Origin: a candidate division FCPU426 bacterium
GTDB lineage: Bacteria > Oederibacteriota > JAAXVQ01 > JAUVAV01
NCBI GenBank assembly: GCA_030591525.1
Contig: JAUVAV010000004.1
Span: forward strand, 3,307 to 67,306
Length of the DNA stretch: 64,000 nt
Reading direction: 5' to 3'
This document shows, one piece after another, positions 1-64,000 of this stretch. The position numbers were made by a program, and so were the translations under genes. The notes under the pieces were generated by a model, which was not told where the DNA came from, searched no databases, and saw only the letters and a list, made by a program, of their open reading frames with translations. Within the stretch, counting starts at the first letter, position 1. Each line of letters begins with the position of its first letter.

Positions 1-3000
1 GGGCTAAATGCTTTGATAAAGGCCGCCGCTTTATCCCTTGTCCTTGTTTCAACCGACTCTTCTACTGAAGATACTGCCTTCACAAATTTATGAATTCCCG
101 CCAAAGAAGGTGCAACCCCAATCTGCACGCTCTTCGTATCAAGTTTTGCAAATGCTTTGGCAAATTCCGTATAATCATCCTTAATTGAGTAGGTCTTCCA
201 ATTGCCGCCAATGTAAGGAATTCTTCCTTCGGTGGGTCCAACTTCCTGCGCAATTTTTAGAATCGGCATGAAATCGGTGACGCTGATGCTTTTTCCGCCT
301 ACCAAAAGACCATCCACATCCTTTTGCGATAAATATTCTTTGGCATTAGAAGCATCCGCAGAACCGCCGTACAATATTCTTACCTGTTTTGCTACTTGCT
401 TTCCGTATTTCCTGGCAATCGTTTCTCTGATAAGTGCAGCCATCTCCTGGGCGTCTTTTGGCTTTGCCGGCTTGCCATAACCACTGCCTTTAATCGCCCA
501 CCGTGGTTCGTAGGCTATAATCGTCTCAGCTACCTTTTTGCCTTCTATTCCTACAAACCCTGCCAAAACTTGTCGCCGAATAGTCTTCTCTGAATAATTG
601 TCTAATTTCTCCTCATCGGTTTCTCCCACGCATAATATATTATTTTCAAGACCTTCCGCAATTGCCGCTTGGAGTTGTTGGTTAATATCCAGGTCTGTAT
701 CCCCTAAATTACCCCTGGCCTCGGAATGACCGGCAATTATACCGGTAGCGCCGGCTTCTTTAGCATCGCCTATTGTAACCTCACCAGTCTTGGCCCCTTC
801 TTCAGGAGTTACTCTCTGGGCCAAAACTGCAATTGTCGGTTTCCCGGTTACCTCCGCACTTTTTTCACCGCCGCGCGTCCAAACCATTCCTAGCAAAAAT
901 GCCACGGATGGGACGGATGGGATTGCGGCTGGGAGCAGGTCCACACCCAGGTCAATCCCGAAGAATTGCGCGCCCCCCAAGGCAATAAAGCCTACCAGGC
1001 TGGCGGCCATGAGGACTACTTGCACCGGAACTTTTGACAAGATCGACGCTTCAGGTTTCCGCGCCCATTCCAGCGTATCTAAATTTTCCAAGCCGAGCAA
1101 TCCATCCATGCCCGCGCCGCCGCCGAGAATCATGGGGATGGATTTTATCCTTTCCCTTGTCAACCATTTATAACCTACAGCTACAAAGCCCTGCGCCAGG
1201 GTCTCACCGCCGGCTTCTACAACAAACACCTTGCCGGATTCATGCGCTTCCACTAGATTAAGAGTGAGTTCTTTTGTGCCGCCCTGGGAGCCATGTCTTG
1301 CTCGGGGCATTACAATATCGCCTTTTTTCACTTCTATCTCAAATACTCCGGGTGAACCGTTGATAAAAATTCCTTTCCAAATAGGATTTCCAATCATTTT
1401 TTTGGTCATCAGCCTTGTCTGTGGTCCATTATCCATTACCATATCCAGGTCTTCAAAACTCTTAATATTTTCTATATTTAACCCAATTACGGAATAAGTA
1501 TAAAAATCTATTGTTTCTTCTTTTATCTTTTCTGAAGAGTGAACTTCCCGCTTAATGCCGTCTATTGGCAGCACAACTAAATTCACATCCGAAGCCAACG
1601 CCTTTGCAGCGGCAATAATTGCCTCACCTTTGGTGGGCTCTTTCCGCATAACATATTCTTCGACTCCCCGGATATTATTCTGTATCCCCCAGACGATTCT
1701 TCCAATACGGCCGTCTAATTTGATTTTATCATCCACGCGATGGTTGTTTTTCATGTTTTTGCGAAGATTGTTAATGATAAGGATTTTATCCAGTTTTTTA
1801 CCTGCAAACAAGTGAAGTTTGGGCCCCTTGATTCTATTAAACGTATCGATCTTTTCCACGTCACCAAACACGTTCGGCGCCAGGAAATATTTTCCTTTTT
1901 CGGCAAACCACTTGCCCAATTTAAGCGAGACGTTTTTAAAGCGGTGCATATCCGGCGGCGCCGCGTTAACATGAAATACCGCGCCGGTCACTTCCACCAA
2001 TTTCTTGCCAAAAGCTTTGGCTATATCCAGGTAATCCGAACCTTCCCCCGAGTAGGAGCGGATATTTTCAAACAGGAAAAAGAATTTCTTTCCAGGATTC
2101 TTCACTACAATGTAGTCGCGTAGCACGCCTGCCAAATCTAATCTCTTCTCATCCATTTCAAGTTTTTTCTTAGAAACATCTAGCTTGGCAGATCGATATT
2201 TTTCTTCAAGCTCCTTTAATTTTCCCGCCTCTTTTTTTTCAGTTGTCTTTCCATCATCAATACTTTCCTTTATTCTCATAATTTCGTTTGAATAATCCTC
2301 GCGCACTCCTCTGCGATCTAATAAATCTCCCTCTATTTCCAAAAAGTCCTTCTCAATCTCATTTATGCTTTGTTTAAGTTCAGGAGTGAATTCGAGACCT
2401 TGCTCCTCAAGTATTTCCGGGACATCTTGCAGCCTGTAAGGCAGCCGGGCTATTATCACATCCAAACCGGCCCGTTCAAATGCCTTTCCAAAAACCTCCC
2501 TAATTTTGGGCATGATTATAGCAACAGTTTTGTTTTCGTCGTATATCCCTCCCGGACGTCCCAGATGGAAGAAAATATATCCTTCTTGCTCAGCCTTTTT
2601 CATTAATGCAACCGCGCTTTTCGCACTTTTAACTATTCGTGTGTCATCAGTTATTATCGTCCCTTGAGGCGTCGTCTTCAGAGACACATCCAAACCGAGT
2701 ACCGCTGATACGGATCTTGCTCCTTTCGGCGCGTTATTTTCCAGGGTGTTGTACTGGCCTTTTAATTCCCTCATTTGTTTTTCCAAAGGCGTCTCTACCA
2801 TCCCATATAAATGATTCAAAGTATTGCGTAAATATTCCTCCCGGCTAATCCCTTCTGTCTTAAAGGTTTTTCCTTTAATCGTAACTAAAGGAAATTTCTG
2901 CATTATTGTTCTTAGTTTAGAAGCATAGCCTCTCACAACAAAACCATCAGCCCCGGATTCAAAACATACCCCGGCACCGCCGAATTTGGGCGCCCCGGAA

Positions 3001-6000
3001 CTATCTATGTTTACAACCGAATAAATGCCTTGCCGCTCTATGGTTTTTTTCATTTTAGCCAGCGGATTATGGCCAGCCTTTAAAATTATAACACCCAGCT
3101 TTTTCAATAGACTTGCAATTCCATATTTGGCTATATATTCTCTTATATGATTAGGTTTGATCCTTATAGTCATATCCGAAAACAAATAAACGTAATCACG
3201 TATCACGGCCGCAATCTCGTGCGGTTTTGATTCCGGATCGTGCATAATCCCTGCCATTTCATCAAAAGCGTTTAATATTTCCCTGTTCTTGTATGTTCGG
3301 CCGTTATACGTAATCTCAAAATCCCCGCCATCATTGACCGGCAGCCAGCCGTGCGGAGTTATTTCGCCGAAAACATTCTGGAGGTATAGTTCCGTTTGCC
3401 CATAGTAGAAATCGGCTATTTTATTCAGTATCGGACTTTTAACATAATTTTCCGTAGTGACGATTTCTTCATCAAGAAATCCTATCGCTATCAATTCGTT
3501 GATTTCTTTGAATGTATTTCCCCCCCAGCCTTTATGAAAAACCCAGTCTTTTAAATTCCAGATATCTTCATAGGCATGGGAATTCAACCATTCAAAATAT
3601 TGATAAGTCCATACGTTATCTTTGCCTAAAGCCTTGTTGATTTCTCCGTTCTCACCTTTAATTGCCTTTTCTGATCTACTACTTACTTTTTCAAGAATAT
3701 AGGCAGAAAGCCAAATAGCCATCTCCCATTGAGCTTTTTCATCACTATTTTTATCTGCTTCTGCCCGCCGTCCAGTGTATCCCAGCACAAGCTGGTCATG
3801 AACTTCCTGCCACCACGCGACAGAAGTCCTGGCAATACCGTTTAATCCCACATAAGGTTCAGACACCCCTATTTCTTTAAAGTACCCGGCAAAATTCTCC
3901 CAGGCTTTTATATGCTCCGGCAGTAAATCCGCCGTGATTTCTTCATAAAGCTTACTATCCATAAAAGCCTTGACGTCCCCCCGAATTGCTTCAACTGTTT
4001 TTCCTTGAAAATTTTCCTTTATGGCAGTCTCACATTTGTCGGCTATTCCATTTTTAATTCCTTCAATTTCTGTTTCGATATCTTTGATAACCGCATTTTC
4101 AAATATTTTCTGCACTTCTTCATACTTTGAGCATAATTCCGCCCACCATTCCTTGCTATCAACCTTTTCAGGATGCATCTTTCGTTCATTTTCCACTAAA
4201 GTTTCTATTCCTCTATCGCCCTTGTAATCAAATCCTTCGAACCAGGGCAGATGGTACGCGCGAATAGCGCCGCCCTTATATGCATCATGGTTTCCCAAAA
4301 CCAATTTAACTTTATCCGGAGCAGCCATTTTCAGGTTCAATGCTAAGAAAAAGCACTTAACCGGGTCATCAGCGCGGTCCGGCAAATCCAGATTGATTTC
4401 TATTCCGCCTTTAATGGTTTTCAATGATAAGCCTTGCTCATTCATCTGCTCTTCAACATCACGCTTCCAGTCAAGCAGGCCTTCAAATCCGCATGCCCTA
4501 TTTAAATATTCGCTTACATAATTGGTAAACTTGTTTATTTCTCCATGAATATCGGAAATAGTAAGAATCCGGGGTATCTGGCCTGTGCCTTTCTCATTCA
4601 GTTCTTTTTCAATCTCCCGGGTTAAGATTTTGATCTGTTTTCGACGCATTTCGGGATCTTTATGAGCCTTGATGCCTAATTCCTGGATTATCCGCTCTTC
4701 TGCTATATTTTGCGTGAACCAATATGTTGTATATTTGCTTTCCTCCACCTTCATGGCCACACCTTGAGACTCCTTACTCAAAAGCGATTCCGTCGCAAGG
4801 CGATTGAGCACAATTCTCGCTGATCTTGTGGGAATCTTCAACCTGTTCGCGACCTGCCTGGCGGACATGGGTTCGCCAAAAGATATTAACTCCTGGAGAA
4901 CACGCTCAGCCTCCGTTACATGCACTGGCTTCTCTTTTACCTGCAGCAGGGCTTCAATCATTGCTTTTATACGGGATATCTCAGCAGCTTCATTGACGAT
5001 CCGTTCTGATTCTTCCTTGGAATACATTCCCAGCAAAGCGTGCGCGGCATTTACATTATCCGGTACCACGTCGGACTCCTGTGGCACGGCGAAAACAATC
5101 TTGATCCTGCCGGGAATCTGAGAAGCCCGAACCTGCGCCATAATGATCATGGGATGATTGGCGCCCAGGATTTCTTCAGCTACTGAGGAATTAATAGTCT
5201 CAAACAGCGTGGAAATTGAGAATACGCCATGGGGGAAATCGATGACTGCCATGCGGGACTGCTTCTGCAAAGCTTCGATAACCATTTGAGGGCTTAAACC
5301 CGGAGCGTCAAATTCCATGATATGGACATGATAATGACTGGTAGGAATCATGGAAGATGGCATATTAATGTCAGCCAGAATATCGCCATAATCACCAGTT
5401 ATGGTTTGCTCAAAATCCTCTCTGGTATGATGTGTATCCGCCTGAGCTACTCCGCCTGCTTGGTCTCCAAAATCACTGCCCGGAATATACATAAGGTCAC
5501 TGATGCTGGTTATTTTTTCATGACCCTTAAGTCCGGATAGCAGCGTTTCACATCCATAAATCCCGGCGTCCTCTCCCTCCTGACGCTTGATATCCATGGC
5601 ATATCCGAAAGCAACATTTACTTCACCTGGAATATGCGATGGCATCATTTTAAAGAAAATGCTATTCTTCGGGCTCGCGGAGTCTCTCAGCGCTGCCAAC
5701 TCCGAGGTTTGTAATTTTGTTCCTGGGAGGGGCGTAAATGTCACAGAAGAGTCATCTGATCCTTGCATAATTAAGTCACGTATTTCTGCGGGATCTTCAA
5801 TGCCTCTAATAGTAGCCATATGAATATAAAATCCCTTGGCCGAGGTTTTGACACGATCAACATTGACCGGCACACCTCCCAGGAATTCACTTACCGCTTT
5901 AGATGATTCCTGATGGCTGATTTCGATCTCAGCTCCATCGACAACACTCTTTGATCCGGGATCGTTTTGCCTTCTCATCGCAATGTCACCAATGTAGAGC

Positions 6001-9000
6001 TTAATCTTAAGGCCTGCAGCCTTAATTGCATTCCTGATACCAGTGTAAATACGGTTAAAACCCGTGGTATTACAAGACACGACTATGGCTGATTCCACAC
6101 CCTTTAAACTTTCGAAATCCGACGTATCTAAAGAAAAAGCCCGGTTACCAGCTACTTCCGGGCCTTCGCCGCCCTGCCAGAGCCTGGCTTCAATGACATT
6201 CTTCTCCGCATAGGGTTTATAGATTTCTTCATTATTAATCCAGCCGGTTCTTGTTTCCGGAGCGCCTTTACCGCCGGTAGAAGCATCCACGACAATAGCT
6301 TGCTGTCCATCTTCACGCAATTTATCCAACAGATCGATAATAGAGCCTTGATAGGGCAACCCTGCTGCTTGAGCCGCTTCAAGATTTTTTTCCAAACCAT
6401 TAGCTATATACAAAGGATAGCCCTTAACTATTGCATCATAAGTCAAAGGCTTGGCTCTTCCTTCTTCGTCCACACTACCAGTATTGACAGCACCGATGAT
6501 TTCAAATCCGCATTTCCGGTAAAGATCAGCCACTTTCTTGCCAATGGTGCCATATCCATTGATAATGACTCTTTTCCGGGGCTGGATCAGGGCTGAGTAT
6601 CCTCCCTCGACACGCGGGCTTTTCTTAAAGGTCAGTAATATTTCCTTGCCATCTATGTTATACGCCATCTGGAAAAATTCAGCTTTGCCCTGGTAAATTT
6701 TTTCGACTTGCATCCCATTCGTTAAATAATGAAGATATCTTATTATGCCTTTTTCGCCGCTTTCGCGAAATGCCGCAGCTCGATTTGGGTCACTTTTGTT
6801 GAATTCAAGAAACTTCTTGAATTCATCCATCTCGCCAATTTCCACTTCATAGCCAACGCCTTGTTTAGCTACCATGGTGCCTACTTCTTGCAGAACATCA
6901 GCATAAAAAGCTGCCCGGTTGGCTTTTCTGATGGTGATTTTCGGTTCAATAACTAATCTTGATGCTATTTGTTCGACGCTGAAAGGCACATCACCGGAAG
7001 TCACCTCTCGCGACCCTGTGTCGGCTCCTGTACCCGGCGTCATTACCATCCCAATTAGAGCTAGCAGCGCCATAATCGAAGTAAATTTGCTCATCCCAGA
7101 CGAGAAGAGGCTGCGATTCCATATAGTATTCGCGATTTGGCTGATTTGCGGAGATGCGATCACAATAGCTCCGGCAATAACCAATCCTCCAAATACCCAG
7201 ACATTAAGACCGGCAAAAGCAAAAAGGCCCGCGCCTACTGCTATGACCGCAGTGCCAACAAGATACGGCAGGGCCGGGCGAACGGTTTTTAGCGCTCTGG
7301 TTACTCCGGTGTCTAAGAATTTCTGGCCCCGGTTCAGCATTCCGGCCGGCCCATTCATCATCTCACTTAAACCCGATTGTACTCCGCCGAACGCCGATGT
7401 AATTGAGGGTGCTGCCATCATTGCTCTTCCGGCCATTATTGGCATGACCTGGGCCATGGTGGCCTTCAGCGCTACCTTGACCATGCCGCCCTGCACTACC
7501 CGGCCTTGCATCAATTGGGCTTCAATCCCAGCTAAACTCCGGTTATCTAAAATGGAGAATTCAAAACCATTCAAAACCCGCTGGTGCTTGGCTAAGGCTT
7601 TCAGGCTTATACCATGCCCTATCGGCCGAACGATTAAAGAAGCTTGCAGAGCCGGAAACGGCACTTTTACTGTTCGAGTTTCCACATCCATTCTCGCGTT
7701 GTCCCAATCCGGCTTGGCTTCCGGATGGTTAGCCATTGCTTCTGTTACAAACACGCTAAGTTCTGGAATATTGATTTTCCCCTCTTCTATGCCGACTTTA
7801 GTAGTGTCTTGGAAGAATAAGTGTGCCATCATTGTATTGAAAATCCCGGCATCATGCATAAACGAGGATTCTAATCCCATAATATTCTGGTTCTGCGCCA
7901 GAAGCTTTTCCAAAGGCGTACGCTTGTTTCTCAGCAGGGCAAAATAGGGATTTACTATGTCGTGATGACAAAGGCAGGGTTTCACGCATACATACGATAT
8001 GTTATGGCGTTCCAATTCCTGGAGCACTTCTTCCTTATGATAACCGCCGGTTACCATCATCGCGAGCTTGGTCTGCTGCTTATCCATGCAGGCCAGGACG
8101 TTCTCCACAAACGCCAGGCTACGTTCATCAGCCACGCGGTAGAAAGTTCTTACTTCTTCAAGATAACTGTCCAGCTTATAGACCTCGGCATCCAGCATGA
8201 ATAAACCTTCTTTATCATGCCGGCTGATAAATTCCAGAAAACTCCCTACTTTGAATCCTTCGGGATTTTTACGAAATTGTACTAAATCCTTGGGAGCGGC
8301 GGAAATATTGACCAGTTTTTCTATAATATCCAGACGATGCTGAATTATATCCATGATCTGCTGATCGTCCGTGGTATACAACCGGCTGCGCAGCTGTTGG
8401 TCCAACTGGTCCAACTCATTAAACAGATCGTCGGAATCCACGTTTTCCGGGAAAATGTTCTGCCGCCGCGATACATAGCGCGCTAAATTCGAATAGGGTT
8501 TCATGTCCAGCTTTTGCCGCACCCCGTAATCATACATGTTTACGCTGTATTTCAAGACCGAGATATCGCCCTCGCGGAAAGCCTGCTTCTTCTCATCGAT
8601 CTGAGCCAAGGCCTTATTATATATGTTGCCCTTCAACTCATCGAGGGTCTCACGCAGGTCAAAGATATATCCCTGGCTCTCGTTGTTGAGAAAACTCATC
8701 ACGTTTTTCCGGTTGTCATCATACAGGGCCTGGGTCTCAATACCCTCCAGACGAATGGGATGCTTTCCCGTGGCCGCGTACAGTTCGGCCCCTGTGATCT
8801 TTCCCTGTTTCATCAGATAGTGAGCTGTATCCTTTTTCACCTTTTCCAGGGGAAAGTCCGCGAGCTTGGAAACATTAATCGGTATTGACTCGCCTTCCAC
8901 GGTTACCAGGTTCAAGCCATGCTTTCCTGCCAGGTCATCTATCATGCCGGCAATGTTATTCTGCACCTCGTAATTACAGTGCAGGTCCTGGACGCAGACC

Positions 9001-9275
9001 ACCACGCGGTCCTGGCCCGAGAAAGACTGCGTAACCGTCCCAAGCTTGTCCGGAATTTTAATGGGTTGATTGTTATATTTGATTTGCTGTTTTGCTGACG
9101 CGTAGGAACGTGCTTCAAATGCCCAGGTCATATATGGAAGGACAAAAGTGACTGTAACCAGGAGTGAGATAATCTTCGCCCATACCCTGCGTTGCGGTTT
9201 ATGCCATTCCGACATAGAAGCCATCTGATTTACATCCAGGTCCATACTGCGGTTTTGTTTAAAAAAATCAAACAT
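1..9275 (-). CDS. Giant multidomain protein, partial: at least 3,091 codons with the 3' end beyond the left window edge. It fuses a TM/TraB-GumN-like N-terminal region, class II GAPDH-like, wHTH-like, class 3 FBPase-like, PGK-like and TIM-like domains.
   Basis: The minus-strand start lies at 9275, with ATG at 9273-9275 preceded by AAAGGAG at 9 nt spacing and an AT-rich upstream region. No minus-strand ORF in this frame appears in the ORF track for 9.2 kb, consistent with one open frame lacking an in-window stop. Frame (codons on 3k,3k+1,3k+2) was hand-verified at the N-terminus (MFDFFKQNRSMDL...AKIISLLVTVTFVLPYMTWAF). It was also verified at 8940-9050 (DRVVVCVQDLHCNYEVQ), 6063-6080 (VVSCNTTG), 4911-4980 (EISRIKAMIEALLQVKEKPVH) and 4539-4553 (SDIHGE). 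Further checks at 2551-2570 (FFHLGRPGG), 900-1080, 735 (IAGHSE), 495-512 (IAYEPRWAI), 363-380 (RILYGG) and 195-210 (IGGNWK) were also all in-frame. Plus-strand ORFs across this region are short, low-complexity antisense artefacts. Confidence 0.7.
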   Translation of the reverse strand, partial: MFDFFKQNRSMDLDVNQMASMSEWHKPQRRVWAKIISLLVTVTFVLPYMTWAFEARSYASAKQQIKYNNQPIKIPDKLGTVTQSFSGQDRVVVCVQDLHCNYEVQNNIAGMIDDLAGKHGLNLVTVEGESIPINVSKLADFPLEKVKKDTAHYLMKQGKITGAELYAATGKHPIRLEGIETQALYDDNRKNVMSFLNNESQGYIFDLRETLDELKGNIYNKALAQIDEKKQAFREGDISVLKYSVNMYDYGVRQKLDMKPYSNLARYVSRRQNIFPENVDSDDLFNELDQLDQQLRSRLYTTDDQQIMDIIQHRLDIIEKLVNISAAPKDLVQFRKNPEGFKVGSFLEFISRHDKEGLFMLDAEVYKLDSYLEEVRTFYRVADERSLAFVENVLACMDKQQTKLAMMVTGGYHKEEVLQELERHNISYVCVKPCLCHHDIVNPYFALLRNKRTPLEKLLAQNQNIMGLESSFMHDAGIFNTMMAHLFFQDTTKVGIEEGKINIPELSVFVTEAMANHPEAKPDWDNARMDVETRTVKVPFPALQASLIVRPIGHGISLKALAKHQRVLNGFEFSILDNRSLAGIEAQLMQGRVVQGGMVKVALKATMAQVMPIMAGRAMMAAPSITSAFGGVQSGLSEMMNGPAGMLNRGQKFLDTGVTRALKTVRPALPYLVGTAVIAVGAGLFAFAGLNVWVFGGLVIAGAIVIASPQISQIANTIWNRSLFSSGMSKFTSIMALLALIGMVMTPGTGADTGSREVTSGDVPFSVEQIASRLVIEPKITIRKANRAAFYADVLQEVGTMVAKQGVGYEVEIGEMDEFKKFLEFNKSDPNRAAAFRESGEKGIIRYLHYLTNGMQVEKIYQGKAEFFQMAYNIDGKEILLTFKKSPRVEGGYSALIQPRKRVIINGYGTIGKKVADLYRKCGFEIIGAVNTGSVDEEGRAKPLTYDAIVKGYPLYIANGLEKNLEAAQAAGLPYQGSIIDLLDKLREDGQQAIVVDASTGGKGAPETRTGWINNEEIYKPYAEKNVIEARLWQGGEGPEVAGNRAFSLDTSDFESLKGVESAIVVSCNTTGFNRIYTGIRNAIKAAGLKIKLYIGDIAMRRQNDPGSKSVVDGAEIEISHQESSKAVSEFLGGVPVNVDRVKTSAKGFYIHMATIRGIEDPAEIRDLIMQGSDDSSVTFTPLPGTKLQTSELAALRDSASPKNSIFFKMMPSHIPGEVNVAFGYAMDIKRQEGEDAGIYGCETLLSGLKGHEKITSISDLMYIPGSDFGDQAGGVAQADTHHTREDFEQTITGDYGDILADINMPSSMIPTSHYHVHIMEFDAPGLSPQMVIEALQKQSRMAVIDFPHGVFSISTLFETINSSVAEEILGANHPMIIMAQVRASQIPGRIKIVFAVPQESDVVPDNVNAAHALLGMYSKEESERIVNEAAEISRIKAMIEALLQVKEKPVHVTEAERVLQELISFGEPMSARQVANRLKIPTRSARIVLNRLATESLLSKESQGVAMKVEESKYTTYWFTQNIAEERIIQELGIKAHKDPEMRRKQIKILTREIEKELNEKGTGQIPRILTISDIHGEINKFTNYVSEYLNRACGFEGLLDWKRDVEEQMNEQGLSLKTIKGGIEINLDLPDRADDPVKCFFLALNLKMAAPDKVKLVLGNHDAYKGGAIRAYHLPWFEGFDYKGDRGIETLVENERKMHPEKVDSKEWWAELCSKYEEVQKIFENAVIKDIETEIEGIKNGIADKCETAIKENFQGKTVEAIRGDVKAFMDSKLYEEITADLLPEHIKAWENFAGYFKEIGVSEPYVGLNGIARTSVAWWQEVHDQLVLGYTGRRAEADKNSDEKAQWEMAIWLSAYILEKVSSRSEKAIKGENGEINKALGKDNVWTYQYFEWLNSHAYEDIWNLKDWVFHKGWGGNTFKEINELIAIGFLDEEIVTTENYVKSPILNKIADFYYGQTELYLQNVFGEITPHGWLPVNDGGDFEITYNGRTYKNREILNAFDEMAGIMHDPESKPHEIAAVIRDYVYLFSDMTIRIKPNHIREYIAKYGIASLLKKLGVIILKAGHNPLAKMKKTIERQGIYSVVNIDSSGAPKFGGAGVCFESGADGFVVRGYASKLRTIMQKFPLVTIKGKTFKTEGISREEYLRNTLNHLYGMVETPLEKQMRELKGQYNTLENNAPKGARSVSAVLGLDVSLKTTPQGTIITDDTRIVKSAKSAVALMKKAEQEGYIFFHLGRPGGIYDENKTVAIIMPKIREVFGKAFERAGLDVIIARLPYRLQDVPEILEEQGLEFTPELKQSINEIEKDFLEIEGDLLDRRGVREDYSNEIMRIKESIDDGKTTEKKEAGKLKELEEKYRSAKLDVSKKKLEMDEKRLDLAGVLRDYIVVKNPGKKFFFLFENIRSYSGEGSDYLDIAKAFGKKLVEVTGAVFHVNAAPPDMHRFKNVSLKLGKWFAEKGKYFLAPNVFGDVEKIDTFNRIKGPKLHLFAGKKLDKILIINNLRKNMKNNHRVDDKIKLDGRIGRIVWGIQNNIRGVEEYVMRKEPTKGEAIIAAAKALASDVNLVVLPIDGIKREVHSSEKIKEETIDFYTYSVIGLNIENIKSFEDLDMVMDNGPQTRLMTKKMIGNPIWKGIFINGSPGVFEIEVKKGDIVMPRARHGSQGGTKELTLNLVEAHESGKVFVVEAGGETLAQGFVAVGYKWLTRERIKSIPMILGGGAGMDGLLGLENLDTLEWARKPEASILSKVPVQVVLMAASLVGFIALGGAQFFGIDLGVDLLPAAIPSVPSVAFLLGMVWTRGGEKSAEVTGKPTIAVLAQRVTPEEGAKTGEVTIGDAKEAGATGIIAGHSEARGNLGDTDLDINQQLQAAIAEGLENNILCVGETDEEKLDNYSEKTIRRQVLAGFVGIEGKKVAETIIAYEPRWAIKGSGYGKPAKPKDAQEMAALIRETIARKYGKQVAKQVRILYGGSADASNAKEYLSQKDVDGLLVGGKSISVTDFMPILKIAQEVGPTEGRIPYIGGNWKTYSIKDDYTEFAKAFAKLDTKSVQIGVAPSLAGIHKFVKAVSSVEESVETRTRDKAAAFIKAFS
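3..200 (-). other. Start of a second TIM-like domain, truncated by the window edge.
   Basis: IPYIGGNWKTYS...FAKLDTKSVQIGVAPSLAGIHKF matches the TIM N-terminus (GGNWKmN...vgvaPP) directly after the first TIM-like domain. The protein continues past position 1. Confidence 0.4.
195..890 (-). other. Triosephosphate isomerase-like domain of the giant protein.
   Basis: GAKTGEVTIGDAKEAGATGIIAGHSEARGNLGDTD corresponds to GAfTGEiS...viiGHSERR. ILCVGETDEEK corresponds to CIGEt.eeRE. IAYEPRWAIKGSGYGKPA corresponds to AYEPVWAIGTGk.A, with catalytic Glu and His present. VRILYGGSADASNAKEY corresponds to iiYGGSV, and DVDGLLVGGKSI corresponds to DiDGaLVGGASL. Four of these motifs were checked in frame. The N-terminal NWK Lys motif appears degenerate (ALGGAQFFG). 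Confidence 0.75.
1090..2680 (-). other. Phosphoglycerate kinase-like domain of the giant protein, with a ~110-aa charged coiled-coil-like insertion.
   Basis: TIITDDTRIVKSAKSAVALMKK...IFFHLGRPGG matches the PGK N-terminus (kItDDtRI...SHLGRPkG). FFFLFENIRSYSGE...VFHVNAAPPDMHR matches LLLENvRFhpgEE...YVNDAFGtAHRAH. MIGNPIWKGIFINGSPGVFE matches vvWNGPmGVFE. ILGGGAGMDGLLG matches ISTGGGAsLElLeGK. The insertion EIEKDFLEIEGDLL...KLKELEEKYRSAKLD lies at about 2120-2450. Confidence 0.65.
2700..4750 (-). other. Class 3 (Firmicute Fbp-type, metallophosphoesterase-fold) fructose-1,6-bisphosphatase-like domain of the giant protein.
   Basis: The segment ILTISDIHGEINKF...LDLPDRADDPVK...LVLGNHDAYKGG carries the DxH...GD...GNHD calcineurin-like motifs in the order and spacing of B. 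subtilis Fbp (SDLHGEY...GDIYDRGP...WGNHDVLW). Later, GEITPHGWLPVNDGGDFEITYNGRTYKNREILNAFDE matches LIHGCIPVDENGNME...GRELLDVFE, and ILKAGHNPLAK matches GHIINGHTPVK. Confidence 0.6.
4780..4930 (-). other. Winged-helix (HTH)-like segment embedded in the giant protein.
   Basis: The segment reads VHVTEAERVLQELISFGEPMSARQVANRLKIPTRSARIVLNRLATESLLSKE, with MarR/ArsR-like helix-turn-helix spacing. It was assigned by eye only. Confidence 0.3.
5000..6575 (-). other. Archaeal-type (class II) glyceraldehyde-3-phosphate dehydrogenase-like domain of the giant protein.
   Basis: The translation gives IINGYGTIGKKVADL (NAD-binding GxGxxG) ... AIVVSCNTTGFNRIYTGI (type II GAPDH active-site Cys motif SCNTTG, in frame at 6063-6080). 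It continues with IAMRRQNDPGS ... IPTSHYHVHIMEF ... IKIVFAVPQESDVVPDNVNAAHALL, which matches the type II GAPDH C-terminal region VHQESDVIPENIDAIRA. Confidence 0.65.
7040..7300 (-). other. Internal cluster of 2-3 transmembrane helices within the giant protein.
   Basis: The translated segments PYLVGTAVIAVGAGLFAFAGLNVWVFGGLVIAGAIVIASP and FTSIMALLALIGMVMTPG are strongly hydrophobic. Confidence 0.5.
7960..9000 (-). other. N-terminal ~350 aa domain of the giant protein, possibly TraB/GumN/Tiki-like.
   Basis: It contains ...GQDRVVVCVQDLHCNYEVQNNIAGM... and later ...AMMVTGGYHKEEVLQEL... The GxxH and GGxH-like motifs are reminiscent of the TraB/PrgY/GumN superfamily. This assignment is weak and by motif only. 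Confidence 0.25.
9125..9190 (-). other. N-terminal transmembrane helix of the giant protein (AKIISLLVTVTFVLPYMTWAF).
   Basis: This is a hydrophobic 21-residue stretch about 30 aa after the start, read directly from the reverse complement. Confidence 0.55.
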
Positions 9276-9540
9276 TTTGGTTTTGCTCCTTTCAGCATTT
9301 GAACAAATTTTTTAATACATAAAATATTTTCAATTTTCGAAAGTATATCAGACAATTTGCGCAATGTCAAATTACGAAATAAAAAAAATATTACTATTTA
9401 TGCGTAAAATCCCTTGTGTTGCATTATGAAACGTATTATGCTGTTTTTATTTATTTTTTTCTGATGAGATTAGGTGAGGGTGCGATTTTAAGTCAAAAAG
9501 GGAGGGGAATACTTGAATTCTGGACTAAATGCTCAAGCTC
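9276..9540 (-). promoter_or_regulatory. Putative promoter/5' UTR of the giant gene.
   Basis: A 260-bp AT-rich intergenic stretch immediately upstream of the RBS AAAGGAG carries multiple TATAAT/TTGACA-like hexamers. No specific box was assigned. Confidence 0.3.
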
Positions 9541-10062
9541 CTAGAAGTCTGTCAGACTTAAGTCTTTTTTTATCCAGGTTTCCAGAAAAACCTTGGCCTG
9601 GTCATAAATGCCGGGATTCTGGCTCTCACGCGGACCCGCGATATTCAAGACCTGTATTTTGTGTCTTATGATCCACTGCCGTATGATCTCCGGATCGCAG
9701 GAACAGTCCAGGTCAAGAATCAGGCAGGGCTTGTTTAAACGCCTGGCCAGGGCCGCGGTCAGAGCCGTTCCTCCGCTTACTTTTCCCCGCTTTAAAACCA
9801 GGGTTCCATCCGAATCCCTGACATTCCATCTGGTCCGCTTTGAGTAATCGTCATCCGGCGTTGCCCGGAGAGGATACTTTCCGGGTATGCGCCCGTCTTC
9901 CGCGCTCCGGCCCCGGGGACACCAGCCTCCACATGATATCTTCATATTTAAAGCTGCATCCAAGGCAGCCCGGTCCACGCCGGTTTGTCCGCCCGAGACT
10001 ATCTTGAGCGGCCTTTCTGGATTGTTATTCTTAGGCATAGATTTAGGTTCCGATCTGTCCAT
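9541..10062 (-). CDS. SLOG-fold / putative molybdenum-carrier (PF12694-like) family protein.
   Basis: It carries the motif KIVSGGQTGVDRAALDAALN, typical of the MoCo-carrier/YpsA-like SLOG Rossmann proteins. Confidence 0.45.
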   Translation of the reverse strand: MDRSEPKSMPKNNNPERPLKIVSGGQTGVDRAALDAALNMKISCGGWCPRGRSAEDGRIPGKYPLRATPDDDYSKRTRWNVRDSDGTLVLKRGKVSGGTALTAALARRLNKPCLILDLDCSCDPEIIRQWIIRHKIQVLNIAGPRESQNPGIYDQAKVFLETWIKKDLSLTDF

Positions 10063-10092
10063 GGGAGCCTGAGCAATTAGTTGCTCAAGCTC

Positions 10093-11046
10093 CTAGTCTT
10101 TAAAAGGACGCCGGCGGGCGAAATCCGGTTTATAATGGCTTGGTCCGGCTGTTTCCTGGACCCAGCCGTGTTCCAGGCCCAAGCGCTCCATCTCTTCCAC
10201 TACTTCGCCGTACTCCTCCGGGCTTAGGTACCGCCCCAGGTCCGGATCACAGGCTACGGCGGGAATTGGCGAGTACTGCGACATCAAGGATATATGAACC
10301 CCGGGCGAGAGCTCTTCCGCGACGAACCTGAGAACCCGCTTGCTGTTCTCCACTTGCCCGGGCAGAACCAGGTGGCGGACAATCAGCCCGGACTCGATTA
10401 CGCCTGTTGGGTCGAGCTTCAAGCCGGGCCCTTTTTGACGGAACATCTCCTGCAAGGCCCGGGAAGCAACTTCCGGATAATCCGGCGCATCCGAGAGGCG
10501 GGCGGCCAGAGCCGTATCCAGGTATTTCAAATCCGGCAAGTATACCTGCACCCGGTCTTCCAGCGCAGCGATACGCTCCGCTTTATCATAGGCATTGGTA
10601 TTCATCACAAAAACCGGATTCCGGCCGCGCTCTTTCAGACCCTGCATAAGCATTTCCATTTGAGGGAGAACATGAGAAGGAGAAACAAACCCTACGCACT
10701 TTACGCCTGATTCCATTATCTTTTCGATTTGACGTATGGTTTGCTCCAGAGTGAGTTTCCGGCTGAGAACGGTTTCCCGGTTGCGGCTAATCTGGTAGTT
10801 CTGGCAATATACACACTGGAGGTTGCAGCGGCTGAAAAATATGTTACAGATCCCGCTCTTTCCGGTCAATACCGGCTCTTCGCCGCGGTGAAGGCAGATA
10901 GAGGCTATCTCAAACCCGGCCCCGGTCTGGCAATACCCGTAAGACCCGTGGAACCGGTCAACCCGGCATTCACGGGGACAGCAAACGCAGTTTGACAGAC
11001 ACGCCAGGTATTCAGCCGATGGTCCGGGAGAGCGTTCGCTAATCAT
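10093..11046 (-). CDS. Radical SAM protein of the PflA-like / AmmeMemoRadiSam type.
   Basis: The canonical CNLQCVYCQN (CxxxCxxC) is present, plus an N-terminal extra Cys cluster CLSNCVCCPRECRV...YCQT. Confidence 0.6.
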   Translation of the reverse strand: MISERSPGPSAEYLACLSNCVCCPRECRVDRFHGSYGYCQTGAGFEIASICLHRGEEPVLTGKSGICNIFFSRCNLQCVYCQNYQISRNRETVLSRKLTLEQTIRQIEKIMESGVKCVGFVSPSHVLPQMEMLMQGLKERGRNPVFVMNTNAYDKAERIAALEDRVQVYLPDLKYLDTALAARLSDAPDYPEVASRALQEMFRQKGPGLKLDPTGVIESGLIVRHLVLPGQVENSKRVLRFVAEELSPGVHISLMSQYSPIPAVACDPDLGRYLSPEEYGEVVEEMERLGLEHGWVQETAGPSHYKPDFARRRPFKD

Positions 11047-11067
11047 GTAAACGGCTGAAGGCCGTTG

Positions 11068-11445
11068 TCAGCTAACTGCCTGCCCGAGAATCTCCTTTAC
11101 TTTATCGAGGAGTTCGTCCGGGTCAAAGGGCTTGATAATGTAATCATCGCCCCCGGCCGCAAATCCCCGCTGGGCGTCTCCGGGATTGCCCAGAGCGGTT
11201 AAAAATATAACTTTAATACCCTTGTTTTGAGGGTGGTTTTTCAACTCCATGCATACCTCATACCCGTTCATGCCGGGCATCATGATATCCAGCACTATCA
11301 GATCGGGACGCCGGTCCTCTACCTGCTCCAGGGCGTCAAAACCGCTGCTGGCGGTCCTCACTTGATATCCTTCCACAGACAAACTCATTTTCACCATTCG
11401 GGCAATGGCCGGCTCGTCGTCAACTACCAGTATGTCTTTGTTCAT
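11068..11445 (-). CDS. Stand-alone response regulator (CheY-like REC domain).
   Basis: The sequence ILVVDDEPAIARMV...DLIVLDIMMPGMNGYEV...IIKPF carries the conserved Asp and Lys signature. Confidence 0.8.
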   Translation of the reverse strand: MNKDILVVDDEPAIARMVKMSLSVEGYQVRTASSGFDALEQVEDRRPDLIVLDIMMPGMNGYEVCMELKNHPQNKGIKVIFLTALGNPGDAQRGFAAGGDDYIIKPFDPDELLDKVKEILGQAVS

Positions 11446-11689
11446 TAGTTGTTACTCCCTGTTTCTAAAAAATTCCCACAATTTACATTACCAGCAACGT
11501 TCAATTAAAAAATCACTTGAGCTTTTTATCAACTTTTAATTAATTATATATGCCTTATTTTAAATTGTAAAACAATTTCTAATATAATAATGGTATTTAT
11601 TTGAAAAGTTCTGCCAAAATTGGTATTTTGTTCCTGTTGCGGAAAGCCCTTTTTAACGGTATTCTCATACTTGGTCATTCCAAGCGCCC

Positions 11690-11790
11690 TGAACCAAACC
11701 ATTCAGGACCGGCAGCCTAGGAATCTCTAAAACCCCTGCTTTTCCCTGGACTAAACCATCCCCTGGACAAAATCATCCAGGACCGGCAGG
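11690..11790. repeat. Repeated motif CCTGGACAAAAYCATCCAGGACYGGCAG upstream of the HhH-GPD gene.
   Basis: The copy at 11746-11790 is duplicated locally (ccctggactaaaccatcc, caggaccggcagcc). Other copies lie at 26470-26506 (+) and 12638-12667 (reverse complement). Confidence 0.5.
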
Positions 11791-11812
11791 ACAACTTAAA
11801 GGAGCCGAGACA

Positions 11813-12418
11813 ATGGCAAGTCCTGAGTCTCTGATCAAAGATTTTGGAAAAACCTATTCTTCTTCTCTGGGTATTGATTTGAAAAGCGGAAAGGAAGAAG
11901 AGATATTCAAGTGGTTCTTAGCCTCGATTTTATTTGGCAAGCGCATCTCAGCTGAAATCGCCGCCAAGACGTATAAAGAATTCGAGGCTAAGGGCATTCT
12001 TTCAGCGGAAAAGATTCTTGAAACAGGTTGGGATGGATTAGTGGCGATTCTGGATACCGGCGGCTATGTCCGATACGACTTTTCCACGGCCACTAAACTG
12101 CTTGAGCTGGCAAAAAAATTAAACGAAAGTTATGGGGCCTTAACCGAAATGCATCATCAGGCAAAGGATTCCGGGGATTTGGAGAAAAGGTTGATGGCAT
12201 TCAAAGGCATTGGTCCGGTTACGACAAATATCTTTTTAAGAGAATTAAGAACCGTCTGGCCTAAATCCGATCCCGCGCCCGGTGATTTAGTTAAACAGGC
12301 GGCGAGGGGCGCAAAAATCAACCTTGATCATTTTATCCGAAAAAGTGATAAATTCATAAAATTAGAAGCCGCTCTGATTAGAATTCACAGGATGTATAAA
12401 GGGACAAAAAATAAATAA
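11813..12418 (+). CDS. HhH-GPD superfamily protein, a putative DNA glycosylase of MagIII/EndoIII-like type.
   Basis: A helix-hairpin-helix Gly-rich loop FKGIGPVTTNIFLREL is followed by SDPAPGD, giving the GPD Asp spacing. The length is about 200 aa. Confidence 0.4.
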   Translation: MASPESLIKDFGKTYSSSLGIDLKSGKEEEIFKWFLASILFGKRISAEIAAKTYKEFEAKGILSAEKILETGWDGLVAILDTGGYVRYDFSTATKLLELAKKLNESYGALTEMHHQAKDSGDLEKRLMAFKGIGPVTTNIFLRELRTVWPKSDPAPGDLVKQAARGAKINLDHFIRKSDKFIKLEAALIRIHRMYKGTKNK

Positions 12419-12761
12419 GATCACCTTTTAAGTTTTATAATTACCAGCCCGCTTAATTATTCCCTATTGATTATTATTTAGTATATTCCCAGAAGCTTGA
12501 GCAATTAGTTGCTTTTTGTCATTCCCGCCTCAAGGAGACTGTGTCATAACAGGAATTTTCGCGATTTTATGTTTTTGATCGTCACTCCGGTGAAAACCGG
12601 AGTCCAGAAAAGCCTCCAAATGCCACATTCATGGATACCGGCCTGTCCTGGATGGTTTAGTCCAGGGCTTTCGCCGGTATGACGGCTTACTCATAAATTT
12701 CCGCGTTGCGACACAGCCTCTTCAAAATGGGAAGAGCTCTTAAAAAAGGGAGAATATGCCT

Positions 12762-13415
12762 TTATTCCTTTGCGGCGCTGACGCGCTTATCCAGCAAGTA
12801 CATGAAAGATTTAACCAGTTTTCCTGCACGCGCCGCCGCATCGGGAAGAATAGTTATATCATAATCAGACGGCCGGCCGATAATCGGAGCTATAAACATG
12901 GGCCCTACTGCCACGGCTTGATCGCGATCCGCCTTAACCTTGATCTCTATCGTGCTGGCCTCGTCTTCATCGCTCTCCGCATCCTCGGCTTCCAGATCCC
13001 TGATCCGGTAGATCGGATGCGCTTTGGCCGTTACGCGCGTCCGTGCCCCGTACTTTCTCAGCTTTACTTCCAACAGAAAACCATAATCCTCGTCCACCAA
13101 CTCAACTTCTTCTTCGCTGATAATCTCCTCGGGCAGAACACTGTCATCCGTGGTTTCCGCTTCCTGTAAGTGCTTGGTTTTCCGGTATTCGCCCAAGGCC
13201 AGATATAAGTCATCGGTCATCACTTGCTGAACCATCTCCAGGGTCCGGGGTTCGCTTACAGGTATTACGCGTTGCGACTGACTTTTTCTCAATACCTGCT
13301 TGGAGGAGACCTTCTTATCCTTTACCCATTTGTAAATCCTCGGCTTGGCCTGCGCGCCGGCGACCCAACTCAGAAAGAACACAAACACCAGACTTAATAT
13401 CCATAAACGTTTCAT
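12762..13415 (-). CDS. Secreted hypothetical protein with a signal peptide and an acidic Asp/Glu-rich region.
   Basis: The N-terminal signal MKRLWILSLVFVFFLSWVAGAQA is followed by the acidic tract EEIISEEEVELVDEDY. Confidence 0.5.
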   Translation of the reverse strand: MKRLWILSLVFVFFLSWVAGAQAKPRIYKWVKDKKVSSKQVLRKSQSQRVIPVSEPRTLEMVQQVMTDDLYLALGEYRKTKHLQEAETTDDSVLPEEIISEEEVELVDEDYGFLLEVKLRKYGARTRVTAKAHPIYRIRDLEAEDAESDEDEASTIEIKVKADRDQAVAVGPMFIAPIIGRPSDYDITILPDAAARAGKLVKSFMYLLDKRVSAAKE

Positions 13416-13466
13416 CGTCTTCCTCCTTTTTTTAATGTTGGGCGGACATGGAAGTCCCGCCCATGG

Positions 13467-14339
13467 TTATTCAGTCAATATCTTCAAAATTTCATTATAT
13501 TTATCCGCCGTATTCCTCACCACATCCTCGGGCAGTTCCGGACCGGGCGGAATTTTATCCCATCCCGAAAGCATGAGCCAGTCCCTGACATACTGTTTAT
13601 CATATGCCGGCTGGCCTTGACCTGCCTGGTATGATTTTTTCGGCCAGAAGCGGGAGGAATCCGGGGTTAAAACTTCATCTATCAATATCAGCCGGTCTGA
13701 ATGCCGGCCGAATTCGAACTTGGTATCCGCAATAATTATGCCCCGGGAAAGAGCATACTCCGATGCTGCCTGATATATCCGCAAGCTCAGGTCGCGCACC
13801 TGCTCAGCTGTCTCGCGGCCCAACAATTCAATTGCCTCGGGGAACGTGATGTTCTCGTCATGCGCTCCCATCTCGGCCTTGGTGGAAGGCGTAAATATGG
13901 GTGTTGGCAATTTATCCGACTCTTTTAAGTCCGGTGGAAGTTCTTCCCCGCAGATCCAGCCCGTAGCCTGGTATTCCTTCCATCCGGATCCGGAAAGATA
14001 CCCGCGAACAATGGCTTCCACGGGCAAGGGATCGGCTTTAAGAACCCGCATGCTGCGTGGTTCCAGTTCAGCCAATACCTTGGGATCAGATATTAAATCA
14101 TTTAGGGCACGGGAAGATAGCTGGTTGGGAATGATATCTTTAAAGCGTTCAAACCAGAAGCTGGATAATTCAGTCAAAACCGCGCCTTTTCCCGGAATAA
14201 GCGTAGGCAGCACCACATCAAAAGCCGAGATCCGGTCCGAGGCTACCAGCAGAAGATCATCCCCTGCCTGGTAAATGTCTCTGACTTTTCCCTGCTTTAG
14301 CAGTTTGAGTCCGGGAATATCAAGCATTGGTGAGAGCAA
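13467..14339 (-). CDS. purC: Phosphoribosylaminoimidazole-succinocarboxamide (SAICAR) synthase.
   Basis: LKLLKQGKVRDIYQAGDDLLLVASDRISAFDVVLPTLIPGKGAVLTELSSFWFE is the classic PurC N-terminus, and the protein is 290 aa. Confidence 0.85.
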   Translation of the reverse strand: MLSPMLDIPGLKLLKQGKVRDIYQAGDDLLLVASDRISAFDVVLPTLIPGKGAVLTELSSFWFERFKDIIPNQLSSRALNDLISDPKVLAELEPRSMRVLKADPLPVEAIVRGYLSGSGWKEYQATGWICGEELPPDLKESDKLPTPIFTPSTKAEMGAHDENITFPEAIELLGRETAEQVRDLSLRIYQAASEYALSRGIIIADTKFEFGRHSDRLILIDEVLTPDSSRFWPKKSYQAGQGQPAYDKQYVRDWLMLSGWDKIPPGPELPEDVVRNTADKYNEILKILTE

Positions 14340-14426
14340 TGGACTGTTCCCCTTTGTGGCAAAAACGCCATAAAAAATCAGCGTAAGGGCGGGTTTAAAA
14401 CCCGCCCCTACAACACAAATCCACCC

Positions 14427-15758
14427 TTATCTTGGAACATACAAAGGCATAACTTTCTTCTCGCCTGGTTTGAGGTCGAACTTAAGCGACCGCCCCCCCG
14501 AACGCACGCGTCCGGTTAATGAAACCAGCCTAAGCTCCAGGTCATGCTGACCGGCCGGCAGGCAAACCCGAAGCAGATGAAACCGGTTCGGCAGGGTGCG
14601 CCAGGAACGCGTATCCGCCTGTTCAGTAGCAAATGTATAGATATTGGTGGCAAGACCAATTAGCAGATTCGCACCGGTATTTTTGGAACGAGTGGCTTTT
14701 CTTACCTGGTAAGCCGCAATGTACTTGGCCGTGGCCCGGGCAATGGCCTTGACCGTGATCAGCCCGATGCGCTGCTCCAGATTCTGGATGGCTATGGCAG
14801 CCAGAGGCTCCATAAGCTGACTGGCTGCGACCTGCCCGTCCGGCAGGCCGAGCCGCACGCGGCTAAGCACAGGAGGACGCGGTTTAAAGAGCGGAAAAGC
14901 GACTTTCAAGGTGTAAGGATTGCCATCCGGATCTTTTATGGGCGCGGCTACATAACGGGTATGCTTGACCGGCACCATGCCGTCGTAAACCACCAGGAGC
15001 AATTCACTGCGTTTCCGGGGCCGGCGGCTGGGCTCGGGAATATCATCCCCAAAGGCTTTACGCCAGCGCCGGTATTCTTTATCGAATCCTATCCAGCGGG
15101 AAAGACGCAGGAGATCTTTTTTAATGATTGGCGGCATAGGCATACCGTAATGTTTGCCGTACCATTTAAAAGCTTTATACGCCTTTTTATAGTCAATATA
15201 AGCGCCGTTGTAATCCTTCTCCGCTTCGCGCGCAAAGGCGGCCAGATACCGGGCAAAGGCATCCTGCCGGTAGACCGCTTCTTTTCCGTATTTGTCAGCA
15301 AGCTGTACCAGGCGGGTATTGACTTTGCGGGCCTCGACCATCGCGCCTTGCAGGTCATGATTATAAAGATAATTCAATTCCTTGATAATATGCACCATGA
15401 CCTGCTCAAAATCCTCACCCGTGTAGGACATGCTCATGTCATTGACCAGCATAGAGGCCGCGGCCTCGCTCACACTGGTTCCGTAGAGCTTCTCAATCAG
15501 CAGTTCACCCTCTTCCAGGTCAGCACTGCTGGCCGTGTACTCTCCGGTCCGCTGTAGCAGGGCCCCGCGGTCAAAATAATAAAGCAGGGAGTTGACTCCG
15601 GCATACTGCTTTTTGTCTTTCTCTATAGCCGCCAAAGCTCCGGCATAATCCCCGGCAACCATGCTGCGCTCTATTTTCTTTGCCACCTGCATACCGGCAC
15701 AGCCATTTAAAAACAGGAACAACAGCAGGATTGCCGGAAAAAATCTCAGACGCATCAA
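14427..15758 (-). CDS. Lipoprotein of unknown function (COG3014-like partner of LpoB).
   Basis: It has a signal peptide plus the lipobox LFLNGCAG, is 443 aa, and lies directly upstream of the lpoB homolog. Confidence 0.5.
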   Translation of the reverse strand: MMRLRFFPAILLLFLFLNGCAGMQVAKKIERSMVAGDYAGALAAIEKDKKQYAGVNSLLYYFDRGALLQRTGEYTASSADLEEGELLIEKLYGTSVSEAAASMLVNDMSMSYTGEDFEQVMVHIIKELNYLYNHDLQGAMVEARKVNTRLVQLADKYGKEAVYRQDAFARYLAAFAREAEKDYNGAYIDYKKAYKAFKWYGKHYGMPMPPIIKKDLLRLSRWIGFDKEYRRWRKAFGDDIPEPSRRPRKRSELLLVVYDGMVPVKHTRYVAAPIKDPDGNPYTLKVAFPLFKPRPPVLSRVRLGLPDGQVAASQLMEPLAAIAIQNLEQRIGLITVKAIARATAKYIAAYQVRKATRSKNTGANLLIGLATNIYTFATEQADTRSWRTLPNRFHLLRVCLPAGQHDLELRLVSLTGRVRSGGRSLKFDLKPGEKKVMPLYVPR

Positions 15759-15772
15759 GGTTCACACCCTTC

Positions 15773-16372
15773 CTAGAAACGAGCTCCGGGACGCTTAATG
15801 AATTTTTTGATTTTTTTATTGCCGATCCAGACCTTTCTACTGCTTTGCATATCCGTAAGCACCATATCAATCTGATAATAAAAGGTCTTTTTACTGCCCG
15901 CGGCATCGGTAATCTTAGAAATTGTTCCCTGCATCATATAATCTGACCCGGTCTCGGAATACATCTGCTTACGGGTCCGGTCGGAAGCCTGGGTCTGCTG
16001 GTCCTCCCGTTCGGCACGGACTTCATCCCGTTCGCCCTTGCTGCTCACAAAATCTACTGTGCCGGAATTGGTCAGCTCGCGCTCAATATCGTTTTTAAAG
16101 GTGTCCGTGGCAATATGCTCGTCCGTTTTGTTCTTGATGGTTCCCACTATTACAGTTGGATTCTTGCCCTTGGCTTTTAAGAACTGGCTCAGCCAGGGAC
16201 GGGAGAGCGCGTCCTTGACCATCTGCTCGGCAACTAATTGGGAGTCCGTATCATTCCACCGGCCGGAAAGATCAACTACTTCATCGGTCGCAATACGCTT
16301 GACCGAACCGGCGCACCCGAACAAACCGACTGCCACTACTCCCGCTACCGCCAACTTCAATACTTTACTCAT
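15773..16372 (-). CDS. lpoB: Penicillin-binding protein activator LpoB family lipoprotein.
   Basis: The lipobox LFGCAG is followed by RWNDTDSQLVAEQMV...TVIVGTIKNKTDEHI, typical of the LpoB/COG3417 core. Confidence 0.6.
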   Translation of the reverse strand: MSKVLKLAVAGVVAVGLFGCAGSVKRIATDEVVDLSGRWNDTDSQLVAEQMVKDALSRPWLSQFLKAKGKNPTVIVGTIKNKTDEHIATDTFKNDIERELTNSGTVDFVSSKGERDEVRAEREDQQTQASDRTRKQMYSETGSDYMMQGTISKITDAAGSKKTFYYQIDMVLTDMQSSRKVWIGNKKIKKFIKRPGARF

Positions 16373-16401
16373 AATTCCTTCCTCCTTGTGTGTTTTTTTT
16401 T

Positions 16402-16938
16402 TTAGTAATTCCAGTGGATCCCGAACTGAGGGGACAGCCAGCTAATGCTGTCATTAATATAATTACAGCTAAAGGGCTCTTCGCTCTCGCTGATGGACTT
16501 AACATAGGCGAATCCCAGGGAGACCCCCAATCCGCTGTCGAAAAAGTAGGACAAACCGGCTACGGCATCCACGGCAAAGATATTCTTTCTAGGTCCGGTA
16601 TAGTAAAATACTCCTCCTCCGGAAATAAAAGGGGAAAATTTGCCGGGTAAAAAATAATACTTTACTCCCAGGTCGAGGGAGAATCCGTCCAGAAAAGTTC
16701 CCGCGCCGCCCCCGATGGCAACCTGGCCGGTTGCGTATTTATCATACTGAATTCCAAAAACCAGCGGCCCGCCAATCATAATCCATAGATCATTATCCTT
16801 GACTTTAAGGGGCGTATTCTCCGCAATCATGGCCTCGACTTTTTCCGTTACACGGGCCTCGGCCACGGCAGTCATACTGCCGGCCGCCAACATAACTACC
16901 AATGATAATAAAGCTGTTTTTTTCAATTGTTCAAACAT
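16402..16938 (-). CDS. Small outer-membrane beta-barrel protein (OmpW/porin-like).
   Basis: It has a signal peptide ending ...AVAEA and alternating aromatic/Gly beta-strand patterns, with a C-terminal ...GIHWNY. Confidence 0.45.
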   Translation of the reverse strand: MFEQLKKTALLSLVVMLAAGSMTAVAEARVTEKVEAMIAENTPLKVKDNDLWIMIGGPLVFGIQYDKYATGQVAIGGGAGTFLDGFSLDLGVKYYFLPGKFSPFISGGGVFYYTGPRKNIFAVDAVAGLSYFFDSGLGVSLGFAYVKSISESEEPFSCNYINDSISWLSPQFGIHWNY

Positions 16939-17032
16939 GTTTTTTCCTCCCCTCTTTTTTATTATGCCAAAATTTTAGTGCTATTTTATCCATTACCCTA
17001 TCACTTGACAAGATTTTTTTTAAATAATATCA

Positions 17033-17563
17033 TTATTTTTTCCTTTGATACTTTCCCATCAATTCCGCCCGGGCCAGACTGTGCTGCTTAAATATATCCT
17101 CGCAATTCCGGGTAGTAACTCCTGCCAGTCGAGGCACATCCAAGGCATACAGCTTGAAAAAATAACGATGTACACCGCTAGGCGGGCAAGGCCCGCCGTA
17201 GGACGTACGGCCAAAATCATTCTTAATCTCAACCGCATCTTTTGGCAGCGGCCCACCGGCCGTAAGACCTGTGGTTGCAGGAGCGATATTTATTATTATC
17301 CAATGAACCCAAGTTCCCATGGGCGCATCAGGATCATCACAGATCAAGGCCAGACTCCTGGCTTCTTTGGGCACACCCTGCCATTCCAAGGCCGGCGAGA
17401 TATTCTCTCCATCGCAGGTAAAAAGCATGGGTATAAATTGGCCCGGCTTAAAATCAGTACTGGTAAGCAGCATGTTTTCTTCCTCCGTTTGGGTATTTAC
17501 CGCTACAGCCGAAACCCCCTTTCCGACTGGAACCGGTTTTTGAACCCGGCAACCGGCCAGCAC
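17033..17563 (-). CDS. YbhB/YbcL family (PEBP/Raf-kinase-inhibitor-like) protein.
   Basis: The sequence ALICDDPDAPMGTWVHWIIINI...GGPCPPSGVHRYFFKLYALD carries the PEBP signature. Confidence 0.75.
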   Translation of the reverse strand: MLAGCRVQKPVPVGKGVSAVAVNTQTEEENMLLTSTDFKPGQFIPMLFTCDGENISPALEWQGVPKEARSLALICDDPDAPMGTWVHWIIINIAPATTGLTAGGPLPKDAVEIKNDFGRTSYGGPCPPSGVHRYFFKLYALDVPRLAGVTTRNCEDIFKQHSLARAELMGKYQRKK

Positions 17564-17791
17564 TATTCCAGGAAGCGCCAGGGCTCCCAGGCAGAATCAC
17601 CATCCGCTTTTCGGCATTCTCTCCCTCCTTGGCTGGTTTTTTAATCCCTATTAGGGATAAACCCAAATATTACATTAGGTTTCTAAAATTGTAAAAATAA
17701 TTCCGCCTTGCCACCTATCTGATTAGCAGGGTGAAAATTTTCTGGCCTTTTAGGACAATTATAAGTATTATGACTTCCCGGAGGCGGAAAA

Positions 17792-18709
17792 GTGAAAAAA
17801 TCCCTTATAAAAAAAATCGAGTGGGTAACCGATGATTTCGGACATTGCTATCTGGGCAAAAGGCTGTATCAGGGCCGGTCAGCCTTCCAGCAATTGGAAA
17901 TTTTCCAGCACCGGACTTTCGGAACTCTGCTTTTCCTGGACAACAAGATCCAGCTTTCGGAGCAGGATGAAAACCGTTATCATCAATACCTCGTCGATGC
18001 TCCCCTGTTGGCCCATTCCAAACCCCGCAGCCTGGCTATTATCGGCGGCGGTGATTGTTTCGCCCTGGAAGAAGCGGTAAAGCACTCGTCCTTAAAACAC
18101 ATCCTGATGCTGGAAATCGATCAGGGCGTGGTTGATTTCTGCACCCGTTATTATCCGGCCATTAAAACCGTACGCCGGGATAAAAGAATAAACATCATCT
18201 ATACCGACGCCCGCACCTGGCTGGAGCAAAATCCCGAACGCTTTGACGTGCTGATACTTGATCTAACTGAACCGCACGGGCCTTCGAAAATGCTTTATAC
18301 CCGTGAATTTTACCGGCTCTGCAGAAAGCGGCTGACTTCCCATGGCATTCTTTCCATCCATGCGGATAACTATTCCCTGTTCCCGGAAAGTTATGCCACG
18401 ATTTACAAAACAGCGAAAAGCGTATTTCCTCATATTCTGACCGCCCGGGTCGACATACCGAGTTACGGCATGGGCTGGACTTACCGTTTGGCTTCTTTGC
18501 AGCCCATTGCTTATTCCCGGCTGCTTGAAAATACCCGGCGTTTTACCCGCCGGGGCCGGGGACATCTCCTGGATCAGTTCACTCCCACCTCTTACCTGGT
18601 GGAACCGACCCCCGAGGAAAGGCGTATACTAAAACACCAGGGCCGCATCTCTACGGATGCCCGGCCTTTTGATAAATTTAAAAAAGCCGGAAAAAAAGTA
18701 ACCCGCTAA
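17792..18709 (+). CDS. Spermidine synthase-like polyamine aminopropyltransferase.
   Basis: It contains the AdoMet-MTase-fold motifs LAIIGGGDCFALEEAVKH and ILMLEIDQGVVDFCTRYYP...DVLILDLTEP. Confidence 0.6.
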   Translation: MKKSLIKKIEWVTDDFGHCYLGKRLYQGRSAFQQLEIFQHRTFGTLLFLDNKIQLSEQDENRYHQYLVDAPLLAHSKPRSLAIIGGGDCFALEEAVKHSSLKHILMLEIDQGVVDFCTRYYPAIKTVRRDKRINIIYTDARTWLEQNPERFDVLILDLTEPHGPSKMLYTREFYRLCRKRLTSHGILSIHADNYSLFPESYATIYKTAKSVFPHILTARVDIPSYGMGWTYRLASLQPIAYSRLLENTRRFTRRGRGHLLDQFTPTSYLVEPTPEERRILKHQGRISTDARPFDKFKKAGKKVTR

Positions 18710-18716
18710 AAGGAGG

Positions 18717-19514
18717 TTGAATATGAACACCACCGCTGAATTGCAAGTACCGGACCACCAATTTTTCGAGACCCTGCGGCAGGCCCCCCACCGCTTGCTG
18801 ATGCTCGATTATGACGGCACGCTCTCGCCGTTTGTCCATGACCGCTTCCAAGCCTTTCCTTATCCCGGAGTCACGGATTTATTAAGCGAGATTATCAACC
18901 GGGATAAATCCCGGCTCGTAATCGTCACAGGCCGTCCCTTACAGGAAATCATCCCCCTGCTAAACATGTCTCCGCTTCCTGAAATCTGGGGTTCGCACGG
19001 CTGGGAGCATTTGCATCACGACGGCACGATTGAAATATATCCTATGTCAATACCGGTCAAAAATGCCATGGACGAAGCCCGCGAAAAAATCAGCCAAAAA
19101 GTTTTACTCGCCAGATTGGACATCAAGCCCGGCTCCCTGGCCGTCCACTGGCGCGGCCTGCCTGAGGCTGATGAAAACGAGATAAAACAAACCGCACTTG
19201 AAATCTGGGGAACATACGACGCTAAGGAGGGCCTCATGCTGAAAGCCTTTGACGGCGGCCTGGAACTGCGCGCGCCGGGGCGGGATAAGGGAACCGCCAC
19301 CCGCCATCTCCTGGAGGAATCACCGTCGCAGGTTTTTGCAACCTACCTGGGGGATGATCTTACCGATGAGGACGCCTTCGCAGCCCTAGGGGACCGAGGC
19401 GAAGGAATTCTGGTCAGAACTGAGTTTCGTCCTACCCAGGCCAAGTGGTGGCTTCACCCACCTGAAGAACTGCTTGATTTTTTAAGAAAGTGGAGGGATT
19501 GCTGTCAGAAATAA
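18717..19514 (+). CDS. otsB: Trehalose-6-phosphate phosphatase (HAD-IIB).
   Basis: It has HAD motif I LMLDYDGTLSP, GDDLTDEDAF and the OtsB-like HWRGLP. Confidence 0.65.
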   Translation: MNMNTTAELQVPDHQFFETLRQAPHRLLMLDYDGTLSPFVHDRFQAFPYPGVTDLLSEIINRDKSRLVIVTGRPLQEIIPLLNMSPLPEIWGSHGWEHLHHDGTIEIYPMSIPVKNAMDEAREKISQKVLLARLDIKPGSLAVHWRGLPEADENEIKQTALEIWGTYDAKEGLMLKAFDGGLELRAPGRDKGTATRHLLEESPSQVFATYLGDDLTDEDAFAALGDRGEGILVRTEFRPTQAKWWLHPPEELLDFLRKWRDCCQK

Positions 19515-19790
19515 TCTGTTTAATAATCATTGATTTTTTATGTAGGGGCGCGATTCATCGCGCCCCTGTGGTGTAACAATATGCGTAGGGGCAACCCCCT
19601 GTGGTTGCCCCCTTAGGGTTTTCGTTTGTTTCTTCCGGGCAGGCACGCCCTTCGACTTCGCTCAGGACAAGGAGGCCTGCCCCTACAAAAAAATATAATG
19701 CAACATCAAGGTTTTGTATCATACAGCCGTGCCCTTCGGCATGCTCAGGGCACGCCCTACCGGGCATACCGCCGTACGCCCCTACTTACT
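19515..19790. repeat. Cluster of four or five REP-like hairpins (GTAGGGGC-loop-GCCCCTAC(A)) between convergent otsB and eno. These likely act as a bidirectional terminator.
   Basis: The units are gtaggggcgcgattcatcgcgcccctg at 19543-19568, gtaggggcaaccccctgtggttgcccc at 19585-19611, cccctacaaaaaaa at 19675-19690 and gccctac/gcccctact at 19748-19790. Confidence 0.6.
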
Positions 19791-21059
19791 CACTACGTTT
19801 TTATAAACCGCTTTATCTCCCAGCTCAGCCTCGATCTCCAACAGGCGGTTGTACTTGGCAATCCGGTCGCTGCGGCTGGCGGATCCGGTCTTAATTTGCG
19901 CTCCTCCCATGGCCACTGCCAGATCAGCGATAAAGGTATCTTCCGTCTCGCCGGAGCGGTGGGAAATCACGAAATTCCAGCCCGCCTTCCGGCATAGCTC
20001 TATGGTCGCTATGGTTTCCGAAACCGTACCAATCTGATTAACTTTGATCAAGACCGCGTTGGCAGCCTTGCGCGCAATGCCTTTTTTAACAAACTCGGGA
20101 TTAGTGACCAGCAGATCATCCCCCACTACCTGAATCTTGCCACCAACGCGGCTGGTGAATTTTTCGAATCCATCCCAATCATTCTCGTATAAGGGATCCT
20201 CAATGGACACAATGGGATATTTATCCACCCATCCGGCCCAAAGCTCTATCATTTCATCCGTGGTCTTGATCCCGGTTCCGGAATCCGCCAGGTTGTACTT
20301 TCCGTCCGCATAGAAAGAGCTTGCCGCCGGATCCAGCGCGATCATGATATCCCGGCCCGGCGCATAACCGGCAGACTGGATGGCCTCGATTATTATGTCG
20401 CAGGCTTCCTCATTGCTTTTAAGGTTGGGCGCGAATCCGCCTTCATCCCCAACCGCTGTAGAGTAGCCTTTTTGCCTTAAAATTTTTGCCAGATGATGGA
20501 AAGTCTCCGCTCCGGCTCTGAGAGCTTCCCGGAAAGTAGGCCGCCCCAGAGGCATGGCCATAAACTCCTGGAAATCCACGCTGTTATCCGCGTGCTGGCC
20601 GCCGTTAATAATATTCATCATGGGCGCGGGCAGCACAATGGCTTCTTCGCCGCCCAGGTATTTATAAACCGGGAGACCCTCGGCCTGGGCTCCAGCCTTA
20701 ACTACAGCCATGGACACACCCAAAATGGCATTGGCGCCAAGTTTGCCCTTATTCGGAGTGCCGTCCAGAGCAATCATTAATTCATCAATGGCCCGGTAAT
20801 CCAGGACATCCCTGCCTTTTACGGCTGTGGCAATCGGTCCATTTACATTCTCCACGGCTTTCAGAGTCCCCTTGCCGAGATAACGCGACTTATCTCCGTC
20901 ACGTAATTCTACGGCTTCATGCTCACCGGTCGAGGCCCCGGAAGGAACCGAGGCCGAGACCGGAACCTGACCTTCCAGCTTAAGCAAGACCCGTATGGTG
21001 GGATTGCCGCGGGAATCAAGAATTTCCAGGGCTTTTACCTCTTCAATAATATATGACAT
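19782..21059 (-). CDS. eno: Enolase (phosphopyruvate hydratase).
   Basis: The sequence [24 protein letters not shown]...[18 protein letters not shown] is a full-length enolase of 425 aa. Confidence 0.95.
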
Positions 21060-21097
21060 GTTTTCCTCCTACTGAGAATTGGGCCTTATCGGCTCAC

Positions 21098-21221
21098 TGG
21101 GAGCCTGAGCAATTAGTTGCTCAGGCTCCAGAGCATTTGAGATTCGATAGTAGAAATTAGATAAAATATCTCAAATGCGGTCTACTCTCTACTCTCAAAA
21201 AACCGACTAATTGTTCAGACC
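21098..21221. repeat. ~120-bp MITE-like element: a 12-bp-stem hairpin GAGCCTGAGCAATTAGTTGCTCAGGCTC plus a conserved 75-bp core.
   Basis: It lies between eno and the hybrid HK. The core agagcatttgagattcgatagtagaaattagataaaatatctcaaatgcggtctactctctactctcaaaaa is about 90% identical to the reverse complement of 32945-33025. Confidence 0.6.
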
Positions 21222-21365
21222 CATTAAATAAAAATCTCGAGTATTGTATGCTTCCCCAAACCGGAATGCAAGATTTTTCCTCGGAAAAAATTTGTCCATC
21301 CCCTCCGGATCGGATTAGGTTTTACGCCGGATATGCCGTAACTTATAAACAAGGGGAGGTATAAT

Positions 21366-23939
21366 GTGATTTTTGATTCTGAAGCATCCCAACTTTTTTT
21401 CGGGGCGGCCTTCCTGGTTCTTGCCTTGGTGTTTTTTTTACTCCTGCTGGGTCTGATTTTTTACGTCAAATCATTGCGGGAAAAATATCGGCGGCTTCTG
21501 CGCCTACCGGCGGAAAAGGAAGTACCTCCGGCCTTAAGCACCACGAAAACCATCCTGGATAAACTGCCTTTTGGCATCTTTATCAGCAACCGGGAGAGAA
21601 AAATTCTCCAGGTTAATGCCGCGGCTTTAAAAATGATAGGGGCTGGTTCAGAACAAGAAGTCCTAAACCAGCTTTGCCATGAGATATTTCGTTTAACTCC
21701 CCAAGATCCGTGTCCTATTCTGGAAGAAGGCCGGCCAATAAACTCCAGAGAATGTTTTCTAAAAGGAATTGATAATAGTGAAATCCCGATTTTAAAGAAT
21801 GTTACACCTATTACCCTGGAAGGCGAAGAAGTCCTGCTGGAAACCTTTGTTCCTATCGAAGAACTTTATAAGGTCCGCCAGGAGGCCGAAGAGGCCAATA
21901 AAAGCCAGGCCGAAGCAGTGCAATGTTCTAATAATCTGGCTGTACTGGCCGAGCAGGCTAATTTATCCAAGAGCAAGTTCCTGGCAAATATGAGCCATGA
22001 AATCCGCACCCCTATGAATGCAGTTATCGGCATGGTACAACTGGTCTTGGATACGCAACTCAGCTCAGAGCAGCAAAATCATCTCAACAAAGCGCTTAAC
22101 GCCGCCGGGTCTTTGCTCAATTCAATCAACGACCTTCTGTATCTTTCCAAAATCGAGTCCGGCCATCTGCCCCTGGAGGAAATCAATTTCGACCTGCGTA
22201 CTACCATGGAAAGCGCCTCTGAAATTGTAGCGGGTAAAGCCAGTGAAAAAAACCTGGAATTAGCCTGCCATATTGAGCCCCAGGTTCCCACATCATTGAC
22301 CGGCGATCCTGGCCGGTTGCGCCAGATCCTCTTGAATTTGCTCAGCAATGCCGTTAAATTTACTCATCAGGGCGAGGTTATACTTTCAGCCGGACTCTCT
22401 AATGAAACCCATTCGCATGCTGAGTTGGTTTTCACAGTTTCCGATACCGGCATCGGTATTCCCGAGGATGAACACAAAATGGTTTTTGAATATTTTACTC
22501 AAGCCGGTGCCTCAACCACCCGGCGCTACGGAGGAACCGGATTAGGACTCCCCCTCACCAAACACCTGACGGAACTAATGGGCGGCCGGATTTCACTGGA
22601 GAGCGGGTCCGGGCAGGGCAGTACTTTTAAAATCACACTTCCCTTCCTGCTCCCAAAAGAGCCTCCTCCCGTATTGTCTCAAGCCAAGGATTCCTTAGCC
22701 GGCATCCGGGTTTTGATTGTGGATGACACTCCCATTAACCGGCAAATTTTTCAGGAAATGCTTAAAAAGTGGGATATGCAGACTAAGACCGCGGCCGATG
22801 GGCCGGAAGCCTTGAAAATCCTGGCATCCGCTTACCACGAAGGAAAACCATATCAGCTTGTGCTCCTGGATAAATTCATGCCTGATATGGACGGTTTCCA
22901 TACAGCTGAAAAAATAAGAAAGGGAGTTTTTGCGGATAAAATGAAAATTCTCATGATTACTTCGGCCGGGACACGCGAAGACGGGGTGCTTTGCCGCAAA
23001 TTGGACATAGCCGGCTATTTAACCAAGCCGGTAAAACAAACGGAGCTTTATAGCGCCATCATTTCAGTGCTGTGCCAAAAGGAAATACCTTCCTCTATAA
23101 AAACTCCTCTGGTCACCCAGCATTCCTTGCAGGAGCGCAGACGCCGCCTGGATATCCTCCTGGTCGAAGATAACCCCATCAACCGCGAATTGATGCTGGC
23201 CTTGCTGGCCAAGCGGGGAGAGGCGGTTACCGAGGCTGAGGATGGAATCCAGGCTCTCAAGGTCTTGGAAAATCATGTTTATGATCTGATATTTATGGAT
23301 GTGCAAATGCCAAACATGGATGGACTTAAAGCCACCGAGGAAATCCGGAAACGTGAGCAGGTTACCGGAAAACACACGCCCATTATTGCCCTCACAGCCC
23401 ACGTGTCTATGCAAGACCGGCAAAAATGCCTGGCCGCCGGCATGAATGATTTTATTGCCAAGCCGATTAAGCTCCCGGAATTCCACAAACTGCTGGAGCA
23501 TTATTCCAGCCTCAATTTGTCGAATAAAAACCTCTCTCCTTATTCTTCCCCAGCCGCCCCGAACTCCGAACCAGCCTCTGATCTGCCGGTTTTAGATATG
23601 AAGTCTGTATTGGACCGGGTCGACGGGGACCGGGAATTGCTGCGTGAGCTCTTACAAGACTTTATCAATATCTCCCAACAGTATACTAGTGATATGGAAA
23701 GCGGGATCCAGAGGCAGGACTGGGATGCCGTACGCCAAATTTCCCATACCTTGAAAGGATCCTCAGCCAACTTATCCTGCGAGCGAATCCGTAAACTGGC
23801 GACAAACCTGGAACAGATGGCGAGAACACACCCGGGGGAGGATAACCTCCGGCAGGAAATAAAGCAAATAAAGCGCGAACTGGAAAACCTCCGGAATTAC
23901 GTGGCATTAAACAAGGAAATATTCCATACCGCTTCGTAG
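21366..23939 (+). CDS. Hybrid sensor histidine kinase with TM, PAS, HisKA, HATPase, two REC domains and a C-terminal Hpt domain.
   Basis: It has the H-box MSHEIRTPMNAVIGM and the G-boxes DTGIGI and GGTGLGL. Two receiver domains carry VLIVDDTPINRQ...LLDKFMPDMDG and ILLVEDNPINRE...FMDVQMPNMDG. The Hpt domain shows ISHTLKGSSANL. Confidence 0.85.
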   Translation: MIFDSEASQLFFGAAFLVLALVFFLLLLGLIFYVKSLREKYRRLLRLPAEKEVPPALSTTKTILDKLPFGIFISNRERKILQVNAAALKMIGAGSEQEVLNQLCHEIFRLTPQDPCPILEEGRPINSRECFLKGIDNSEIPILKNVTPITLEGEEVLLETFVPIEELYKVRQEAEEANKSQAEAVQCSNNLAVLAEQANLSKSKFLANMSHEIRTPMNAVIGMVQLVLDTQLSSEQQNHLNKALNAAGSLLNSINDLLYLSKIESGHLPLEEINFDLRTTMESASEIVAGKASEKNLELACHIEPQVPTSLTGDPGRLRQILLNLLSNAVKFTHQGEVILSAGLSNETHSHAELVFTVSDTGIGIPEDEHKMVFEYFTQAGASTTRRYGGTGLGLPLTKHLTELMGGRISLESGSGQGSTFKITLPFLLPKEPPPVLSQAKDSLAGIRVLIVDDTPINRQIFQEMLKKWDMQTKTAADGPEALKILASAYHEGKPYQLVLLDKFMPDMDGFHTAEKIRKGVFADKMKILMITSAGTREDGVLCRKLDIAGYLTKPVKQTELYSAIISVLCQKEIPSSIKTPLVTQHSLQERRRRLDILLVEDNPINRELMLALLAKRGEAVTEAEDGIQALKVLENHVYDLIFMDVQMPNMDGLKATEEIRKREQVTGKHTPIIALTAHVSMQDRQKCLAAGMNDFIAKPIKLPEFHKLLEHYSSLNLSNKNLSPYSSPAAPNSEPASDLPVLDMKSVLDRVDGDRELLRELLQDFINISQQYTSDMESGIQRQDWDAVRQISHTLKGSSANLSCERIRKLATNLEQMARTHPGEDNLRQEIKQIKRELENLRNYVALNKEIFHTAS

Positions 23940-23966
23940 GGACCGCGCCATGTCCCGCCCCAGGAG

Positions 23967-24035
23967 ATAGCCAATTCTATATATGTTGCATCATAAGCAG
24001 ATAAATGATGTTCTCTGGTCAATAACAAAGCAGTG
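23967..24035. repeat. 69-bp direct repeat (left copy) bracketing the AbiE cassette. It is a duplicate of the vapC 3' coding end.
   Basis: atagccaattctatatatgttgcatcataagcagataaatgatgttctctggtcaataacaaagcagtg matches 25711-25780 with 4 mismatches. The right copy lies inside vapC, encoding ...LLLAREHHLSAYDATYIELAM. Confidence 0.7.
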
Positions 24036-24077
24036 AATTTTAGGAGACGTTGTGGGCTGACCCAGGTTTAACGGACA

Positions 24078-24890
24078 CTACGTCGCGTCGAGCTTCTTCA
24101 ATGCACTGGTTAGATACTCTTTACTTATTAGACTTTCGTCAGCTGGATGCTCTAAAAAAGGTTGAATGTCCTTTATAAGTTGCTCGTGGTTGATAGTATC
24201 CAACTTTTTAAGTAAAATAGCGGGCCACTCTTTTGGCTGCCATTCGATTTTTTCCTGGTTTTGTGATAAGGCATTTTTTAATTGAATCAAATTAGGTGCA
24301 ATTTTTGGCTTTTGCGCTAAATACCAAATAAGATCATACCAGTCCCGGCCTTTTAAATACTTTCGCGTACACAAAGCATGGATTTTACCAGCCATCAGAG
24401 AAGACAGATCATGATGCATTACTGCAAAAAGCAGATGTTTTTGAACAAGTTTTCGCTCCAAAACTGCGCCTGGGGGAGGCTGACTATCGATTTCAATTTT
24501 AATTGACAACTTTTGGTCCCTCAAAGGTGATAAATGTAGTTCTTTTAAAACATCCCGGATTTTAATCCAGCCTACATGGACAACGCCGGTATTATTCCAA
24601 GTCAGGTCAATATTATAATTTTCATAGATGAAATCTTTTTTTAATTTATGCATCCATTTTTCGAAATGGTAATTTGACTTATTTTCCAGCGAAAAATCAA
24701 GATCCTCTGAAAACCTGGGCAAGTTATATAAGAACCGTAAAGCTGTTCCCCCCACAAATGAAATATTTTGAAAAGCTTTACTTTCGTGCAAAGAACGGAG
24801 AATAAAAGCTTGCAGGTATTCTCTTACATAATTTAGTTTTTGATTAATGTCTTTAATATCCTTAACGGCTAGTAATAGCGATTCTTTCAT
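24078..24890 (-). CDS. abiEii: AbiEii/AbiGii-family nucleotidyltransferase toxin (type IV TA / abortive infection).
   Basis: SFVGGTALRFLYNLPRFSEDLDFSL is the signature N-terminus of DUF1814/AbiEii. Confidence 0.75.
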   Translation of the reverse strand: MKESLLLAVKDIKDINQKLNYVREYLQAFILRSLHESKAFQNISFVGGTALRFLYNLPRFSEDLDFSLENKSNYHFEKWMHKLKKDFIYENYNIDLTWNNTGVVHVGWIKIRDVLKELHLSPLRDQKLSIKIEIDSQPPPGAVLERKLVQKHLLFAVMHHDLSSLMAGKIHALCTRKYLKGRDWYDLIWYLAQKPKIAPNLIQLKNALSQNQEKIEWQPKEWPAILLKKLDTINHEQLIKDIQPFLEHPADESLISKEYLTSALKKLDAT

Positions 24891-25528
24891 TAACTTGCGT
24901 ACTCCTGATTATTTTTTTGACCATAACTAAGCCAATGTTTAAAAATACTCTCCAATCTTGGAGATTTGTACTGATCCAGATAATTTTTCAGCCGTTCTGT
25001 TTTAATGGTGTTCAACTGCTGAAAACGCAAGCTCTCCAAACGGCCTAATGACCATTCGCCTGATGTCAGATAAAAGTAATCCAACAATGCTTTTTCAGGA
25101 GTTGCCAGCCAAACTTCCTGATCCTGTATGGTTTGTCTTGAATAGCCAAAAAATAAATCCGCCTTAATATGATGGTAATAAAATCTGCCAAATGCGTTAT
25201 TAAATTGACGTGTTGTTCTGGTAGTTACTGAAGAATAAATATGGACTTGCTCAGGAATCAGACCATAAAAATTCAAACACCACAATCCACTTAAATATGA
25301 CGGCCCATAAAGCTGATTAGCTAAAACCAAGGGATTAAGTTCGGTTTGCCGATATGGCGCAGCAAAGGTATATAGCTCCCGCTTGAGTGCTACCAGTTTC
25401 CCGGACTTGACCAGGCGATAGAGCTGGGTCTTAATGCTTTGTGGCTTTTCATCAAATAATTGTAAAACGGTTGCCATGTCAAACATAGGCAAGATATTTA
25501 GTTTTTCAATCAAGTCGCTGTATTTCAT
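24890..25528 (-). CDS. abiEi: AbiEi-family antitoxin/transcriptional regulator. The start was chosen at MKYSDLIEKLN, and the ORF track extends it to 25588.
   Basis: It is immediately upstream of abiEii and overlaps it by one nucleotide. It has the length and order of AbiEi, with a winged-helix-like N-terminus. Confidence 0.55.
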   Translation of the reverse strand: MKYSDLIEKLNILPMFDMATVLQLFDEKPQSIKTQLYRLVKSGKLVALKRELYTFAAPYRQTELNPLVLANQLYGPSYLSGLWCLNFYGLIPEQVHIYSSVTTRTTRQFNNAFGRFYYHHIKADLFFGYSRQTIQDQEVWLATPEKALLDYFYLTSGEWSLGRLESLRFQQLNTIKTERLKNYLDQYKSPRLESIFKHWLSYGQKNNQEYAS

Positions 25529-25629
25529 ATACACTATTATACATAATTGTCTATTAATGTAAACGTTAATCGTGATGCATACTTCCACAAATGCCCGGGG
25601 TCAAAGTTAGCTTGTAATTCCGCCCCTGT

Positions 25630-26043
25630 TCACTCCCATAGCTTTACTCCAACTTTTTTAGCTGCCTTCCGTAAGGTCAGGTCCAACGTGGCGAAAGGTA
25701 TGCCTTCCCGCATAGCCAATTCTATATATGTTGCATCATAAGCAGATAAATGATGCTCTCTGGCCAATAACAAAGTAGTGGAAAAGGCCTTATATGTCGT
25801 ATCTTGATCCACTACAATTGGCAATGAATTTAACAGACTCAAAAATCGTGCAGAATCCGCCTCTTTAAGGCGCCGGCGTCTTTCCGCTACTAAAAGCACA
25901 TTTGAAACTTCCAATGGCCATAAACTCGGCACTATGGCCTCGGAACGAGATAGTGCTTCCAGTATTTTTTCGGTATCCAGCGTAACTTCATCCTCAAAAC
26001 ACCAACTCATAGTTACCGAACAGTCCAGCACAAACCGCTTCAA
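25630..26043 (-). CDS. vapC: PIN-domain ribonuclease toxin VapC.
   Basis: It contains VLDCSVTMSWCFEDE...AYDATYIELAMREGIPFATLD with the PIN acidic residues. It overlaps the upstream antitoxin gene by 4 nt. Confidence 0.8.
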   Translation of the reverse strand: MKRFVLDCSVTMSWCFEDEVTLDTEKILEALSRSEAIVPSLWPLEVSNVLLVAERRRRLKEADSARFLSLLNSLPIVVDQDTTYKAFSTTLLLAREHHLSAYDATYIELAMREGIPFATLDLTLRKAAKKVGVKLWE

Positions 26044-26282
26044 AATCTTCTACCTTCCCTGATCATGGATTTCAGATTCGCTTTCCCAAGCTTTTTGCCT
26101 TTACTAAACTCCTTTAGACTTTGGATAGTCAATTTCGTATCCGTCCTGCCTAAAGCCGGGGCCGGGATGATCTGCGCTACCGGCATCCCATGCTTAGTAA
26201 TGATATAATTCTCACCCCGCGCCACTTTCTCTAATATCTCAGGCAGATGAGTCTTAGCTTCATAAGCGCCTACCGTATGCAT
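26040..26282 (-). CDS. Type II antitoxin (Phd/YefM-like) partner of VapC.
   Basis: It is 80 aa, contains ...AKTHLPEILEKVARGENYIITKHGMPVAQIIP, and sits translationally coupled upstream of vapC. Confidence 0.65.
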   Translation of the reverse strand: MHTVGAYEAKTHLPEILEKVARGENYIITKHGMPVAQIIPAPALGRTDTKLTIQSLKEFSKGKKLGKANLKSMIREGRRF

Positions 26283-26624
26283 TATCCCCTCCTATTTAAA
26301 CTAGTCTTATACTAGTCTATATTATATTTGCAATATTATCAACCTGTTTTTATGTAATCCGGGTAATCCGGGACGTGAGTGAGCGCAATATAAAAAAAAC
26401 GAATTACCCGGGGAGCCTACCGGACTTTGTTGTTGACTTATGATATAATGACAGCAGTTTCCCCCTTTTCCCTGGACAAAACCATCCAGGACTGGCAAAA
26501 AGGGGGATCGAGGGGGATTTTATAAGTGATAAATCCCACCTAGGATGTGTATTCTTCCCTGGCTTGGCATATTGCATTAGACAGGTTTCTTTGCCTTTTC
26601 ATTCATTTTTTTTAATTTTTTCTA

Positions 26625-26663
26625 TATTGCGCTCACTTACTGACTAACCAACGTCCCGGATTC
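26625..26663. repeat. Left ~38-bp inverted repeat of the 26667-27188 cassette.
   Basis: Its reverse complement, gaatccgggacgttggttagtcagtaagtgagcgcaat, is about 92% identical to 27258-27295. A third partial copy lies at 26344-26381. Outer inverted repeats of the GGGGGAtcGAGGGGGATTTT type lie at 26500-26525 and 27345-27370. Confidence 0.6.
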
Positions 26664-26666
26664 ATA

Positions 26667-27188
26667 CTATATCTTTTCGCCACCTCTCAACATATACGCT
26701 GATTCATTTCTTTGCTTAGCAGTCCAACTACTTAATAAATATCGTTGGGCTGTTGAAAAATGCTCAGCCCAAAATGCCAACAATATTTCCATATTCCTTT
26801 TTTCGCTAGCCTTCTCTCTTAAAGATTCCCAAAAATCTTTCCCATCATCATATTTTTTCATTGCTTGACGGACTTTATTGCCTTCTTCTTTAATTAGCTT
26901 GTCCAATTCCTTAATTCTTTTAATTATAGTTTCTTGTTCTATATATGGCATGCAGCTAGCAATTACGGATATTTTAAATATCTTATAGTCCTTATTCTCT
27001 TCAAGCATTTCATTTAAAGTCTGTATAAATGGACTATTGCAGTTCCTCATTCTTTCTGAAACCAAACATATTTCGTCATATAAAATACTTAACTGAATTT
27101 CTAGAGGCGGACTTTTTTTCTTAGATAAAATGATATATGAAATAAAACTTATGATAGCAACAGCAATAATAATGTCGTAGATTCCCAT
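26667..27188 (-). CDS. Hypothetical membrane-anchored coiled-coil protein (cargo of an inverted-repeat-flanked cassette).
   Basis: An N-terminal TM helix IIIAVAIISFISYIIL is followed by a charged helical region. The local sequence is AT-rich and bounded by ~38-bp inverted repeats at 26625-26663 and 27248-27308. Confidence 0.45.
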   Translation of the reverse strand: MGIYDIIIAVAIISFISYIILSKKKSPPLEIQLSILYDEICLVSERMRNCNSPFIQTLNEMLEENKDYKIFKISVIASCMPYIEQETIIKRIKELDKLIKEEGNKVRQAMKKYDDGKDFWESLREKASEKRNMEILLAFWAEHFSTAQRYLLSSWTAKQRNESAYMLRGGEKI

Positions 27189-27247
27189 AAATAGACCCTT
27201 ATTACATTAGCATTAAATGTACTTCAAACTGCTCCTTCGGCGGAACG

Positions 27248-27308
27248 GTAATCCGGTAATCCGGGATGTTGGTTAGTTAGTAAGTGAGCGCAATGAATTA
27301 CCTGGGGC
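27248..27308. repeat. Right inverted repeat of the cassette (ggtaatccggtaatccgggatgttggttagttagtaagtgagcgcaat).
   Basis: See the left copy at 26625-26663. Confidence 0.6.
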
Positions 27309-27453
27309 AAGCCCCAGGAAATCTAACCTGATTTATTATTTGTAAAATCCCCCTTCATCCCCCTTTTTGAAAAGGGGGAACTTGAAAAAAATGCCTTTTA
27401 TTGTTAAGTCCAACAGGCTCCCAGGCATAAACATTCCAGCCAATCAGGTATCC

Positions 27454-27534
27454 GTAGGGGCCGGCTTCCATGCCGGCCCATGGTTTTAAATTCACGCGCA
27501 TGGGCGGACATGGAAGTCCGCCCGTGCGAAAACA
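27454..27534. repeat. Reverse-orientation copy of the two-hairpin unit, lying 3' of pfp.
   Basis: ccgtaggggccggcttccatgccggccca...gggcggacatggaagtccgccc is about 85% identical to the reverse complement of the 53437-53507 unit. Confidence 0.55.
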
Positions 27535-27552
27535 TTAATATCCATCCATCAT

Positions 27553-29379
27553 TTAAATAATCCGCGTTTCCTCTCCCAGGTCAAAATCCAACCCGGCACA
27601 ACCCTGGTTTAAAGCCACAGTTATGGGAAGCTGTCCGGCCACCGGGCCCCAAAGCTGGCGGGGACCGGGCGAGGAGAAGCAATCCTCTCCGGCCCAGCGT
27701 TCCCGGACCGAGAGAAAATATTTAAAAGCAGGCGAATCGGTCTCGACCAGGGCTTTTTCAATCACCATCTCATCCCGGCCGTGCCGCCGTTCTACATGTA
27801 TCAACCCGGTCAGGGGCAGCGCCAAGGCCTCGCCGCCACAATCCAGGGCGCTTATAGCCGCCATGTAACCGGTCTTGCCGGCCAGGGCCAGAGACCCGGC
27901 CGTTAGCCCTAAATTAAAAGTATAAGCCGCGTCAAACCGGCTGGGCGCTCCACAACGTCCTTCATACCCGAAGAAATGACTATTAGTGGCAAACCGGGAC
28001 TTTACAAACCTTTCGACTTCTTCCGGCGCTAAATCTATCTGCTCTTCCGCCTGACCGATAAAGGGCGCGGGATTGACTTTCATTTCGTGCAGACGTATAT
28101 TTACCATCTCAATTAATAATTTTTCGGTCGGAATCTGGGAAACCTGCAGATTACCGTGGGAATCGCGGTCCAGGAGAAGCATGTTCTCAAACTCATGCGG
28201 CAAGGAAGCCATCAGTTTGACTGACTCGGCCGATATTTTTCCATAGATGAAATCCTTTTTCTCCGCCATGGTATTAAGTTCGCTTAAAAGCCGGGCCGAA
28301 TCAGCCATGACCTCATTAAGTTCCTTTATCAATATTTTCATCTCCGGGATAAACTCGATCAACCCTTCGGGAATTAAAATCACGCCATAATTTATACCCC
28401 GGCCCGCCCGCCGGGCCACAGACCGGCAGATAATATCCACGATCTGGTGCAAAGAGAGTTTTTTTTCCTCGAGTTCTTCCGAGATAAAGGCGATGGCCGG
28501 CTTGGTCTGTAAGGCCACTTCCAGGGCCACATGGCTCGCGCTGCGTCCCATGAGCTTGATAAAATGCCAGTATTTCCGGGAAGAAGGTGTGTCCTGGAGG
28601 ATGTTGCCGACCAACTCGGAATATATTTTCGTGGCCGTATCAAAGCCGAAGGAAATCGGCAGCAACGCTCCTTCCTGGAGATCGCCGTCAATGGTTTTGG
28701 GAACCCCGAGAACCTGCACGCCCCGCCCGTCGGCATGCACATTCTCAAAAAGATACTCGGCCAATACGGCGGCATTGGTATTGGAATCATCGCCGCCGAT
28801 AATCACCAGGGCATCCACGCGCTGGTCACGGCAGACCGCTTTAACCAGCTTGAACTGCCCATGATTCTTGATCTTGGTACGGTCCGTACCCAGAAAATCA
28901 AACCCGCCGGTATTCAGGAGCCGGTTTAAATCTTCTTCCTTGATTTCAAATAAACTGCCTCCCAGCAGACCTTTTGGCCCGTGTTTCACGCCCAGTAAGA
29001 CATTATCCGGTCCCAGGGCTTTTTTTAAACCCGCTAAAACATTATGCCCCCCGGCCGCCGGACCGCCGGAAAACAGGACTGCCACGCGTTTCCCGGATAC
29101 CAGGGGACGGTTCGCAATATCCGCCTTTAAAACGCGGTCCCCGGTCTGGGGATATAATTTCGGAAAAGCTTCGGCCACCCGGTTTAAATCACGGTTTTCC
29201 GCCAGCTTCTCTTCCGACGGTTTGAATCCGGCCGGCGCGATTTTCTTGTTTTCAATAAAAGCTTTTTTCACGGGCAGAGGAAGATTCCTCACCTCTCTCT
29301 CAAAAAGCGAGCGGTTTTTCTCGGTTTCTTCCCATACCCGGATCAAATCCGGATTGGCGGTTTTAGTGCTGGATGACAT
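27553..29379 (-). CDS. pfp: Pyrophosphate-dependent phosphofructokinase (long type, 608 aa).
   Basis: It carries the motifs GGPAAGGHNV, IIGGDDSNTNAA (Asp at the ATP/PPi-discriminating position), GVPKTIDGDL and LMGR. Confidence 0.8.
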   Translation of the reverse strand: MSSSTKTANPDLIRVWEETEKNRSLFEREVRNLPLPVKKAFIENKKIAPAGFKPSEEKLAENRDLNRVAEAFPKLYPQTGDRVLKADIANRPLVSGKRVAVLFSGGPAAGGHNVLAGLKKALGPDNVLLGVKHGPKGLLGGSLFEIKEEDLNRLLNTGGFDFLGTDRTKIKNHGQFKLVKAVCRDQRVDALVIIGGDDSNTNAAVLAEYLFENVHADGRGVQVLGVPKTIDGDLQEGALLPISFGFDTATKIYSELVGNILQDTPSSRKYWHFIKLMGRSASHVALEVALQTKPAIAFISEELEEKKLSLHQIVDIICRSVARRAGRGINYGVILIPEGLIEFIPEMKILIKELNEVMADSARLLSELNTMAEKKDFIYGKISAESVKLMASLPHEFENMLLLDRDSHGNLQVSQIPTEKLLIEMVNIRLHEMKVNPAPFIGQAEEQIDLAPEEVERFVKSRFATNSHFFGYEGRCGAPSRFDAAYTFNLGLTAGSLALAGKTGYMAAISALDCGGEALALPLTGLIHVERRHGRDEMVIEKALVETDSPAFKYFLSVRERWAGEDCFSSPGPRQLWGPVAGQLPITVALNQGCAGLDFDLGEETRII

Positions 29380-29437
29380 TCTGATTCCTCCTTAAAATTT
29401 AAGTGTTGCAAACATCATTACTGTCCAAATTAACCTT

Positions 29438-29465
29438 GTAGGGGCGACGCATGCGTCGCCCCTAC
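29438..29465. repeat. REP-like perfect palindrome GTAGGGGCGACGCATGCGTCGCCCCTAC.
   Basis: It was read directly and lies in the intergenic space between pfp and the RND gene. Confidence 0.7.
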
Positions 29466-29513
29466 AACTGCCCACAATGTCCAAACAAACGGCTTATATA
29501 TTACCAGGTATTT

Positions 29514-32500
29514 TCAAACCAATTGCTCTCTCTTCCCCCATTGCTGTATATCAAGATTAATCAAGTACAATGAGGGAATCAGCACCAAGGTAAGCAAGGT
29601 CGCAAAGAGCAAGCCGTAGGCCATGGCCATGACTACCGGGACCAGGGTTTTGGCGCTGCCTCCGATTCCATACACAGTGGGTAATAAAGCCGCCACCGTG
29701 GTCAGCGTGGTCAAAATGACGGCCCGAAACCGCTGCCGGGCTCCAGCGGCAATGGCCTGATAAACCTGGGAAATATTGGTAAATGTTTTTTCTTTGAAGA
29801 TCCGGTTGATAAATGTAACCATAATCACGCTGTCATTTACGACCACGCCGGAAAGGCCGATCATGCCGATCACTCCCATAAAAGTCATGGGAATCCCGTG
29901 CCCGGTAAAGGCCAGTAAAGCGCCGATCAATCCAAAAGGAATTGCCGTTAAAACCAATAAAGGCTGGGTGAGGGAACGGAACAAAACCACGAGGATCAAG
30001 TATATCAATACTACGGCGAACAGAAAAGCCACCAATAATCCACCCATGGTTTTCTTGGTTTCTCTGGCTTCTCCGCCAATCAGCAGGTGAACATCCGGGT
30101 ATTGCTTCGTGATTTTTCGGAAAAACGGTTTGAGTTTTTGGGCGATTTGGGATGAAGTTGTCACTTGCTCATCCAGATTCGCCGTAAGGGTAATCACCCG
30201 GTCCCCGTTATAATGATTTATCAGGGTTTTTCCTTTTTTGGTCACAATTTTAGCTACATCACCCAAGGGGATTAACTTACCCTGCGCATTGGGAATCAAC
30301 AAGGCTTTCAGGAATTTTTCATCCTTTAAAAAAGCATCATCCACTTTGATACGGTAATCAATCTTATGGTCCGGGGTTTGCAGGGAGGTTGCGATCGTGC
30401 CTTCATAGGCGGTTCTCACGGTCCGGGCGACCGCAGAGACCGTGAGGCCGAGCCGGGCCAGTTTTTCGTAATTCAGTTGTATTTCGAGCTCTTCCTTCCC
30501 CGCTTTTTGGTCATGGTCCAAATCTTTAATCCCTGCGAGGCTTCCCAGAAATTTCTCGATTTTTTTCCGGACTTTGGCCGCCGTATCCGCCTGGTTGCTG
30601 ATAATTTTCAGATTAACCGGTTCGCCTTTGGGCGGGCCTAAAATCCGCTCTTCAAAAACGACTTTTTCAAAACCCGGTAATTTTTCTATATTTAGTTCGG
30701 TACGCAAATTTTGAATAATATCCTGCGAGGTACGGGTCCGTTCGGTCTTGGGCACGAGGTTGATTAAAACCTGACTCCAATTTTCATGATTACCTTTAGA
30801 ATTCATAGTCTTGACCGTATGGTGGCCAATAACAGTCTGGAGGGACAAGCGTTCTTGGGGAAGAATCTTTTTTTGGATTATATCTTCCACCTGGGCGGTC
30901 AAAACTTCGGTGTCCTCCAGATTGGTGCCTTCCGGCGCTTCCAAATTGACATAGATGGCATCCGCGGAATCGTCCCACAGCAGAACAAATCGTTTAATCG
31001 TGCCCTGGGAAATCAATAAGGTTAAACCAAAAAACAGGATGAACCCCAAGACAATCAGGTAGCGATAATTTAGTGTTTTTCTTAAAAAGTGCTCATAGCT
31101 CTGCGCCAGCGGGCCAAACCAATCTTTCCTGGCCGGCTTAACTGTTTGGTGCGAGCCGGACAAATGGCTGGGCAATATAAAAACCGCTTCCAAAAACGAG
31201 ATAATCAGCGTGGCTGAGACTAAAAGCGGAAAAACGTAGACAAACTTTCCCATCATGCCTTTAATGAAGAGCAGGGGAATAAACGAGACTATGGTGGTTA
31301 AAATAGTAGCCACCAGGGGGGGCAATACTTTTTGTACACCGCTCACAGCGGATTGAATGGAATTGCGGCCCGAACTCTTTTGTTCGTAAATGGTCTCCCC
31401 GATTACAATGCCGTGATCGACCATCATGCCCAATACCGTGATAATCGCTCCCAAAGACATTATATTCACCGATATGCCCATGGCATGCATGTACGCCAGT
31501 ACGACTAACAAACTAAACGGAATCCCCACGGCGGTCCAAAAGGATGTCCTGAAATCCAAAAAGAGATATAAAATAAGTACGATCAATAAAAAACCGATAA
31601 GCGCATTGGAGAAAACCACGCGCACCAGTGATTTTATGGATAGAGACCGGTCTTCCAGCGTGGCAACCGCAAATTGCGGCGGAAACTTCCCGCGGTTTTT
31701 ATGGATGAACGCTCTTACTTTGCCTACGGTTTTCACGACATCGGCATTTTCCTTCTTTACTACCCGGAAAATCACCGCTGGTTTTCTATTCACCCGGATA
31801 CGGACATTTTCTTTTTCAAAGCCGTCTTGCACAGCGGCGATATCTTTAATCCGTACGCGCTTCCCTTCAAAGCTGGAACGAATAATTACATTTTTAATCT
31901 CCAGAGGGTTTTTAAATTGACCCAGGGTAACAATCGTTTGATCTTTATGCAAAGACTGCAACGTGCCGCCGGTAGAACGAATGTTCCGCGCTTGCACGCT
32001 CCGGACCACATCATTTAAAGAAATATAGTATTCCTCCATTTTTTCCATATTGACATCCACCAGAATTTCCCGGTCTAAATAGCCGTGCTTCCGGATAGTA
32101 CTGACGCCCCGGAGCTTTAAAAGTTGCTTTTCCAGGCGGTCGGCAAAAGCGAACAATTCCCGCGGGTTGGCCGGTTGGTCCGCTTTAGCCGTGATTCCCA
32201 GCGTAATGACCGCCATGCGTTTGGGATTTATATCAATAATCGTGATGTCTTCCACTTCGCCGGGGATATCCGTGATATTACTCTTGGTGAGAGTGCGATA
32301 AATCTCATCCTTTACTGCCTGCTTATTGGCCAAGCCATAATCCAAATAGATATAAATCGAGGCTCCGTTTTCAATGGCTAAGGAAACATACTCCCGAATA
32401 CCCGCTATCTGGCTGATTTCTTTTTCCAGGGGGATCACGGCATTGAGTTCGACGTCCGCAGCGCTGGCCCCGGGATACATCACCTGAACGATCATGGTGT

Positions 32501-32630
32501 CTATTTCCGTCGGCGGAAAAACATCGCGCCGGATATTCAGGGCGCTGATGACCCCGATGAGAACCACCACAATCATGATGACATTAACCAGAAACGGATT
32601 ACCGGTAAAATACTCTAATATCTTCTGCAT
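29514..32630 (-). CDS. RND-superfamily efflux transporter permease (AcrB/HAE-like, 1,038 aa, 12 TM).
   Basis: It has the typical RND architecture with two large periplasmic loops. No membrane fusion or OMF partner gene is in the window. Confidence 0.8.
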   Translation of the reverse strand: MQKILEYFTGNPFLVNVIMIVVVLIGVISALNIRRDVFPPTEIDTMIVQVMYPGASAADVELNAVIPLEKEISQIAGIREYVSLAIENGASIYIYLDYGLANKQAVKDEIYRTLTKSNITDIPGEVEDITIIDINPKRMAVITLGITAKADQPANPRELFAFADRLEKQLLKLRGVSTIRKHGYLDREILVDVNMEKMEEYYISLNDVVRSVQARNIRSTGGTLQSLHKDQTIVTLGQFKNPLEIKNVIIRSSFEGKRVRIKDIAAVQDGFEKENVRIRVNRKPAVIFRVVKKENADVVKTVGKVRAFIHKNRGKFPPQFAVATLEDRSLSIKSLVRVVFSNALIGFLLIVLILYLFLDFRTSFWTAVGIPFSLLVVLAYMHAMGISVNIMSLGAIITVLGMMVDHGIVIGETIYEQKSSGRNSIQSAVSGVQKVLPPLVATILTTIVSFIPLLFIKGMMGKFVYVFPLLVSATLIISFLEAVFILPSHLSGSHQTVKPARKDWFGPLAQSYEHFLRKTLNYRYLIVLGFILFFGLTLLISQGTIKRFVLLWDDSADAIYVNLEAPEGTNLEDTEVLTAQVEDIIQKKILPQERLSLQTVIGHHTVKTMNSKGNHENWSQVLINLVPKTERTRTSQDIIQNLRTELNIEKLPGFEKVVFEERILGPPKGEPVNLKIISNQADTAAKVRKKIEKFLGSLAGIKDLDHDQKAGKEELEIQLNYEKLARLGLTVSAVARTVRTAYEGTIATSLQTPDHKIDYRIKVDDAFLKDEKFLKALLIPNAQGKLIPLGDVAKIVTKKGKTLINHYNGDRVITLTANLDEQVTTSSQIAQKLKPFFRKITKQYPDVHLLIGGEARETKKTMGGLLVAFLFAVVLIYLILVVLFRSLTQPLLVLTAIPFGLIGALLAFTGHGIPMTFMGVIGMIGLSGVVVNDSVIMVTFINRIFKEKTFTNISQVYQAIAAGARQRFRAVILTTLTTVAALLPTVYGIGGSAKTLVPVVMAMAYGLLFATLLTLVLIPSLYLINLDIQQWGKREQLV

Positions 32631-32926
32631 CGAGAATTCTCCTAATTGAAAGATAAAACCAGTTTTTTAACGAATTATTATACGTCGGCCGGATGCCCGT
32701 GTCTAAATAAAAGTATACTAAATCTAACAGGCTAATACATTTAGCAGTATCACGCCTGGTGTCGCATTTCAGAAATTCTATCAATAAGTCACCCCGGCAT
32801 GATTTTAGCCGGGGTCCAGAAAAACATTGTTTTTACGGGTAAAGTCCCTGGATTCCGGCTAAAAGCATGCCGGAATGACGAAACATATATTCAACGTACT
32901 TGCGAGACACGACACTAGGAGCCTGA

Positions 32927-33051
32927 GCGTTTAGTCTGTTTTTGAGAGTAGATAGTAGAAAGTGGACCGCATTTGAGATATTTTATCTAATTTCTACTAT
33001 CTATTCTCAAATGCTCTGGAGCCTGAGCAACTAACTGCTCAAACTCCTAGT
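32927..33051. repeat. Inverted-orientation copy of the ~120-bp MITE-like element.
   Basis: It is bounded by ggagcctgagcgtttagtctg on the left and ggagcctgagcaactaactgctcaaactcctag on the right, between the RND gene and pfk. Confidence 0.6.
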
Positions 33052-34138
33052 CCCCCAGGCAGATATTGTGGCCGCGGGCGGTTTTTAATAGATAATGGTC
33101 CTGGTTGATCAGGTTATAGGCGGTTGCTTTTTCCAGGGGGACATCCACGATATCCGGATGTTGGTACGCGACCATGCGCCCGAATTTCTCTTCCTTAATT
33201 AATTCCACGGCCTTGACTCCGAACTGGGTGGCCAGTATCCGGTCAAAAGCGCAGGGTATGCCTCCGCGTTGGAGATGCCCCAATACTGTAACACGCATAC
33301 TGATATCCAATCGGGCCTTCAACTCTTCCATCAGCTTAAAACCGATTCCGCCCAGGCGGACGTTTTGATATCCTGCCTCATCGCTCTCCCTGGCTGCTTC
33401 CCTGCCTCCTGCCGGCTTGGCGCCTTCGGCAACAACGATAATCGCAAATCCCTTCCCGTTTTTTATGCGGCTCCGGATCTTGGCAACTACTTTTTCAATA
33501 TCATAGGGAATCTCGGGAATCAGAACCACCTCCGCGCCCCCGGCCACGGCCGCGCTCAAGGCGATCCATCCCGCGCCCCGGCCCATAACTTCCAGAATCA
33601 TAACCCGGTTATGGCTGGCTGCTGTGGTCACCAGCTTGTCAACCGCGTCGGTCGCGACCTCCACCGCGGTCTGGAATCCGAAGGTAAAATCCGTACAGGA
33701 AAGGTCATTGTCTATGGTTTTGGGGACGCCTATAATATTCACCCCTTTTTGAAAAAGCCGTTGGGAGATATCCTGCGAACCATCGCCGCCGATATTGACC
33801 ACAGCCTCTATCTCCTGGGATTTCAGCCGTTGGATAAGCTCATCCGAACGGTCCACGGTTTCCCAGGAACCGTCCGGCTTTTTAATCGGCCAGGCAAATG
33901 GCGAGCCTTTATTTGTGGTCCCGATAATCGTCCCACCCCTGACATGAATACCGGCTACGGTCTTCTTATCCAGCTGCATGATTTCCATGGGCTCCTTTAA
34001 AATGCCGTGAAAAGCATCTATGGACCCTAAAACCTCCCAATTGTCCTCTTGGCCGGCCCGCTTGACAATCGCACGAATAACGGCGTTCAAGCCAGGACAA
34101 TCCCCTCCGCCGGTAGTGACTAATATGCGTTTAGCCAT
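33047..34138 (-). CDS. pfkA: 6-phosphofructokinase, group III (mixed ATP/PPi signature). The start was chosen at MAKRILVTTGGGDCPGLNAVI, and the ORF track extends it to 34381.
   Basis: It has the motifs GGGDCPGLN, NIGGDGSQD (Gly), GVPKTIDND (Lys), MGR and HLQRGG. The chosen start overlaps the iscS/nifS stop by 8 nt. Confidence 0.7.
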   Translation of the reverse strand: MAKRILVTTGGGDCPGLNAVIRAIVKRAGQEDNWEVLGSIDAFHGILKEPMEIMQLDKKTVAGIHVRGGTIIGTTNKGSPFAWPIKKPDGSWETVDRSDELIQRLKSQEIEAVVNIGGDGSQDISQRLFQKGVNIIGVPKTIDNDLSCTDFTFGFQTAVEVATDAVDKLVTTAASHNRVMILEVMGRGAGWIALSAAVAGGAEVVLIPEIPYDIEKVVAKIRSRIKNGKGFAIIVVAEGAKPAGGREAARESDEAGYQNVRLGGIGFKLMEELKARLDISMRVTVLGHLQRGGIPCAFDRILATQFGVKAVELIKEEKFGRMVAYQHPDIVDVPLEKATAYNLINQDHYLLKTARGHNICLGD

Positions 34139-35318
34139 CAGGCCCTCCTGTTTTTTTTCGCTGGTTCCAGAAAGGCGACATGTCCCGGAGCTCGGCGATA
34201 ATCGGCGGCAGAACCTCCAACACGCGATCCACCTCTTCCTGTGTATTATACCGCGAGAAACTAAAGCGTATAGATCCGTGAATATCCGTAAAGGGCACGC
34301 CCATGGCCCGTAAAACGTGGCTGGGTTCCAAGGAACCGGAAGTACAGGCCGAACCGGAAGAAGCGCAGATACCATACTCATTCAATTTTAAAAGAATGGC
34401 CTCGCCCTCGATGTAGGTAAAACTGATATTCATGGTCGCGGGCAAACGATGCTCTACATCCCCGTTTACGCGGATTTCGGGAATCCGTTCCAGGATGCCT
34501 TGCTCTAAACGGTCCCGCAGAGCAGCCATCCGCACTGTCTCGGTTTTGCAATCAGACATGGCCAATTCGCAGGCCCGGCCCAGGCCAACCTGGCAGGCCA
34601 CATTTTCAGTACCTCCCCGGCGCCCGTTTTCCTGGTGCCCGCCCATGATAAACGGTACGAACCTGGTTCCCCGCCGGATAAACAAAGCTCCCACGCCTTT
34701 GGGAGCATGCAGCTTGTGCCCGGAAATCGATACCAGGTCAGCTGCCAGGGTCTGCATATCCAGGTCCAGCTTGCCTGCGGCCTGTACGGCATCGCAATGG
34801 AAAACACACCCTTTTTCCTTAACTATTTCTCCGATCTTTCTCACTGGAAAAATTGTGCCGGTCTCATTGTTAGCATACATTATCGATACCAGAGCGGTGT
34901 CCGGCTTAATTGCTTCGCGGAGCATCTCAAGCTCCAGCCGGCCCTGGGCGTCTACGGGCAGATAGGTCACGCGGTATCCCTGATGTTCCAGATGGCGGCA
35001 AGGACTCAGGATTGCCGGGTGCTCGACCCGGGTGGTTATAATATGGCGTTTTTCGGGAAAGGCTTCCAATACTCCGCGAATAGCCGCGTTATCCGATTCC
35101 GTGCCACCGCTGGTAAAAAGAATCTCGTTCTCCCGAACATGGAACAGTTCAGCGACCCGGGCCCTGGCATTCTCTACAGCGTGCGCCAATTGGCCGCCGA
35201 AAGTATGCATGCTGGAAGGGTTGCCGTAAAACTCCCGGTAATACGGCAGCATGACTTCCAGCACCTCGGGCGCCACTGCCGTGGTGGCATTATTGTCCAG
35301 ATAGATTACCTTGCTCAT
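34131..35318 (-). CDS. nifS: Cysteine desulfurase (NifS/IscS class I).
   Basis: It contains the PLP-Lys motif SISGHKLHAPKGVGALF and the active-site loop SSGSACTSG. It is operonic with nifU. Confidence 0.9.
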   Translation of the reverse strand: MSKVIYLDNNATTAVAPEVLEVMLPYYREFYGNPSSMHTFGGQLAHAVENARARVAELFHVRENEILFTSGGTESDNAAIRGVLEAFPEKRHIITTRVEHPAILSPCRHLEHQGYRVTYLPVDAQGRLELEMLREAIKPDTALVSIMYANNETGTIFPVRKIGEIVKEKGCVFHCDAVQAAGKLDLDMQTLAADLVSISGHKLHAPKGVGALFIRRGTRFVPFIMGGHQENGRRGGTENVACQVGLGRACELAMSDCKTETVRMAALRDRLEQGILERIPEIRVNGDVEHRLPATMNISFTYIEGEAILLKLNEYGICASSGSACTSGSLEPSHVLRAMGVPFTDIHGSIRFSFSRYNTQEEVDRVLEVLPPIIAELRDMSPFWNQRKKTGGPDG

Positions 35319-36184
35319 GGCTTAATGTCCTCCACCACGATATCCGGCTCCACGAATTCCCGGAGTTTTCCTCCCACCAGATCTTTTAAGGTGAAACCTG
35401 CCACCTGGCACCCGGCGCACATTCCCAGCAGGCGAACCTTGACGACTTTTCCATCAATATCCACCAGTTCCAGGTCTCCGCCGTCTTTCCGGAGTTCTGG
35501 CCGCACTTCCCGGTCCAGGGTTTCCTGGACCAGCTTCATGCGCTCCAAATTCGTCAGAGGTTTTTTTTCTGCTCCGGCCGGGGGCGGGCTTATTTCCTTC
35601 CCCACCCGGCGAAGGATTTTTTCTATCTCCCCGTGGCAGGAACCGCAAGCCCCTCCGGCCTTGGTATAATTGGTCACCTCGTCCACAGTGGAGAGGTTGT
35701 TTTCCCGGATCGCGCGTTCGATCTTGCGGTCAGTGACACCGAAACATTTGCATACCAGGTCCCCGCCGTCTTCGCCGACAATGCCGATAGCGCCCCCTGC
35801 CGAGGGCAGGGCTTGCCCGCGGTAATTGGCAATCGCAGCCTCCAGGGCTTCCATGCCCATTACTGAACAGTGCATTTTTTCCTGCGGCAATCCACCCAGG
35901 TTCTTGGCAATATCCCGGTTGGTAATTCGCGCGGCCTCAGTCAGGGTTTTGCCCATAATCATATCTGTCATTATACTCGAGGAAGCAATGGCGCTCCCGC
36001 ATCCAAAAGTCAGGAATTTGGCGTCCAGGATTTTTTCCGTATCCGGCTCAACCTTGAGAGTGATCCGCAGAGCGTCCCCACATACCAGGGAACCAGCTTC
36101 CCCTATAGCGTCGGGATTGGCGATTTCTCCCACATTATGAGGGTGCAGAAAATGCTCTTTTACTTTATCGCTGTAATCCCACAT
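35315..36184 (-). CDS. nifU: Full-length NifU (IscU-like N-terminal domain, central [2Fe-2S] BFD-like domain and C-terminal NifU domain).
   Basis: It has LVCGDALRI and GCGSAIASSS (IscU Cys), CKCFGVTD...CGSCH, and the C-terminal GMCAGCQ. Confidence 0.85.
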   Translation of the reverse strand: MWDYSDKVKEHFLHPHNVGEIANPDAIGEAGSLVCGDALRITLKVEPDTEKILDAKFLTFGCGSAIASSSIMTDMIMGKTLTEAARITNRDIAKNLGGLPQEKMHCSVMGMEALEAAIANYRGQALPSAGGAIGIVGEDGGDLVCKCFGVTDRKIERAIRENNLSTVDEVTNYTKAGGACGSCHGEIEKILRRVGKEISPPPAGAEKKPLTNLERMKLVQETLDREVRPELRKDGGDLELVDIDGKVVKVRLLGMCAGCQVAGFTLKDLVGGKLREFVEPDIVVEDIKP

Positions 36185-36185
36185 A

Positions 36186-37202
36186 TCAGTGCTGCTCCTG
36201 CTTGGCCTGCCGGGCTTCTATCCAGATAAAAACCGCGACAATTGCCCCCCCGATTAAAACCATGGCCAGGGTTGCGAATTCATCCGCCCCCCAGGCTTCG
36301 GGTAAATGGTTGCTGAGATAAATGGTTTCCCCGCCTACTTGGCTGCTGGTTTTAAAGGGCCAGATAGCCCAAAGCGACCCTAGAACCAATCCCACGAGGA
36401 ATCCCATGGTATAATCGTACCAGTGCCGCAGCAAGTACTTTAAAATACGGGCAAATGCCAGCAGGCCCACCACATTTCCCAGAGAAAACGCGATAATAAT
36501 AATAAAATCCAGATAAGTAACAGCCCTGAGAACCTCAAAATAAGCCCCCATAAGCAATAGCAAGAATGAACCGCTGATGCCGGGCAGAATCATGGCGGAA
36601 ATACCAACGACCCCGACTCCAAACATGAACATGAGGTTGGGAAGACTGTGATCTCCTGACATATCCGGCACTTTTTCATCCATACCCGCGGACTTGGCCT
36701 TCTTCATTTCGTATTTCACTTGGGCTTTTTCCAGACGCGCGTCCTCGCTTACGGATTGCGTGAGCAGGAGTATTCCGCCCACGGCCAGCAAAGCCATCAG
36801 CCCGCTGATGACACTCTTTTTTTTTATCAATTTATACGGCACTAAAGCTGAAACCGCTACCAAACCGAGAAAGAATCCATAGGTCGGATCATGAAAATTT
36901 TTCAGTAAGAAAGTCATCAAGTTGGCCAGCGCCACAATCGAGGCGATCGCGCCCAATTCCACCAGGATAAGAAACACCGCATCTATCCGGCGCATTTCGG
37001 CCGTGAAAACCTCCCAGGCCCGGCGATTGCATTTTACCAGTCCCAGCAGCGCGGTTAGAGTGTGCAGGGAAATATTATGGATAGCGGTAATCAGACGTTC
37101 ATAAATACTCAGTAGCAGGGCCAATGTTCCCCCGGATACGCCGGGAATAATATTCGCAATCCCGATAACCATACCTTTGACAAAAATTTTCATTACTTGC
37201 AT
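36186..37202 (-). CDS. DUF368-family integral membrane protein.
   Basis: It has the duplicated IPGVSGGTLALL and ILPGISGSFLLL motifs and is polytopic. Confidence 0.7.
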   Translation of the reverse strand: MQVMKIFVKGMVIGIANIIPGVSGGTLALLLSIYERLITAIHNISLHTLTALLGLVKCNRRAWEVFTAEMRRIDAVFLILVELGAIASIVALANLMTFLLKNFHDPTYGFFLGLVAVSALVPYKLIKKKSVISGLMALLAVGGILLLTQSVSEDARLEKAQVKYEMKKAKSAGMDEKVPDMSGDHSLPNLMFMFGVGVVGISAMILPGISGSFLLLLMGAYFEVLRAVTYLDFIIIIAFSLGNVVGLLAFARILKYLLRHWYDYTMGFLVGLVLGSLWAIWPFKTSSQVGGETIYLSNHLPEAWGADEFATLAMVLIGGAIVAVFIWIEARQAKQEQH

Positions 37203-37569
37203 GTACTCCTCCTTTTAAGCCTTCGCCAAATTTCCGCCCCCAGATAAATAACCCCGGCCAGTAAAATAATCGTTGCCCCACCGGCAGGGCAAAACTCCAA
37301 AATCCTATCAGAATAAAGGCCGGTATTGATTTTTTCAGATTCATTTTTAGCGACCCTTCCATAAGGATTTTTCCAGCCATTTGAAGATTATCATTATAAC
37401 TAAATAACTAAAGTTTTCAACTTTTTGTTTTACTTTCCAGGATTTTCGGGATTCCGGAAGAATATTTCCAATTAACTTTTTTCACCCCCAGACCGATACT
37501 ATAAACAGATTTAGAATTCGGATAGCCCATTTATGGTATCTCTCCATCCGGTATTACCAGGGGCCTAAC

Positions 37570-38817
37570 ATGCGTGTATTAGTAGCTGATGATGATCAAA
37601 TATCCTTGCGCGTATTAGAAAAATCAGTTGCCGGGTGGAATTACGAAGTGGTATTGGCCAAAGACGGCAAGGAAGCCTGGGATATTCTCAGCCGGCCTCC
37701 CCTTCCCAGTATAGCTCTGCTGGACTGGATAATGCCCGGGCCTGACGGTCTGGAGCTCTGCCGCCGCCTGCGAAATCAAAAGAACGCTAAGTTTATATAT
37801 ATTATTTTAGTAACCTCCAATGACCGGCCCGAGGACATCACCACCGGCCTGGACGCCGGAGCCGATGATTACATTACAAAACCCTTTAATAAAGCAGAAT
37901 TGAAAAGCCGGATAGCATCCGGCCGGCGGGTGGTAGAATATGAAAACTCGCTTAAACAAATTAACGAGGAATTACGCCGATATTCCCTGGATATGGAGAT
38001 TCTGGCACAGGAACGGGCCCAGCAGCTGGTCCAGGCTGACCGCATGATCTCCCTGGGAACTATGGCGGCCGGCATTACCCATGAAATCAACAATCCTTTA
38101 ACCATCCTGCAAGGAAATACTATCTTGCTTAATAAAATCTGGCAGACTTCGGGGATAAAAAATCTGGCCGAGTCTCTGAAACCCACAGGCGACAATACGG
38201 ACGCGTCTCATCTCTTTCCGAATATCAGCGAAATAATCGAAGCTCTGCAAAATGGCGTGAGACGTATCCGGAAAATTGTTGACGGCATGCGCATTTTCTC
38301 CCATGGTCAGGGCGGAAAAATAGAACAGATCGACCTGCGAGCGTGTTTACATGACGCCATCCAAATCTGTCTGTCTAGAACTAAATATCTGGGCGGCGTG
38401 AAAACCAAGGTTGAGGAAATCCCTTTTTCAGTAAAAGGCAATCCGGTTCAAATAACCCAGGTCCTGGTTAATTTTATTGCCAATGCGGCGGATGCGCTCG
38501 CCTCCACCCCTAAACCTGTGCTGAACATCCTGCTTCGTCCTTCCAGCCGCCAAGCGCTTTTCACTATCCAGGACAACGGCCCCGGCATAGCTCATGAAAA
38601 CATTAATCAGCTTTGGAGTCCCAGTTTCACTACTAAACCTGTCGGAAAAGGAACCGGTTTAGGACTGGCTATCTGCCATAATATAATAGCCGGCCACGGC
38701 GGAGATATTAAGGTGAATTCCAAACTAGGCGTTGGCACAACCTTTACGGTCCAACTGCCTGATGCGGAGGAATATGATCGTATCATGGAGATACGGGAAA
38801 AAATCCAAAAAGAGTAA
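37570..38817 (+). CDS. Response-regulator/histidine-kinase hybrid (N-terminal REC fused to HisKA-HATPase).
   Basis: It contains VLVADDDQISLRVL...LLDWIMPGPDG, then ITHEINNPLT (H-box), and DNGPGI and GTGLGL (G-boxes). Confidence 0.8.
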   Translation: MRVLVADDDQISLRVLEKSVAGWNYEVVLAKDGKEAWDILSRPPLPSIALLDWIMPGPDGLELCRRLRNQKNAKFIYIILVTSNDRPEDITTGLDAGADDYITKPFNKAELKSRIASGRRVVEYENSLKQINEELRRYSLDMEILAQERAQQLVQADRMISLGTMAAGITHEINNPLTILQGNTILLNKIWQTSGIKNLAESLKPTGDNTDASHLFPNISEIIEALQNGVRRIRKIVDGMRIFSHGQGGKIEQIDLRACLHDAIQICLSRTKYLGGVKTKVEEIPFSVKGNPVQITQVLVNFIANAADALASTPKPVLNILLRPSSRQALFTIQDNGPGIAHENINQLWSPSFTTKPVGKGTGLGLAICHNIIAGHGGDIKVNSKLGVGTTFTVQLPDAEEYDRIMEIREKIQKE

Positions 38818-38831
38818 TACCGGAGCAGAGA

Positions 38832-41051
38832 TCAGCGGGGCAGGGTGATGGTGATTTCCACTCTCCGATTCCTGGCCCGGGTATGGGCTCTCCTCCCGCT
38901 TTCCAGGGGCCGTTTCTTGCCATAACCTTCCATCCTGATAAGGGATGATTGCAAGCCTTCTTCCTCCACTAAATAGCGCATGACCATTTTCGCCCTTTTT
39001 AAAGACAACTCCAGGTTGTATTCCTTAGAGCCGACATCATCGGTATGTCCTTCAATAAACACCTTTACTTTTTCCGGCGGATACATGTTTACCAGGTCCG
39101 CGGTTTTCCGCAGTTTTTCGAACATGGCCGGTTTTAGTTCCGCCTTATCAAAATCAAAGAGAATCTGTTCTATCTTCAATTTTATCGCCTCCGGAGTTTC
39201 CGATAAAATTCTGACATCCGTAGCCGGTAAAACCGAGGCCTGCTGCCATACATTGCCCAAGGAGTCCTGCAGCCGAAGAACGTAATTATACTTCCGGTTG
39301 GTAGGCACCAAACGTCCTTTATCATCGCGGGAATCCCAAACCAGGGACCGGAATAGCCGGCCGGAACCATCAAATGTTCGAATGACTTCCCCGCTCTTGG
39401 CATCCATGATATTCAAGGCCCAACCTTGAATTTTAACTTCGTCCGGCAGTTTTAATTTAAAGGGAATCTTTTCCGCCAGGGGCAAACCCGAATCCGTCCG
39501 GGCCTTGGTTCCCGTGTCGACCACCACCAGAGGAGCAACGCTTTGAACCTCATTTCCCTTTTTATCCTTGACATTCAGGACAAAATGGAATCCTTCCTTG
39601 ATAGCTACGGGATATTGCTGCTCATTCCTGCCATCCCAAACCAGATCCTTAGGAATATTTCCCACGCCCGCATAATTTCTAAGCGTGCGGCCGTCATTAC
39701 TGACAATCGTAAGCGACCACTCCCTTACCTGCTCAAAAGACTTGGGAATAAAGCTTACTTTCCCGGCAAAAATATCCCGCGGCAGCGCTTTTAAACGGGG
39801 AAGTTTGGTAATGGAAACCGGCAGGATTTCCCCGCCTGACCGGACCGCATATCCCAGGCGGTCTGAAATTCGGCAATTGTAAAAATAGTAATCTTCCAGC
39901 TCCGCCCGGGCTCCCTGGTTATTGAGCCCGTCCCAGACAATGGTCAAAGGTAATTTATCATGTCCCTCAAAACGCCGGACTTGGCGGTGGGCGCGATCGG
40001 AAATCACCAGTTCCCAACGACTTATTCCGGCCGCGGCCTGTACCGAGGAAACAAAGCGCACCTCGCGCCCCACCTCCCCGTCTGGATAAACAAACTGTTT
40101 GGTAAGTATTCTCACTTCCAGCACGGGCCGGGCCAGACGGCGCTGGCTTCCAAAATCATAACTGCCGGAAAAGCGATGGGCCCAGCCCATAGTTCCCAGC
40201 GGCGAGAGAGCATAATCAATATGTATTCTCTGCCAGCGCAGGCCGGTTCCCAGGTTAAGCCAGTCTCCGGCATCAGCGCTCTTGATCCCGGCCCGGAGCG
40301 CCAGCAAATTCCATAACCAGCCCTCTGCTCCCACGGCCCATAACCAATCTCCCTGAAGAGGCACTTCAATCTCAGCCCCCAGGGAAATCCTATGGGGATC
40401 ATCCGGCCATAACCGGTAGGCCGCGCCGATTCCAAAATCCAAAGGCAGGGAATCCCGGGATTCCTGGAAAGCCGTTAAAAAGCCGGCATTGTCCACGGTA
40501 GCGGCCAGGAGCAGCTGATCATTAAACAGAAAATATTTTGCCCCCACATCCAGGGCCAGGCCCCAAGAGCGGGACGAGCTTAAATTAGACATTAGGTATT
40601 TAAGACGGCCGCCGACTGCCAAATGCTTTAAAGGTTTAAACGCATAACTGCCGGCTGCCAGCAGATCCCCGGCTTGTTCGGTCTTAATGCCGGGATCATC
40701 AGTGCTGTTAAAAGGAGGCACATTTAAATAAGCCGCTGTAAATCCCAGAGCGCCGGATTTACCCAGTGGCTGTACCGCCCATACGGCATCAAAGGTAATG
40801 TCGTCCCACCAGGACAGGTGGCTAAGTCCGAACTGGGGATTAAGCAAGCCTAAAATACCGGCGGGATTATAAAAAGCGGACTCGGCATCCTCACCCAGGG
40901 CGGAATAGCACCCTGCCAGAGCAGCTGAACGGGCGCTGGGTATGAGATGTAAAAACTCGGCACCGGTCGTTCCTTCCCCGCACCAGACCGGACCAGCCTC
41001 CAGAAAAAGGCCCAAGACCGCCAGTTTTAACCATCCTGAAGGTCTTCTCAC
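38832..41051 (-). CDS. Large OmpA-family outer-membrane protein: PorV/PorQ-like N-terminal barrel, FlgD-Ig-like repeats and a C-terminal OmpA peptidoglycan-binding domain.
   Basis: It has a signal peptide and [36 protein letters not shown]. The repeats read [21 protein letters not shown] and [23 protein letters not shown]. The C-terminus carries [12 protein letters not shown]...NRRVEITI. Confidence 0.65.
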
Positions 41052-43726
41052 TTGACCACTAACACCTTTCGGATTTCACGCCTGCCATGGCTTTCCAGCA
41101 CGACAAAATAAACTCCTGAAGCCACATCCTGCCCTTCCTGGTTGCGGCCATCCCATTCCAGCCGGAAATATCCGCCAATAAAAGCTCTGGGCCGCGCCTG
41201 CCAGACCTGCCTCCCGGCCAAAGTAAAGATTGTTATCTTGAACTCTTCTTCTTTTAAAACCCCTACCCTGATTTCCAGGCTCTCCCGGTCCGGCGTAAAA
41301 CGGTTTTTATCCAGATAGAAAATCGCGCAGGGAGTAAAAGTAGGGGTGGGCGGCAACGTAGGGCTGATAGTAGGCGTCAGGGTAATGGTAGGACTAATGG
41401 TGCAAGTGGGAGTTATACTAACGGTCGGAGAAATGGTATAGGTCTGAGTAATAGTTGATGTTCTGCTGATGGTGCCGGTAACGGTAAGCGTAGGAGTTGA
41501 AGTATAGGTCAAAGTGCGGCTCGGAGTAGGGCTGGGTGTTGGTGTGGGCGTCGGGCTGGGGGTATTGCTTGGTGTAGAGGTTGGACTGTAGGGTGGCGTA
41601 TTGGTAGACGTAGGCGTATGCGTCAACGTAAATGTCGGGGTTGGGCTGGGCGTAACGCTCGGCGTAGGAGTTGACGTAGATGTTGGGCTTGGACTGGGCG
41701 TAACGCTCGGCGTAGGAGTCGACGTAGATGTTGGGCTTGGGCTGGGCGTAACGGTCGACGTAAACGTCGACGTAGATGTTGAGGTTGAGCTCGGCGTAAC
41801 GGTCGACGTAAACGTCGACGTAGATGTTAAGGTTGAACTCGGCGTAACGGTCGACGTAAACGTCGGCGTAGATGTTGGGGTTGGGCTGGGCGTAACGCTC
41901 GGCGTAGGGGTCCACGTAGATGTTGGGCTTGGGCTCGGCGTAACGGTAGATGTAGGCGTAGACGTATTGCTAGGGGTCGGGCTGGGGGTATTGCTAGGGG
42001 TTGGGCTGTAGGCCAGCGTATTGGTAGACGTAGGCGCAAACGTATTGCTGGGTGTCGGGCTCGGGGTATTGCTGGGCGTTGGGCTCGGGGTTGGGCTGGG
42101 TGTCGGGCTCGGGGTATTGCTGGGCGTTGGGCTCGGGGTTGGGCTGGGTGTCGGGCTCGGGGTATTGCTGGGCGTTGGGCTCGGGGTAAACGTAACTGTC
42201 GCAGTACCACCCGCTTCTAACCTGATAATCGCCTCTTCGCAGCGCATCAATCCTGAAACATTCGAGGCGCCCGTGCTTTCCGCAAACCAGATTTTGATGG
42301 TTTTTTCCTCATCATCGCTCGTAAGAAGTGCCTGAACTGTCAAGGTATTGGCGCGATTCGTGTCCCCTTTATTTCTCCAACGGCCGGCATCCGCGGAAAT
42401 CCATGTATCAAGCGCCATATTGGCAGAAGTCATTGTCACGGGAAAGTAAAAACTAACCAGATCAGAGCCTTTGTCCACGCACACAAACCGGGCATTGGGA
42501 ACGCACCACTTTAAGTACACCGTGGTATCACTAGTAGTTTCCCCACCGTCATCAATCCAGAAGGAGGTCATGGGAGGATCGTCCAATGTGTAGTAACAGC
42601 AATCTTGTGTGGCCGCGGTATAAATACGCTGACGTTGAGCATCCAACGCAATGGACCATATCGTGTCCGCATCGTCCGGTAAGCTCATCCAAGTCGGACC
42701 GCTTAGGATATCACCATCATTCGAATCCATACCAACCCACCCCAGGTCACCCGAACCGCCACTGGATCTTCCCATATACATCCGGTTTTGGGTGGCGTAA
42801 AGACTCGTGGCGTCGAGATTCAAACAAAGAATCGGAGACCCCATATCATCAGATGCGACTCCTGGGCCTAGCGGTTTGCCCCCCGAACCCAAGGTGAAAG
42901 TATAAATATTATTCTTTCCTGACAGGCAGGCATGTAAACGATTGCGCACGCTATCCAGGGCCAGGGACAGCACCGGATTAGAGCCGACTGCTGCTGGATA
43001 AGAAGTTCCGTCCAAGGTCTCGGGTATGCCAGCGGCATTCAGGTCATAGACTCTTATTTGTCCATCTCCGCAGCCCATATAAAGTTTGTTTCTCGCAGCA
43101 TCCAGAGCCAAGGAATAAACAGTTGCACCGGTAAAAAAAACAGGTAAAGCAGAAGCAGGATCCGCATTGATCTTTACTACTCCCAGCCCATCAGAATTGT
43201 GATTAAGCGCTACATAGAGACACCCGCGTTGAGTATCCAAAGCCAGAGCCTTGGCACCGGAGGTGAAAAAATCACAGGGAACGTTACCCACAACATCGCC
43301 AATGTTATCCAGGGTTAAGATATATAATTCATTGGTTCCGGCATGATTTGCCATATACAAGCGTTGGAGTTGGGTATCCAAAGCCAAACTGCGCGTATTG
43401 TCACCATAATTATAGGAAAGAGGCAGTACACTTGTATCTACATTGCCCTGGTCATTTAAAGAATAAACATAAAGATTGTCGCCGCTATTAGTATCCACGC
43501 CCAAATACAGCCGGTTGAGATTGGGAGCCACAGCAACAGCCTTACTGGATGAAATATCTGTTTCGGTATAACTTGTTGAGGAAACCGGGTCTGCAGCCAG
43601 GTGGGAAAAAGCAGGAAATAAAACCAAATAAAAGAAAAGCGATAAAACCAAGATCCCTGGCCATCGCGGAGACGAGCTGCGGAGATAATGGGAATTATGC
43701 AGCATTTTCCATCCTAATTCCAGCAA
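41048..43726 (-). CDS. Secreted surface protein with YVTN/LVIVD-type beta-propeller repeats, a ~250-aa Pro/Thr/Ser-rich low-complexity linker and a C-terminal FlgD-Ig / T9SS-CTD-like domain.
   Basis: The repeats include [37 protein letters not shown] and [17 protein letters not shown]. The PT(S) tract reads [18 protein letters not shown]... The C-terminus [37 protein letters not shown] resembles Por_Secre_tail/FlgD-Ig. Confidence 0.6.
41400..42210. repeat. Intragenic degenerate tandem repeats (~24-48 bp units) encoding the PT(S)-rich linker of the 41048-43726 protein.
   Basis: Units such as ggcgtaggagttgacgtagatgttgggcttgggctgggcgtaacgctc recur. This explains the multiple overlapping ORF-track hits in all frames. 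Confidence 0.7.
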
Positions 43727-43822
43727 GTTTTAAGTGAAATATTAGCCTTTCGCTTTTCCGTACGTAATTATCTCATGCTGTTTTTTAATCTCTAGAACAC
43801 TGAAATACGACACCCACGAAAC

Positions 43823-43850
43823 GTAGGGGCGTTTAATTAAACGCCCCTAC
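43823..43850. repeat. REP-like perfect palindrome GTAGGGGCGTTTAATTAAACGCCCCTAC.
   Basis: It was read directly, and an identical copy lies at 61590-61617. Confidence 0.7.
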
Positions 43851-43975
43851 AACTGTCGTTAATACCATAACCAACTACTATTATTTTACATTTCAAGCAA
43901 AAAAACAAGGTAAATAAATCATCCTAATGAAATTATATCTCACCAGCCGAAAATTTCAAAGAGTTCCAAATTTAA

Positions 43976-45058
43976 TTAAAAGAAGTTCTTCCGGCCATTG
44001 TTTTTTGTCCAATAGCTGCGGCCATTGCCTCGCTTAACTTTAAAGTAGTACTCATCAATAACTCCCTGACTATTGGGAATAGACAATGTCCCTCCGCCCT
44101 TTCCGGCTTCATCCAACTCGAATGTCATGTTTAAGCCATCCCGGGTGGAGGACATATTACAAACTGCCGCTTTATTCTGGGTGGAAGCCCGCACTTCAGT
44201 GAAGTATATATAATTGCCATTAGGCTCTCGGATGACTGGACTTCCATTATGCGAACTTTTAATCACTATACACTGCATCCACTGCGTGCTGCTCGAATTT
44301 AAAAATAAGCCCAGGTTAATCCAACTCAACTCACCTGTACCTTTCTTCGGGGAATGCATAAAATCCCAAAAAATCTCGTTTGCTTCTTCGTTGTTTTTAT
44401 AAATATCATATCCCTCTACATTATTAAAATACGATTTAGTAGTTATCTTGGTAAATGTTTCCGGAACATGCACATTTGTACTCTTAAAATAGTATCCCTC
44501 ACCATTTGTCCATCCTCTTGATTCAAGATCGCCGTAAAATCCTGAGTAAGGGTTCCAGGCATAGGGAAACAGTGTTACTTCGGGATCAAAGCCGCCGGGA
44601 TTAGTACCCAGCCCCGGGGACCAGCTCTGCTTAAGTACACCGAGGCAGGCCTTGAATAGATAGTGTCCCAGCCCGCAGCGAAAGGTGATTATGTAAAAGA
44701 GACGGCATCGAAGAATGCGCTGAACAGTGCTTTTTACTTCCGGATCAACGACATCTAATTTAAGCACATTATTGATGAACTTTTTCACGCTCCAGGGATT
44801 GAATTTTAATAAGCAGGCGCAAAACGTCCGGTTCGTCCACTTTCCTTTTTTTCCTAAACAAGCTGCCTGAAAAGAATTAGCCTCTGCATTTGCACCCGAA
44901 ATTGCTGTGCTTTGCTGGACCGCACCCAGCACCTGACTTGATATGGCTTGGGGCGCAGTCGGCCCCACAACACTTTTACCGCATCCAAAAATGGTTAGCG
45001 AAGTAAGGGCAAGGAGAAAAATACCTACCGTATATTTATTAACAAGTTTTTTACCCAT
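43976..45058 (-). CDS. Hypothetical lipoprotein encoded in an AT-rich islet.
   Basis: It has a signal plus the lipobox LTIFGCG. The low-GC gene is flanked by a REP hairpin at 43823-43850 and a TIR-bounded MITE-like element at 45234-45422. Confidence 0.45.
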   Translation of the reverse strand: MGKKLVNKYTVGIFLLALTSLTIFGCGKSVVGPTAPQAISSQVLGAVQQSTAISGANAEANSFQAACLGKKGKWTNRTFCACLLKFNPWSVKKFINNVLKLDVVDPEVKSTVQRILRCRLFYIITFRCGLGHYLFKACLGVLKQSWSPGLGTNPGGFDPEVTLFPYAWNPYSGFYGDLESRGWTNGEGYYFKSTNVHVPETFTKITTKSYFNNVEGYDIYKNNEEANEIFWDFMHSPKKGTGELSWINLGLFLNSSSTQWMQCIVIKSSHNGSPVIREPNGNYIYFTEVRASTQNKAAVCNMSSTRDGLNMTFELDEAGKGGGTLSIPNSQGVIDEYYFKVKRGNGRSYWTKNNGRKNFF

Positions 45059-45233
45059 TACTTCTTCTTACCTCCTTTTAATTTTTTTACAACTTTATTT
45101 TTGTGAAAGTATATCATAAGTTAATGACCGTGTAAAGTTTTTTTGGTAATTACAATGATATTTATTTTGGTAAATTTTTACAAGCAAAATGTTTCACGAT
45201 GAAACGTTTTTTGAATCTGGTGGGATACCGCTA

Positions 45234-45422
45234 GGAGCTTGAGCATTTAGACCATAATTCAAGTATTCCCCTCCCTTTTTGCGGCCTGTCCTGGCTGATT
45301 TAGGCCAGGGGAGGGGATAAAGGGGAGGGTGATAAAAGTCTTTAAAATCGTACGCTCAACTAATCTTTCCCCTCAAGGGAGGGGTATTATTTATATAAAA
45401 ATCGACTAAATGCTCAAGCTCC
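45234..45422. repeat. TIR-bounded MITE-like element (GGAGCTTGAGCATTTAGACC ... CGACTAAATGCTCAAGCTCC).
   Basis: It has 19-bp terminal inverted repeats around a 150-bp Gly-codon-like G-rich core (aggggaggggataaaggggagggtg). Solo termini of the same family occur at 9522-9544, 10064-10096, 12492-12526 and 49184-49224. Confidence 0.55.
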
Positions 45423-45507
45423 TTCGGGCGGCCACGGGGGACCGCCCCTACAAAAACCAATATGACCAACACACAATACATTTTAAAGGTTATCTTAAAT
45501 CCAATAA

Positions 45508-46416
45508 TTATGGGGTTTTTTTCAGGGATTCCAGGAAATCATAGGGATCAACTTTAATGCCATTAACATTTATTTGAAAATGAAGGTGATTCCCGGTCGA
45601 AGAACCCGTAGTGCCCACCTCCCCGATAATCCCGCCTCGCTTAACCATCTCGCCGTTTCTCACCAAAAGCTTTCGGAGATGCAAATATGTAGTGATTACT
45701 CCATAACCATGATCTATAAGCACACTATTGCCATGAGCGGTAAATGGCTCGGCTAAAACAACGCAGCCATCGGCCGGTACAATTATGGGTGTTCCTCCCA
45801 AAACCGCAATATCTATTCCTCCGTGAAACCAGGATTTCATTCCCTGGTTGTAAATGCGCTTCACGCCGAAAATTTCAGTAATTCTTCCCTTGACAGGCCA
45901 TATAAAAGGCGTCAGTCGCGGACCTGCGCCGGTTCCCGCCTGCTTCCGTACCGCGGCCATACGTGCTGATTCGGTCGCGAAATCATATTTTCCAAATCCC
46001 CTGATACTCAGGCGGACAGTTTTAAAAGGCTGCCGGGGCAGAACCTGTATGGCAATATTTATGGTCCGGATTTTTTGACCTTGGTGTGAAAAGGCGTTTA
46101 TAGTCACAGTCCCAGGACCAGGCAGCGTGTCCAAAGGTACGCCTAAAAAACCTTCATAGCATGTTGGCTCGTTGCTGACCGGGAGTAAGCGCGTGGTTTG
46201 GCCCCAGGCTTGCGCTATCAGGGTTAATTGGCAATCCGGGGAATCGGCATTAACTCTTAAAACATGGCCGGGTTCCATCTCTTGCTTGGAAACCCGCAGC
46301 TTGATCTCAGGAGGCAATATCCGTATGACGGTTCGAGGCGCGCAGGCGGCAAGACTGCATAAAATCAATGCAGGGATTAATATTTTGATAAGAAAATTAC
46401 TTCGCAAACAGGACAA
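45508..46416 (-). CDS. M23-family (LytM-like) metalloendopeptidase, secreted.
   Basis: It contains HGGIDIAV...GNSVLIDHGYGVITTYLHL...GTTGSSTGNHLHFQINVNG, i.e. the HxxxD and HxH zinc motifs. Confidence 0.8.
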   Translation of the reverse strand: MSCLRSNFLIKILIPALILCSLAACAPRTVIRILPPEIKLRVSKQEMEPGHVLRVNADSPDCQLTLIAQAWGQTTRLLPVSNEPTCYEGFLGVPLDTLPGPGTVTINAFSHQGQKIRTINIAIQVLPRQPFKTVRLSIRGFGKYDFATESARMAAVRKQAGTGAGPRLTPFIWPVKGRITEIFGVKRIYNQGMKSWFHGGIDIAVLGGTPIIVPADGCVVLAEPFTAHGNSVLIDHGYGVITTYLHLRKLLVRNGEMVKRGGIIGEVGTTGSSTGNHLHFQINVNGIKVDPYDFLESLKKTP

Positions 46417-48985
46417 CCTCCACGCGGCGGTTCTTCGCCCGGGCAGCGCCGGTATCTTCCCGGGATAACGGCTGCTGGGAACCCCGGCCCACTGTCTGAA
46501 TTTTTTCCGGCGTGATTTCCCCCTGCTTCTTCATAAAATCAGCCACGGTTTGAGCCCGGGCACGTGAAAGCTCAACCTGCTTGCCATCGGATTCCAGGCT
46601 GTCGCAATGCCCGCTCACTATAAGATGAAAATCGGTTTTATACCGCCCCAGGGTATCCGTGGCCCGGGTTAAAGACCGTTGTGAAGCCCCATCCAGGTCC
46701 GCGGCGCCGGATTTAAAAAGGACGCGAACCAAGTTAATAGATAGAGCCTTCTTGCCGGTATAAGCGCCAAGATCGCTCTGCAGGTCGGAAGACTCGGCAG
46801 AAGCTGTGGTACGCAGGCCGGATACCACGGTTAATACGGCACGGTAGATGTTACCACCCCCGACCGGTTTACCGTCCGAGCGGTCACCATCCCAAAGCAG
46901 ATTTTTAGGCGGAGATCCCTGACCATTGTATATCCTGATCGGCTTGGTCCGGCCTTGCCGCATGATTTTAAGCGTCCAACGCTTGATTGTCATGCTGCCT
47001 TGGACTTCAGGCCGCAGATTCACTCCTTGGCCCCCGCTTTTCTGCGGTTTAAAAAGTTGGTTCGCGGCCTTGAGACTTACGCTGAATGCGGTGTATTTTA
47101 TTCTGAACTTCACTGTAGATTCAGACTTCAAACCGACCTCATCCTGGTATTTCAACCTGGCACGGTACCGTCCGGCGGGCGCTGCCCTTCCTTTAACGCG
47201 CGGCGTCCATTTTAATTTCTGCGGAACTTCATCCCCTCCGCTTCTCTCATAAACTTTTTTTTGGCCTGGACTGAATATGGCAAAATTCCAGTTACGGCTT
47301 CCCCGGATTTCCGGAACTATAAATTTAAGTGGTTTGTCCTTTTGGGAGCCGGTAAGCATAACTGATTCGGGTCCGGAAATGCTTACTTTCCGGGCCTTGG
47401 TTTTAATCTCTACCGTCTGGGTAGCAGCGCCAATTTCCATACCATGTCTGTCTATAATGCGCAACAAAACCTGGTAGGCCCCATCGGGTAAAATCCGGCC
47501 CTGCTGGTCTTTGCCGTCCCATTCCAGGTTGCGCGGCAGGCGTGTGCCTCCCTCATAGGTCCAGGCAATCCGCCCCTCGCGGACAACATTCAATACCCAG
47601 CGCGAAACACGAAGTTTTTCCGAGGCCAGCCTTCCCACAAAAATGGTCTTGTCCTGACGACCGTCGTTATTGGGCGAGAAAGGATTGACGACCACATGCA
47701 AACGCAAATCCTGATTTACCAGGTTAAAACCTCCCAAATCGCCTTGCCCTCCGGAAAAATAGCCCGAAAAAATGGCCGGCATCTCCGGAACAGCTCCGAA
47801 GGACACGCTTTCCCGGTCGGCCGGTCCTTCCGGAATCGGCAAGCTGCTATAATAATTGTCCGTGGCCCCTTCCTCTTCAACCAACTCCCGGGTTTTCGGC
47901 GTTGCGGCGGGCATTGGCCGAACCTCCTCCTCTGCTCCAATTTCTTCCCACATTTCCGCCGCAGATTCCAGCGCCGAAAAAAGTTTTGATAATTCTACCT
48001 CTTCCGGCTCCGGCGTAGGAGAAACCCGGAGTTTGGGAGCAGACTCTTTTTTAGAAATTTCTTTTTTTTCTTCTCTCTGGAATCCCCAAGATACGCTGAG
48101 TTGATGGAAGGCGTCCGAAAAATAAACCGGAAGCTGCAGGGCATAATCCAATCGCAAATCACCGAATATCACGCCCAGACCCGCGGTGATCAAACCACTC
48201 TGATCCAGACGCTGCAAATAACCCAACCGTGCAGCCAGTTCGTCAATTCCTTCCGCATGAAATATTTGTTCCCAACCGGCACGGAAAACCCGGAAAGAAT
48301 CAAAATTCGGGTTTCTGCTTTCCTGGGCATCAAAACCTATGGTCAACAACTGCCGGGCGGAGAGATTAAAGGCCGCCCCGAAACGGAAAACATTGGGAAG
48401 AGAAATTTCCAGCCCCGGGCTTTTCAGCACGGTTTGGGCGTCCAGCATGGAGACACCGAAACGCATCGCCGTCCCCTGGGAAGCGGTGAAAACATCATAC
48501 ATCAATCCGATGTCCATCCCGCCGCCGGCCAGGGTCCCGGTTAAACCAGGAATTGCCTGACGCAGGTATTTACCGGTAATCCCCGCCATAAATTTTTTGT
48601 TACGCGAGATGGGAAAAGCTGCGGAAAACAGATACGCATCAAAATCGTCCCGGGATCCCCGGGGATAATTCAGTTTCAACCAACCTATACCGGTTACTAT
48701 TTCGGCCGGCAGCGGAACCGCGCCCGCCGCATAAAACTGTCTTAGATCACCCAGATCCTGATTGCCTATTCCAACAGCTAATTCCGGCCAGCTGAGATAA
48801 AACAGGGCGGCCGGATTGCTAAATACCGACTCCGCACTACCCGGCAGCGCTATGCCGGCACCGCCCAGGGCAGATACACGGGCTCCCAGACGTGCCGATT
48901 GGACCAAGGGTTCCCGCGCGGCACGAACCGGTTGGACAAACATTATCAAACAGCAGATTATGATAAACGCCTTGGTCAGGCGCAC
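46397..48985 (-). CDS. Second large OmpA-family outer-membrane protein, a paralog of 38832-41051, with an N-terminal barrel, FlgD-Ig-like repeats and a C-terminal OmpA domain.
   Basis: It has a signal peptide, ARVSALGGAGIALPGSAESVFSNPAAL, the repeats LEWDGKDQQGRILPDGAYQVLL and LLWDGDRSDGKPVGGGNIYRAVL, and the OmpA tail ...NRRVEVVLFAK. Confidence 0.65.
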   Translation of the reverse strand: MRLTKAFIIICCLIMFVQPVRAAREPLVQSARLGARVSALGGAGIALPGSAESVFSNPAALFYLSWPELAVGIGNQDLGDLRQFYAAGAVPLPAEIVTGIGWLKLNYPRGSRDDFDAYLFSAAFPISRNKKFMAGITGKYLRQAIPGLTGTLAGGGMDIGLMYDVFTASQGTAMRFGVSMLDAQTVLKSPGLEISLPNVFRFGAAFNLSARQLLTIGFDAQESRNPNFDSFRVFRAGWEQIFHAEGIDELAARLGYLQRLDQSGLITAGLGVIFGDLRLDYALQLPVYFSDAFHQLSVSWGFQREEKKEISKKESAPKLRVSPTPEPEEVELSKLFSALESAAEMWEEIGAEEEVRPMPAATPKTRELVEEEGATDNYYSSLPIPEGPADRESVSFGAVPEMPAIFSGYFSGGQGDLGGFNLVNQDLRLHVVVNPFSPNNDGRQDKTIFVGRLASEKLRVSRWVLNVVREGRIAWTYEGGTRLPRNLEWDGKDQQGRILPDGAYQVLLRIIDRHGMEIGAATQTVEIKTKARKVSISGPESVMLTGSQKDKPLKFIVPEIRGSRNWNFAIFSPGQKKVYERSGGDEVPQKLKWTPRVKGRAAPAGRYRARLKYQDEVGLKSESTVKFRIKYTAFSVSLKAANQLFKPQKSGGQGVNLRPEVQGSMTIKRWTLKIMRQGRTKPIRIYNGQGSPPKNLLWDGDRSDGKPVGGGNIYRAVLTVVSGLRTTASAESSDLQSDLGAYTGKKALSINLVRVLFKSGAADLDGASQRSLTRATDTLGRYKTDFHLIVSGHCDSLESDGKQVELSRARAQTVADFMKKQGEITPEKIQTVGRGSQQPLSREDTGAARAKNRRVEVVLFAK

Positions 48986-49316
48986 TTATAACATCCCCCA
49001 AAGATATTTTATCATTTCTTTTTCAGATGCCGATATTTTCTGCGATGTTTTTTCCGCTTATGCGTTTTGATTTTCTTCAAATGACGTTTTTTACCACAAG
49101 CCACAATATTTCCTCCTTCCGCACTATTATATTCATATTATATCAAAATATTTTTAAATACACAAGAGCCAGGTTTTTTCCCCAGGAGCTTGAGCATTTG
49201 GCCGTTTTTTTAGGTTGTCATTCCCGAATGTTTTTAAGATGAACGTCAATATTGTATTCCGCTCATCTCCATACTTGATCGGGAATCCAGAGGCTTTGAT
49301 TTTAAAGGAATTAATT

Positions 49317-49346
49317 GTAGGGGGCGGGTTTTAAACCCGCCCCTAC
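49317..49346. repeat. REP-like palindrome GTAGGGGGCGGGTTTTAAACCCGCCCCTAC.
   Basis: It was read directly. Confidence 0.65.
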
Positions 49347-49670
49347 TGTAATAAAGATATCAGCGGGTATGACAAAACCGACTAAATGCACATCCTCCAG
49401 AACCTAAATTAAATTCCACCTAAAAAAGAAAAACCCCATTGGTTTATGGAAAAATAAGTCATCCCACACCCAGGGGAAACTTAACCAATGGAGTAATACT
49501 ACTATGACATAAGGTTTGCTTCCTAGCAAGCTCGAAAATCCAGTAACTACCCCGCTCCTTGTTTCCGGCGGCCCCCATTCGGCGCCCGGGCGGTCCGACA
49601 AAACCAACGACCCTGGAAGCCAATTCTGCTGCTTTTTCAGCGCTTCCTAAATTTAAACCATCATCCGGCG

Positions 49671-50096
49671 TCAGGTTCTTTTCCCTCCCCGGACTTTCAT
49701 ACACTTGGCCCGGGCCGCGGCGATTAAAGTTCCATCAGCCAGTCTTACTTCTCCCTTAATACGCACCAGACGACCCCTCGGCTCGCCGTCGTAGCAAGCG
49801 GTAATTATCAGGAGCTGCTCTACCGGGGCCGGATGGTAAAGACGCAGAGTAAGTTCAGCGGTTACTACCAGCAACTTACTGCGCAACCAGGGCAAATTCA
49901 CGATCACCTCGTCCAGCAGCAGGCCGATAAAACCGCCATGTACTACATCTTTAAAACTTTGATATATTTTCCCCGGAACATATTCGCACCGCAATCCCTG
50001 CTCGCCTTCCGGCGTAAATTGCAGGTGCAGGCCCGCCGGATTTTTAGTTCCGCAGGCAAAACACATTTGATCGTCTTCCCATAGTCTTTCCGGCAT
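49671..50096 (-). CDS. PaaI/hotdog-fold thioesterase.
   Basis: It contains CFACGTKNPAGLHLQF...VHGGFIGLLLDEV, the PaaI-family signature. Confidence 0.65.
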   Translation of the reverse strand: MPERLWEDDQMCFACGTKNPAGLHLQFTPEGEQGLRCEYVPGKIYQSFKDVVHGGFIGLLLDEVIVNLPWLRSKLLVVTAELTLRLYHPAPVEQLLIITACYDGEPRGRLVRIKGEVRLADGTLIAAARAKCMKVRGGKRT

Positions 50097-50112
50097 AAGT
50101 ATCTCCCTCAGT

Positions 50113-50808
50113 TTATCTGATTTTTCTTATAAAATTCTTTACTGCCTCTTCCTCAGTAAAATCCTCAATAGTCAGATCCGGTTGGTATTTCATAAGTTCG
50201 GCTTGAGAGAAAGGGCCCGTGGCCACTGCCAGGGTCCGGGCGCCAATGGCCCGGCCGGCATTAATATCATGCGGAGTATCGCCGACTACGATTATTCGTT
50301 CCGCCGGTATCCGTGCGCCCACCAGGTTCCCGGCCTTGGCAACTCCGATACTAAGAAGTTCGGACCGTTCCCTGGCATCAGAACCAAAGCCGCCGAATGG
50401 GAAAAACCGGTTCAGACCTGCCGGTTCAAGCTTTAAGCGGGCGCCGGCTTCCAGGTTTCCGGTTCCCAGTCCCAGCATGACATTCGGAACGTCAACCTGT
50501 TCCTCCAGAAATGGTGTAATCCCCGGCATAACCTCATAATCCGCGATGCTCATCTCAGCTTCCAAGTGTTTCAAATAAAGTTCAAAAACCCTCTGCATTT
50601 CATCCGCCAGCATATCCGCACCGCGCTTTATCCGCGAGATCCGGTGGGCAATAATCGGATCTGTCAAACCGGCCGGTGAAATTTCAGCCAGGGCTTCTTG
50701 CCACCCCATAATCTCCAGGAAAGCCCGGTTCATGGCGCGGACGCCCGCGCCATGAGTACGGATCAGGGTCCCGTCCAGATCAAAAAGCCAGAGTATGGTT
50801 TCAGGCAT
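50113..50808 (-). CDS. HAD-superfamily hydrolase. The start was chosen at MPETILWLFDLDGTL, and the ORF track extends it to 51009.
   Basis: It has HAD motif I LFDLDGTL and motif IV VVGDTPHDINAG. Confidence 0.6.
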   Translation of the reverse strand: MPETILWLFDLDGTLIRTHGAGVRAMNRAFLEIMGWQEALAEISPAGLTDPIIAHRISRIKRGADMLADEMQRVFELYLKHLEAEMSIADYEVMPGITPFLEEQVDVPNVMLGLGTGNLEAGARLKLEPAGLNRFFPFGGFGSDARERSELLSIGVAKAGNLVGARIPAERIIVVGDTPHDINAGRAIGARTLAVATGPFSQAELMKYQPDLTIEDFTEEEAVKNFIRKIR

Positions 50809-50810
50809 TA

Positions 50811-51419
50811 TTATATATCCAGCCCGGCGTTCGGCTTTTGGCCGGCGCCTTCGGATTCCTTGATTTCCTCCTGAATTACCTTGATTAATGATCCGGCGGT
50901 TAAATAGCGCGGGTTCCAGCGTGAATATCCGCTGACCAGCATCAGCACTGCCAGCGGCACGGCCACGGGCCATAAGCGCTTCCAGACTCCCTCCGCGGCG
51001 GAACGCCACAAGGCCCAGGCCCCTACGGCCAGGTTGAGCGAGGATACTGCGACCAGACTTATGCGAGTACCCAGCAGGGGAATCAGAAGAAAGGTGGCGG
51101 CCAGCGATCCCCCAATAGCGCCCAAAGCATTAATCGCATAAACGCTGCCTACTCCTCCCCCGGCGCGGCCGGTGGAATAAATACCGGCCAGAAGGCTTCC
51201 TCCGGCCAACCCGCCCATAAAACCGGCCAAGGCGGCCGCTACGCCCAGAGAAGTACTGCCTAAAATAAGGGAAAGCAAACGCGTCCAAACCAGTTCGTAG
51301 ACCAGGCCTAAGGCGCCGGAAGCCGCCAGAATAGCGCCTAAAGCCGCAAGCTGTATCCACCAGAAGCAGTGGACTATTTTATTCCGGATTAGTTCCGGGT
51401 CAAAGTTAAATTTATCCAA
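50811..51419 (-). CDS. Membrane fragment resembling the N-terminal TM module of fused MFS/spermidine-synthase proteins, possibly a truncated gene.
   Basis: It contains GLVYELVWTRLLSLILGSTSLGVAAALAGFMGGLAGGSLLAG, the characteristic first helices of that family. No catalytic domain follows, and its 5' end overlaps the extended HAD ORF. Confidence 0.3.
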   Translation of the reverse strand: MDKFNFDPELIRNKIVHCFWWIQLAALGAILAASGALGLVYELVWTRLLSLILGSTSLGVAAALAGFMGGLAGGSLLAGIYSTGRAGGGVGSVYAINALGAIGGSLAATFLLIPLLGTRISLVAVSSLNLAVGAWALWRSAAEGVWKRLWPVAVPLAVLMLVSGYSRWNPRYLTAGSLIKVIQEEIKESEGAGQKPNAGLDI

Positions 51420-52458
51420 GAGGAGAGAATAAATCCCTTAAATTTTGATCATAAGGGGCGCGGATGACGCCTAATTCCGTTATGATGGCACTGATATATT
51501 TATGCGGGATAATATCAAAAGCGGGATTAAAAGCTTTAACTTTAGGCAGAGAAATCGGCCTGCCGTTTAAATTGGTAACTTCCTCCGGGCTGCGTTCTGT
51601 CAGAGAAATAAAGTCCTGATTAAAAGAAATCCTGTCAAAAACGCAAATTGGCGCGGTTATATAAAAAGGCAAATTATGATAATAGGCCAGCATTGCCAGC
51701 CCATAGCTCCCCATCGTTCCGACCGCATCTCCATTGAGAGCAATTCGGTCCGCTCCCACTATCACCACATTGATCAGGCCTTTTTGCATGAAATGGGCGG
51801 CCATATTATCCGTAATCAGATGAAAATCAATCCTGGCCTGTTTCATTTCCAGGGCCGTCAGACGCGCTCCCTGCAAACGGGGCCGGGTTTCGCACACCAA
51901 TACCCGTATGTTTTTTTTTCCTGCCAGGGATTCAGTAATCACGCCCAAAGGCCCCCCGGGACCGGCAACGGACAAGGCACCGGCATTTCCATAGGTCAAG
52001 ACCTGGTCGCCGTCCCGGAACATTTCCGCTCCCAAGCCGGAAATAATCTTATGGGCTTTTTCATCCTCCTTTAAAATGGAGACGGCTTCCCGCAGCAGCA
52101 TATCACGCAGCGTGGGCAGCTTATGATCACGGTTATTTCGGGCACAACGCTTCATTCGCTCCAAAGCCCAAAATAGGCTGACCGCCTCCGGCCGCGTCCG
52201 GCTCAATAAAACAACGGTTTTTTCAATCTGCGCCAGAAGCTTGGCATAGTTTTTTGCCAAAGGTGGTGTCTTAACTGCCAGGTAAACCCCAAAAGCCGCA
52301 GCAATGCCCGGTGCGGTCGCGCCCTGTATTTTCATAGTAGTAATAGCTTCCGCGATCTGCCGCGGATTCCGGCACTGAAGTTTTACTATTTTCTGAGGAA
52401 GCTTGTTCAGGTCAACAACAAAGAGTTTCTGCTGTTTCCACTCGATAGCTTTAAGCAT
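51412..52458 (-). CDS. mtnA: S-methyl-5-thioribose-1-phosphate isomerase (eIF-2B alpha/beta/delta family).
   Basis: It contains MKIQGATAPGIAAAFGVYLAV...GADRIALNGDAVGTMGSYGLAMLA and is 348 aa. Confidence 0.7.
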   Translation of the reverse strand: MLKAIEWKQQKLFVVDLNKLPQKIVKLQCRNPRQIAEAITTMKIQGATAPGIAAAFGVYLAVKTPPLAKNYAKLLAQIEKTVVLLSRTRPEAVSLFWALERMKRCARNNRDHKLPTLRDMLLREAVSILKEDEKAHKIISGLGAEMFRDGDQVLTYGNAGALSVAGPGGPLGVITESLAGKKNIRVLVCETRPRLQGARLTALEMKQARIDFHLITDNMAAHFMQKGLINVVIVGADRIALNGDAVGTMGSYGLAMLAYYHNLPFYITAPICVFDRISFNQDFISLTERSPEEVTNLNGRPISLPKVKAFNPAFDIIPHKYISAIITELGVIRAPYDQNLRDLFSPLG

Positions 52459-52483
52459 TAATTTCCTCCTTGGGTGGATGGGC

Positions 52484-53305
52484 TCAAATCCGGCGTACTA
52501 TTTCCTTCACCAGGCGGGTTAACATGGGTTCGGCCTGCATGGCGGCTTGAATAATGGCGCTGATATCCGCCGGCCCAAGCTGATCAGGCACACATCGATC
52601 AGTAACCACGCTGATTCCCAGGACCCGCATACCGGCATGCCGGGCCACGATGACTTCCGGAACTGTTGACATGCCGACACAATCCGCTCCTATAGTTTGA
52701 AGAAAACGGTATTCCGCCGCGGTCTCCAGATTAGGGCCGGTTAAAGCGGCATAAACGCCCCGATGAAGCAGTATTTTCTGTTCCCGGGCTATGTTTTGTG
52801 CCAGACCCTGTAATTTATCATCATACGCATTGTACATATCCGGATAGCGCGGACCAAGACGTTCGTCATTCTTTCCAATCAAGGGATTGCCATTTAGGAG
52901 ATTGATATGATCGCTCAAGAGCACCAGCTCACCGGGATAGTAATTCCGATTGATTCCTCCGCAGGCCGAAAAAACCATCAAGGTCTTAGCTCCCAGGTCG
53001 CGCATCACCCGTACCGGAAAAGTAATTTGCCGGTAATCATACCCTTCATAGCAGTGAAAGCGGCCTTGCATAGCCACTACGCGCCGTCCCATCAGGGTTC
53101 CGAGCAACAGCCGGCCGGCGTGAGTTTCGACGGTGGATAGCGGAAAATGCGGGATTTCCCGGTAAGGAACGGCCACCGCCTGTTTGATATCCTCGGCCAG
53201 CGCACCCAAACCCGTGCCCAGAATAATTGCCACCTCGGGTTTAAGCCGGGTATGCCGGCGTATGGCTTTTGATGCTTCTTTTACTTGATCATATAATTCT
53301 GTCAT
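52484..53305 (-). CDS. Purine nucleoside / 5'-methylthioadenosine phosphorylase (PNP family). The start was chosen at MTELYDQ with a GGAG RBS, and the ORF track extends it to 53431.
   Basis: It contains AIILGTGLGALAE...GRFHCYEGY...FSACGGIN...MSTVPEVIVARHAGMRVLGISVVTD. It is adjacent to mtnA, which suggests methionine-salvage MTAP. Confidence 0.65.
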   Translation of the reverse strand: MTELYDQVKEASKAIRRHTRLKPEVAIILGTGLGALAEDIKQAVAVPYREIPHFPLSTVETHAGRLLLGTLMGRRVVAMQGRFHCYEGYDYRQITFPVRVMRDLGAKTLMVFSACGGINRNYYPGELVLLSDHINLLNGNPLIGKNDERLGPRYPDMYNAYDDKLQGLAQNIAREQKILLHRGVYAALTGPNLETAAEYRFLQTIGADCVGMSTVPEVIVARHAGMRVLGISVVTDRCVPDQLGPADISAIIQAAMQAEPMLTRLVKEIVRRI

Positions 53306-53332
53306 GCTTTGCTCCGATAATTTTTTCCGTAG

Positions 53333-53507
53333 GCGCCGGACTTCCATGTCCGCCCGCATACGCGAGGTTAAATCCATGGGCCGGCATGGAAGCCGGCCCC
53401 TACAACTTCCAGAACAAGCAAGTGTGTACATTGTAGATGCGGACTTCCATGTCCGCCCGCATGCGCGAGGTTAAATCCGTGGGCCGGCATGGAAGCCGGC
53501 CCCTACG
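53333..53507. repeat. Two tandem ~75-bp copies of a two-hairpin unit (cggacTTCCATgtccg ... ggccggcATGGAAgccggcc-CCTAC).
   Basis: Copy 1 lies at 53333-53410 and copy 2 at 53437-53507, separated by 26 bp with 3 mismatches. Related inverted copies lie at 27454-27534 and 13440-13463. Confidence 0.65.
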
Positions 53508-53814
53508 AAAATGCATTCCCCAACCGCTCCTGCACCTCTTCCGCAGTTAGATTATCCACCCGTATCACTTTCCGCTGTGAAAATTCGCCCTTGATAATCT
53601 TTAAATTCCGGCGGGAAATACCGAGCCTATGGGCTAAATACTCAAGACATTCCCGGTTGGCCGCGCCGTTTTCCGGCTTTTTGGCCAATTTCATTTTAAG
53701 CGCTTTTTCCCAGGTACCTATAATTGCCGTGCTCCCGGCCCCGGGCTGAACCTTGACTTCAAATGTTGCTCCCCGGGATCCGGAAGAGACTTGAAAAGCC
53801 ATTTTTTCAGCCAA
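53503..53814 (-). CDS. DUF167 (YggU) family protein.
   Basis: It contains FEVKVQPGAGSTAIIG...LKMKLAKKPENGAANRE. Confidence 0.6.
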   Translation of the reverse strand: MAEKMAFQVSSGSRGATFEVKVQPGAGSTAIIGTWEKALKMKLAKKPENGAANRECLEYLAHRLGISRRNLKIIKGEFSQRKVIRVDNLTAEEVQERLGNAFS

Positions 53815-54112
53815 CCGGCTGATGCAGCATTCCCCAGTAGATCATGCCGCGAAATATGAAAGTTTTCATTAAAATCAGCAGTAAAATCGCGAGCCAAGGC
53901 GCAAAATCCATCTCCCGGTAAACTGTAGGCAACGTGCGCCTTAGTATGTCAACCGGCAGCGCAGCGACTTTAGTCAGCCAGTACCGGGCCGGACCGGGAG
54001 TCTTAGCGGCTGTGGTTATCCAGGAAAACAGGATATCAAGTAAAATAAGCATAATCCATATGATACTCAGTAGGTCTAAAATCCATCCACTGGTAATTAG
54101 CATCCAAGCCAT
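53807..54112 (-). CDS. YggT-family membrane protein.
   Basis: It is a small two-TM protein in the conserved position between proC and DUF167. Confidence 0.55.
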   Translation of the reverse strand: MAWMLITSGWILDLLSIIWIMLILLDILFSWITTAAKTPGPARYWLTKVAALPVDILRRTLPTVYREMDFAPWLAILLLILMKTFIFRGMIYWGMLHQPVG

Positions 54113-54117
54113 ATTAA

Positions 54118-54945
54118 TTATTCCTCCGGCTTTGAGAGAGTTAAGTCTTGCCCGCGATCCCGGGCGGCATGCAAGGCCGCGATGAATATCTCCTGATAAT
54201 CGGAAGCAGCCAGGTAATCCAGCGCGGCCTCCGTAGTCCCTCCGGGCGAAGTAACCTCAGCCCGTAGTGCAGCAGCCGGCCGGCCGGTCTCGTTCAGCAT
54301 GCGGGCTGCTCCCAGAATCGTCTGGACTGATAAAACCTCGGCTTCCCGGGACGAGAGGCCCATTTGCCTTCCGGCTTTTATCATCATTTCGCAAAGGTGA
54401 AAGACGTAAGCCGGACCGGAACCGGAAAGCGCGGTAACGGCATTCATTAAAGCTTCCTCTACGCGCACCACAATTCCCACCGGCTCGAAAAGCATATGCG
54501 TAAGCAGGGTTTCCGCTTCACCGGCGTATTGTCCCAGGCAAAAGGCCGTGGTTCCGGCCCGCAGCCGGGCCGGAGTATTAGGCATAACCCGGACTACCTT
54601 AAGCGGCAGCCCGCCGGCCTTTTCCAAACCAGCCGTAGTTAATCCGGCCACCAGGGAGATTAATATATTTTTCTCCGGATCCAGCACGGCACGTATCTCG
54701 GCCATTACCGCGTCCGCCTGTTGCGGCTTGACGGCCAATACCAACACCTGGCATTTTTGCGCAAGCTCCCGGTTGTGCAAGGTCGTTTGCACACCGTATT
54801 TTTCAGCCATATATGCCAAGCGGATTTCATTTATATCTGAAGTTGTGATTTTTTCAGGTAAGCAGACCGTTGTTTCCTGCAATCCGCGAATTAGCGATTC
54901 CGCCATATTCCCGGAGCCTAAAAATCCAATGGCAGGCTGCTTCAT
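54118..54945 (-). CDS. proC: Pyrroline-5-carboxylate reductase.
   Basis: It has the Rossmann IGFLGSGNMAESLIRGL and the ProC C-terminal dimerisation domain. Confidence 0.85.
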   Translation of the reverse strand: MKQPAIGFLGSGNMAESLIRGLQETTVCLPEKITTSDINEIRLAYMAEKYGVQTTLHNRELAQKCQVLVLAVKPQQADAVMAEIRAVLDPEKNILISLVAGLTTAGLEKAGGLPLKVVRVMPNTPARLRAGTTAFCLGQYAGEAETLLTHMLFEPVGIVVRVEEALMNAVTALSGSGPAYVFHLCEMMIKAGRQMGLSSREAEVLSVQTILGAARMLNETGRPAAALRAEVTSPGGTTEAALDYLAASDYQEIFIAALHAARDRGQDLTLSKPEE

Positions 54946-55658
54946 TAGGAACTCCCTAATCCCGGAGTATGGAAAATCCCCGTGCCGATTCTCACCAGAT
55001 TGGATCCCTCTTCAATGGCTACCTCGAAATCATGGGTCATGCCCAGGGATAAAATATTCCATTGCGAACCAGGGATCACGCGGTTACGCAGTCCTTCAAA
55101 TATTCCGGCCAGCTTGCGGAAAAACGGACGGGTCATTTCCGGATCCGGCACATAAGGAGCCATGGCCATTAAGCCGCGCACCCGCAGGGCCGGCTTGCCG
55201 GCCGCATACCTCACCAAAGCTTCGGTCTCCTCCAGAGAAACCCCAAATTTATTCTCCTCTTCCCCGATATTGACTTCAATCAGGACATCCATCCGCCGAT
55301 CCAGACGCCGGCTCTCGCGATCCAGGAAATCCGCTGCCCGGTTGGAATCAACCGACTGCACCAGGTTGAAAATTAACACGGCCGGCCGGATTTTATTGGA
55401 CTGCAGGTGTCCCAGCATATGCCAGCGGACCGCCGGTCCGATCTGGGAGAATTTCTGTTTAGCCTCTTGAACTTTATTTTCACCCACTATTTTAATGCCG
55501 GCGGCCAGAGCAATCCGGATATCTTCCACCGGCACATTTTTAGTAACTCCCAGCAGGGTAATATCTTTCCCTGACCGTCCACTCCGCTCAGCGGCAGCGT
55601 TTATTTTTTCTTTGACAGCGGCGATATTGGCTTGAATTACTTGGCTGCGATCATTCAT
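54945..55658 (-). CDS. YggS-family PLP homeostasis protein.
   Basis: It contains ...TLLGVTKNVPVEDI...WHMLGHLQSNK and is 237 aa. Confidence 0.8.
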   Translation of the reverse strand: MNDRSQVIQANIAAVKEKINAAAERSGRSGKDITLLGVTKNVPVEDIRIALAAGIKIVGENKVQEAKQKFSQIGPAVRWHMLGHLQSNKIRPAVLIFNLVQSVDSNRAADFLDRESRRLDRRMDVLIEVNIGEEENKFGVSLEETEALVRYAAGKPALRVRGLMAMAPYVPDPEMTRPFFRKLAGIFEGLRNRVIPGSQWNILSLGMTHDFEVAIEEGSNLVRIGTGIFHTPGLGSS

Positions 55659-55702
55659 TTGGTTGCATTATACGGTTTAAATTAATATTGACAATAAAAA
55701 AA

Positions 55703-56542
55703 TTATCCGGGATTGATTTGAACCATGCCCAGCATTCTCCCGGTTCGCCCCTGGTCCCGGCGATGCGAGAAATACTTCCGGGGATGTCCGGCCGTGCAAT
55801 CCCGGATAATAACGAGTTGGTTTTTTCGTATCCCCTGACTGATTAATTGCGTCCTGGCCGCAATCCCAAGGTCAAAACCGGCGCAATCCGGAGAGATCCC
55901 TTTCCGGACTGCTTCCGGATAATGCCGTCGCAACCGGGCTAAAACCTCCCCCTGGACCATAAAAGCCTCCGGTCCGATACCCGGCCCCACAGCGACCCAT
56001 AACCGCTCAGCGCCAATGCCCAATTCCTGCTTGAACTTCAAAACCGCTTGGGACAAAATTCCCTGCAAAAGACCGCGCCAACCGGCATGCACCACTCCCA
56101 CGGCCCGGGCTTGTTCATCCACGAATAGTATTGGCAGACAATCAGCTGTGGCCACAGCCAGAGGAAGGCCCCGGGCAGCAGTAATAAGGCCGTCCGTACC
56201 CGTCCAGGCCGAGCCGGGATGGCGCCATCCTTTTCCGGCATCCCGTTGGTCAACTATTTCAATTCGGGTTCCATGAACTTGCTGCCCCATCACCGGCAAG
56301 TAAGGCCCCAATTTCGCCGCTTTTACGGCCCTATCCCGGTTTTGCAGAACAGCTTCTAATTGATCTCCAGTTGTCAGTCCCAGATTTAATCCTTGGCAGC
56401 ATCCCCGGCTGACTCCCCCTTTACGCAAAAAAAAGAGCCCCTTACATCCAAATCTTTCAAAAATTGGAAGCGTCCAGAACCAGAGCCGTGGCTTCCCTCC
56501 TCGGTCCGGAGATGCCGACTTCAGAACCGCATTTTCCACCAT
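55703..56542 (-). CDS. pgeF: YfiH/PgeF-family (laccase-domain) peptidoglycan-editing factor. The true start may be internal.
   Basis: It contains QQVHGTRIEIV...ADCLPILFVD...VVHAGWRG. Confidence 0.65.
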   Translation of the reverse strand: MVENAVLKSASPDRGGKPRLWFWTLPIFERFGCKGLFFLRKGGVSRGCCQGLNLGLTTGDQLEAVLQNRDRAVKAAKLGPYLPVMGQQVHGTRIEIVDQRDAGKGWRHPGSAWTGTDGLITAARGLPLAVATADCLPILFVDEQARAVGVVHAGWRGLLQGILSQAVLKFKQELGIGAERLWVAVGPGIGPEAFMVQGEVLARLRRHYPEAVRKGISPDCAGFDLGIAARTQLISQGIRKNQLVIIRDCTAGHPRKYFSHRRDQGRTGRMLGMVQINPG

Positions 56543-56587
56543 CTAATTACTGTTGCCAAAAGCTTTTTTTAAGAAATCCCCAAATTT

Positions 56588-56682
56588 CGTCATTCCGAGA
56601 AAACGAAGCGACCGAAGAATCTCTTTGCAAATTGGGTTTTTTAGAGATTGCTCGCTTCGCGCGGAATGACATCTTAGGAAGA
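56588..56682. repeat. ~95-bp element with ~20-bp terminal inverted repeats (GTCATTCCGAGAAAACGAAGCGA ... CGCTTCGCGCGGAATGAC).
   Basis: It was read directly, and a paralogous copy lies at 63080-63172 (gtcatttcgaggcaaagccgagaaatctc...gagattcctcactacgttcggaatgac). Both are intergenic within minus-strand gene strings. Confidence 0.55.
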
Positions 56683-56707
56683 AAAAGCTTATTGGAGACA
56701 CTCTCAT

Positions 56708-57715
56708 CTATGATTCCAGAATCAAGGGCCGGTTCTGAACATCTTCTTGATTATCATTATGATGATAATCAGCATCACTTTCCGGTGTCCGGGGCCCGGC
56801 CAGCGGCAAACGCACATAAAACCGGGAGCCTCGGCCAAGTTGGCTTTCCACCCAAATCAGGCCGTTATGCAGGCGAACAAAATCTTTCACAATCGCGAGC
56901 CCCAGACCCACCCCGGTGGTTTCCCGGGTTAATGATCCGTTGCTTTGATAAAATTTATTGAAAATCTTTTCCTGATCCTGCCGGGAAATGCCAATCCCGG
57001 TATCGTGCACTGCAATTTCCAAGAAAACCCCATCCTGCCGCATACTAACCGTTATCTTTCCTCCCACCGGAGTGAATTTTAATGCATTGGAAATCAGGTT
57101 ATTAAGTACCTGTTTAATTTTCCCCCGGTCTCCCAGCAAGCTGGACAAATTGGGAGCTAATTCTTTCTTGATTTTCTGGTTTTTTTGATCCCCCAGTTCC
57201 CGGAATTCTTCCACGCTCTCCCGTATAAGACGCACCATATCCACCCGGCTTATCTTGAGTCTCAGATTCCCGGATTCCACGCGGGAAAGATTCAGCAGAT
57301 CATTGATTAATTGAATCAAACTTCCGGTGTTTTTTTCCGCCATATCCAGATATTTTTTAAAGCGCGCCGGCGGCAGTTTATCCCCTTCGTTTTGCAGAAG
57401 ATTCAATGCCCCTTTAATAATAGTAAGCGGGGTCCGCAATTCATGTGAAGTAATGGAAAAAAAATCGGATTTCAGCGCATCTGATTGCTTTATTTGGACC
57501 TGGACTTTTTCCAACTCCCGGGAGTGTTCCGCCATACGGACTTCCGTCTCCCGGGTAATTTTTTTCTGCTCCCGCAATTCCGCCGCCAGTTTCCGGTTGC
57601 TATGCTGCAGCCTTTGGTTTTGTTCCCTCAGCCTCCGCTTGGTTCCCAGGGAACCGAAGATCGCCCGGAACCTTTCTCGGCTGCGTAATATTAATTTAAC
57701 CAGGACCGGCGGCAA
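56708..57715 (-). CDS. Sensor histidine kinase (coiled-coil, HisKA and HATPase).
   Basis: It has the H-box ITSHELRTPLT and the G-boxes DTGIGI and GVGLGL. Confidence 0.8.
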   Translation of the reverse strand: MPPVLVKLILRSRERFRAIFGSLGTKRRLREQNQRLQHSNRKLAAELREQKKITRETEVRMAEHSRELEKVQVQIKQSDALKSDFFSITSHELRTPLTIIKGALNLLQNEGDKLPPARFKKYLDMAEKNTGSLIQLINDLLNLSRVESGNLRLKISRVDMVRLIRESVEEFRELGDQKNQKIKKELAPNLSSLLGDRGKIKQVLNNLISNALKFTPVGGKITVSMRQDGVFLEIAVHDTGIGISRQDQEKIFNKFYQSNGSLTRETTGVGLGLAIVKDFVRLHNGLIWVESQLGRGSRFYVRLPLAGPRTPESDADYHHNDNQEDVQNRPLILES

Positions 57716-57727
57716 ACGCCTCTCCCC

Positions 57728-58453
57728 CTAAACCAATCCTGCCGGGAATAAAGCGGCCAGCCGGGACATGCCTCCCACCAGCATCACTATGCCGATAAAA
57801 ATCAGCAAGCCGCCCGCGAATATTTCCACCCAGCGCAGCCATTTTTTAAAACTCTGCAGCAATTTCATAAACTGCCCAATGGCCATGGCCGTCAAAAGGA
57901 AAGGGATACCCAGGCCGGCAGAATAAACCGCCAGTAAAAACATGCCCTGCACCACGGTATCGCGGGTTCCGGCCAAGGCCAGAATCCCCGCCAGCAGGGG
58001 GCCGACACACGGCGTCCAGCCAAAAGCAAAGGCAATGCCTATCAGGTAAGCGCCGTATATTCTCATAGGACGCGCCCCGGGGTGCATACGGCGTTCATAC
58101 ATTAAAAAGGGAATACGGATTAAACCGGTCATGTGGATTCCCAAAATAATAATAATCAGACCGGCAATTTTTCCTATCCAGACTGAATTAATCGCCAACC
58201 AGCGGCCGATTAAAGTGGCGGAAGCCCCCATTAGGATAAAAACCGTGGAAAAGCCCAGAACAAATCCGGTCGCGGCCAGCATAACCCGAAGTCGTATGCC
58301 CCGGTCGACCCCGTCCCGCATCTTCTCCAGGCTGACTCCGGCCAGAAAGGAAAGATAGGCCGGTACCAGCGGCAGCACACAGGGAGAAAAAAATGAAATT
58401 ATTCCTGCGATTAGGGCTCCATATACCGTGGGATCATAACCCATGCTGGTCAC
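57728..58453 (-). CDS. ccdA: Cytochrome c-type biogenesis protein CcdA / DsbD-like thiol-disulfide transporter.
   Basis: It has six TM helices carrying the conserved Cys pair (FFSPCVLP ... GWTPCVGP). Confidence 0.75.
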   Translation of the reverse strand: MTSMGYDPTVYGALIAGIISFFSPCVLPLVPAYLSFLAGVSLEKMRDGVDRGIRLRVMLAATGFVLGFSTVFILMGASATLIGRWLAINSVWIGKIAGLIIIILGIHMTGLIRIPFLMYERRMHPGARPMRIYGAYLIGIAFAFGWTPCVGPLLAGILALAGTRDTVVQGMFLLAVYSAGLGIPFLLTAMAIGQFMKLLQSFKKWLRWVEIFAGGLLIFIGIVMLVGGMSRLAALFPAGLV

Positions 58454-60278
58454 CTCCGTTCGTCGTCTGGCTGGCAGAAGAAACAGCCGGCAGTATTATC
58501 GTAAAACAGCTCCCCTTATCTTTTTCGCTCTCCACCCGCATGGAACCTCCATGCATTTCCACAATCTGCTTGGCAATGGTTAATCCCAGTCCCACGCCGC
58601 TGATCCTCCGGGTCAGCATACTCTCGGCCTGATAAAACCGCTCGAAAATCATATCCTGTACCTCCTGGGACATCCCGATCCCGGTATCCTTAACCGTAAT
58701 CACAAACTCTGCCGGCCCGGCTTCGTAATGCACCGCAATGGTAATAGTTCCCGCGCCCTCGGAGAACTTGACGGCATTATTAATCAAATTGGTCAGGACC
58801 CGCTCCAACTGCTCCCGGTCGGCCGCCAATGGAGGCAGCACCTCGGGCATCTCCAAAATCAACTCCTGCCCCTTGGCCTGCAAAAGTGGGCCGAGATCTT
58901 CCGTAATTTCTTCCAGGAGCTCACTTAAAACCACGGGTTCTATATTCAAGCGCAGGGTATTAGATTCGAGTTTTTGCATGGCCAGGAGATCCTCAATCAT
59001 ATGCGCCAGTTTTTGGCCGTTTTCCAGAGCCACTTGTATATAACGGCTGAGTTTAGTGTGATCGTGTTTCTTAATCCCTATCTCGGCGTAACGAAGAAAC
59101 CCAATGATGGAAGTCAGCGGCGTTCTTAGTTCATGGGAAATCGTGGCAATAAAGTCCGTTTTGACACGATCGACCTCCCGCAGTTTCACCACATCCTCCC
59201 GTACCTGTTTATACAGCCAGGCATTTTCAATCGCCCATCCCGCTTGCACGCCGATGGCTAAAAGCATTTCCCGTTCCTCTCCCAGCACTTCATGGTTCAG
59301 GGTTGAAAAGAGACTCATTACGCCCTGTATCTTGCCTTTGGCTTGCAGGGGCACGGCCACTACCAGGTATTCGCCGGGTTCATTTATTTCCGCAAAATTA
59401 ATCCGAGCCACTTGCAGAGTTTGGTCATCCGTGGCCCTCCCAATAATACTATCTCCCTTTTCCAGTCTTTGCATTCTTTCCAAAAGTTTTTCCGGAATAT
59501 TTACATGGACCCGGACTGAGATCATATCCCTGGCTTCGAAGGTTGAGATCGCACCCATATTAAAACCCGTCAATTCCAGCACTAATCGCAAGATATTATT
59601 TAAAAGCGTATCCAGTTCCAAAGACTGGCTAGCCACGGTGGAAACCTGGTTCCGGATCATCAAGGTCTGGGAAAGAACTTCCAGGTCACTGGTCCTCTGC
59701 CGGACTTTTTCCTCCAGTTTTTCATTGGCTTCACATAAGGCTTTTTCCAGGCGAATCTCCCGGGTTATGGATTTAGACATGGTTATACTCCCAATGGGCC
59801 GCCCTTTTTCCCCTTCCTCCCGCAGCAGCGAGATCGAGATTAAAAGCTCGGAAAGGTCGCCATTATTACGCCGGATACGGGTCCGGAGATTACGGTAACT
59901 TCCCTGTACCGGAAGCAGCTTTATCAAATCGCGATAACGCTGGGCCTCGAAAAAAATAAAATCAATGGTCCGGCCCATAATTTCCTCGGATCGATATCCG
60001 GTAATTTCCTCCGCGGTGCGGTTAAAAACGGTAACCCGTCCCTCATTGTCCAGCACCCAAATAGCATCCGGGGAATGGGCCAGCAGATTGGTCAAATATT
60101 CGCTGGTCCGGAGAAATTCCTGGCGGGCGCTTTCGAGCTCCCGGTTTTTTTTCTCCAATTTGATATTAGCCTCAGTCAGCATGATATCACGCCGGAGCAG
60201 CAACTTGGTAATATGGTCCAGCTCTTCGTAGGCCAGGTTTAAATTACGCTGTTGTGACAGAAAGGGATTTTTTTTCAT
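58434..60278 (-). CDS. Sensor histidine kinase with PAS and GAF domains.
   Basis: The PAS domain shows AIWVLDNEGRVTVFN, followed by a GAF domain. The H-box is ISHELRTPLTS, and the G-boxes are DTGIGM and GVGLGL. Confidence 0.8.
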   Translation of the reverse strand: MKKNPFLSQQRNLNLAYEELDHITKLLLRRDIMLTEANIKLEKKNRELESARQEFLRTSEYLTNLLAHSPDAIWVLDNEGRVTVFNRTAEEITGYRSEEIMGRTIDFIFFEAQRYRDLIKLLPVQGSYRNLRTRIRRNNGDLSELLISISLLREEGEKGRPIGSITMSKSITREIRLEKALCEANEKLEEKVRQRTSDLEVLSQTLMIRNQVSTVASQSLELDTLLNNILRLVLELTGFNMGAISTFEARDMISVRVHVNIPEKLLERMQRLEKGDSIIGRATDDQTLQVARINFAEINEPGEYLVVAVPLQAKGKIQGVMSLFSTLNHEVLGEEREMLLAIGVQAGWAIENAWLYKQVREDVVKLREVDRVKTDFIATISHELRTPLTSIIGFLRYAEIGIKKHDHTKLSRYIQVALENGQKLAHMIEDLLAMQKLESNTLRLNIEPVVLSELLEEITEDLGPLLQAKGQELILEMPEVLPPLAADREQLERVLTNLINNAVKFSEGAGTITIAVHYEAGPAEFVITVKDTGIGMSQEVQDMIFERFYQAESMLTRRISGVGLGLTIAKQIVEMHGGSMRVESEKDKGSCFTIILPAVSSASQTTNGGDQHGL

Positions 60279-60284
60279 TTCATT

Positions 60285-61448
60285 TTACCCCAAAGCCAGA
60301 ATAACCATCGTTTCGTTATGAAAACAGGAGGGATTGGTTTTTATGCCTTCCACGGCGGCAATCTCGCCATACGTATAGAATCCCGCTACGGGAACATCTT
60401 TCCCCATAATATCACGAATCAGCGCGATCTCCTCGCCGGCCCGCGGCCCCAAAAGGCGGCGCCGGGCTACGCAATTAAAGATCAAAACCAACTTGGGTAA
60501 ACGTCCCTGCATCTGAGACAAGGCCTCCATGGCCGCTATGCGCGCCGCCTGGAGAGCTCTTTCCACGCTGCCGATCATAAGCCGGACTTCTACGCCTTCG
60601 GGTACTCCGGCCGCGAGTTTAATCGAACCGTCCGCTTCCACGGTAAGGGGAGCGCGCAGTAATAATTCATCGGAATCCGGAACCGCCTGACCCAGCGGAT
60701 AGTATACGGCCAGCCGTCCGAGGGGTTCAGTACGTAAACGCTCGGTATATTCGCCGAAATATTCTTCGTATAATCTAATGGCCGGCAGACCGTTTATTTC
60801 CAGCAAGCGGTTGCCTTCCGACTTGGTAACGCGTACCGGCATTCCTATCGGTTCCCAACCGTGCCGGACACCGATACCGAAGTGAAAATCACCCTCCAGG
60901 CCGGCGGCTACCACGGTTCCGGAATGGACAGCGCCGTCCAGATACTCAAAAGTTGTTTTGAACAGATTGTCATCCCCGGCCGCGCCGCCGATCAAGGGAA
61001 TATTACTGCCGATCTCTTCCTGTACTCCCCGGACTATAGCCGCACCGTCACCGGCTAATCCATCGCTTAATAGCAAGACCGCCCGGCCCGCCTGCCCGGC
61101 CAGATTGCGCCCTATAGTCTTACCAGCCGCCAGGGCATCCGATGCAATATTACTCCCCATTTCCAGTTTTGCTTTAATCCCGGATATAGCCACCAAAGCT
61201 ACGGATTTCTCATCCGGCCCCTGGGCATATATCTCACCGGCCGTACTGCATCCAATCAGCGGCACCCCGGGATAAAACCGCCGGACGACCTCCAAAACTT
61301 CCTGTTGATTATATGCAACACTCATAAACAATATTAATAAATCCGGCGCAACCGTTCCCAAGGCTTGCCGGCATGCTTCCGCCGCCGCTTGCCCGGCTGG
61401 GGCGCTTTCCGGATTTTTCCCTTTACCGACCGCACATTTAAAGGACAT
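60285..61448 (-). CDS. FIST-domain (FIST-N/FIST-C) signal-transduction protein.
   Basis: It is 387 aa with LILFMSVAYNQQEVL...PLIGCSTAGEI, and lies adjacent to the histidine kinase genes. Confidence 0.6.
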   Translation of the reverse strand: MSFKCAVGKGKNPESAPAGQAAAEACRQALGTVAPDLLILFMSVAYNQQEVLEVVRRFYPGVPLIGCSTAGEIYAQGPDEKSVALVAISGIKAKLEMGSNIASDALAAGKTIGRNLAGQAGRAVLLLSDGLAGDGAAIVRGVQEEIGSNIPLIGGAAGDDNLFKTTFEYLDGAVHSGTVVAAGLEGDFHFGIGVRHGWEPIGMPVRVTKSEGNRLLEINGLPAIRLYEEYFGEYTERLRTEPLGRLAVYYPLGQAVPDSDELLLRAPLTVEADGSIKLAAGVPEGVEVRLMIGSVERALQAARIAAMEALSQMQGRLPKLVLIFNCVARRRLLGPRAGEEIALIRDIMGKDVPVAGFYTYGEIAAVEGIKTNPSCFHNETMVILALG

Positions 61449-61530
61449 GGAACACCACCTTAAATAATGATTACTGTACTATATTTTTCCCATTCGCTAA
61501 ATACATTTTTTGATCCCACGCAGGCGTTGC

Positions 61531-61657
61531 GGGCTACGCATGCGTAGCCCCTACACACCCGCACCAGGATATGTCGCACCTTACCGTGGGTAGGGGCGTT
61601 TAATTAAACGCCCCTACATCGCAAATCCACCGGGCCGGCATGGAAGCCGGCCCCTAC
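61531..61657. repeat. Three consecutive REP-like hairpins between the FIST gene and the tlpA-like gene.
   Basis: They are gggctacgcatgcgtagcccctac at 61531-61554, gtaggggcgtttaattaaacgcccctac at 61590-61617 and ggccggcatggaagccggcccctac at 61633-61657. Confidence 0.65.
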
Positions 61658-61686
61658 AAAATTCCAACCCCATACTTCCTACACGG

Positions 61687-62256
61687 CTACTTTCCGCCGC
61701 CTTCCTCAATACCCAGTAATTTCCGCAAATCATCTTCAAGCTGCTCTCTGTTTCTCACGCCTTGATACTTCCGGAAGATCACGTTTTTCGGGCTTACCAG
61801 ATAGAGTGTAGGGATACCCTTTATAGACGGGTTGGAGGTCAAAAGTTCCGGCGGGACCATAACGCCAGGAAATTCCAGATGGTTGGATTCTATAAAATCC
61901 TGAAGAGGCTGGGATTCGGTATCCAGGGATATGGCTACAAAAGTCAGACCTGATTCCCGGTATTGCAACCACAGTGAGTTCAGCAATAAAATCATTTTTT
62001 GGCAGGGCCGGCACCAGGTGGCCCAGAAATAAAGCATAACTACTTTATCCTGACTGTCTTGGGAAGAATGCCATTCTCCCTGTGAAGAGGAAAGATAGTA
62101 CTCTATACGGCCTTGCTCAATCGAGAACCGGGGACTGGGCCGGGCTTCCAGCTCTCTTTCGGCGGGAGAGCGCGCCTTTTGCACGCCAATAATTGCTACA
62201 GCCGTTGTGAGTATTAATGAGCCGAGCAGGATGCGCTTGGAAAAACCCAGCCTCAT
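61687..62256 (-). CDS. TlpA/ResA-like periplasmic thiol:disulfide oxidoreductase.
   Basis: It has a signal/TM anchor and the CxxC motif YFWATWCRPCQKM. Confidence 0.75.
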   Translation of the reverse strand: MRLGFSKRILLGSLILTTAVAIIGVQKARSPAERELEARPSPRFSIEQGRIEYYLSSSQGEWHSSQDSQDKVVMLYFWATWCRPCQKMILLLNSLWLQYRESGLTFVAISLDTESQPLQDFIESNHLEFPGVMVPPELLTSNPSIKGIPTLYLVSPKNVIFRKYQGVRNREQLEDDLRKLLGIEEGGGK

Positions 62257-63032
62257 TTAACTTGTCCCCCTTGCTGAATATATTCCCAGCTTAAGCGTAG
62301 ACCAGTCAAGGTCAGGTGGGGACGGATGATCCGCAATTCCGGGCAGTGCGAAACTACCATCGAGGCAAATCCGCCGGTGGTTACCACCTTGGCTTTTTCC
62401 CCGATTTCCTTTTTTATCTGTTTAACCAGAACGGCAATGGCTCCGGCCGCACCCAGTATTATGCCGGAGCGCAAACTTTCTTCCGTATTCCGGCCCAAAG
62501 CGCGGCCGGGCTTTTTTAATTCCACCCGGGGAAGGAGCGAGGTGCCCTGTGCCAAAGCCTCTACTGAGAGCATCAGGCCGGGTAGAATCGCGCCGCCCTG
62601 ATATTTATTACCCCGGGCCACGACTTCTACGGTAATCGCCGTGCCCAAATCCACCACGATTACCGGCGAACCAAATTCATGTATTGCCGCGACAGCGTTC
62701 ATAAGCCGGTCCGTACCGACCGCCCCGGGCGGACGGTATACATTCTTCACCGGCAGACTCATTTCCGGTGAAATCATCAAAACCGGCGCTCCGAAGCAGG
62801 AATGGGCCGCCGAAATCATAGCTGCATCCAATTCCGGGACTACACTGGCTATTACCACGCCGGTGCAGGCCCGCTCACTCTCTCTCCCCTTGATTAATCT
62901 GGAAAGGGCCATGCCTAATTCATCCGCTGTACTCCGGCGATTAGTCGGCAGCCGGAATTCACTAACCAGGCGCTTTTGGTTAAAAATACCGATGCAAATT
63001 TGAGTATTGCCGATATCAATAGCTGCCAGCAT
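62253..63032 (-). CDS. coaX: Type III pantothenate kinase.
   Basis: It contains MLAAIDIGNTQICIGIF...DRLMNAVAA...GTAITV and is 259 aa. Confidence 0.85.
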   Translation of the reverse strand: MLAAIDIGNTQICIGIFNQKRLVSEFRLPTNRRSTADELGMALSRLIKGRESERACTGVVIASVVPELDAAMISAAHSCFGAPVLMISPEMSLPVKNVYRPPGAVGTDRLMNAVAAIHEFGSPVIVVDLGTAITVEVVARGNKYQGGAILPGLMLSVEALAQGTSLLPRVELKKPGRALGRNTEESLRSGIILGAAGAIAVLVKQIKKEIGEKAKVVTTGGFASMVVSHCPELRIIRPHLTLTGLRLSWEYIQQGGQVK

Positions 63033-63079
63033 AATTTCTTCCTTAGTTAGCTCCTGTCGCGAAAGTAAATTTTCCTAAG

Positions 63080-63172
63080 CTTGTCATTTCGAGGCAAAGC
63101 CGAGAAATCTCCCGGGGCCCTGATAATTCAGGCGTTGGCGAAGAGATTCCTCACTACGTTCGGAATGACAAC
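63080..63172. repeat. Second copy of the GTCATTYCGAG...CGGAATGAC TIR element, between birA and coaX.
   Basis: It shares the left arm, the central gaaatctc/gagatt core and the right arm with 56588-56682. Confidence 0.5.
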
Positions 63173-63206
63173 TCTAAGCAAACACTCTTCTCGTAACAGA
63201 AACTGG

Positions 63207-63992
63207 TTAACCTTCCGGCCGCACCAAGCTTACTTCCCCGCTGGTTATCCTGCGGGTTACACCACTCTCGAGCCGCAATAGCAGAGCACCATAATCATCC
63301 ATGCCGATTATCATTCCTTCCAGATGTTCCTGGTTTGCCAACTGTATCAACACTTGCGTCCCTTGGAGGCAGGAAAGGTTCTGGCCGGTCTCCAAAACCG
63401 ACCGGGGTCCGTTATGCCGAGCTTTAAAATACAACTGCTCGGCCTCATATAAAATTCTACGCAGCAGGGACAGCCTAAGCAGCGGTTTTCCCAGTAACTT
63501 GGAGAGCGAACTCGTTGGCTGCCGGAGCGCCCCGGCCGGAGCCGCATTAACATTTATTCCGATTCCGCAGACTACATACTCAATAGCATCGGTTTGCGCC
63601 CGCATCTCAGTTAAAATCCCGGCCACCTTGGCGTCCTTTATCAGAACATCATTGGGCCATTTAATCCGGGCTAGTAATCCGGTTTCCCGGCGGATTCCTT
63701 CGGCCACGGCCACGGCTAGCATCAAGGTAATTAAAGGCGCCTGCTCGGCTATCCAGGGCGGCCTCAGAATCAGGGAAAACAGCAGGTTGGCGCCGGCTTT
63801 TGAAATCCAGGTACGCTCGCGCCGTCCTCTTCCCCGAGTCTGGTTTTCCGCTGCTATCAGCGTACCCTCCTGAGCTCCCTGGGCGGCTAATTCCAGGGCC
63901 AGGTCATTGGTGGACCCGGTACTTTCAAAGCATATCACCTGTTGCCCTAAAACCCTGGTCTGCAAGCCGGCTCTAATTTCATCCGGCAGCAA
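63207..63992 (-). CDS. birA: Biotin--[acetyl-CoA-carboxylase] ligase.
   Basis: It has the GRGRRERTW biotin-binding motif and the KWPNDV motif, and sits in the classic coaX-birA arrangement. Confidence 0.8.
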   Translation of the reverse strand: MLPDEIRAGLQTRVLGQQVICFESTGSTNDLALELAAQGAQEGTLIAAENQTRGRGRRERTWISKAGANLLFSLILRPPWIAEQAPLITLMLAVAVAEGIRRETGLLARIKWPNDVLIKDAKVAGILTEMRAQTDAIEYVVCGIGINVNAAPAGALRQPTSSLSKLLGKPLLRLSLLRRILYEAEQLYFKARHNGPRSVLETGQNLSCLQGTQVLIQLANQEHLEGMIIGMDDYGALLLRLESGVTRRITSGEVSLVRPEG

Positions 63993-64000
63993 ACGATCCG

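Follow-up and report, generated by a model that had tools for sequence, protein, structure and literature searches.

What is the protein encoded at the left edge of the 64,000-nucleotide stretch of FCPU426 DNA analysed here (the window), where a single minus-strand frame appears to string together several enzymes of triose-phosphate metabolism? The initial annotation proposed a gluconeogenic assembly line. The reverse complement of window positions 1-9275, translated and recounted, contains 3,091 codons without a stop, and the frame is open as claimed from the ATG (9273..9275, minus strand) to position 1, where the ORF, of at least 3,091 codons, leaves the window. The start described as strong holds up: AAAGGAG (9286..9292, minus strand), read from the sequence 5' of the ATG, places GGAG 10 nt upstream, and there are in-frame stops upstream of the ATG. 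No second, overlapping ORF of similar size was found. The C-terminus lies beyond the window edge, and the 3,091 residues are the first part of the protein. Every motif attributed to the translation is there (SCNTTG, SDIHGE...GNHD, FFHLGRPGG, GHSE, YEPRWAI, ILYGGS and DGLLVGG). Of the four enzymes read from these motifs, a type II GAPDH, PGK and TIM stand, with catalytic motifs intact, whereas the class III FBPase does not, the ORF having no match to PF06874. The visible part of the ORF lacks an aldolase, and its domain order differs from the order of the pathway. The enolase and two PFKs reported elsewhere in the window are indeed encoded separately, the enolase being canonical. A cpYpsA protein is the neighbour of the giant ORF, and no tRNA or Rfam features were found within the window.

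An ORF of this kind might be an artefact: a misassembly, a degenerating pseudogene, or individual gapdh, fbp, pgk and tpi genes that are read through by chance. In favour of this, the DNA probably comes from a metagenome assembly, and the window edge cuts the ORF. Against it, the 3,091 codons are stop-free with all catalytic motifs intact, more than 100 family members are built alike (see below), and every domain junction recurs in independent NCBI, ENA and JGI assemblies. The relative P0112 aligns with aa 958-1874 (GAPDH, winged-helix and phosphatase domains) in a single HSP at 65% identity, P0120 covers the phosphatase-PGK junction, P0001 covers the PGK and the TM hairpin behind it, and the permuted TIM is also present in P0223. 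Since the junctions are reproduced in other assemblies, the chimera about which concern had been raised is excluded, misassembly is rejected, and an artefactual origin is effectively refuted, with a negligible probability.

The N-terminal TM helix and the internal TM cluster claimed for the protein were both found by hydropathy. The helix (aa 31-54; 9114..9185, minus strand) would be a signal-anchor with a cytoplasmic N-terminus, and TM cluster 1 (aa 667-750; 7026..7277, minus strand) comprises about three helices. Between the two lies what had been called an unknown domain of about 350 aa. A domain is indeed present, but it is not nondescript: it is a head (aa 60-478; 7842..9098, minus strand) that has the alpha/beta fold of TIKI, EreA, ChaN and TraB, is hydrolase-like, and defines a family of more than 100 giants. 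K+R averages 3.5 before the first helix and 0.77 after it, the count before exceeding that after in 82 of 86 family members, and this positive-inside bias places the head outside the cytoplasm. The poorly conserved region that follows (aa 479-666; 7278..7841, minus strand), where conservation falls past aa ~475, has no Pfam match.

The invariant residues of the head are D97-x-H99-C100, E127, R385-S386 and G410-G411-x-H413. At the sequence level, D97-x-H99, E127 (28 residues on) and H413, a putative 2His/2-acid catalytic signature, parallel E3900-x-H3902, E3930 and H4030 of RRSP (PMC6254334), in the same order and with the same 28-residue spacing. Compared with the TIKI/EreA/ChaN/TraB-PrgY/RRSP superfamily, the head has a helical insert of ~180 aa and an invariant Cys beside the first His, and its first acidic residue is Asp where the superfamily has Glu. 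Fusion to a giant enzyme-bearing chain, as seen here, is unreported for the superfamily. The Pfam models TraB, Erythro_esterase and Cofac_haem_bdg gave no match to aa 1-660 at E<=10, nor did PDB searches, by profile from the head alignment and by sequence with aa 1-860, return a match; no second copy of the head was found. The predicted activity of the head is that of an esterase or a peptidase, exerted outside the cytoplasmic membrane.

This head is what ties the giant ORF to other proteins. At least 111 giants of 1,703-5,348 aa have only aa ~15-472 in common with it, and 147 head loci occur in GTDB representatives, in Firestonebacteria, FCPU426/Goldbacteria (Goldiibacteriota) and related MAGs; the scanned set did not include the source genome, and its best match was the sister MAG CBDUZI01. 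A single FCPU426 genome holds at least 19 head loci among the best 79 of the 147. Behind the head, each giant carries a different enzyme cargo. The cargo includes PPDK/PEP synthase, enolase, iPGM, PGK, GAPDH, TIM, aldolase-like, phosphatase, SIS, NTP-transferase and glycosyltransferase domains, and also unrelated ones, namely SecA-like domains (the paralogs P0028 and P0076 bear SecA_DEAD), kinases, methyltransferases, HD and HTH/sigma domains. Because of this unrelated cargo, the lean towards gluconeogenesis and glycan synthesis is a trend and not a rule. No PFK-like domain was found among the 261 retrieved proteins. With more than 100 headed giants bearing unrelated cargo, the giant ORF is not a one-off metabolon but a member of a modular family.

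How the modules may be exchanged is suggested by the P0001 locus, which shares 85% DNA identity with the window over the upstream region, the head and TM cluster 1, followed by a cargo indel of ~4 kb. The identity breaks at window position ~7035, the boundary of TM cluster 1, which suggests that modules are shuffled at TM clusters in the headed family. Cargo also diverges much faster than the head, the PGK domain being 42% identical to that of P0001 against 81-91% for the head. No canonical gap, pgk or tpi was found in 1.16 Mb of related loci, which are centred on giant genes and hence uninformative on this point.

Whole-protein scans against Pfam, NCBIfam and the PDB were swamped by TIM and missed the PGK, and segment-wise scans were needed to delimit the cargo. 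A region of ~150 aa (aa 751-900; 6576..7025, minus strand) without a Pfam or NCBIfam match leads into the type II (archaeal-type) GAPDH-like domain (aa ~901-1420; 5016..6575, minus strand), which has the Rossmann motif INGYGTIGK and the catalytic SCNTTG. NCBIfam scans of the giant-ORF segments that lack a domain assignment were likewise negative. The GAPDH domain matched PDB entries 2yyy and 1cf2 and aligns collinearly with 2yyy, 1cf2, 2czc and 1b7g over two stretches, SCNTTG being identical; between the two stretches sits an insert of ~165-220 aa (aa 1085-1305). The predicted HMM match was obtained, to the type II model of NCBIfam (PRK04207, E=1.6e-33), but it stays below the equivalog cutoffs, at 116.2 against 185 bits for PRK04207 and 82.1 against 232.9 for TIGR01546. 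Behind it lies a probable winged-helix domain (aa ~1454-1530; 4686..4916, minus strand) with nine sub-threshold Pfam matches, several of them to the winged-helix families MarR_2, GntR, TrmB, CggR_N and ScpB and others to DUFs (DUF7342 best), none of which reaches its cutoff.

The next module, of 585 aa (aa 1556-2140; 2856..4610, minus strand), combines a PPP/ApaH-type core with a helical insert of ~300 aa. Its metal-ligand motifs are all kept (DxH, D..DR, GNHD, H and GHN), and together with its alpha/beta sandwich they make it a calcineurin-like metallophosphoesterase of the PF00149, PPP/ApaH type; the segment scores 22.1 bits against the generic Metallophos model (cutoff 21.5). It had been read as a class III FBPase, for which a match to FBPase_2 (PF06874) was the proposed check. 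Neither the segment nor the ORF matches this model even at E<=10, and we reject the reading as a bona fide class III FBPase. FBPase_2 is reached weakly and collinearly through relatives (P0220 at 31 bits against a cutoff of 27, P0120 at 22.6), and none of the ten stand-alone-size relatives that we scanned scored as a bona fide FBPase_2. Among solved structures, its closest folds are those of protein phosphatases and ApaH; the PDB contains no class III FBPase, and a PDB search with the segment sequence gave no match. An hhalign comparison with B. subtilis Fbp reached 90.6% probability, which is a lead only. A word-indexed homolog search (the segment and a 26-sequence profile) returned P0112 alone, and an exhaustive HMMER search found 192 representatives of the module in 1.84 billion proteins.

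Class III FBPase (Bacillus Fbp/YydE) is likewise a metallophosphatase of ~600 aa, and it shares with the module a large helical insert and the motifs DxHG, GDxxDRG-like and GNHD; the module differs in lacking a PF06874 match, and its domain context is gluconeogenic. Class II aldolase-like domains are joined to it in P0223, P0121, P0192, P0135 and P0117, PGK and enolase in P0120, and GAPDH in P0112; TIM is also among its fusion partners. Its repeated fusion to these domains makes a sugar-bisphosphatase role plausible, and it is mainly from domain co-occurrence that an FBPase role is plausible. Any kinship of the module with class III FBPase is remote at best, and it could instead be a protein phosphatase or an Ap4A hydrolase, like its nearest folds. 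In concept only, its fusion to a class II aldolase-like domain in relatives recalls the archaeal/bacterial bifunctional FBP aldolase/phosphatase, which likewise couples both chemistries in one protein. The bifunctional enzyme has folds wholly different from the pairing seen here, in which two separate domains are involved.

The PGK domain (aa ~2180-2740; 1056..2738, minus strand) is divergent and carries a coiled-coil-like insert. The match to PF00162 that had been predicted appears when aa 2131-2740 are scanned alone (49 bits, cutoff 27) but not in the whole-protein scan. The motifs FFHLGRPGG, DNGPQT, NGSPGVFE and AGGET are kept, and the domain is collinear with yeast PGK, through weak matches. 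A TM hairpin found by hydropathy (aa 2743-2800; 876..1049, minus strand), for which P0001 has a TM cluster at the same position, separates the PGK from the TIM.

The TIM match is strong, with 195-204 bits against PF00121 (cutoff 20.1) and matches to PDB TIMs at E about 1e-35, but its order is non-canonical. Strands beta3-beta8 come first (aa 2806-3012; 240..860, minus strand), with GHSE, YEPRWAI, ILYGGS and LLVGG, and match PF00121 positions 52-244 at 204 bits; beta1-alpha1-beta2-alpha2 follow (aa 3018-3072; 60..224, minus strand), with the catalytic Lys in PYIGGNWK and with VQIGVAPS, and match positions 1-54 at 21.8 bits, a score that exceeds those of 500 shuffles. The protein thus has a circularly permuted TIM in place of the canonical beta1-beta8 order. 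P0223 keeps the identical order at 51% identity, and the catalytic and phosphate loops PYIGGNWK, IIAGHSE, AYEPRWAIKGSG, ILYGGS and LLVGG are all present here and conserved there; P0001 likewise shows a non-canonical order of TIM segments. As no beta3 follows beta1-alpha2 in the giant ORF or in P0223, a second, tandem copy of TIM was rejected. In the giant ORF the first 19 aa of a non-TIM tail (3..59, minus strand) precede the window edge; in P0223 the tail beyond the TIM runs for ~180 aa and then stops. A metagenome scan with aa 2701-3091 found no match, and one with the permuted-TIM alignment found canonical TIMs alone, aligned over query residues ~2-236 (most ending at ~200-217) and never spanning the transposed beta1-alpha2.

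The initial annotation knew of no membrane-tethered fusion of the whole 3-PG to F6P segment, but giant membrane proteins of this kind have precedents in two preprints: Omnitrophota giants are TM-rich and carry TIM, FBPase, aldolase, PGI, PGM and PPDK domains (West-Roberts et al. 2023, bioRxiv 10.1101/2023.11.21.568195; 10.64898/2026.06.07.730766). Its suggestion of an Omnitrophota-style giant gene was right in kind. The Omnitrophota Archaeovorins share with the headed family many TMs amid divergent central-carbon enzymes, glycosyltransferases, methyltransferases, HATPase and SecA-like domains, canonical housekeeping copies in the same genomes, and hosts in PVC-adjacent candidate phyla. However, the headed proteins measure about 2-5 kaa, 5- to 40-fold less than the 10-147 kaa of the Omnitrophota giants, and at 1.7-5.3 kaa the family falls short of the length that defines an Archaeovorin (>=10,000-30,000 aa). 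SecA_DEAD and HEAT domains, also Archaeovorin criteria, were not found by Pfam in the visible 3,091 aa. Their hosts are mainly Firestonebacteria, FCPU426/Goldbacteria and related MAGs and not Omnitrophota, and neither preprint mentions a TIKI/Ere-fold head, C39 or S8 peptidase N-termini being reported instead. The bifunctional PGK-TIM of Thermotoga maritima (PRK13962) likewise has PGK and then TIM on one chain. Against that model the giant ORF scores 163.5 bits (cutoff 883), the TIM part alone matching; it differs in the TM hairpin between the two domains, in its highly divergent PGK and in its permuted TIM, all within a chain exceeding 3,000 aa.

Taken together, the giant ORF is probably a giant polytopic membrane protein of the headed family that carries a triose-phosphate enzyme block as membrane-tethered cargo. 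Like that of every member, its chain begins with the N-in signal-anchor helix, followed by the ~420-aa extracytoplasmic TIKI/EreA/ChaN/TraB-fold head and a TM cluster, behind which a paralog-specific string of divergent cytoplasmic-type enzyme domains would be held to the membrane by further TM hairpins. Here the cargo runs from type II GAPDH through winged-helix, PPP-fold metallophosphatase and PGK to the TM hairpin and the permuted TIM. From the three TMs of cluster 1, the two of cluster 2 and the cofactor demands of the enzymes (NAD(P)H, ATP), we infer that this cargo lies on the cytoplasmic face. Such an array might convert 3-phosphoglycerate to triose phosphates and, with an aldolase from elsewhere, continue to fructose-6-phosphate, its phosphatase probably being a sugar-bisphosphatase distantly related to class III FBPase. 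To judge from its sequence, this cargo, with a PGK at 49 bits, a GAPDH below cutoff and large inserts, could have changed substrate or lost activity.

A stricter version would make this protein a unique, self-contained machine for the cell's gluconeogenesis, which channels substrates from 3-PG to F6P and includes a bona fide class III FBPase. Three pathway enzymes and a phosphatase do share one polypeptide with catalytic motifs intact, and relatives join the same phosphatase to aldolase-like and TIM domains. Yet the protein is not unique, as over 100 paralog-like giants bear unrelated cargo, it lacks both an FBPase_2 match and an aldolase, its order is not pathway-like, and its very divergent domains share the window with canonical glycolytic genes. 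Omnitrophota with similar giants retain canonical GAPDH, PGK and enolase (10.64898/2026.06.07.730766); these copies, together with the canonical enolase and two PFKs in the window, indicate that the fused enzymes are probably extra copies and weaken a housekeeping role. We therefore regard the stricter version as doubtful.

Two further explanations, both of which we consider unlikely, concern what becomes of the chain and on which side it works. As a polyprotein precursor, it would first enter the membrane and then be processed to individual enzymes, either by the TIKI-like head or by another protease, fusion being a device for delivery or co-expression. Cleavage of Omnitrophota giants has been proposed in the literature, TM clusters and long linkers separate the modules, and the head appears to keep the signature of a superfamily that includes site-specific endopeptidases (TIKI, RRSP). 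That superfamily also includes esterases and haem binders, however, no conserved cleavage motif was seen, and most cargo junctions probably face the inner side of the membrane, opposite the predicted position of the head. Alternatively, the enzyme-like domains could form an Archaeovorin-like surface array, exposed to bind or to act on host, prey or environmental sugars. DeepTMHMM places some such cargo, including similar glycolytic domains, outside the cell in Omnitrophota giants (bioRxiv 10.1101/2023.11.21.568195; 10.64898/2026.06.07.730766), the head is itself predicted to be extracytoplasmic, and the fast divergence of cargo relative to head is reminiscent of conflict systems. Crude helix counts for TM cluster 1 are odd in 60 and even in 24 of 84 members, the even estimates suiting an exposed array, and flank charges favour neither side. 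Against exposure, three TMs predicted in cluster 1 and two in cluster 2 would put all cargo of the giant ORF on the cytoplasmic side, GAPDH and PGK depend on NAD(P)H and ATP, neither of which is to be had outside the cell, and SecA-like, sigma/HTH, kinase and methyltransferase domains, which work in the cytoplasm, occur among the cargo of the family.

To conclude, the headed giant-protein family and the permuted TIM appear to be undescribed so far. For giant multi-enzyme membrane proteins in Omnitrophota and nearby phyla, it is a recognised puzzle whether the chains stay intact, on which side of the membrane their enzymes lie and why divergent second copies exist. The shared head offers a simple handle for finding members, as the loci in GTDB representatives illustrate, and at 2-5 kaa the family is small enough to be experimentally tractable. 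The permuted TIM, known from two proteins, would represent a rare case of natural permutation in the archetypal (beta/alpha)8 enzyme, and the phosphatase module is a candidate new FBPase class. The coherent cargo, which leans gluconeogenic (PPDK, an FBPase-like module fused to aldolase, no PFK), yields a concrete, testable hypothesis, which we put forward only tentatively. Firestonebacteria and Goldbacteria might possess a second, membrane-tethered gluconeogenesis and glycan synthesis spread over TIKI-headed giants, leading from pyruvate through PEP, triose phosphates, FBP, F6P and sugar nucleotides to glycan. Each paralog would be one block on the cytoplasmic face, the giant ORF supplying the GAPDH/FBPase-like/PGK/TIM block with an active, naturally permuted TIM, and the head would act on the exported product or the envelope.

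Translating the reverse complement of window positions 1-9275 gave a stop-free frame of 3,091 codons, which starts at the ATG at 9273-9275 behind an AAAGGAG ribosome-binding site, with the upstream frame closed, and exits the left window edge, just as the initial annotation had described. Indeed, every enzyme motif quoted there was found in the translation of this giant ORF, and hydropathy analysis recovered both the N-terminal TM helix (aa 31-54) and the internal TM cluster (aa 667-750, about three helices), together with a TM hairpin at aa 2743-2800. The giant ORF is a real feature, and the interpretation originally attached to it is partly supported. The remainder of the window is ordinary bacterial chromosome, carrying purC, LpoB, AcrB, two-component systems and OmpA/CHU_C-type envelope proteins as well as, again as annotated, a canonical enolase (403 bits) and two PFKs encoded apart from the giant ORF; tRNA and Rfam features were sought across the window and none was found. 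The PFK genes (27553-29379 and 33047-34381, minus strand) lie 3.7 kb apart, one being typical (444 aa, 332 bits) and the other long and divergent (608 aa, 121 bits). Immediately 5' of the giant gene, the minus strand at 9541-11445 encodes a SLOG-family YpsA protein in circularly permuted form (208 bits), along with a radical SAM protein and a stand-alone response regulator. Three large envelope proteins of 739, 892 and 862 aa (38832-43726 and 46397-48985, minus strand) have FlgD-Ig-like and CHU_C (type IX secretion signal-like) matches, with a C-terminal OmpA in two of them, an unusual combination. A 25-nt sequence at 43827-43851 and 61594-61618, with an identical copy at 10996-11020 of a sister-genome locus (L001), may be a dispersed repeat element; a further stretch of about 90 nt, at 61590-61668, shows 72% similarity.

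A search with the full protein retrieved at least 111 giant proteins of 1,703-5,348 aa, which share with the query only aa ~15-472 (34-81% identity in the best 90 of the at least 111), almost always at their own N-terminus. The "~350-aa unknown domain" of the initial annotation is thus not a one-off: this TIKI/EreA/ChaN/TraB-fold domain, hereafter the head, recurs in these giants and at 147 loci in GTDB species representatives, with a single copy in the window. Among the best 79 of the 147 loci, one FCPU426 MAG accounts for 19, its sister MAG CBDUZI01 for 10, two Firestonebacteria for 9 and 6, and a Goldiibacteriota for 6; weaker matches occur in giants of Elusimicrobia, Endomicrobia, Chlamydiota and Omnitrophota. 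One published study treats FCPU426 as the same group as Goldbacteria and places Firestonebacteria and Elusimicrobia next to it (PMC7031533).

Family members are built alike: the N-terminal TM leads into the head, a TM cluster sits near aa 600-750, and the enzymatic cargo behind it is interspersed with further TM clusters. It is modular, as precomputed Pfam content varies from protein to protein. From the Pfam accessions, we take this cargo to comprise PPDK/PEP synthase, enolase with TIM and PGK (in the relative P0001), iPGM, SIS, glycosyltransferases, NTP-transferase, amylomaltase, aldose epimerase, HAD and NUDIX hydrolases, methyltransferases, protein kinases, HATPase_c, HD domains, SecA_DEAD, sigma/HTH, serine acetyltransferase with aminotransferase, and radical SAM. 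Tail-to-tail BLAST matches over the C-terminal ~700 aa link 77 of 112 members to at least one other, pointing to at least one conserved C-terminal module in addition to the head; a Pfam scan of the 750-aa tail of P0001 (aa 2790-3541) found nothing. One distant head-bearer (P0096, 5,024 aa, JGI) has, in its precomputed Pfam annotation, AAA_5, AAA_6-type, WD40 and many recent DUF-type models, a set that reads as typical of dynein/midasin-like AAA+ motors and would be unexpected cargo for a bacterial membrane protein.

In the alignment of heads, D-L-H-C, E, E-G, R-S, G-G-x-H and N-P-Y are invariant. Pfam and PDB sequence searches with the head found no match, and its AF2 model is confident (pLDDT 84.9, pTM 0.81). 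Across 86 members, K+R averages 3.5 in the 15 residues before the first TM helix and 0.77 after it, a direction that holds in 82 of the 86, and the N-terminus is therefore predicted to be cytoplasmic and the head to lie outside.

Because whole-protein domain scans of the giant ORF were dominated by TIM, separate segments were scanned. The archaeal-type GAPDH call was upheld by the NCBIfam type II GAPDH model (E=1.6e-33), though below its equivalog cutoff, and the segment aligns collinearly to four archaeal GAPDH structures over aa 902-1084 and again over aa 1306-1419, with SCNTTG identical and an insert of ~165-220 aa between the two parts. Scanned in isolation, the PGK segment scored 49 bits against PF00162 (cutoff 27), and its HLGRP, D.GP, NGxPGVFE and GGET motifs align collinearly with yeast PGK, confirming that assignment. 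Between the N- and C-terminal lobes of PGK is a charged, coiled-coil-like insert (aa ~2285-2375, window ~2150-2420) with weak EzrA and Rad50 matches; the PGK of P0001 has a similar one. Nine sub-threshold matches at aa ~1454-1530, several to wHTH families, point to a probable winged-helix domain. Segment scans of aa 479-666, aa 751-900 and the GAPDH insert detected no relatives.

The TIM call holds (PF00121 195-204 bits; PDB TIMs at E about 1e-35), with the catalytic Lys, His and Glu and all phosphate loops kept, but the canonical order does not. The strong match covers profile positions 52-244 (aa 2812-3008), starting directly after the TM hairpin, and the ~55 residues that follow it (PYIGGNWK...VQIGVAPS) match positions 1-54 at 21.8 bits, above cutoff and outscoring 500 shuffles; beta3 was not found after this transposed segment. 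Judged by segment order, the TIM is circularly permuted. The same arrangement is seen in P0223, a protein encoded on a contig from Hainich groundwater that has 51% identity in this part; there, ~180 non-TIM residues and then a genuine stop codon come after it. The order of TIM segments in P0001 is likewise non-canonical. Metagenomic canonical TIMs align to residues ~2-236 of the permuted domain only, most ending near 200-217. No natural TIM permutant turned up in a limited literature search, and the conserved permutation appears to be new.

The initial annotation had also named a class III FBPase, an identity that aa 1556-2140 do not bear out: FBPase_2 (PF06874) has no match there, Metallophos alone matches (22.1 bits vs 21.5), and the FBPase_2 links of relatives are weak and collinear (P0220, 31 bits, profile positions 155-227; P0120, 22.6 bits, positions 377-448). 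Alignment by hhalign to an approximate B. subtilis Fbp sequence gave 90.6% probability over the C-terminal third, a lead only. A 4-sequence profile of the phosphatase, run against 1.84 billion representatives, matched no more than 192 proteins. Most of these are large or giant, the longest having 7,357 aa, and the TIKI-like head is present in at least 46 of 149 phosphatase-module proteins; the metal ligands (motifs DxH, D..DR, GNHD, H and GHN) do not vary among relatives. The module appears to be distinct and new. Domain context is a stronger argument for its role than FBPase_2 similarity. A class II aldolase-like domain (GatZ_KbaZ, F_bP_aldolase) directly follows it in P0223, P0121, P0192, P0135 and P0117, PGK and enolase follow in P0120, and GAPDH precedes it in P0112 and the giant ORF. 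Given these fusions and the absence of a PFK-like domain from the 261 retrieved proteins, a sugar-bisphosphatase is plausible, at about an even chance or slightly better. On the Hainich contig (L080, 4968-9389), the product of the gene after P0223 (phosphatase/aldolase-like/cpTIM) is of PPDK/PEP-synthase type and, at 1,473 aa, exceeds the usual PPDK length by about 500-600 aa; it fits the gluconeogenic theme of the family.

Chimeric assembly can be ruled out, since the domain junctions recur in other proteins: P0112 (an NCBI MAG) matches aa 958-1874 in a single HSP at 65% identity, P0120 runs across the junction of phosphatase and PGK, P0001 has PGK with the TM hairpin, and P0223 has the permuted TIM. 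The P0001 locus is 85% identical in DNA to window 9451-7035, that is, 175 nt of upstream non-coding sequence, the head and TM cluster 1; beyond this identity collapses, a ~4-kb block (aa ~748-2100) of the giant gene is absent from P0001, and the PGK domains of the two proteins share just 42% identity. Since the 85% identity stops after TM cluster 1, the head end seems to be conserved or exchanged and the cargo remodelled at TM-cluster boundaries.

The initial annotation knew of no described membrane-tethered fusion of the whole 3-PG to F6P segment. The kind is in fact known from Omnitrophota, where TM-rich giants bear divergent enzymes of central carbon and sugar metabolism, among them TIM, FBPase, aldolase, PGI, PGM, PPDK, GTs and SecA_DEAD (10.1101/2023.11.21.568195; 10.64898/2026.06.07.730766), and such giants occur across sibling phyla (PMC12057145); the cargo block found here, however, appears to be new. 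The comparison with Omnitrophota-style giant genes holds for the kind of protein but not for Archaeovorins, from which the giant ORF differs in size, SecA/HEAT content and host, though it would work in a similar manner. The head is mentioned in neither Omnitrophota preprint and is covered by no Pfam model; as a family-defining N-terminal module, expanded in Firestonebacteria and Goldbacteria, it appears to be new.

With 3 + 2 TM helices, all cargo of the giant ORF would lie on the cytoplasmic side, with access to NAD(P)H and ATP. GAPDH, PGK, TIM and the probable sugar-bisphosphatase would there form an array tethered to the membrane. Cargo may instead be exposed outside the cell, where published predictions place some similar cargo (10.1101/2023.11.21.568195; 10.64898/2026.06.07.730766), and family members differ in their roughly estimated number of helices in TM cluster 1, although the helix count of the giant ORF itself argues for the cytoplasm. 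The polypeptide may also be cleaved into separate proteins. The cargo has diverged strongly and is probably accessory: canonical enolase and PFK genes are present in the window and canonical GAPDH, PGK and enolase in 176/176 complete Omnitrophota genomes with similar giants (10.64898/2026.06.07.730766). Across the family, cargo spans most of the gluconeogenic route plus glycan synthesis, with no PFK-like domain among 261 retrieved proteins and with PFK and pyruvate kinase both missing from the giants' precomputed Pfam content, which suggests a second, membrane-organised copy of gluconeogenesis and glycan synthesis spread over paralogs.

Follow-up and report, generated by a model that had tools for sequence, protein, structure and literature searches.

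A 69-nt orphan piece of vapC beside an AbiE module as a probable scar of recombination between islet versions in a candidate division FCPU426 bacterium

AbiE, the type IV toxin-antitoxin and abortive-infection system described in Lactococcus lactis and Streptococcus agalactiae (Dy et al. 2014, PMC3985639), is an overlapping two-gene operon in which the gene of an AbiEi-family regulator comes first and that of a DUF1814 nucleotidyltransferase, AbiEii, comes second. AbiEii is defined by motifs I-II (hG[GS]..DhD), III (K..A...R) and IV (+DxxD) (PMC3985639), and the operon has a promoter-like site no more than 60 nt from the start and is located on horizontally moving DNA. From what is known of the family, AbiEi would repress its operon, by binding to inverted repeats in the promoter, and counteract AbiEii, and AbiEii, a GTP-binding nucleotidyltransferase, would halt growth, so that a phage infection would be aborted or the carrier DNA stabilised. 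VapBC pairs with a Phd/YefM antitoxin are type II toxin-antitoxin systems, with the gene of a PIN-domain toxin placed after that of the antitoxin, and defence and toxin-antitoxin hot spots are variable stretches enclosed by shared core genes. In Rhs loci and in the T6SS effector-immunity arrays of Vibrio cholerae, orphan 3' toxin fragments have been ascribed to homology-facilitated illegitimate recombination (PMC5361080). In this process, homology holds one end of the arriving module in place, the other end is linked illegitimately, and the remnant of the resident toxin is pushed downstream in the same orientation. The locus described here bears a likeness to each of these systems.

The DNA analysed is a stretch of 64,000 nt (the window) from a 98.7-kb NCBI contig of a candidate division FCPU426 bacterium. 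Its pfk-to-kinase interval is a small variable islet of ~3.6 kb, for which close relatives carry different contents; in the window these are ORF173, a portable vapBC pair and an abiEi-abiEii pair, all on the minus strand (Table 1). The islet is like a defence or toxin-antitoxin hot spot in that relatives have its core genes in common (an AcrB-type transporter and pfk at one end, enolase and usually the kinase at the other), whereas each sampled relative has different contents, several of which are lower-GC toxin-antitoxin or defence modules. The islet differs from such islands in its very small size, in having its own A/B/C repeat family at the cassette borders, and in that no recombinase was found nearby. 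The stacking of defence and toxin-antitoxin modules pointed out in an earlier note on this DNA is thus borne out, the islet holding, besides AbiE, both vapBC and the cassette that the note had placed at 26344-27308.

Table 1. Features of the islet and its kinase flank (window positions).
Feature	Positions	Strand	Basis
Hpt-encoding kinase 3' end with 27-nt flank, L080 allele type	23640..23966	+	L080/L084 alignments
R' (left copy), orphan internal vapC fragment	23967..24035	-	66/69 identical to 25712-25780 (R)
54-base stretch: 42-nt spacer (24036-24077) and last 12 nt of abiEii	24036..24089	-	L084 alignment
abiEii, DUF1814 nucleotidyltransferase toxin, 270 aa	24078..24890	-	Pfam PF08843 7.6e-23; PADLOC 1.3e-70, full length
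abiEi, antitoxin/transcriptional regulator, 212 aa, ATG at 25528	24890..25528	-	PADLOC 2.2e-52
Promoter-like site of abiE: TTTACA, 16 nt, TATAAT	25536..25563	-	11/12 consensus matches
vapC, intact PIN-domain toxin, 137 aa, contains R	25630..26043	-	Pfam PIN 3.2e-10
vapB, Phd/YefM-type antitoxin, 80 aa	26040..26282	-	Pfam PF02604 4.7e-10; NCBIfam TIGR01552 2.5e-9
vapBC block, discrete portable unit, ~730 nt	25623..26354	-	same ends across relatives
Neighbouring cassette: ORF173 (26667-27188, GC 0.32) and C/B/A' repeat block (26402-26663)	26355..27380		repeat families

The identities of abiEii, abiEi and vapC, as named in the earlier note, were confirmed by Pfam and PADLOC profile matches. AbiEii carries VGG..DLD at residues 46-65 (motifs I-II), KIHALCTR at 169-176 (motif III) and RDWYD at 182-186 (motif IV). 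Residues 1-199 of AbiEi align to positions 1-194 of the PADLOC profile, and it does not reach the curated thresholds of Pfam AbiEi_3 (18 vs 26 bits) and NCBIfam NF047376 (19 vs 150 bits); the 212-aa gene was also called on the metagenome contig L082. Unlike known AbiE, this AbiEi is recognised by PADLOC sub-family models only. Both genes lie on the minus strand, and the stop codon of abiEi and the start codon of abiEii overlap by 1 nt (TAATG). The promoter-like site is the top-scoring one in 23700-26500; its second hexamer is followed, after 7 nt, by the ATG of abiEi, and a short ATTAT..ATAAT palindrome is the sole inverted repeat visible in it. The deviation in GC for which the earlier note had proposed a check was found, the content being 0.36 for abiEii and 0.385 for abiEi against 0.49 for the window and 0.52-0.53 for pfk and enolase. 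Among the AbiEii homologues found, one close relative is 98% identical and all others are at most 57% identical. The abiEi-abiEii pair is a complete, autonomous, separable and compositionally foreign module that starts after the vapC stop codon.

In the vapBC pair, the antitoxin gene comes first and overlaps vapC by 4 nt, and VapC retains its acidic residues (D7, E45, the D of SAYDA and the D of ATLD). This order, the overlap and the ~730-nt mobile block constitute its likeness to type II VapBC with a Phd/YefM antitoxin, and we consider that VapBC would work as a separate toxin-antitoxin pair of this type, apart from AbiE. The nucleotide identity of the block to that of relatives is 98.5% (L080), ~97.5% (L100), 94.5% (L090) and 95.1% (L096-L099), and in L096-L099 it stands in a context unrelated to the window on both flanks. 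An exact look-up of the window VapB protein returned no record. AbiE and VapBC are here known kinds of system, and the pair itself is ordinary in comparison with other VapBC pairs; the oddity is an orphan copy of the most conserved stretch of vapC, 1.7 kb off.

This orphan copy (R') and its counterpart within vapC (R) form a direct repeat of 69 nt in which the two copies are 1745 nt apart and share a run of 44 identical nt, and ~1.7e-26 chance matches of this kind would be expected per 64 kb. The repeat reported in the earlier note is therefore real, with three mismatches instead of four and a right copy starting at 25712 instead of 25711. It had been described as the 3' coding end of vapC, but it corresponds to internal codons 88-111 of 137, and vapC continues for 82 nt beyond R, to 25630. 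The DNA between the copies, described as carrying abiE only, accordingly contains the low-GC abiEi-abiEii pair and also the tail and stop codon of vapC. The order is vapC head, R, vapC tail with stop codon, abiEi, abiEii, a 42-nt spacer, R', 27 nt and the kinase stop codon, with R' antisense to vapC in the direction of the kinase. R' lacks a start, a tail and the fourth acidic residue of the PIN domain. Outside the ends of the repeat, the in-register identity falls to chance (7/30 and 4/30), and with the repeat masked no further similarity to vapBC was detected. A longer vapC pseudogene around R', which the earlier note had named as an outcome that would speak against its reading, was rejected on these flanks and on a tblastn search in which no remains of vapB or vapC appeared; R' measures exactly 69 nt. 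Where the five vapC alleles vary, R' is of the window/L080/L100 type, and its three differences from R are private with respect to all five, two of the three being non-synonymous.

For comparison, the locus was retrieved in five related versions, all comparators being metagenome contigs of 1-12 kb. L080 has vapBC, a 127-nt repeat spacer and then the kinase; it lacks both abiE and a second copy of the repeat, and it becomes similar to the window again precisely at 23966, the base adjoining R'. L100 and L084, two separate short contigs from the same sample that are presumably linked across a gap of 36 nt, show the vapC-abiEi junction as in the window and an abiE that is 98.2% identical and adjoins the kinase, with no R'. 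L090 carries a very different AbiE pair (29-37% aa identity to that of the window) directly behind the same vapBC block. R' was absent outside the own vapC genes of L080, L084/L100, L090/L091 and L103, and among the sampled versions only that of the window has it. Across genomes, the islet is more alike than its flanks, vapBC being 97.5-98.5% and abiE 98.2% identical; between genomes that share near-identical islet modules, the kinase bodies differ by 10-25% and pfk and enolase by ~10%. The contigs of two pfk alleles (P0134 and P0131) end shortly past pfk. Genome contigs scanned with the hybrid kinase gave paralogues at 34-47% identity only and no orthologous locus, and a protein search with the Hpt domain alone gave no scoring match. 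Exact-pattern scans of metagenome contigs (repeat core and abiEii 3' end) and of viral contigs (repeat core) also gave none, the collections apparently being without this organism.

The earlier note had taken the repeats as the mark of a site-specific or homology-mediated insertion that placed an AbiE cassette in the 3' end of vapC; the repeats would then be the duplicated target or attachment site. This reading would account for direct repeats that bracket a compositionally foreign abiE, and among the relatives, in which the note had suggested seeking an empty site, L080 has the same vapBC and kinase flank and no abiE. However, vapC is not interrupted: VapC has its full length, L080 encodes exactly the same protein, and the vapC tail lies between R and abiE, whereas an insertion with target duplication would put the tail after R'. 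The similarity of vapC to L080 runs past R through the stop codon, to 25628, and the two diverge only there, 82 nt past R, whereas in a target- or attachment-site duplication the copies would directly flank the inserted DNA and the empty site would have one copy at the point of insertion. Moreover, abiE occurs at the same junction in L100/L084 with no second copy, and R' is therefore not a by-product of the arrival of abiE. Target duplications made by transposases are far shorter than 69 nt. The integrase or recombinase that the note had proposed to look for nearby did not appear among the proteins checked: there was no recombinase gene in the insert, no integrase or transposase domain by Pfam on 26 window proteins, and no recombinase in the Pfam notes on relatives' homologues of most other window genes. 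Scans of the whole window gave no tRNA gene and no Rfam match, and a prfC remnant sought in the window was not found. R' is not a target-site or attachment-site duplication, nor is it part of AbiE or VapBC, and an insertion of AbiE into vapC is very improbable. L080 itself could be either a pre-insertion state or a deletion derivative, the direction of the event being ambiguous.

The neighbouring cassette has repeats of its own. It is bracketed by direct A-type repeats (26355-26389 and 27249-27294), ORF173 is flanked by inverted A/B repeats, and a further B repeat lies at 27330-27380; within the window, the families concerned (D2, D8, I1, I2 and I3) were found in that interval only. L100 has the empty site of this cassette, with 27256 joined directly to 26363. 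An integron reading is unproven: the attC core (GTTRRRY) was not visible by eye in the A/B/C repeats at the cassette borders, and no integrase was found in the window.

The flank of R' on the other side is a mosaic. From 23966 to 23667, the window is identical to L080 at 280 of 300 positions (93%), and then ~75% identical; the relation to L084 is the reverse, with ~57% over these last 300 nt of the kinase gene and then ~90% upstream. A kinase protein alignment was also made for this comparison. R' thus adjoins an L080-like kinase 3' end, the remaining kinase being L084-like, and the alignments point to a probable recombination breakpoint within the kinase gene at ~23610-23670. On the side of abiE, the similarity to L084 stops at window position 24090, after which L084 has 23 nt to the kinase stop codon. 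The junctions at 24036 and 23966 are abrupt and leave a filler of 42-54 nt; a scar of homology-facilitated illegitimate recombination would have one homologous crossover and one junction lacking homology, the latter often with filler or a short microhomology. A short-word BLAST of 24036..24089 against the window and all fetched loci matched only itself and its copies in L081-L083.

We therefore propose that R' is an orphan internal vapC piece, a scar left when versions of the islet recombined and at least one of the junctions formed illegitimately; to this reading we assign a probability of roughly 0.6. The two islet versions have been observed, namely vapC by a type-1 kinase 3' end (L080) and vapBC-abiE by the kinase (L100/L084), and an L080-like and an L100/L084-like version would have recombined. 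One crossover would have taken place near 23650, in the kinase gene, and the second junction would be illegitimate, leading from the abiEii end through the 42-54 nt filler into the middle of a vapC, either incoming or resident, and the tail of that vapC and the spacer behind it would be lost in the same event or later. The geometry of the locus, the mosaic kinase, the comparison of L080 with L100/L084, the allele type of R', an islet more alike than its flanks, the portability of vapBC, the lack of a recombinase among the proteins checked and the precedent of PMC5361080 favour the scar. Against it count the lack of an intermediate among the sampled relatives, such as an R' still with its tail, the lack of a source for the 42-54 nt spacer among the sequences searched, and the R'/kinase-flank junction, at which no microhomology is visible with L080 as proxy for the parent. 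The model requires at least two breakpoints or two events. The likeness to the Rhs and T6SS cases (PMC5361080) would extend to the homologous anchor, the illegitimate join and the displaced remnant in the same orientation. In contrast to them, the remnant here is an internal scrap cut at both ends, there is a single layer and no array, the homologous anchor is apparently the kinase gene on the far side, and the mechanism is a putative one. R' is most probably what remains of a second vapC gene, and with abiE placed behind an intact vapC the locus is ordinary. Recombination between R and R', by way of their run of 44 identical nt, could delete abiE and would swap the VapC tail, including the fourth catalytic acidic residue.

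The same order could arise by a Campbell-type event, in which a circle with R, the vapC tail, abiE and a spacer integrated by one crossover in R of the resident vapC, followed by deletion of the second tail and the repeat spacer. It predicts exactly the order head, R, tail, abiE, spacer, R', and a perfect run of 44 nt is probably enough for RecA-dependent recombination. It needs, however, an extra deletion of ~210 nt ending at the kinase flank, it does not accommodate the abiE of L100/L084 that has no R', and it leaves the association of R' with a swapped kinase 3' end unexplained; such a circle or donor was also not found in the pattern scans. We regard this course of events as unlikely. A templated patch, in which the 69 nt were copied, together with filler, from the resident vapC 1.7 kb away during break repair or a template switch, is somewhat less unlikely but still doubtful. 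The shortness and abrupt ends of R', the adjoining filler with no identified source and the fact that R' has the window's own allele at vapC-variable sites are in keeping with such a copy. The three private substitutions weigh against it, since a templated copy would then have to be old or error-prone, and the L080-type kinase end by R' is not explained by a patch itself. With the present data, the patch is hard to separate from the scar.

The possibility that reads of two strains present together were wrongly joined at the 44-nt run common to R and R' was also considered, as the samples are metagenomes with several related strains and two Logan contigs, L082 and L083, end within the repeats. 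However, a JGI contig from an independent assembly (L081) is 100% identical to the window all the way from abiEi, via R', to the kinase and the DNA upstream, indicating that the order did not arise from a misjoin in a single assembly, and the 98.7-kb contig spans both R and R'. An assembly artefact is accordingly extremely unlikely. Equally improbable is a maintained functional element, for instance a read-through RNA of the kinase that is antisense to vapC mRNA and damps the toxin. R' indeed follows the kinase stop codon by 27 nt and is, in that direction, antisense to vapC, with no terminator-like site in between, but it occurs in one sampled version only, and two of its three changes are non-synonymous, as drift would give. 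A structured RNA in R' was rejected on its folding, which is no better than that of shuffled sequences on the two strands (z = +1.4 and 0.0), and a terminator in R' was rejected as well.

It might be imagined that vapBC serves as a docking platform for AbiE modules, given that two AbiE pairs as different as those of the window and L090 stand directly behind the same vapBC, with R and R' in the window then acting as a recombination switch, in which a single crossover would eliminate abiE and at the same time exchange the catalytic tail of VapC. Although this idea is quite improbable, the pairing could come from a coupling of function, or from a site favoured for entry at the hairpin behind the vapC stop codon.

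Swaps of this kind leave short gene scraps that mimic insertion signatures. In genome scans, therefore, a direct repeat around a foreign module is insufficient to call a target duplication, and the question is settled by the position of the remaining part of the gene and by comparison with relatives. With little import beyond the locus, the islet provides a small and clean example of toxin-antitoxin and defence modules being shuffled among closely related uncultured bacteria, apparently via recombination in flanking core genes and not by dedicated mobile-element machinery.

A repeat search over 22000-28000 reported a single strong direct repeat, 69 nt long and identical at 66/69 positions, with a spacing of 1745 nt and a longest perfect run of 44 bases common to both copies; the chance expectation for such a match in 64 kb was ~1.7e-26. 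The repeat that the earlier note described as bracketing abiE is therefore real. The note had also placed the repeated segment at the 3′ coding end of vapC and abiE inside that end. However, the right copy comprises codons 88-111 of the 137 in vapC, with the conserved stretch SAYDATYIELA, and between it and abiEi come the remaining 82 nt of vapC, stop codon and fourth PIN acidic residue included; abiE is thus located after vapC, not within it. In-register identity directly outside the repeat ends was at chance (7/30 and 4/30), with the repeat masked, 23900-24120 no longer resembled any part of the vapBC block, and tblastn with VapB and VapC as queries gave no additional match around the left copy, indicating that the repeated unit spans 69 nt and no more, and does not belong to a larger decayed gene, such as the second vapC pseudogene considered previously. 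Three changes are private to the left copy, and two of these are non-synonymous, as would be expected for a piece released from selection. The window is part of a 98.7-kb NCBI contig, and the order abiEii, left copy, kinase was matched at 100% in an independent JGI contig (L081), which makes misassembly of the repeat arrangement most improbable.

Features of the islet (the variable interval between pfk and the hybrid kinase gene) and of its surroundings
Feature	Coordinates	Strand	Remark
Hybrid kinase	ends 23939	plus	
Kinase Hpt domain	23610-23939		two allele classes
Left repeat copy	23967-24035		
abiEii	24890..24078	minus	Pfam PF08843, PADLOC AbiEii model
abiEi	25528..24890	minus	PADLOC AbiEi models
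Right repeat copy	25712-25780		inside vapC
vapC	26043..25630	minus	PIN domain
vapB	26282..26040	minus	Phd/YefM type
Direct A-type repeats	26355-26389, 27249-27294		bracket cassette segment 26355-27380
Inverted A/B repeats	26496-26662, 27258-27369		flank ORF173
A/B/C repeats	26355-26663, 27249-27380		confined to the islet in the window
REP-like palindromic repeats	27444-27523, 53329-53511, 61624-61661		~75 nt, common to relatives

The identity of the cassette as abiEi/abiEii was confirmed. AbiEii matched its Pfam family (7.6e-23) and, over its full length, the PADLOC model (1.3e-70), and it contained all four motifs required for toxicity and GTP binding (Dy et al., PMC3985639), and AbiEi matched its models over its full length from the ATG at 25528 (2.2e-52), with a score that does not reach the curated cut-offs of Pfam and NCBIfam. 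One base is common to the abiEi stop and the abiEii start, the top promoter-like site of the region (TTTACA-16-TATAAT, 25563-25536) is just upstream of abiEi, and by sequence abiE is a complete, self-contained two-gene unit. The second hexamer of this site ends 7 nt before the abiEi ATG (25526-25563), and the abiE mRNA would be leaderless or nearly so if the site and the start are both right. abiE is compositionally foreign, in line with the lower GC noted earlier: GC is 0.36 for abiEii and 0.385 for abiEi, against 0.49 for the whole window, 0.44-0.46 for vapBC and 0.52-0.53 for the core genes pfk and enolase. VapC itself is intact; L080, a contig from a relative without abiE, encodes the identical protein. 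Upstream of vapB, at 26296-26322, lies ACTAGTCTTATACTAGTCTAT, within which ACTAGTCT occurs as a direct repeat; it may be an operator for VapB autoregulation. The families concerned, AbiE and VapBC, are well described, and those of their membership features that lend themselves to testing were found here. No integrase or recombinase, for which a search nearby had been suggested, was found by Pfam on 26 window proteins and, for most of the rest, by the annotation of homologous genes in relatives, and whole-window scans gave no tRNA gene or Rfam family.

Five further versions of the locus were recovered from uncultured relatives by means of cluster listings and exact-protein look-ups, and the core genes share ~90% nucleotide identity with those of the window; the closest named kinase paralogues are from candidate division FCPU426. 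L080 (GCA_048634795.1) consists of an unrelated ORF, a repeat block, vapB-vapC (98.5% nt), a 127-nt spacer built from the same A/B/C repeat family and the kinase 3′ end, with neither abiE nor a second vapC piece, and it resembles the window through vapC as far as 25628 and again from exactly 23966, the base adjoining the left copy. L100 and L084 (both SRR19174372), non-overlapping contigs presumed to be linked across a 36-nt gap, carry the repeat, vapB-vapC, abiEi, abiEii, 23 nt and the kinase stop codon, with abiE 98.2% identical up to 24090 but with neither the left copy nor the 42-nt spacer. The presence of abiE does vary among relatives, as the earlier note had supposed. L087, L091 and L090 (ERZ25073601/2) carry pfk, four unrelated ORFs, vapB-vapC (94.5%), a different AbiE pair, prfC, a repeat block, the kinase and enolase; L085 carries pfk, prfC, a Y1-transposase-like gene and enolase, without the kinase or the islet; and L103 carries enolase, the kinase and then unrelated genes. 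The same ~730-nt vapBC block (95%) is found in L096-L099 in a wholly different neighbourhood. At sites variable among five vapC alleles, the left copy is of the L080/L100/window type. A regulatory antisense role of this copy is hardly credible, given that only one version of the locus contains it and that shuffled sequence folds at least as well as either strand.

As side observations, prfC (release factor 3) is situated between pfk/islet and kinase/enolase in two relatives (L090:3282-4871; L085:7833-9434) and is absent at this locus in the window (23940-27552), in L080 and in L084; tblastn gave no copy anywhere in the 64 kb of the window. The Y1-transposase-like gene (PF01797, 337 aa; L085:9539-10552) occupies the kinase position of other relatives, and a fragment of such a gene follows vapC at L097:1362-1601. 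The two Hpt allele classes have ~60% nucleotide identity, type 1 ending in ..NKEIFHTAS (window, L080 and, more loosely, L103) and type 2 in ..SNIK or ..SNIQ (L084, L090).

The vapC-abiEi junction of the window is that of L100/L084, where there is no second vapC piece, and hence the left copy was not created by the arrival of abiE. Insertion of AbiE into vapC with duplication of the repeat, as originally proposed, is contradicted by this and by the geometry and is very improbable. The islet contents are more alike (vapBC 97.5-98.5%, abiE 98.2%) than the surrounding genes, with kinase bodies differing by 10-25%, and vapBC and abiE have moved recently between lineages. The window kinase is also a mosaic, being 93% identical to L080 and ~57% to L084 over 23966-23667, whereas upstream of ~23650 it is ~90% identical to L084 and ~75% to L080. 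The window thus combines an L084-like chromosome and abiE with an L080-like kinase end, and the breakpoint near 23650, in the Hpt domain, suggests that recombination reaches into a signalling gene. The left copy lies exactly between the two parts, and in L080, vapC adjoins that kinase end.

We therefore favor, with a probability of roughly 0.6, the explanation that the left copy is a remnant of the vapC linked to the type-1 kinase end, trapped by recombination between vapBC-kinase and vapBC-abiE-kinase versions of the islet. Both parental types exist, the breakpoint is within the kinase, both fragment junctions are abrupt, and L100/L084 lack the fragment. The second junction would be illegitimate, leading from the last abiEii codons through 42-54 nt of filler, whose source is to be found neither in the window nor in the loci retrieved, into the middle of vapC, and ~210 nt (the vapC tail and the repeat spacer) would have been lost in the same event or later. 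Such a pattern would correspond to what is known as homology-facilitated illegitimate recombination, which has been proposed to generate the orphan 3′ fragments of toxin genes seen in Rhs loci and in Vibrio T6SS effector arrays (PMC5361080). Its weak points are that no intermediate was present among the sampled relatives and no microhomology was visible at the junction. A 69-nt patch templated by the resident vapC and copied during break repair, which differs solely in the source of the copy, is a doubtful alternative; somewhat less likely still is a single crossover of a circular molecule (right copy, vapC tail, abiE) into vapC, which yields the right order but needs an extra deletion and leaves the link to the swapped kinase end unexplained. 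The direction of events at the islet can be read either way. A crossover between the two copies would delete abiE and is predicted to yield a VapC of 133 aa, where 22 unrelated residues take the place of the final 27, among them the fourth acidic residue.

The neighbouring cassette at 26344-27308 was substantiated as a presence/absence unit: L100:1-113 joins window 27256 directly to 26363, and the ~890 nt missing there comprise ORF173 (GC 0.32), which had no family match, and a C/B/A′ repeat block. The local short-repeat family (A, AATCCGGGACGT..AGTGAGCGCAAT; B, AAAATCCCCCTTNATCCCCCTTTTTG; C, CTGCTGTCATTATATCATAAGTCAACAACAAAGTCC) recurs at cassette borders of relatives (L080:700-960, 1695-1821; L090:4879-5018; L087:11835-12008, 12910-12961), and the slot adjoining pfk holds unrelated ORFs of 173, 156, 218 and 240 aa in four relatives. 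The A repeats resemble recombination sites or the borders of cassettes, but no recombinase was found to go with them. Elsewhere in the window, an 84-nt segment located upstream of the kinase gene (21113-21196) has an inverted copy with 94% identity ~12 kb away (32951-33034), near an AcrB-type transporter gene, and the minus strand of 1-7000 is one stop-free frame over the whole first 7 kb, a giant gene of at least 2332 aa that runs off the window and is missing from the ORF listing.

The AbiE pair at L090:1639-3145 shares only 29% (AbiEi) and 37% (AbiEii) amino-acid identity with that at window 24078-25528, and two lineages carry these divergent pairs at the same place, immediately behind a common vapBC block (94.5% nt). 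This is the one mildly intriguing point, and it could reflect hot-spot chance, functional pairing or allele replacement through homologous flanks. The setting is of an already known kind: a compact variable hot spot flanked by core genes, in which modules are swapped, with a scar of recombination.

Follow-up and report, generated by a model that had tools for sequence, protein, structure and literature searches.

A small gene enclosed by nested inverted repeats, and lying beside toxin-antitoxin and abortive-infection genes, is found in the stretch of 64,000 nucleotides analysed here (hereafter the window). Its setting raises the question of whether the gene occupies a purpose-built cassette, as a sequence-only reading had proposed when it described a single-gene cassette nested in two layers of repeats, or whether the repeats have another origin. 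Our answer, which we hold with about even confidence, is that the locus is composite-transposon-like debris of two lineage-specific repeat families and not a purpose-built cassette.

Anatomy of the locus

The basic elements of the earlier description are present. ORF173 (26667-27188) encodes 173 amino acids from an ATG start codon on the minus strand, and its G+C content of ~29-35%, against ~50-55% in the flanking genes, agrees with its portrayal as AT-rich; the gene is foreign. The neighbouring modules were recognised as Phd/VapC (Pfam E 5e-10 and 3e-10) and AbiEi/AbiEii (PADLOC E 3e-52 and 1e-70). The inner inverted repeat, previously given as 38 bp, spans 37 nt (26626-26662 / 27258-27294) with 95% complementarity, for which dinucleotide shuffles expect 0.00 matches. 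The third copy that had been claimed also exists (26365-26389; GTGAGCGCAAT is seen three times against 0.03 expected), together with a tandem duplication of TAATCCGGG at 26355-26372. The outer inverted repeat (26496-26535 / 27330-27369) is 88% complementary over 40 nt, with a shuffle expectation of 0.01, and a third, outermost layer (GGGAGCCTGTCGGACTT) is formed by GGGGAGCCTACCGGACTT (26410-26432), which recurs inverted at 27402-27422. Repeats and gene are real and not due to chance; the idea of two dedicated layers around a cassette did not survive the analysis. Alignment of the two sides merges the inner and outer repeats into one long composite arm per side (site, linker and G-run repeat), the left arm being ~45 nt longer. 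The features, with the three copies of the inner or junction repeat labelled A to C, are as follows.

26355-26408, plus strand: junction repeat, copy A; core (26365-26389) lacking 12 nt internally, A-rich tail, GAATTACC at 26401-26408
26410-26535, plus strand: half of a G-run palindromic MITE; GGA end at 26410-26432, CCCCCTTTT hairpin region at 26458-26489, left arm of the outer inverted repeat at 26496-26535
26532-26604, minus strand: stump of a Y1 (PF01797-type) transposase gene; ATGAAAAGGCAAAG..GGTGGGATTTATCAC, interrupted by a stop and joined to the MITE
26612-26662, minus strand: copy B of the junction repeat; core at 26626-26662 plus ATAGAAAAAATTAA
26667-27188, minus strand: ORF173, in a gap of 595 nt (26663-27257) that the outward termini of copies B and C delimit
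27249-27302, plus strand: copy C of the junction repeat; TAATCCGG and TAATCCGGG (27249-27265), core at 27258-27294, GAATTACC
27303-27422, minus strand: internally deleted copy of the G-run MITE; hairpin CCTGGGGCAAGCCCCAGG, right arm of the outer inverted repeat at 27330-27369, CCCCCTTTTTGAAAAGGGGG hairpin at 27359-27378, GGA end at 27402-27422
27444-27523, no strand assigned: terminator region of pfp, made up of two REP-like hairpins rich in G+C (GGGCCGGCTTCCATGCCGGCCC, GGGCGGACATGGAAGTCCGCCC)

The orientation of the junction repeat alternates along the locus (C plus, B minus, A plus), with copy A in the orientation of the right-hand copy C. The stop codon of ORF173 lies 4 nt from the outward terminus of copy B. 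Past the two REP-like hairpins the sequence is common to the sister genomes, so that this block marks the edge of a variable segment extending from 21319 to 27501.

The outer repeat (GGGGGAT..GGGGGATTTT) corresponds to half of a dispersed, palindromic MITE of ~190 nt, intact copies of which occur at unrelated loci (L014 918-1107, L001 ~14150-14270 and L003 15262-15389; labels are ours). The outer layer, formerly taken as a part of the cassette, belongs to a separate dispersed palindromic element, an ordinary MITE/REP-like repeat in a lineage with at least four families of intergenic repeats. The hairpin region of the left-hand MITE half is 94% identical to L003 6718-6766, and on the right-hand side the block comprising copy C and its MITE copy (27257-27421) is 86% identical to L003 12008-11835.

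The junction repeat and its putative origin

The inner repeat is a unit of 37-53 nt, unstructured and non-palindromic, with the consensus AATCCGGGACGTTGGTTAGTCAGTAAGTGAGCGCAAT, usually followed by ATAGAAAAAATTAA; the string AATCCGGGAYGTTGGTTAGTYAGTAAGTGARCGCAAT stands for its copies. Nine copies in three related genomes, a small comparative sample, share a base-exact boundary at AATCCGGG, and the DNA past this boundary is unrelated in all nine. The repeat is confined to one genus-level lineage, where it occupies at least four loci, and the one related genome that was scanned holds five copies on three contigs. A directly oriented pair occurs in L015, where the AATCCGGG terminus truncates an open reading frame, as an insertion would, and solo copies occur at other loci. 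Searches of plasmid and phage collections (blastn) and of IMG/VR left the repeat unmatched, and the JGI metagenomes returned a single partial match of 21 nt, no more than chance would give.

Folded as single-stranded DNA, site B reaches 0 to -0.4 kcal/mol, worse than most shuffles, and the repeat has no dyad symmetry. Being neither structured nor palindromic, it agrees with a transposon end bound by a protein rather than with a hairpin site. Copy B matches L003 12910-12961 at every one of 52 nt (100%) and L001 7719-7773 at 98%. Complete identity over this length between species whose genes are ~90.5% identical has P ~0.006 under neutrality; such conservation above the neutral level indicates constraint or recent spread.

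Several other origins were tried for this repeat and rejected. It has one open frame (..CAHLLTNQRPG..), yet frame and context vary between copies, which argues against a coding origin. The bases before the terminus also vary (ATG, AGG, GAG, GGG, GGT, TGT, AAT), contrary to a target specificity of the IS200/IS605 style, and, as a tRNA/tmRNA search came back empty, the repeat is not a tRNA-derived att site. No Rfam family reached its gathering score anywhere in the window, and the single sub-threshold match within 23500-28500 (to an sRNA model from S. pyogenes, scoring 22 bits where the gathering score is 208) lies off the repeats.

Between copies A and B, which are inverted relative to each other, lies the transposase stump, whose translation reads M-K-R-Q-R...G-G-I-Y-H after a frameshift. 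Together with site B it forms a 132-nt block (26532-26663) that is 92% identical to L014 745-873, and the stretch 26520-26611 is 81% identical to L003 13122-13209. At two loci, the window and L014, the stump starts 21-23 nt inside the inner repeat; in L003 it stands behind a MITE insertion of ~150 nt with short inverted repeats of its own (CTCAACTTTTGCA / TGCAAAAGTTGA). The L003 stump aligns with an intact Y1 gene in L001, N-terminus to N-terminus from residue 1 (BLASTP E 8e-7). This intact gene is tagged by Pfam and bracketed by perfect 24-nt inverted repeats, so that an element of such architecture does exist in the lineage.

The Y1 link of the inner repeat itself rests on a stump of ~25-66 codons. 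Pfam did not recognise the Y1 family in the L003 stump alone, and the search for an intact copy of the inner-repeat element found none, a word-based homolog search giving solely the stump. Target-site duplications were not visible at any copy of the inner repeat, nor did inspection of the window and L003 reveal direct repeats at the outer edges of the 37-nt/53-nt repeat or of the GGA ends. Classical Y1 elements of the IS200/IS605 type end in hairpins and carry no long terminal inverted repeats, so the element proposed here would be architecturally atypical.

We propose that an IS-like element, formerly the carrier of a gene for a Y1 (IS200/RAYT-type) transposase, had the inner repeat as its long terminal inverted repeat. 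Its outer terminus would be AATCCGGG, and the transposase gene would have begun 21-23 nt in from the other side. Copies A and B would then be the two ends of one dead copy, element 1, left with ~25 codons of its gene and with half of an intruding MITE, which sits within it at 26410-26535. We read copy B as the transposase-proximal (left-end type) terminus of this element and copy A as its distal (right-end type) terminus, with the outward terminus toward vapB. Copy C, which we read as the right-end type terminus of a second decayed element, would be, together with the deleted MITE copy, the end of a dead copy in the same orientation as the first. With a left end at B and a right end at C, the two would read as inverted repeats, and ORF173 would lie outside both elements. 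The inner layer, earlier regarded as a dedicated cassette boundary, is better read as such a decayed Y1-element terminal repeat, with the gene between two copies and inside neither.

A shared frame around different genes

The sequence-only reading had suggested a search for the same inverted-repeat frame with different cargo, and the genome of a sister species (L003) provides it: there, too, both ends follow the pfp gene, and the 903-nt gap between them holds an unrelated gene of 156 aa. L001 carries a solo inner-repeat end at the same spot, while L018, L019 and L020 have none there, and the spacer downstream of pfp differs in every related genome examined. Homology between genomes ends exactly at the inner-repeat termini, so the gap DNA can be replaced as a unit, and such a replacement would explain the unrelated gene in the same frame of the sister species. 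It could proceed by homologous recombination via the flanking copies, or by a transposase supplied in trans and acting on the ends. The arm of repeat plus MITE lies ~130 nt from the pfp stop codon in the window against ~7 nt in L003, and given this unequal distance shared ancestry of the frame is likely, not proven. An inverted or empty state was also sought in other assemblies of the same strain, where the AbiEii contigs end before the cassette and ORF173 and VapB gave no further records.

The cargo of the window is an acquired passenger of a rare family. ORF173 consists of an N-terminal hydrophobic helix and a conserved, all-helical domain of ~150 aa, with S44, C50, H143 and Q148 as invariant residues, and a confident structural model shows a compact bundle of eight helices (pTM 0.79). 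The transmembrane helix claimed for this protein is plausible in the model (residues 3-24), whereas the predicted bundle lends no specific support to a coiled coil. Its description as uncharacterised was borne out by the absence of family or fold matches: Pfam, NCBIfam and PHROGs gave nothing significant, fold searches of PDB and BFVD reached a best E of 0.78 and a PDB profile search one of 0.17, and the searches run revealed no homology to a known defence or toxin family. A PADLOC match to PglZ (E 4e-4) was weak, covered a generic helical stretch and was set aside. The family, real but rare, has 13 members, with a transmembrane segment in four and none in the other nine. For the abortive-infection or toxin effector that the sequence-only reading thought plausible, the sole hint is one homolog, which lies inside a HicB / BglII R-M / MNT-HepT cluster. 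The family was met twice in TA/R-M neighbourhoods. We infer an accessory role for ORF173 within mobile or defence islets. Inverted-repeat frames were not found around the homologs in other genomes, so the frame belongs to the locus and not to the gene family.

In each of the two species both junctions of the cargo, four in all, are base-exact at the repeat terminus, which would also fit a dedicated site-specific exchange system. Such a system might resemble the dif modules of Acinetobacter plasmids: the repeat would be the site of a recombinase encoded elsewhere, and genes between inversely oriented sites would pass from one replicon to another via cointegrate formation and resolution, or be inverted in place. 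We consider this unlikely. The exact boundaries around unrelated single genes, the alternation of C, B and A, the solo site at the same spot in a third genome, the conservation of the site above the neutral level and the adjoining TA modules all speak in its favour, and for dif modules the replacement of a single module flanked by inverse sites is on record (PMC13141974). Against it, the alternating orientation of three sites has a one-in-four chance of arising at random, the L015 pair is directly oriented, and the constant spacing between site and transposase stump points to a transposon end. The site has no dyad symmetry and no 11-6-11 layout, and a dif reading was rejected when 26300-27450 yielded neither a XerD-arm match (<=1 mismatch) nor a dif-like one (<=6 mismatches; TTATGTTAAAT-like). 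A recombinase gene is absent from the variable segment, and none is apparent in the list of open reading frames of the window, most of them judged without a family scan. We also think it unlikely that the asymmetric repeat of 37-53 nt is recognised by an undescribed system of chromosomal module exchange, independent of Xer, in an uncultured lineage, with ORF173 as a defence-related payload; such a system, possibly driven by a Y1/HUH-type enzyme with long plain terminal repeats, would swap single accessory or defence genes in a fixed frame with base-exact junctions. The repeats may, conversely, play no part in movement, the arms being passive debris at a fragile hot spot, produced by inverted duplication or by a chance build-up of MITE/REP-like sequences downstream of pfp, and the genes having arrived by unrelated illegitimate events. 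The variable spacer in all related genomes examined, the several intergenic repeat families of the lineage and the colinear, composite structure of both arms are what such debris would offer; illegitimate capture, however, would not place four junctions exactly at the repeat terminus in two species, and the repeat is conserved beyond neutral DNA, so that we rate this account as unlikely.

Quite improbable, in our view, is a phase-variable segment of 595 nt, flipped by a recombinase from elsewhere, with an outside promoter driving ORF173 in one orientation and not in the other. The 37-nt inverted repeats, 95% complementary, do closely bracket one gene, the 69 nt that separate site C from the start codon of ORF173 showed no sigma-70-like promoter in a consensus scan, and short-read assemblies of related samples break inside the inner repeats. 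Such breaks, however, are expected at any dispersed repeat, an invertase is not nearby, and the repeat is non-palindromic, unlike hix- or fim-type sites. Other loci have it as a single copy or as a direct pair, and the cargo has the same orientation in both carrier genomes, the assemblies showing one orientation each. The integron-like gene cassette of the sequence-only reading, or an integrase-less attC cluster, would require the repeats to be attC sites recombined by IntI as folded single strands, and we regard it as extremely improbable. Promoterless-looking single genes and TA modules in a row do resemble sedentary integron arrays, and the GTTGGTT of the repeat is loosely like the GTTRRRY core; it nevertheless fails that motif. 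The defining features tested, fold and orientation, contradict the integron reading: the repeat is unfolded, no better than shuffles, and on the two sides of the gene its copies face in opposite directions, where integron sites would be direct repeats. Neither an integrase nor attI is apparent in the window's list of open reading frames, for which the eight of the cassette area were scanned with Pfam and the rest judged by their translations, and the frames within ~10 kb on either side are recognisable, by Pfam or by sequence, as other gene types.

Significance and relation to known systems

If the composite-transposon-like reading holds, the locus is a small and clear case of decayed transposon ends and MITEs making a reusable chromosomal slot, one that neighbours TA and Abi modules and whose orphan gene differs from one sister species to the other. 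Such slots would be one route by which defence islets diversify. A Y1-type transposase lineage between long, non-hairpin inverted repeats, which would be unusual for HUH-Y1 elements, and the rare 13-member protein family, with its confident and new-looking helical fold, both merit specialist attention. The comparative sample is too small for the claim of a new mobility mechanism, and no long-standing question is opened.

Integron cassettes and CALINs share with this locus the small, mostly promoterless single-gene units, the TA modules and the variable array. Their attC sites, imperfect palindromes that fold into hairpins with paired R''/L'' and L'/R' boxes, are directly oriented and lie beside an IntI/attI platform (not required for a CALIN); here the repeat neither folds nor flanks the gene in direct orientation, and no such platform is apparent in the list of open reading frames. 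The pdif sites measure 28 bp, a 6-bp spacer separating XerC and XerD arms of 11 bp each; unlike them, the inner repeat has no arm and spacer layout and no similarity, and its locus is chromosomal. The likeness to dif modules lies in the inverse, alternating sites and in the same frame with different modules (L003), in a small sample. In Acinetobacter plasmids, these are discrete modules, often TA or single open reading frames, with alternating inverse sites and single-module replacement (PMC13141974).

The RAYT/REP system has in common with our proposal a Y1-family gene between inverted copies of a short, lineage-specific, conserved and dispersed intergenic repeat, and the L001 Y1 gene with its 24-nt inverted repeats is a local parallel. 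RAYTs are REP-associated tyrosine transposases flanked by inverted REPs, and REPINs are REP doublets. REPs are hairpin-forming palindromes of ~20-40 nt in tens to hundreds of copies, and the classical ones bracket no passenger genes. Unlike them, the inner repeat is 37-53 nt long and unfolded, and a handful of copies were found.

Composite transposons, of which Tn5 and Tn10 are examples, and mobile insertion cassettes (MICs) resemble the locus in carrying an unrelated passenger between inverted copies of a transposon end, with passengers that differ and a transposase that would be needed in trans. The window has this arrangement, a passenger between inverted copies of a terminal repeat, in the form of a dispersed, sharp-ended 37-nt inverted repeat. 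It departs from these systems in that neither a target-site duplication nor an intact transposase was found, in a stump that is Y1 (HUH) and not DDE, and in flanking copies that are both reduced to ends plus debris. The two species also seem to have the frame at one and the same chromosomal position, although independent insertions would be expected. Passengers between non-autonomous flanking elements are a concept known from mobile insertion cassettes (such as MIC231 or the qnrS2 MIC) and MITE-bounded integron mobilisation units (PMC5444012, PMC4337579).

The repeat frame and its neighbours

The sequence-only reading had described a single gene (ORF173) enclosed by inner and outer inverted repeats, with a third copy of the inner one nearby. 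All of these are present, against 0.00–0.03 chance matches expected from dinucleotide shuffles, and the observation is confirmed. The relevant features of the window are:

26667–27188, minus strand: ORF173, 173 aa
26626–26662 / 27258–27294: inner inverted repeat, 37 nt, 95% complementary
26365–26389: third copy of the inner repeat
26355–26372: tandem duplicate of TAATCCGGG
26496–26535 / 27330–27369: outer inverted repeat, 40 nt, 88% complementary
26410–26432, inverse at 27402–27422: outermost (third) repeat layer, GGGGAGCCTACCGGACTT
27444–27523: pfp terminator, formed by paired GC-rich hairpins of a REP-like family (GGGCGGACTTCCATGTCCGCCC and GGGCCGGCTTCCATGCCGGCCC)
53334–53502 and 61632–61653: recurrences of the same REP-like family
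27553–29379: pfp, PPi-type phosphofructokinase

No further occurrence of the inner, outer or tandem repeats was found within the 64-kb window. Alignment of the three inner copies (A, B and C, from left to right) with their flanks showed that inner and outer repeats form a single composite arm on each side of ORF173, the left one longer by about 45 nt. ORF173 has a G+C content of 29–35%, compared with a background of 50–55%.

The claimed toxin–antitoxin and abortive-infection surroundings are borne out by Phd/VapC (Pfam, E 5e-10 and 3e-10) and AbiEi/AbiEii (PADLOC, E 3e-52 and 1e-70), which neighbour ORF173 together with a hybrid sensor kinase, while pfp lies on its opposite side. Homology with the related sequence L001 ends at 21318, upstream of enolase, and restarts at 27502, in the pfp terminator hairpin. 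The variable segment of the window is therefore 21319–27501, and contains the sensor kinase, AbiE, VapBC and the cassette. Upstream of vapB (phd), at 26283–26343, direct and inverted AGACTAGT repeats surround a TTGCAA-16-TATAAG promoter-like site. This region is probably the antitoxin operator, and the end of copy A lies about 60 nt upstream. The GGGCGGACTTCCATGTCCGCCC/GGGCCGGCTTCCATGCCGGCCC hairpins are reused in several intergenic spacers, where they look like terminators, and the family occurs in sister genomes too. Elsewhere in the window, the minus strand of 3–9311 holds one stop-free frame of >3100 codons that runs off the window start, presumably the gene of a giant protein; no Rfam family or other ORF explains this stretch. 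A tandem array at 41615–42188 (periods 12, 24, 48 and 78 nt; GTTGGGGTTGGGCTGGGCGTAAC-like units) lies within an 892-aa ORF (41048–43726); the corresponding segment of the protein would be repetitive.

The ORF173 protein family

A word-based search with ORF173 matched only itself, while exhaustive phmmer found 8 relatives and a profile search 12. In the 13-sequence alignment L33, S44, C50, W120, F139, H143, A147 and Q148 are invariant and the C-terminus is YMYKGPE-like; an N-terminal hydrophobic segment is present in just 4 of the 13 members. The AlphaFold2 model built from the family alignment has eight helices (mean pLDDT 89.7, pTM 0.79). The Foldseek comparison proposed in the sequence-only reading was run and gave no match below E 0.78 in PDB and BFVD, and a PDB profile search none below E 0.17. 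Pfam, NCBIfam and PHROGs were empty. A PADLOC match to PglZ (E 4e-4) was rejected, as it covered a generic helical stretch.

Homologs occur in four kinds of context: adjoining IS21, with two conserved unknown genes; within a Paceibacterota-type genome, in a housekeeping region; in phage- or plasmid-like DNA that includes SSB; and among HicB, a BglII-type R-M pair and MNT-HepT. In the second, an insert conserved in four samples (L009 5631–6936 and equivalent loci L010–L012) consists of three tight genes (a small GIY-YIG gene, the ORF173 homolog and, with a 4-nt gap, a 152-aa unknown gene) between fabD-like and AdoMet-decarboxylase genes. None of these contexts has the inverted-repeat frame. Taken together, they point to a family that is rare and accessory, carried in mobile or defence islets; that ORF173 acts as a toxin or in Abi is possible but unsupported.

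One frame with different cargo in a relative

Other contigs were chosen as relatives by their pfp protein (at least 90% identity). Genes common to these and the window are about 90–91% identical at the DNA level, and the region downstream of pfp is different in every relative examined. In L001 one inner repeat is followed by prfC, an intact 337-aa Y1_Tnp (PF01797) gene and enolase; L018 and L020 hold a GC-rich 240-aa gene without the repeat, and L019 yet another content. In L003, from a sister MAG, pfp is followed by a G-run arm and inner repeat as in the window, then by a 903-nt gap with a 156-aa gene, and finally by the inner repeat in inverted orientation and by G-run sequences. This gene is unrelated to ORF173, and comparison of the two proteins found no similarity. 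The proposed search for the same frame with different cargo was thus positive, and the cargo-swap prediction holds.

When one genome per species was scanned, the inner repeat was confined to the MAG bearing L003, on three contigs: at the pfp locus, as a solo copy 10 nt past the stop of an ABC-F-like gene (L014), and as two direct copies, 351 nt apart, with a frameshifted ORF fragment between them (L015). A JGI metagenome scan gave just one 21-nt partial match, at chance level, and plasmids, phages and IMG/VR gave none. The L015 pair (6877–7262, MAG CBDUZI01) has the same 31-nt extension on each copy, and the enclosed fragment (MLNQSFSADNFRRILDLENRRGVYLE...) may resemble the N-terminus of defence-type reverse transcriptases.

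With all copies lined up, the core is AATCCGGGAYGTTGGTTAGTYAGTAAGTGARCGCAAT and the AATCCGGG boundary is base-exact, the DNA beyond being unrelated in every copy. On the opposite side the core usually runs into ATAGAAAAAATTAA (or ATAGAAAAT-GAATTACC), and then into three different continuations. Site B is 100% identical to the L003 copy over 52 nt and 98% to the L001 copy, compared with 86% for the adjacent orthologous arm and about 90.5% for genes. Zero differences in 52 nt have P about 0.006 under neutral divergence, and the inner repeat is therefore constrained or recently spread.

Probable origin of the repeats and proposed exchange of the cargo

Each GGGGGATnnAGGGGGATTTT arm of the outer repeat is one half of a separate palindromic element, which is dispersed and carries GGGAGCCTGTCGGACTT ends, two inverted G-run arms and a CCCCCTTTT..AAAGGGGG hairpin. 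Unrelated loci harbour intact ~190-nt copies (L014 918–1107; L001 about 14150–14270; L003 15262–15389), with additional fragments between other genes. In the window a transposase stump is fused to its left half, and the right copy has an internal deletion. Both layers of the claimed two-layer cassette are present, but the outer one is ordinary MITE/REP-like DNA.

In the window and L014, ATGAAAAGGCAAAG... follows 21–23 nt from the GCGCAAT side of the inner repeat, within a 132-nt block 92% identical between the two. The same sequence begins a 66-aa ORF in L003 (MKRQRKLSKAIRQDGEPIPGGIYHIIIWGIERRKLF), which matches the intact L001 Y1 transposase from residue 1 on (MARQRRLNLPGAIYHVITRGINRMPIF, E 8e-7); this ORF and the repeat are separated by a G-run element of ~150 nt that has short inverted ends itself. 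The window stump retains GGTGGGATTTATCAC (G-G-I-Y-H) past a frameshift and a stop. Its assignment as a Y1 transposase gene remnant is reasonable but not secure, because the 66-aa stump alone has no Pfam call and the protein collection searched holds no close full-length relative. The intact L001 gene (9413–10576) lies between perfect 24-nt plain inverted repeats, GGGGACGGTGTCAACTTTGTAAAC (9413–9436 and 10553–10576), and thus such an architecture exists in the lineage. Its product has a faint DnaA_C-like tail. The element, which has no counterpart in the window, lies precisely at the border of the conserved region upstream of enolase.

Given the likeness of the stump and this L001 architecture, the 37–53-nt repeat would be the terminal inverted repeat of a decayed L001-like Y1 element, with AATCCGGG as its outer terminus. 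Copies A and B, inverted with the stump between them, would mark both ends of a single dead copy. C, which has the GAATTACC continuation in common with A and L003a, would be the corresponding end of another dead copy that has the same orientation. The left and right ends of such tandem copies would read as an inverted repeat bracketing ORF173, which would then lie outside both elements, in a 595-nt gap between outward termini. The repeat terminus that truncates an ORF in L015 fits insertion; no target-site duplication is visible at any copy, which weakens every transposition reading.

Between genomes, homology stops exactly at the element termini. Recombination through both flanking element copies would replace the gap as a unit, possibly by homologous exchange with incoming DNA bearing the same ends or by a trans-supplied transposase acting on them, and we infer exchange by way of these copies. 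A dedicated site-specific system would equally fit junctions exact to the base. Acinetobacter plasmids offer a parallel in their dif modules, where sites alternate in inverse orientation and a single module between two of them can be exchanged for another (PMC13141974); C, B and A alternate likewise. However, the inner repeat has neither a palindrome nor the defining dif-like layout, no recombinase gene is apparent, and the stump at a fixed distance from the repeat points to a transposon end; we consider an undescribed site-bounded module-exchange system unlikely. The suggested integron-like gene cassette fails, since the core forms no hairpin (0 to -0.4 kcal/mol as single-stranded DNA, worse than most shuffles and essentially unstructured), its orientation is wrong and no integrase is apparent.

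Known kinds of element account best for the anatomy: decayed IS ends and a MITE would form a composite-transposon-like slot. The element families and the ORF173 protein family are themselves undescribed. The plain 24-nt inverted repeats of the L001 Y1 gene are unlike the hairpin ends of IS200/IS605. In a composite transposon the cargo lies between outward element termini, as ORF173 would here.
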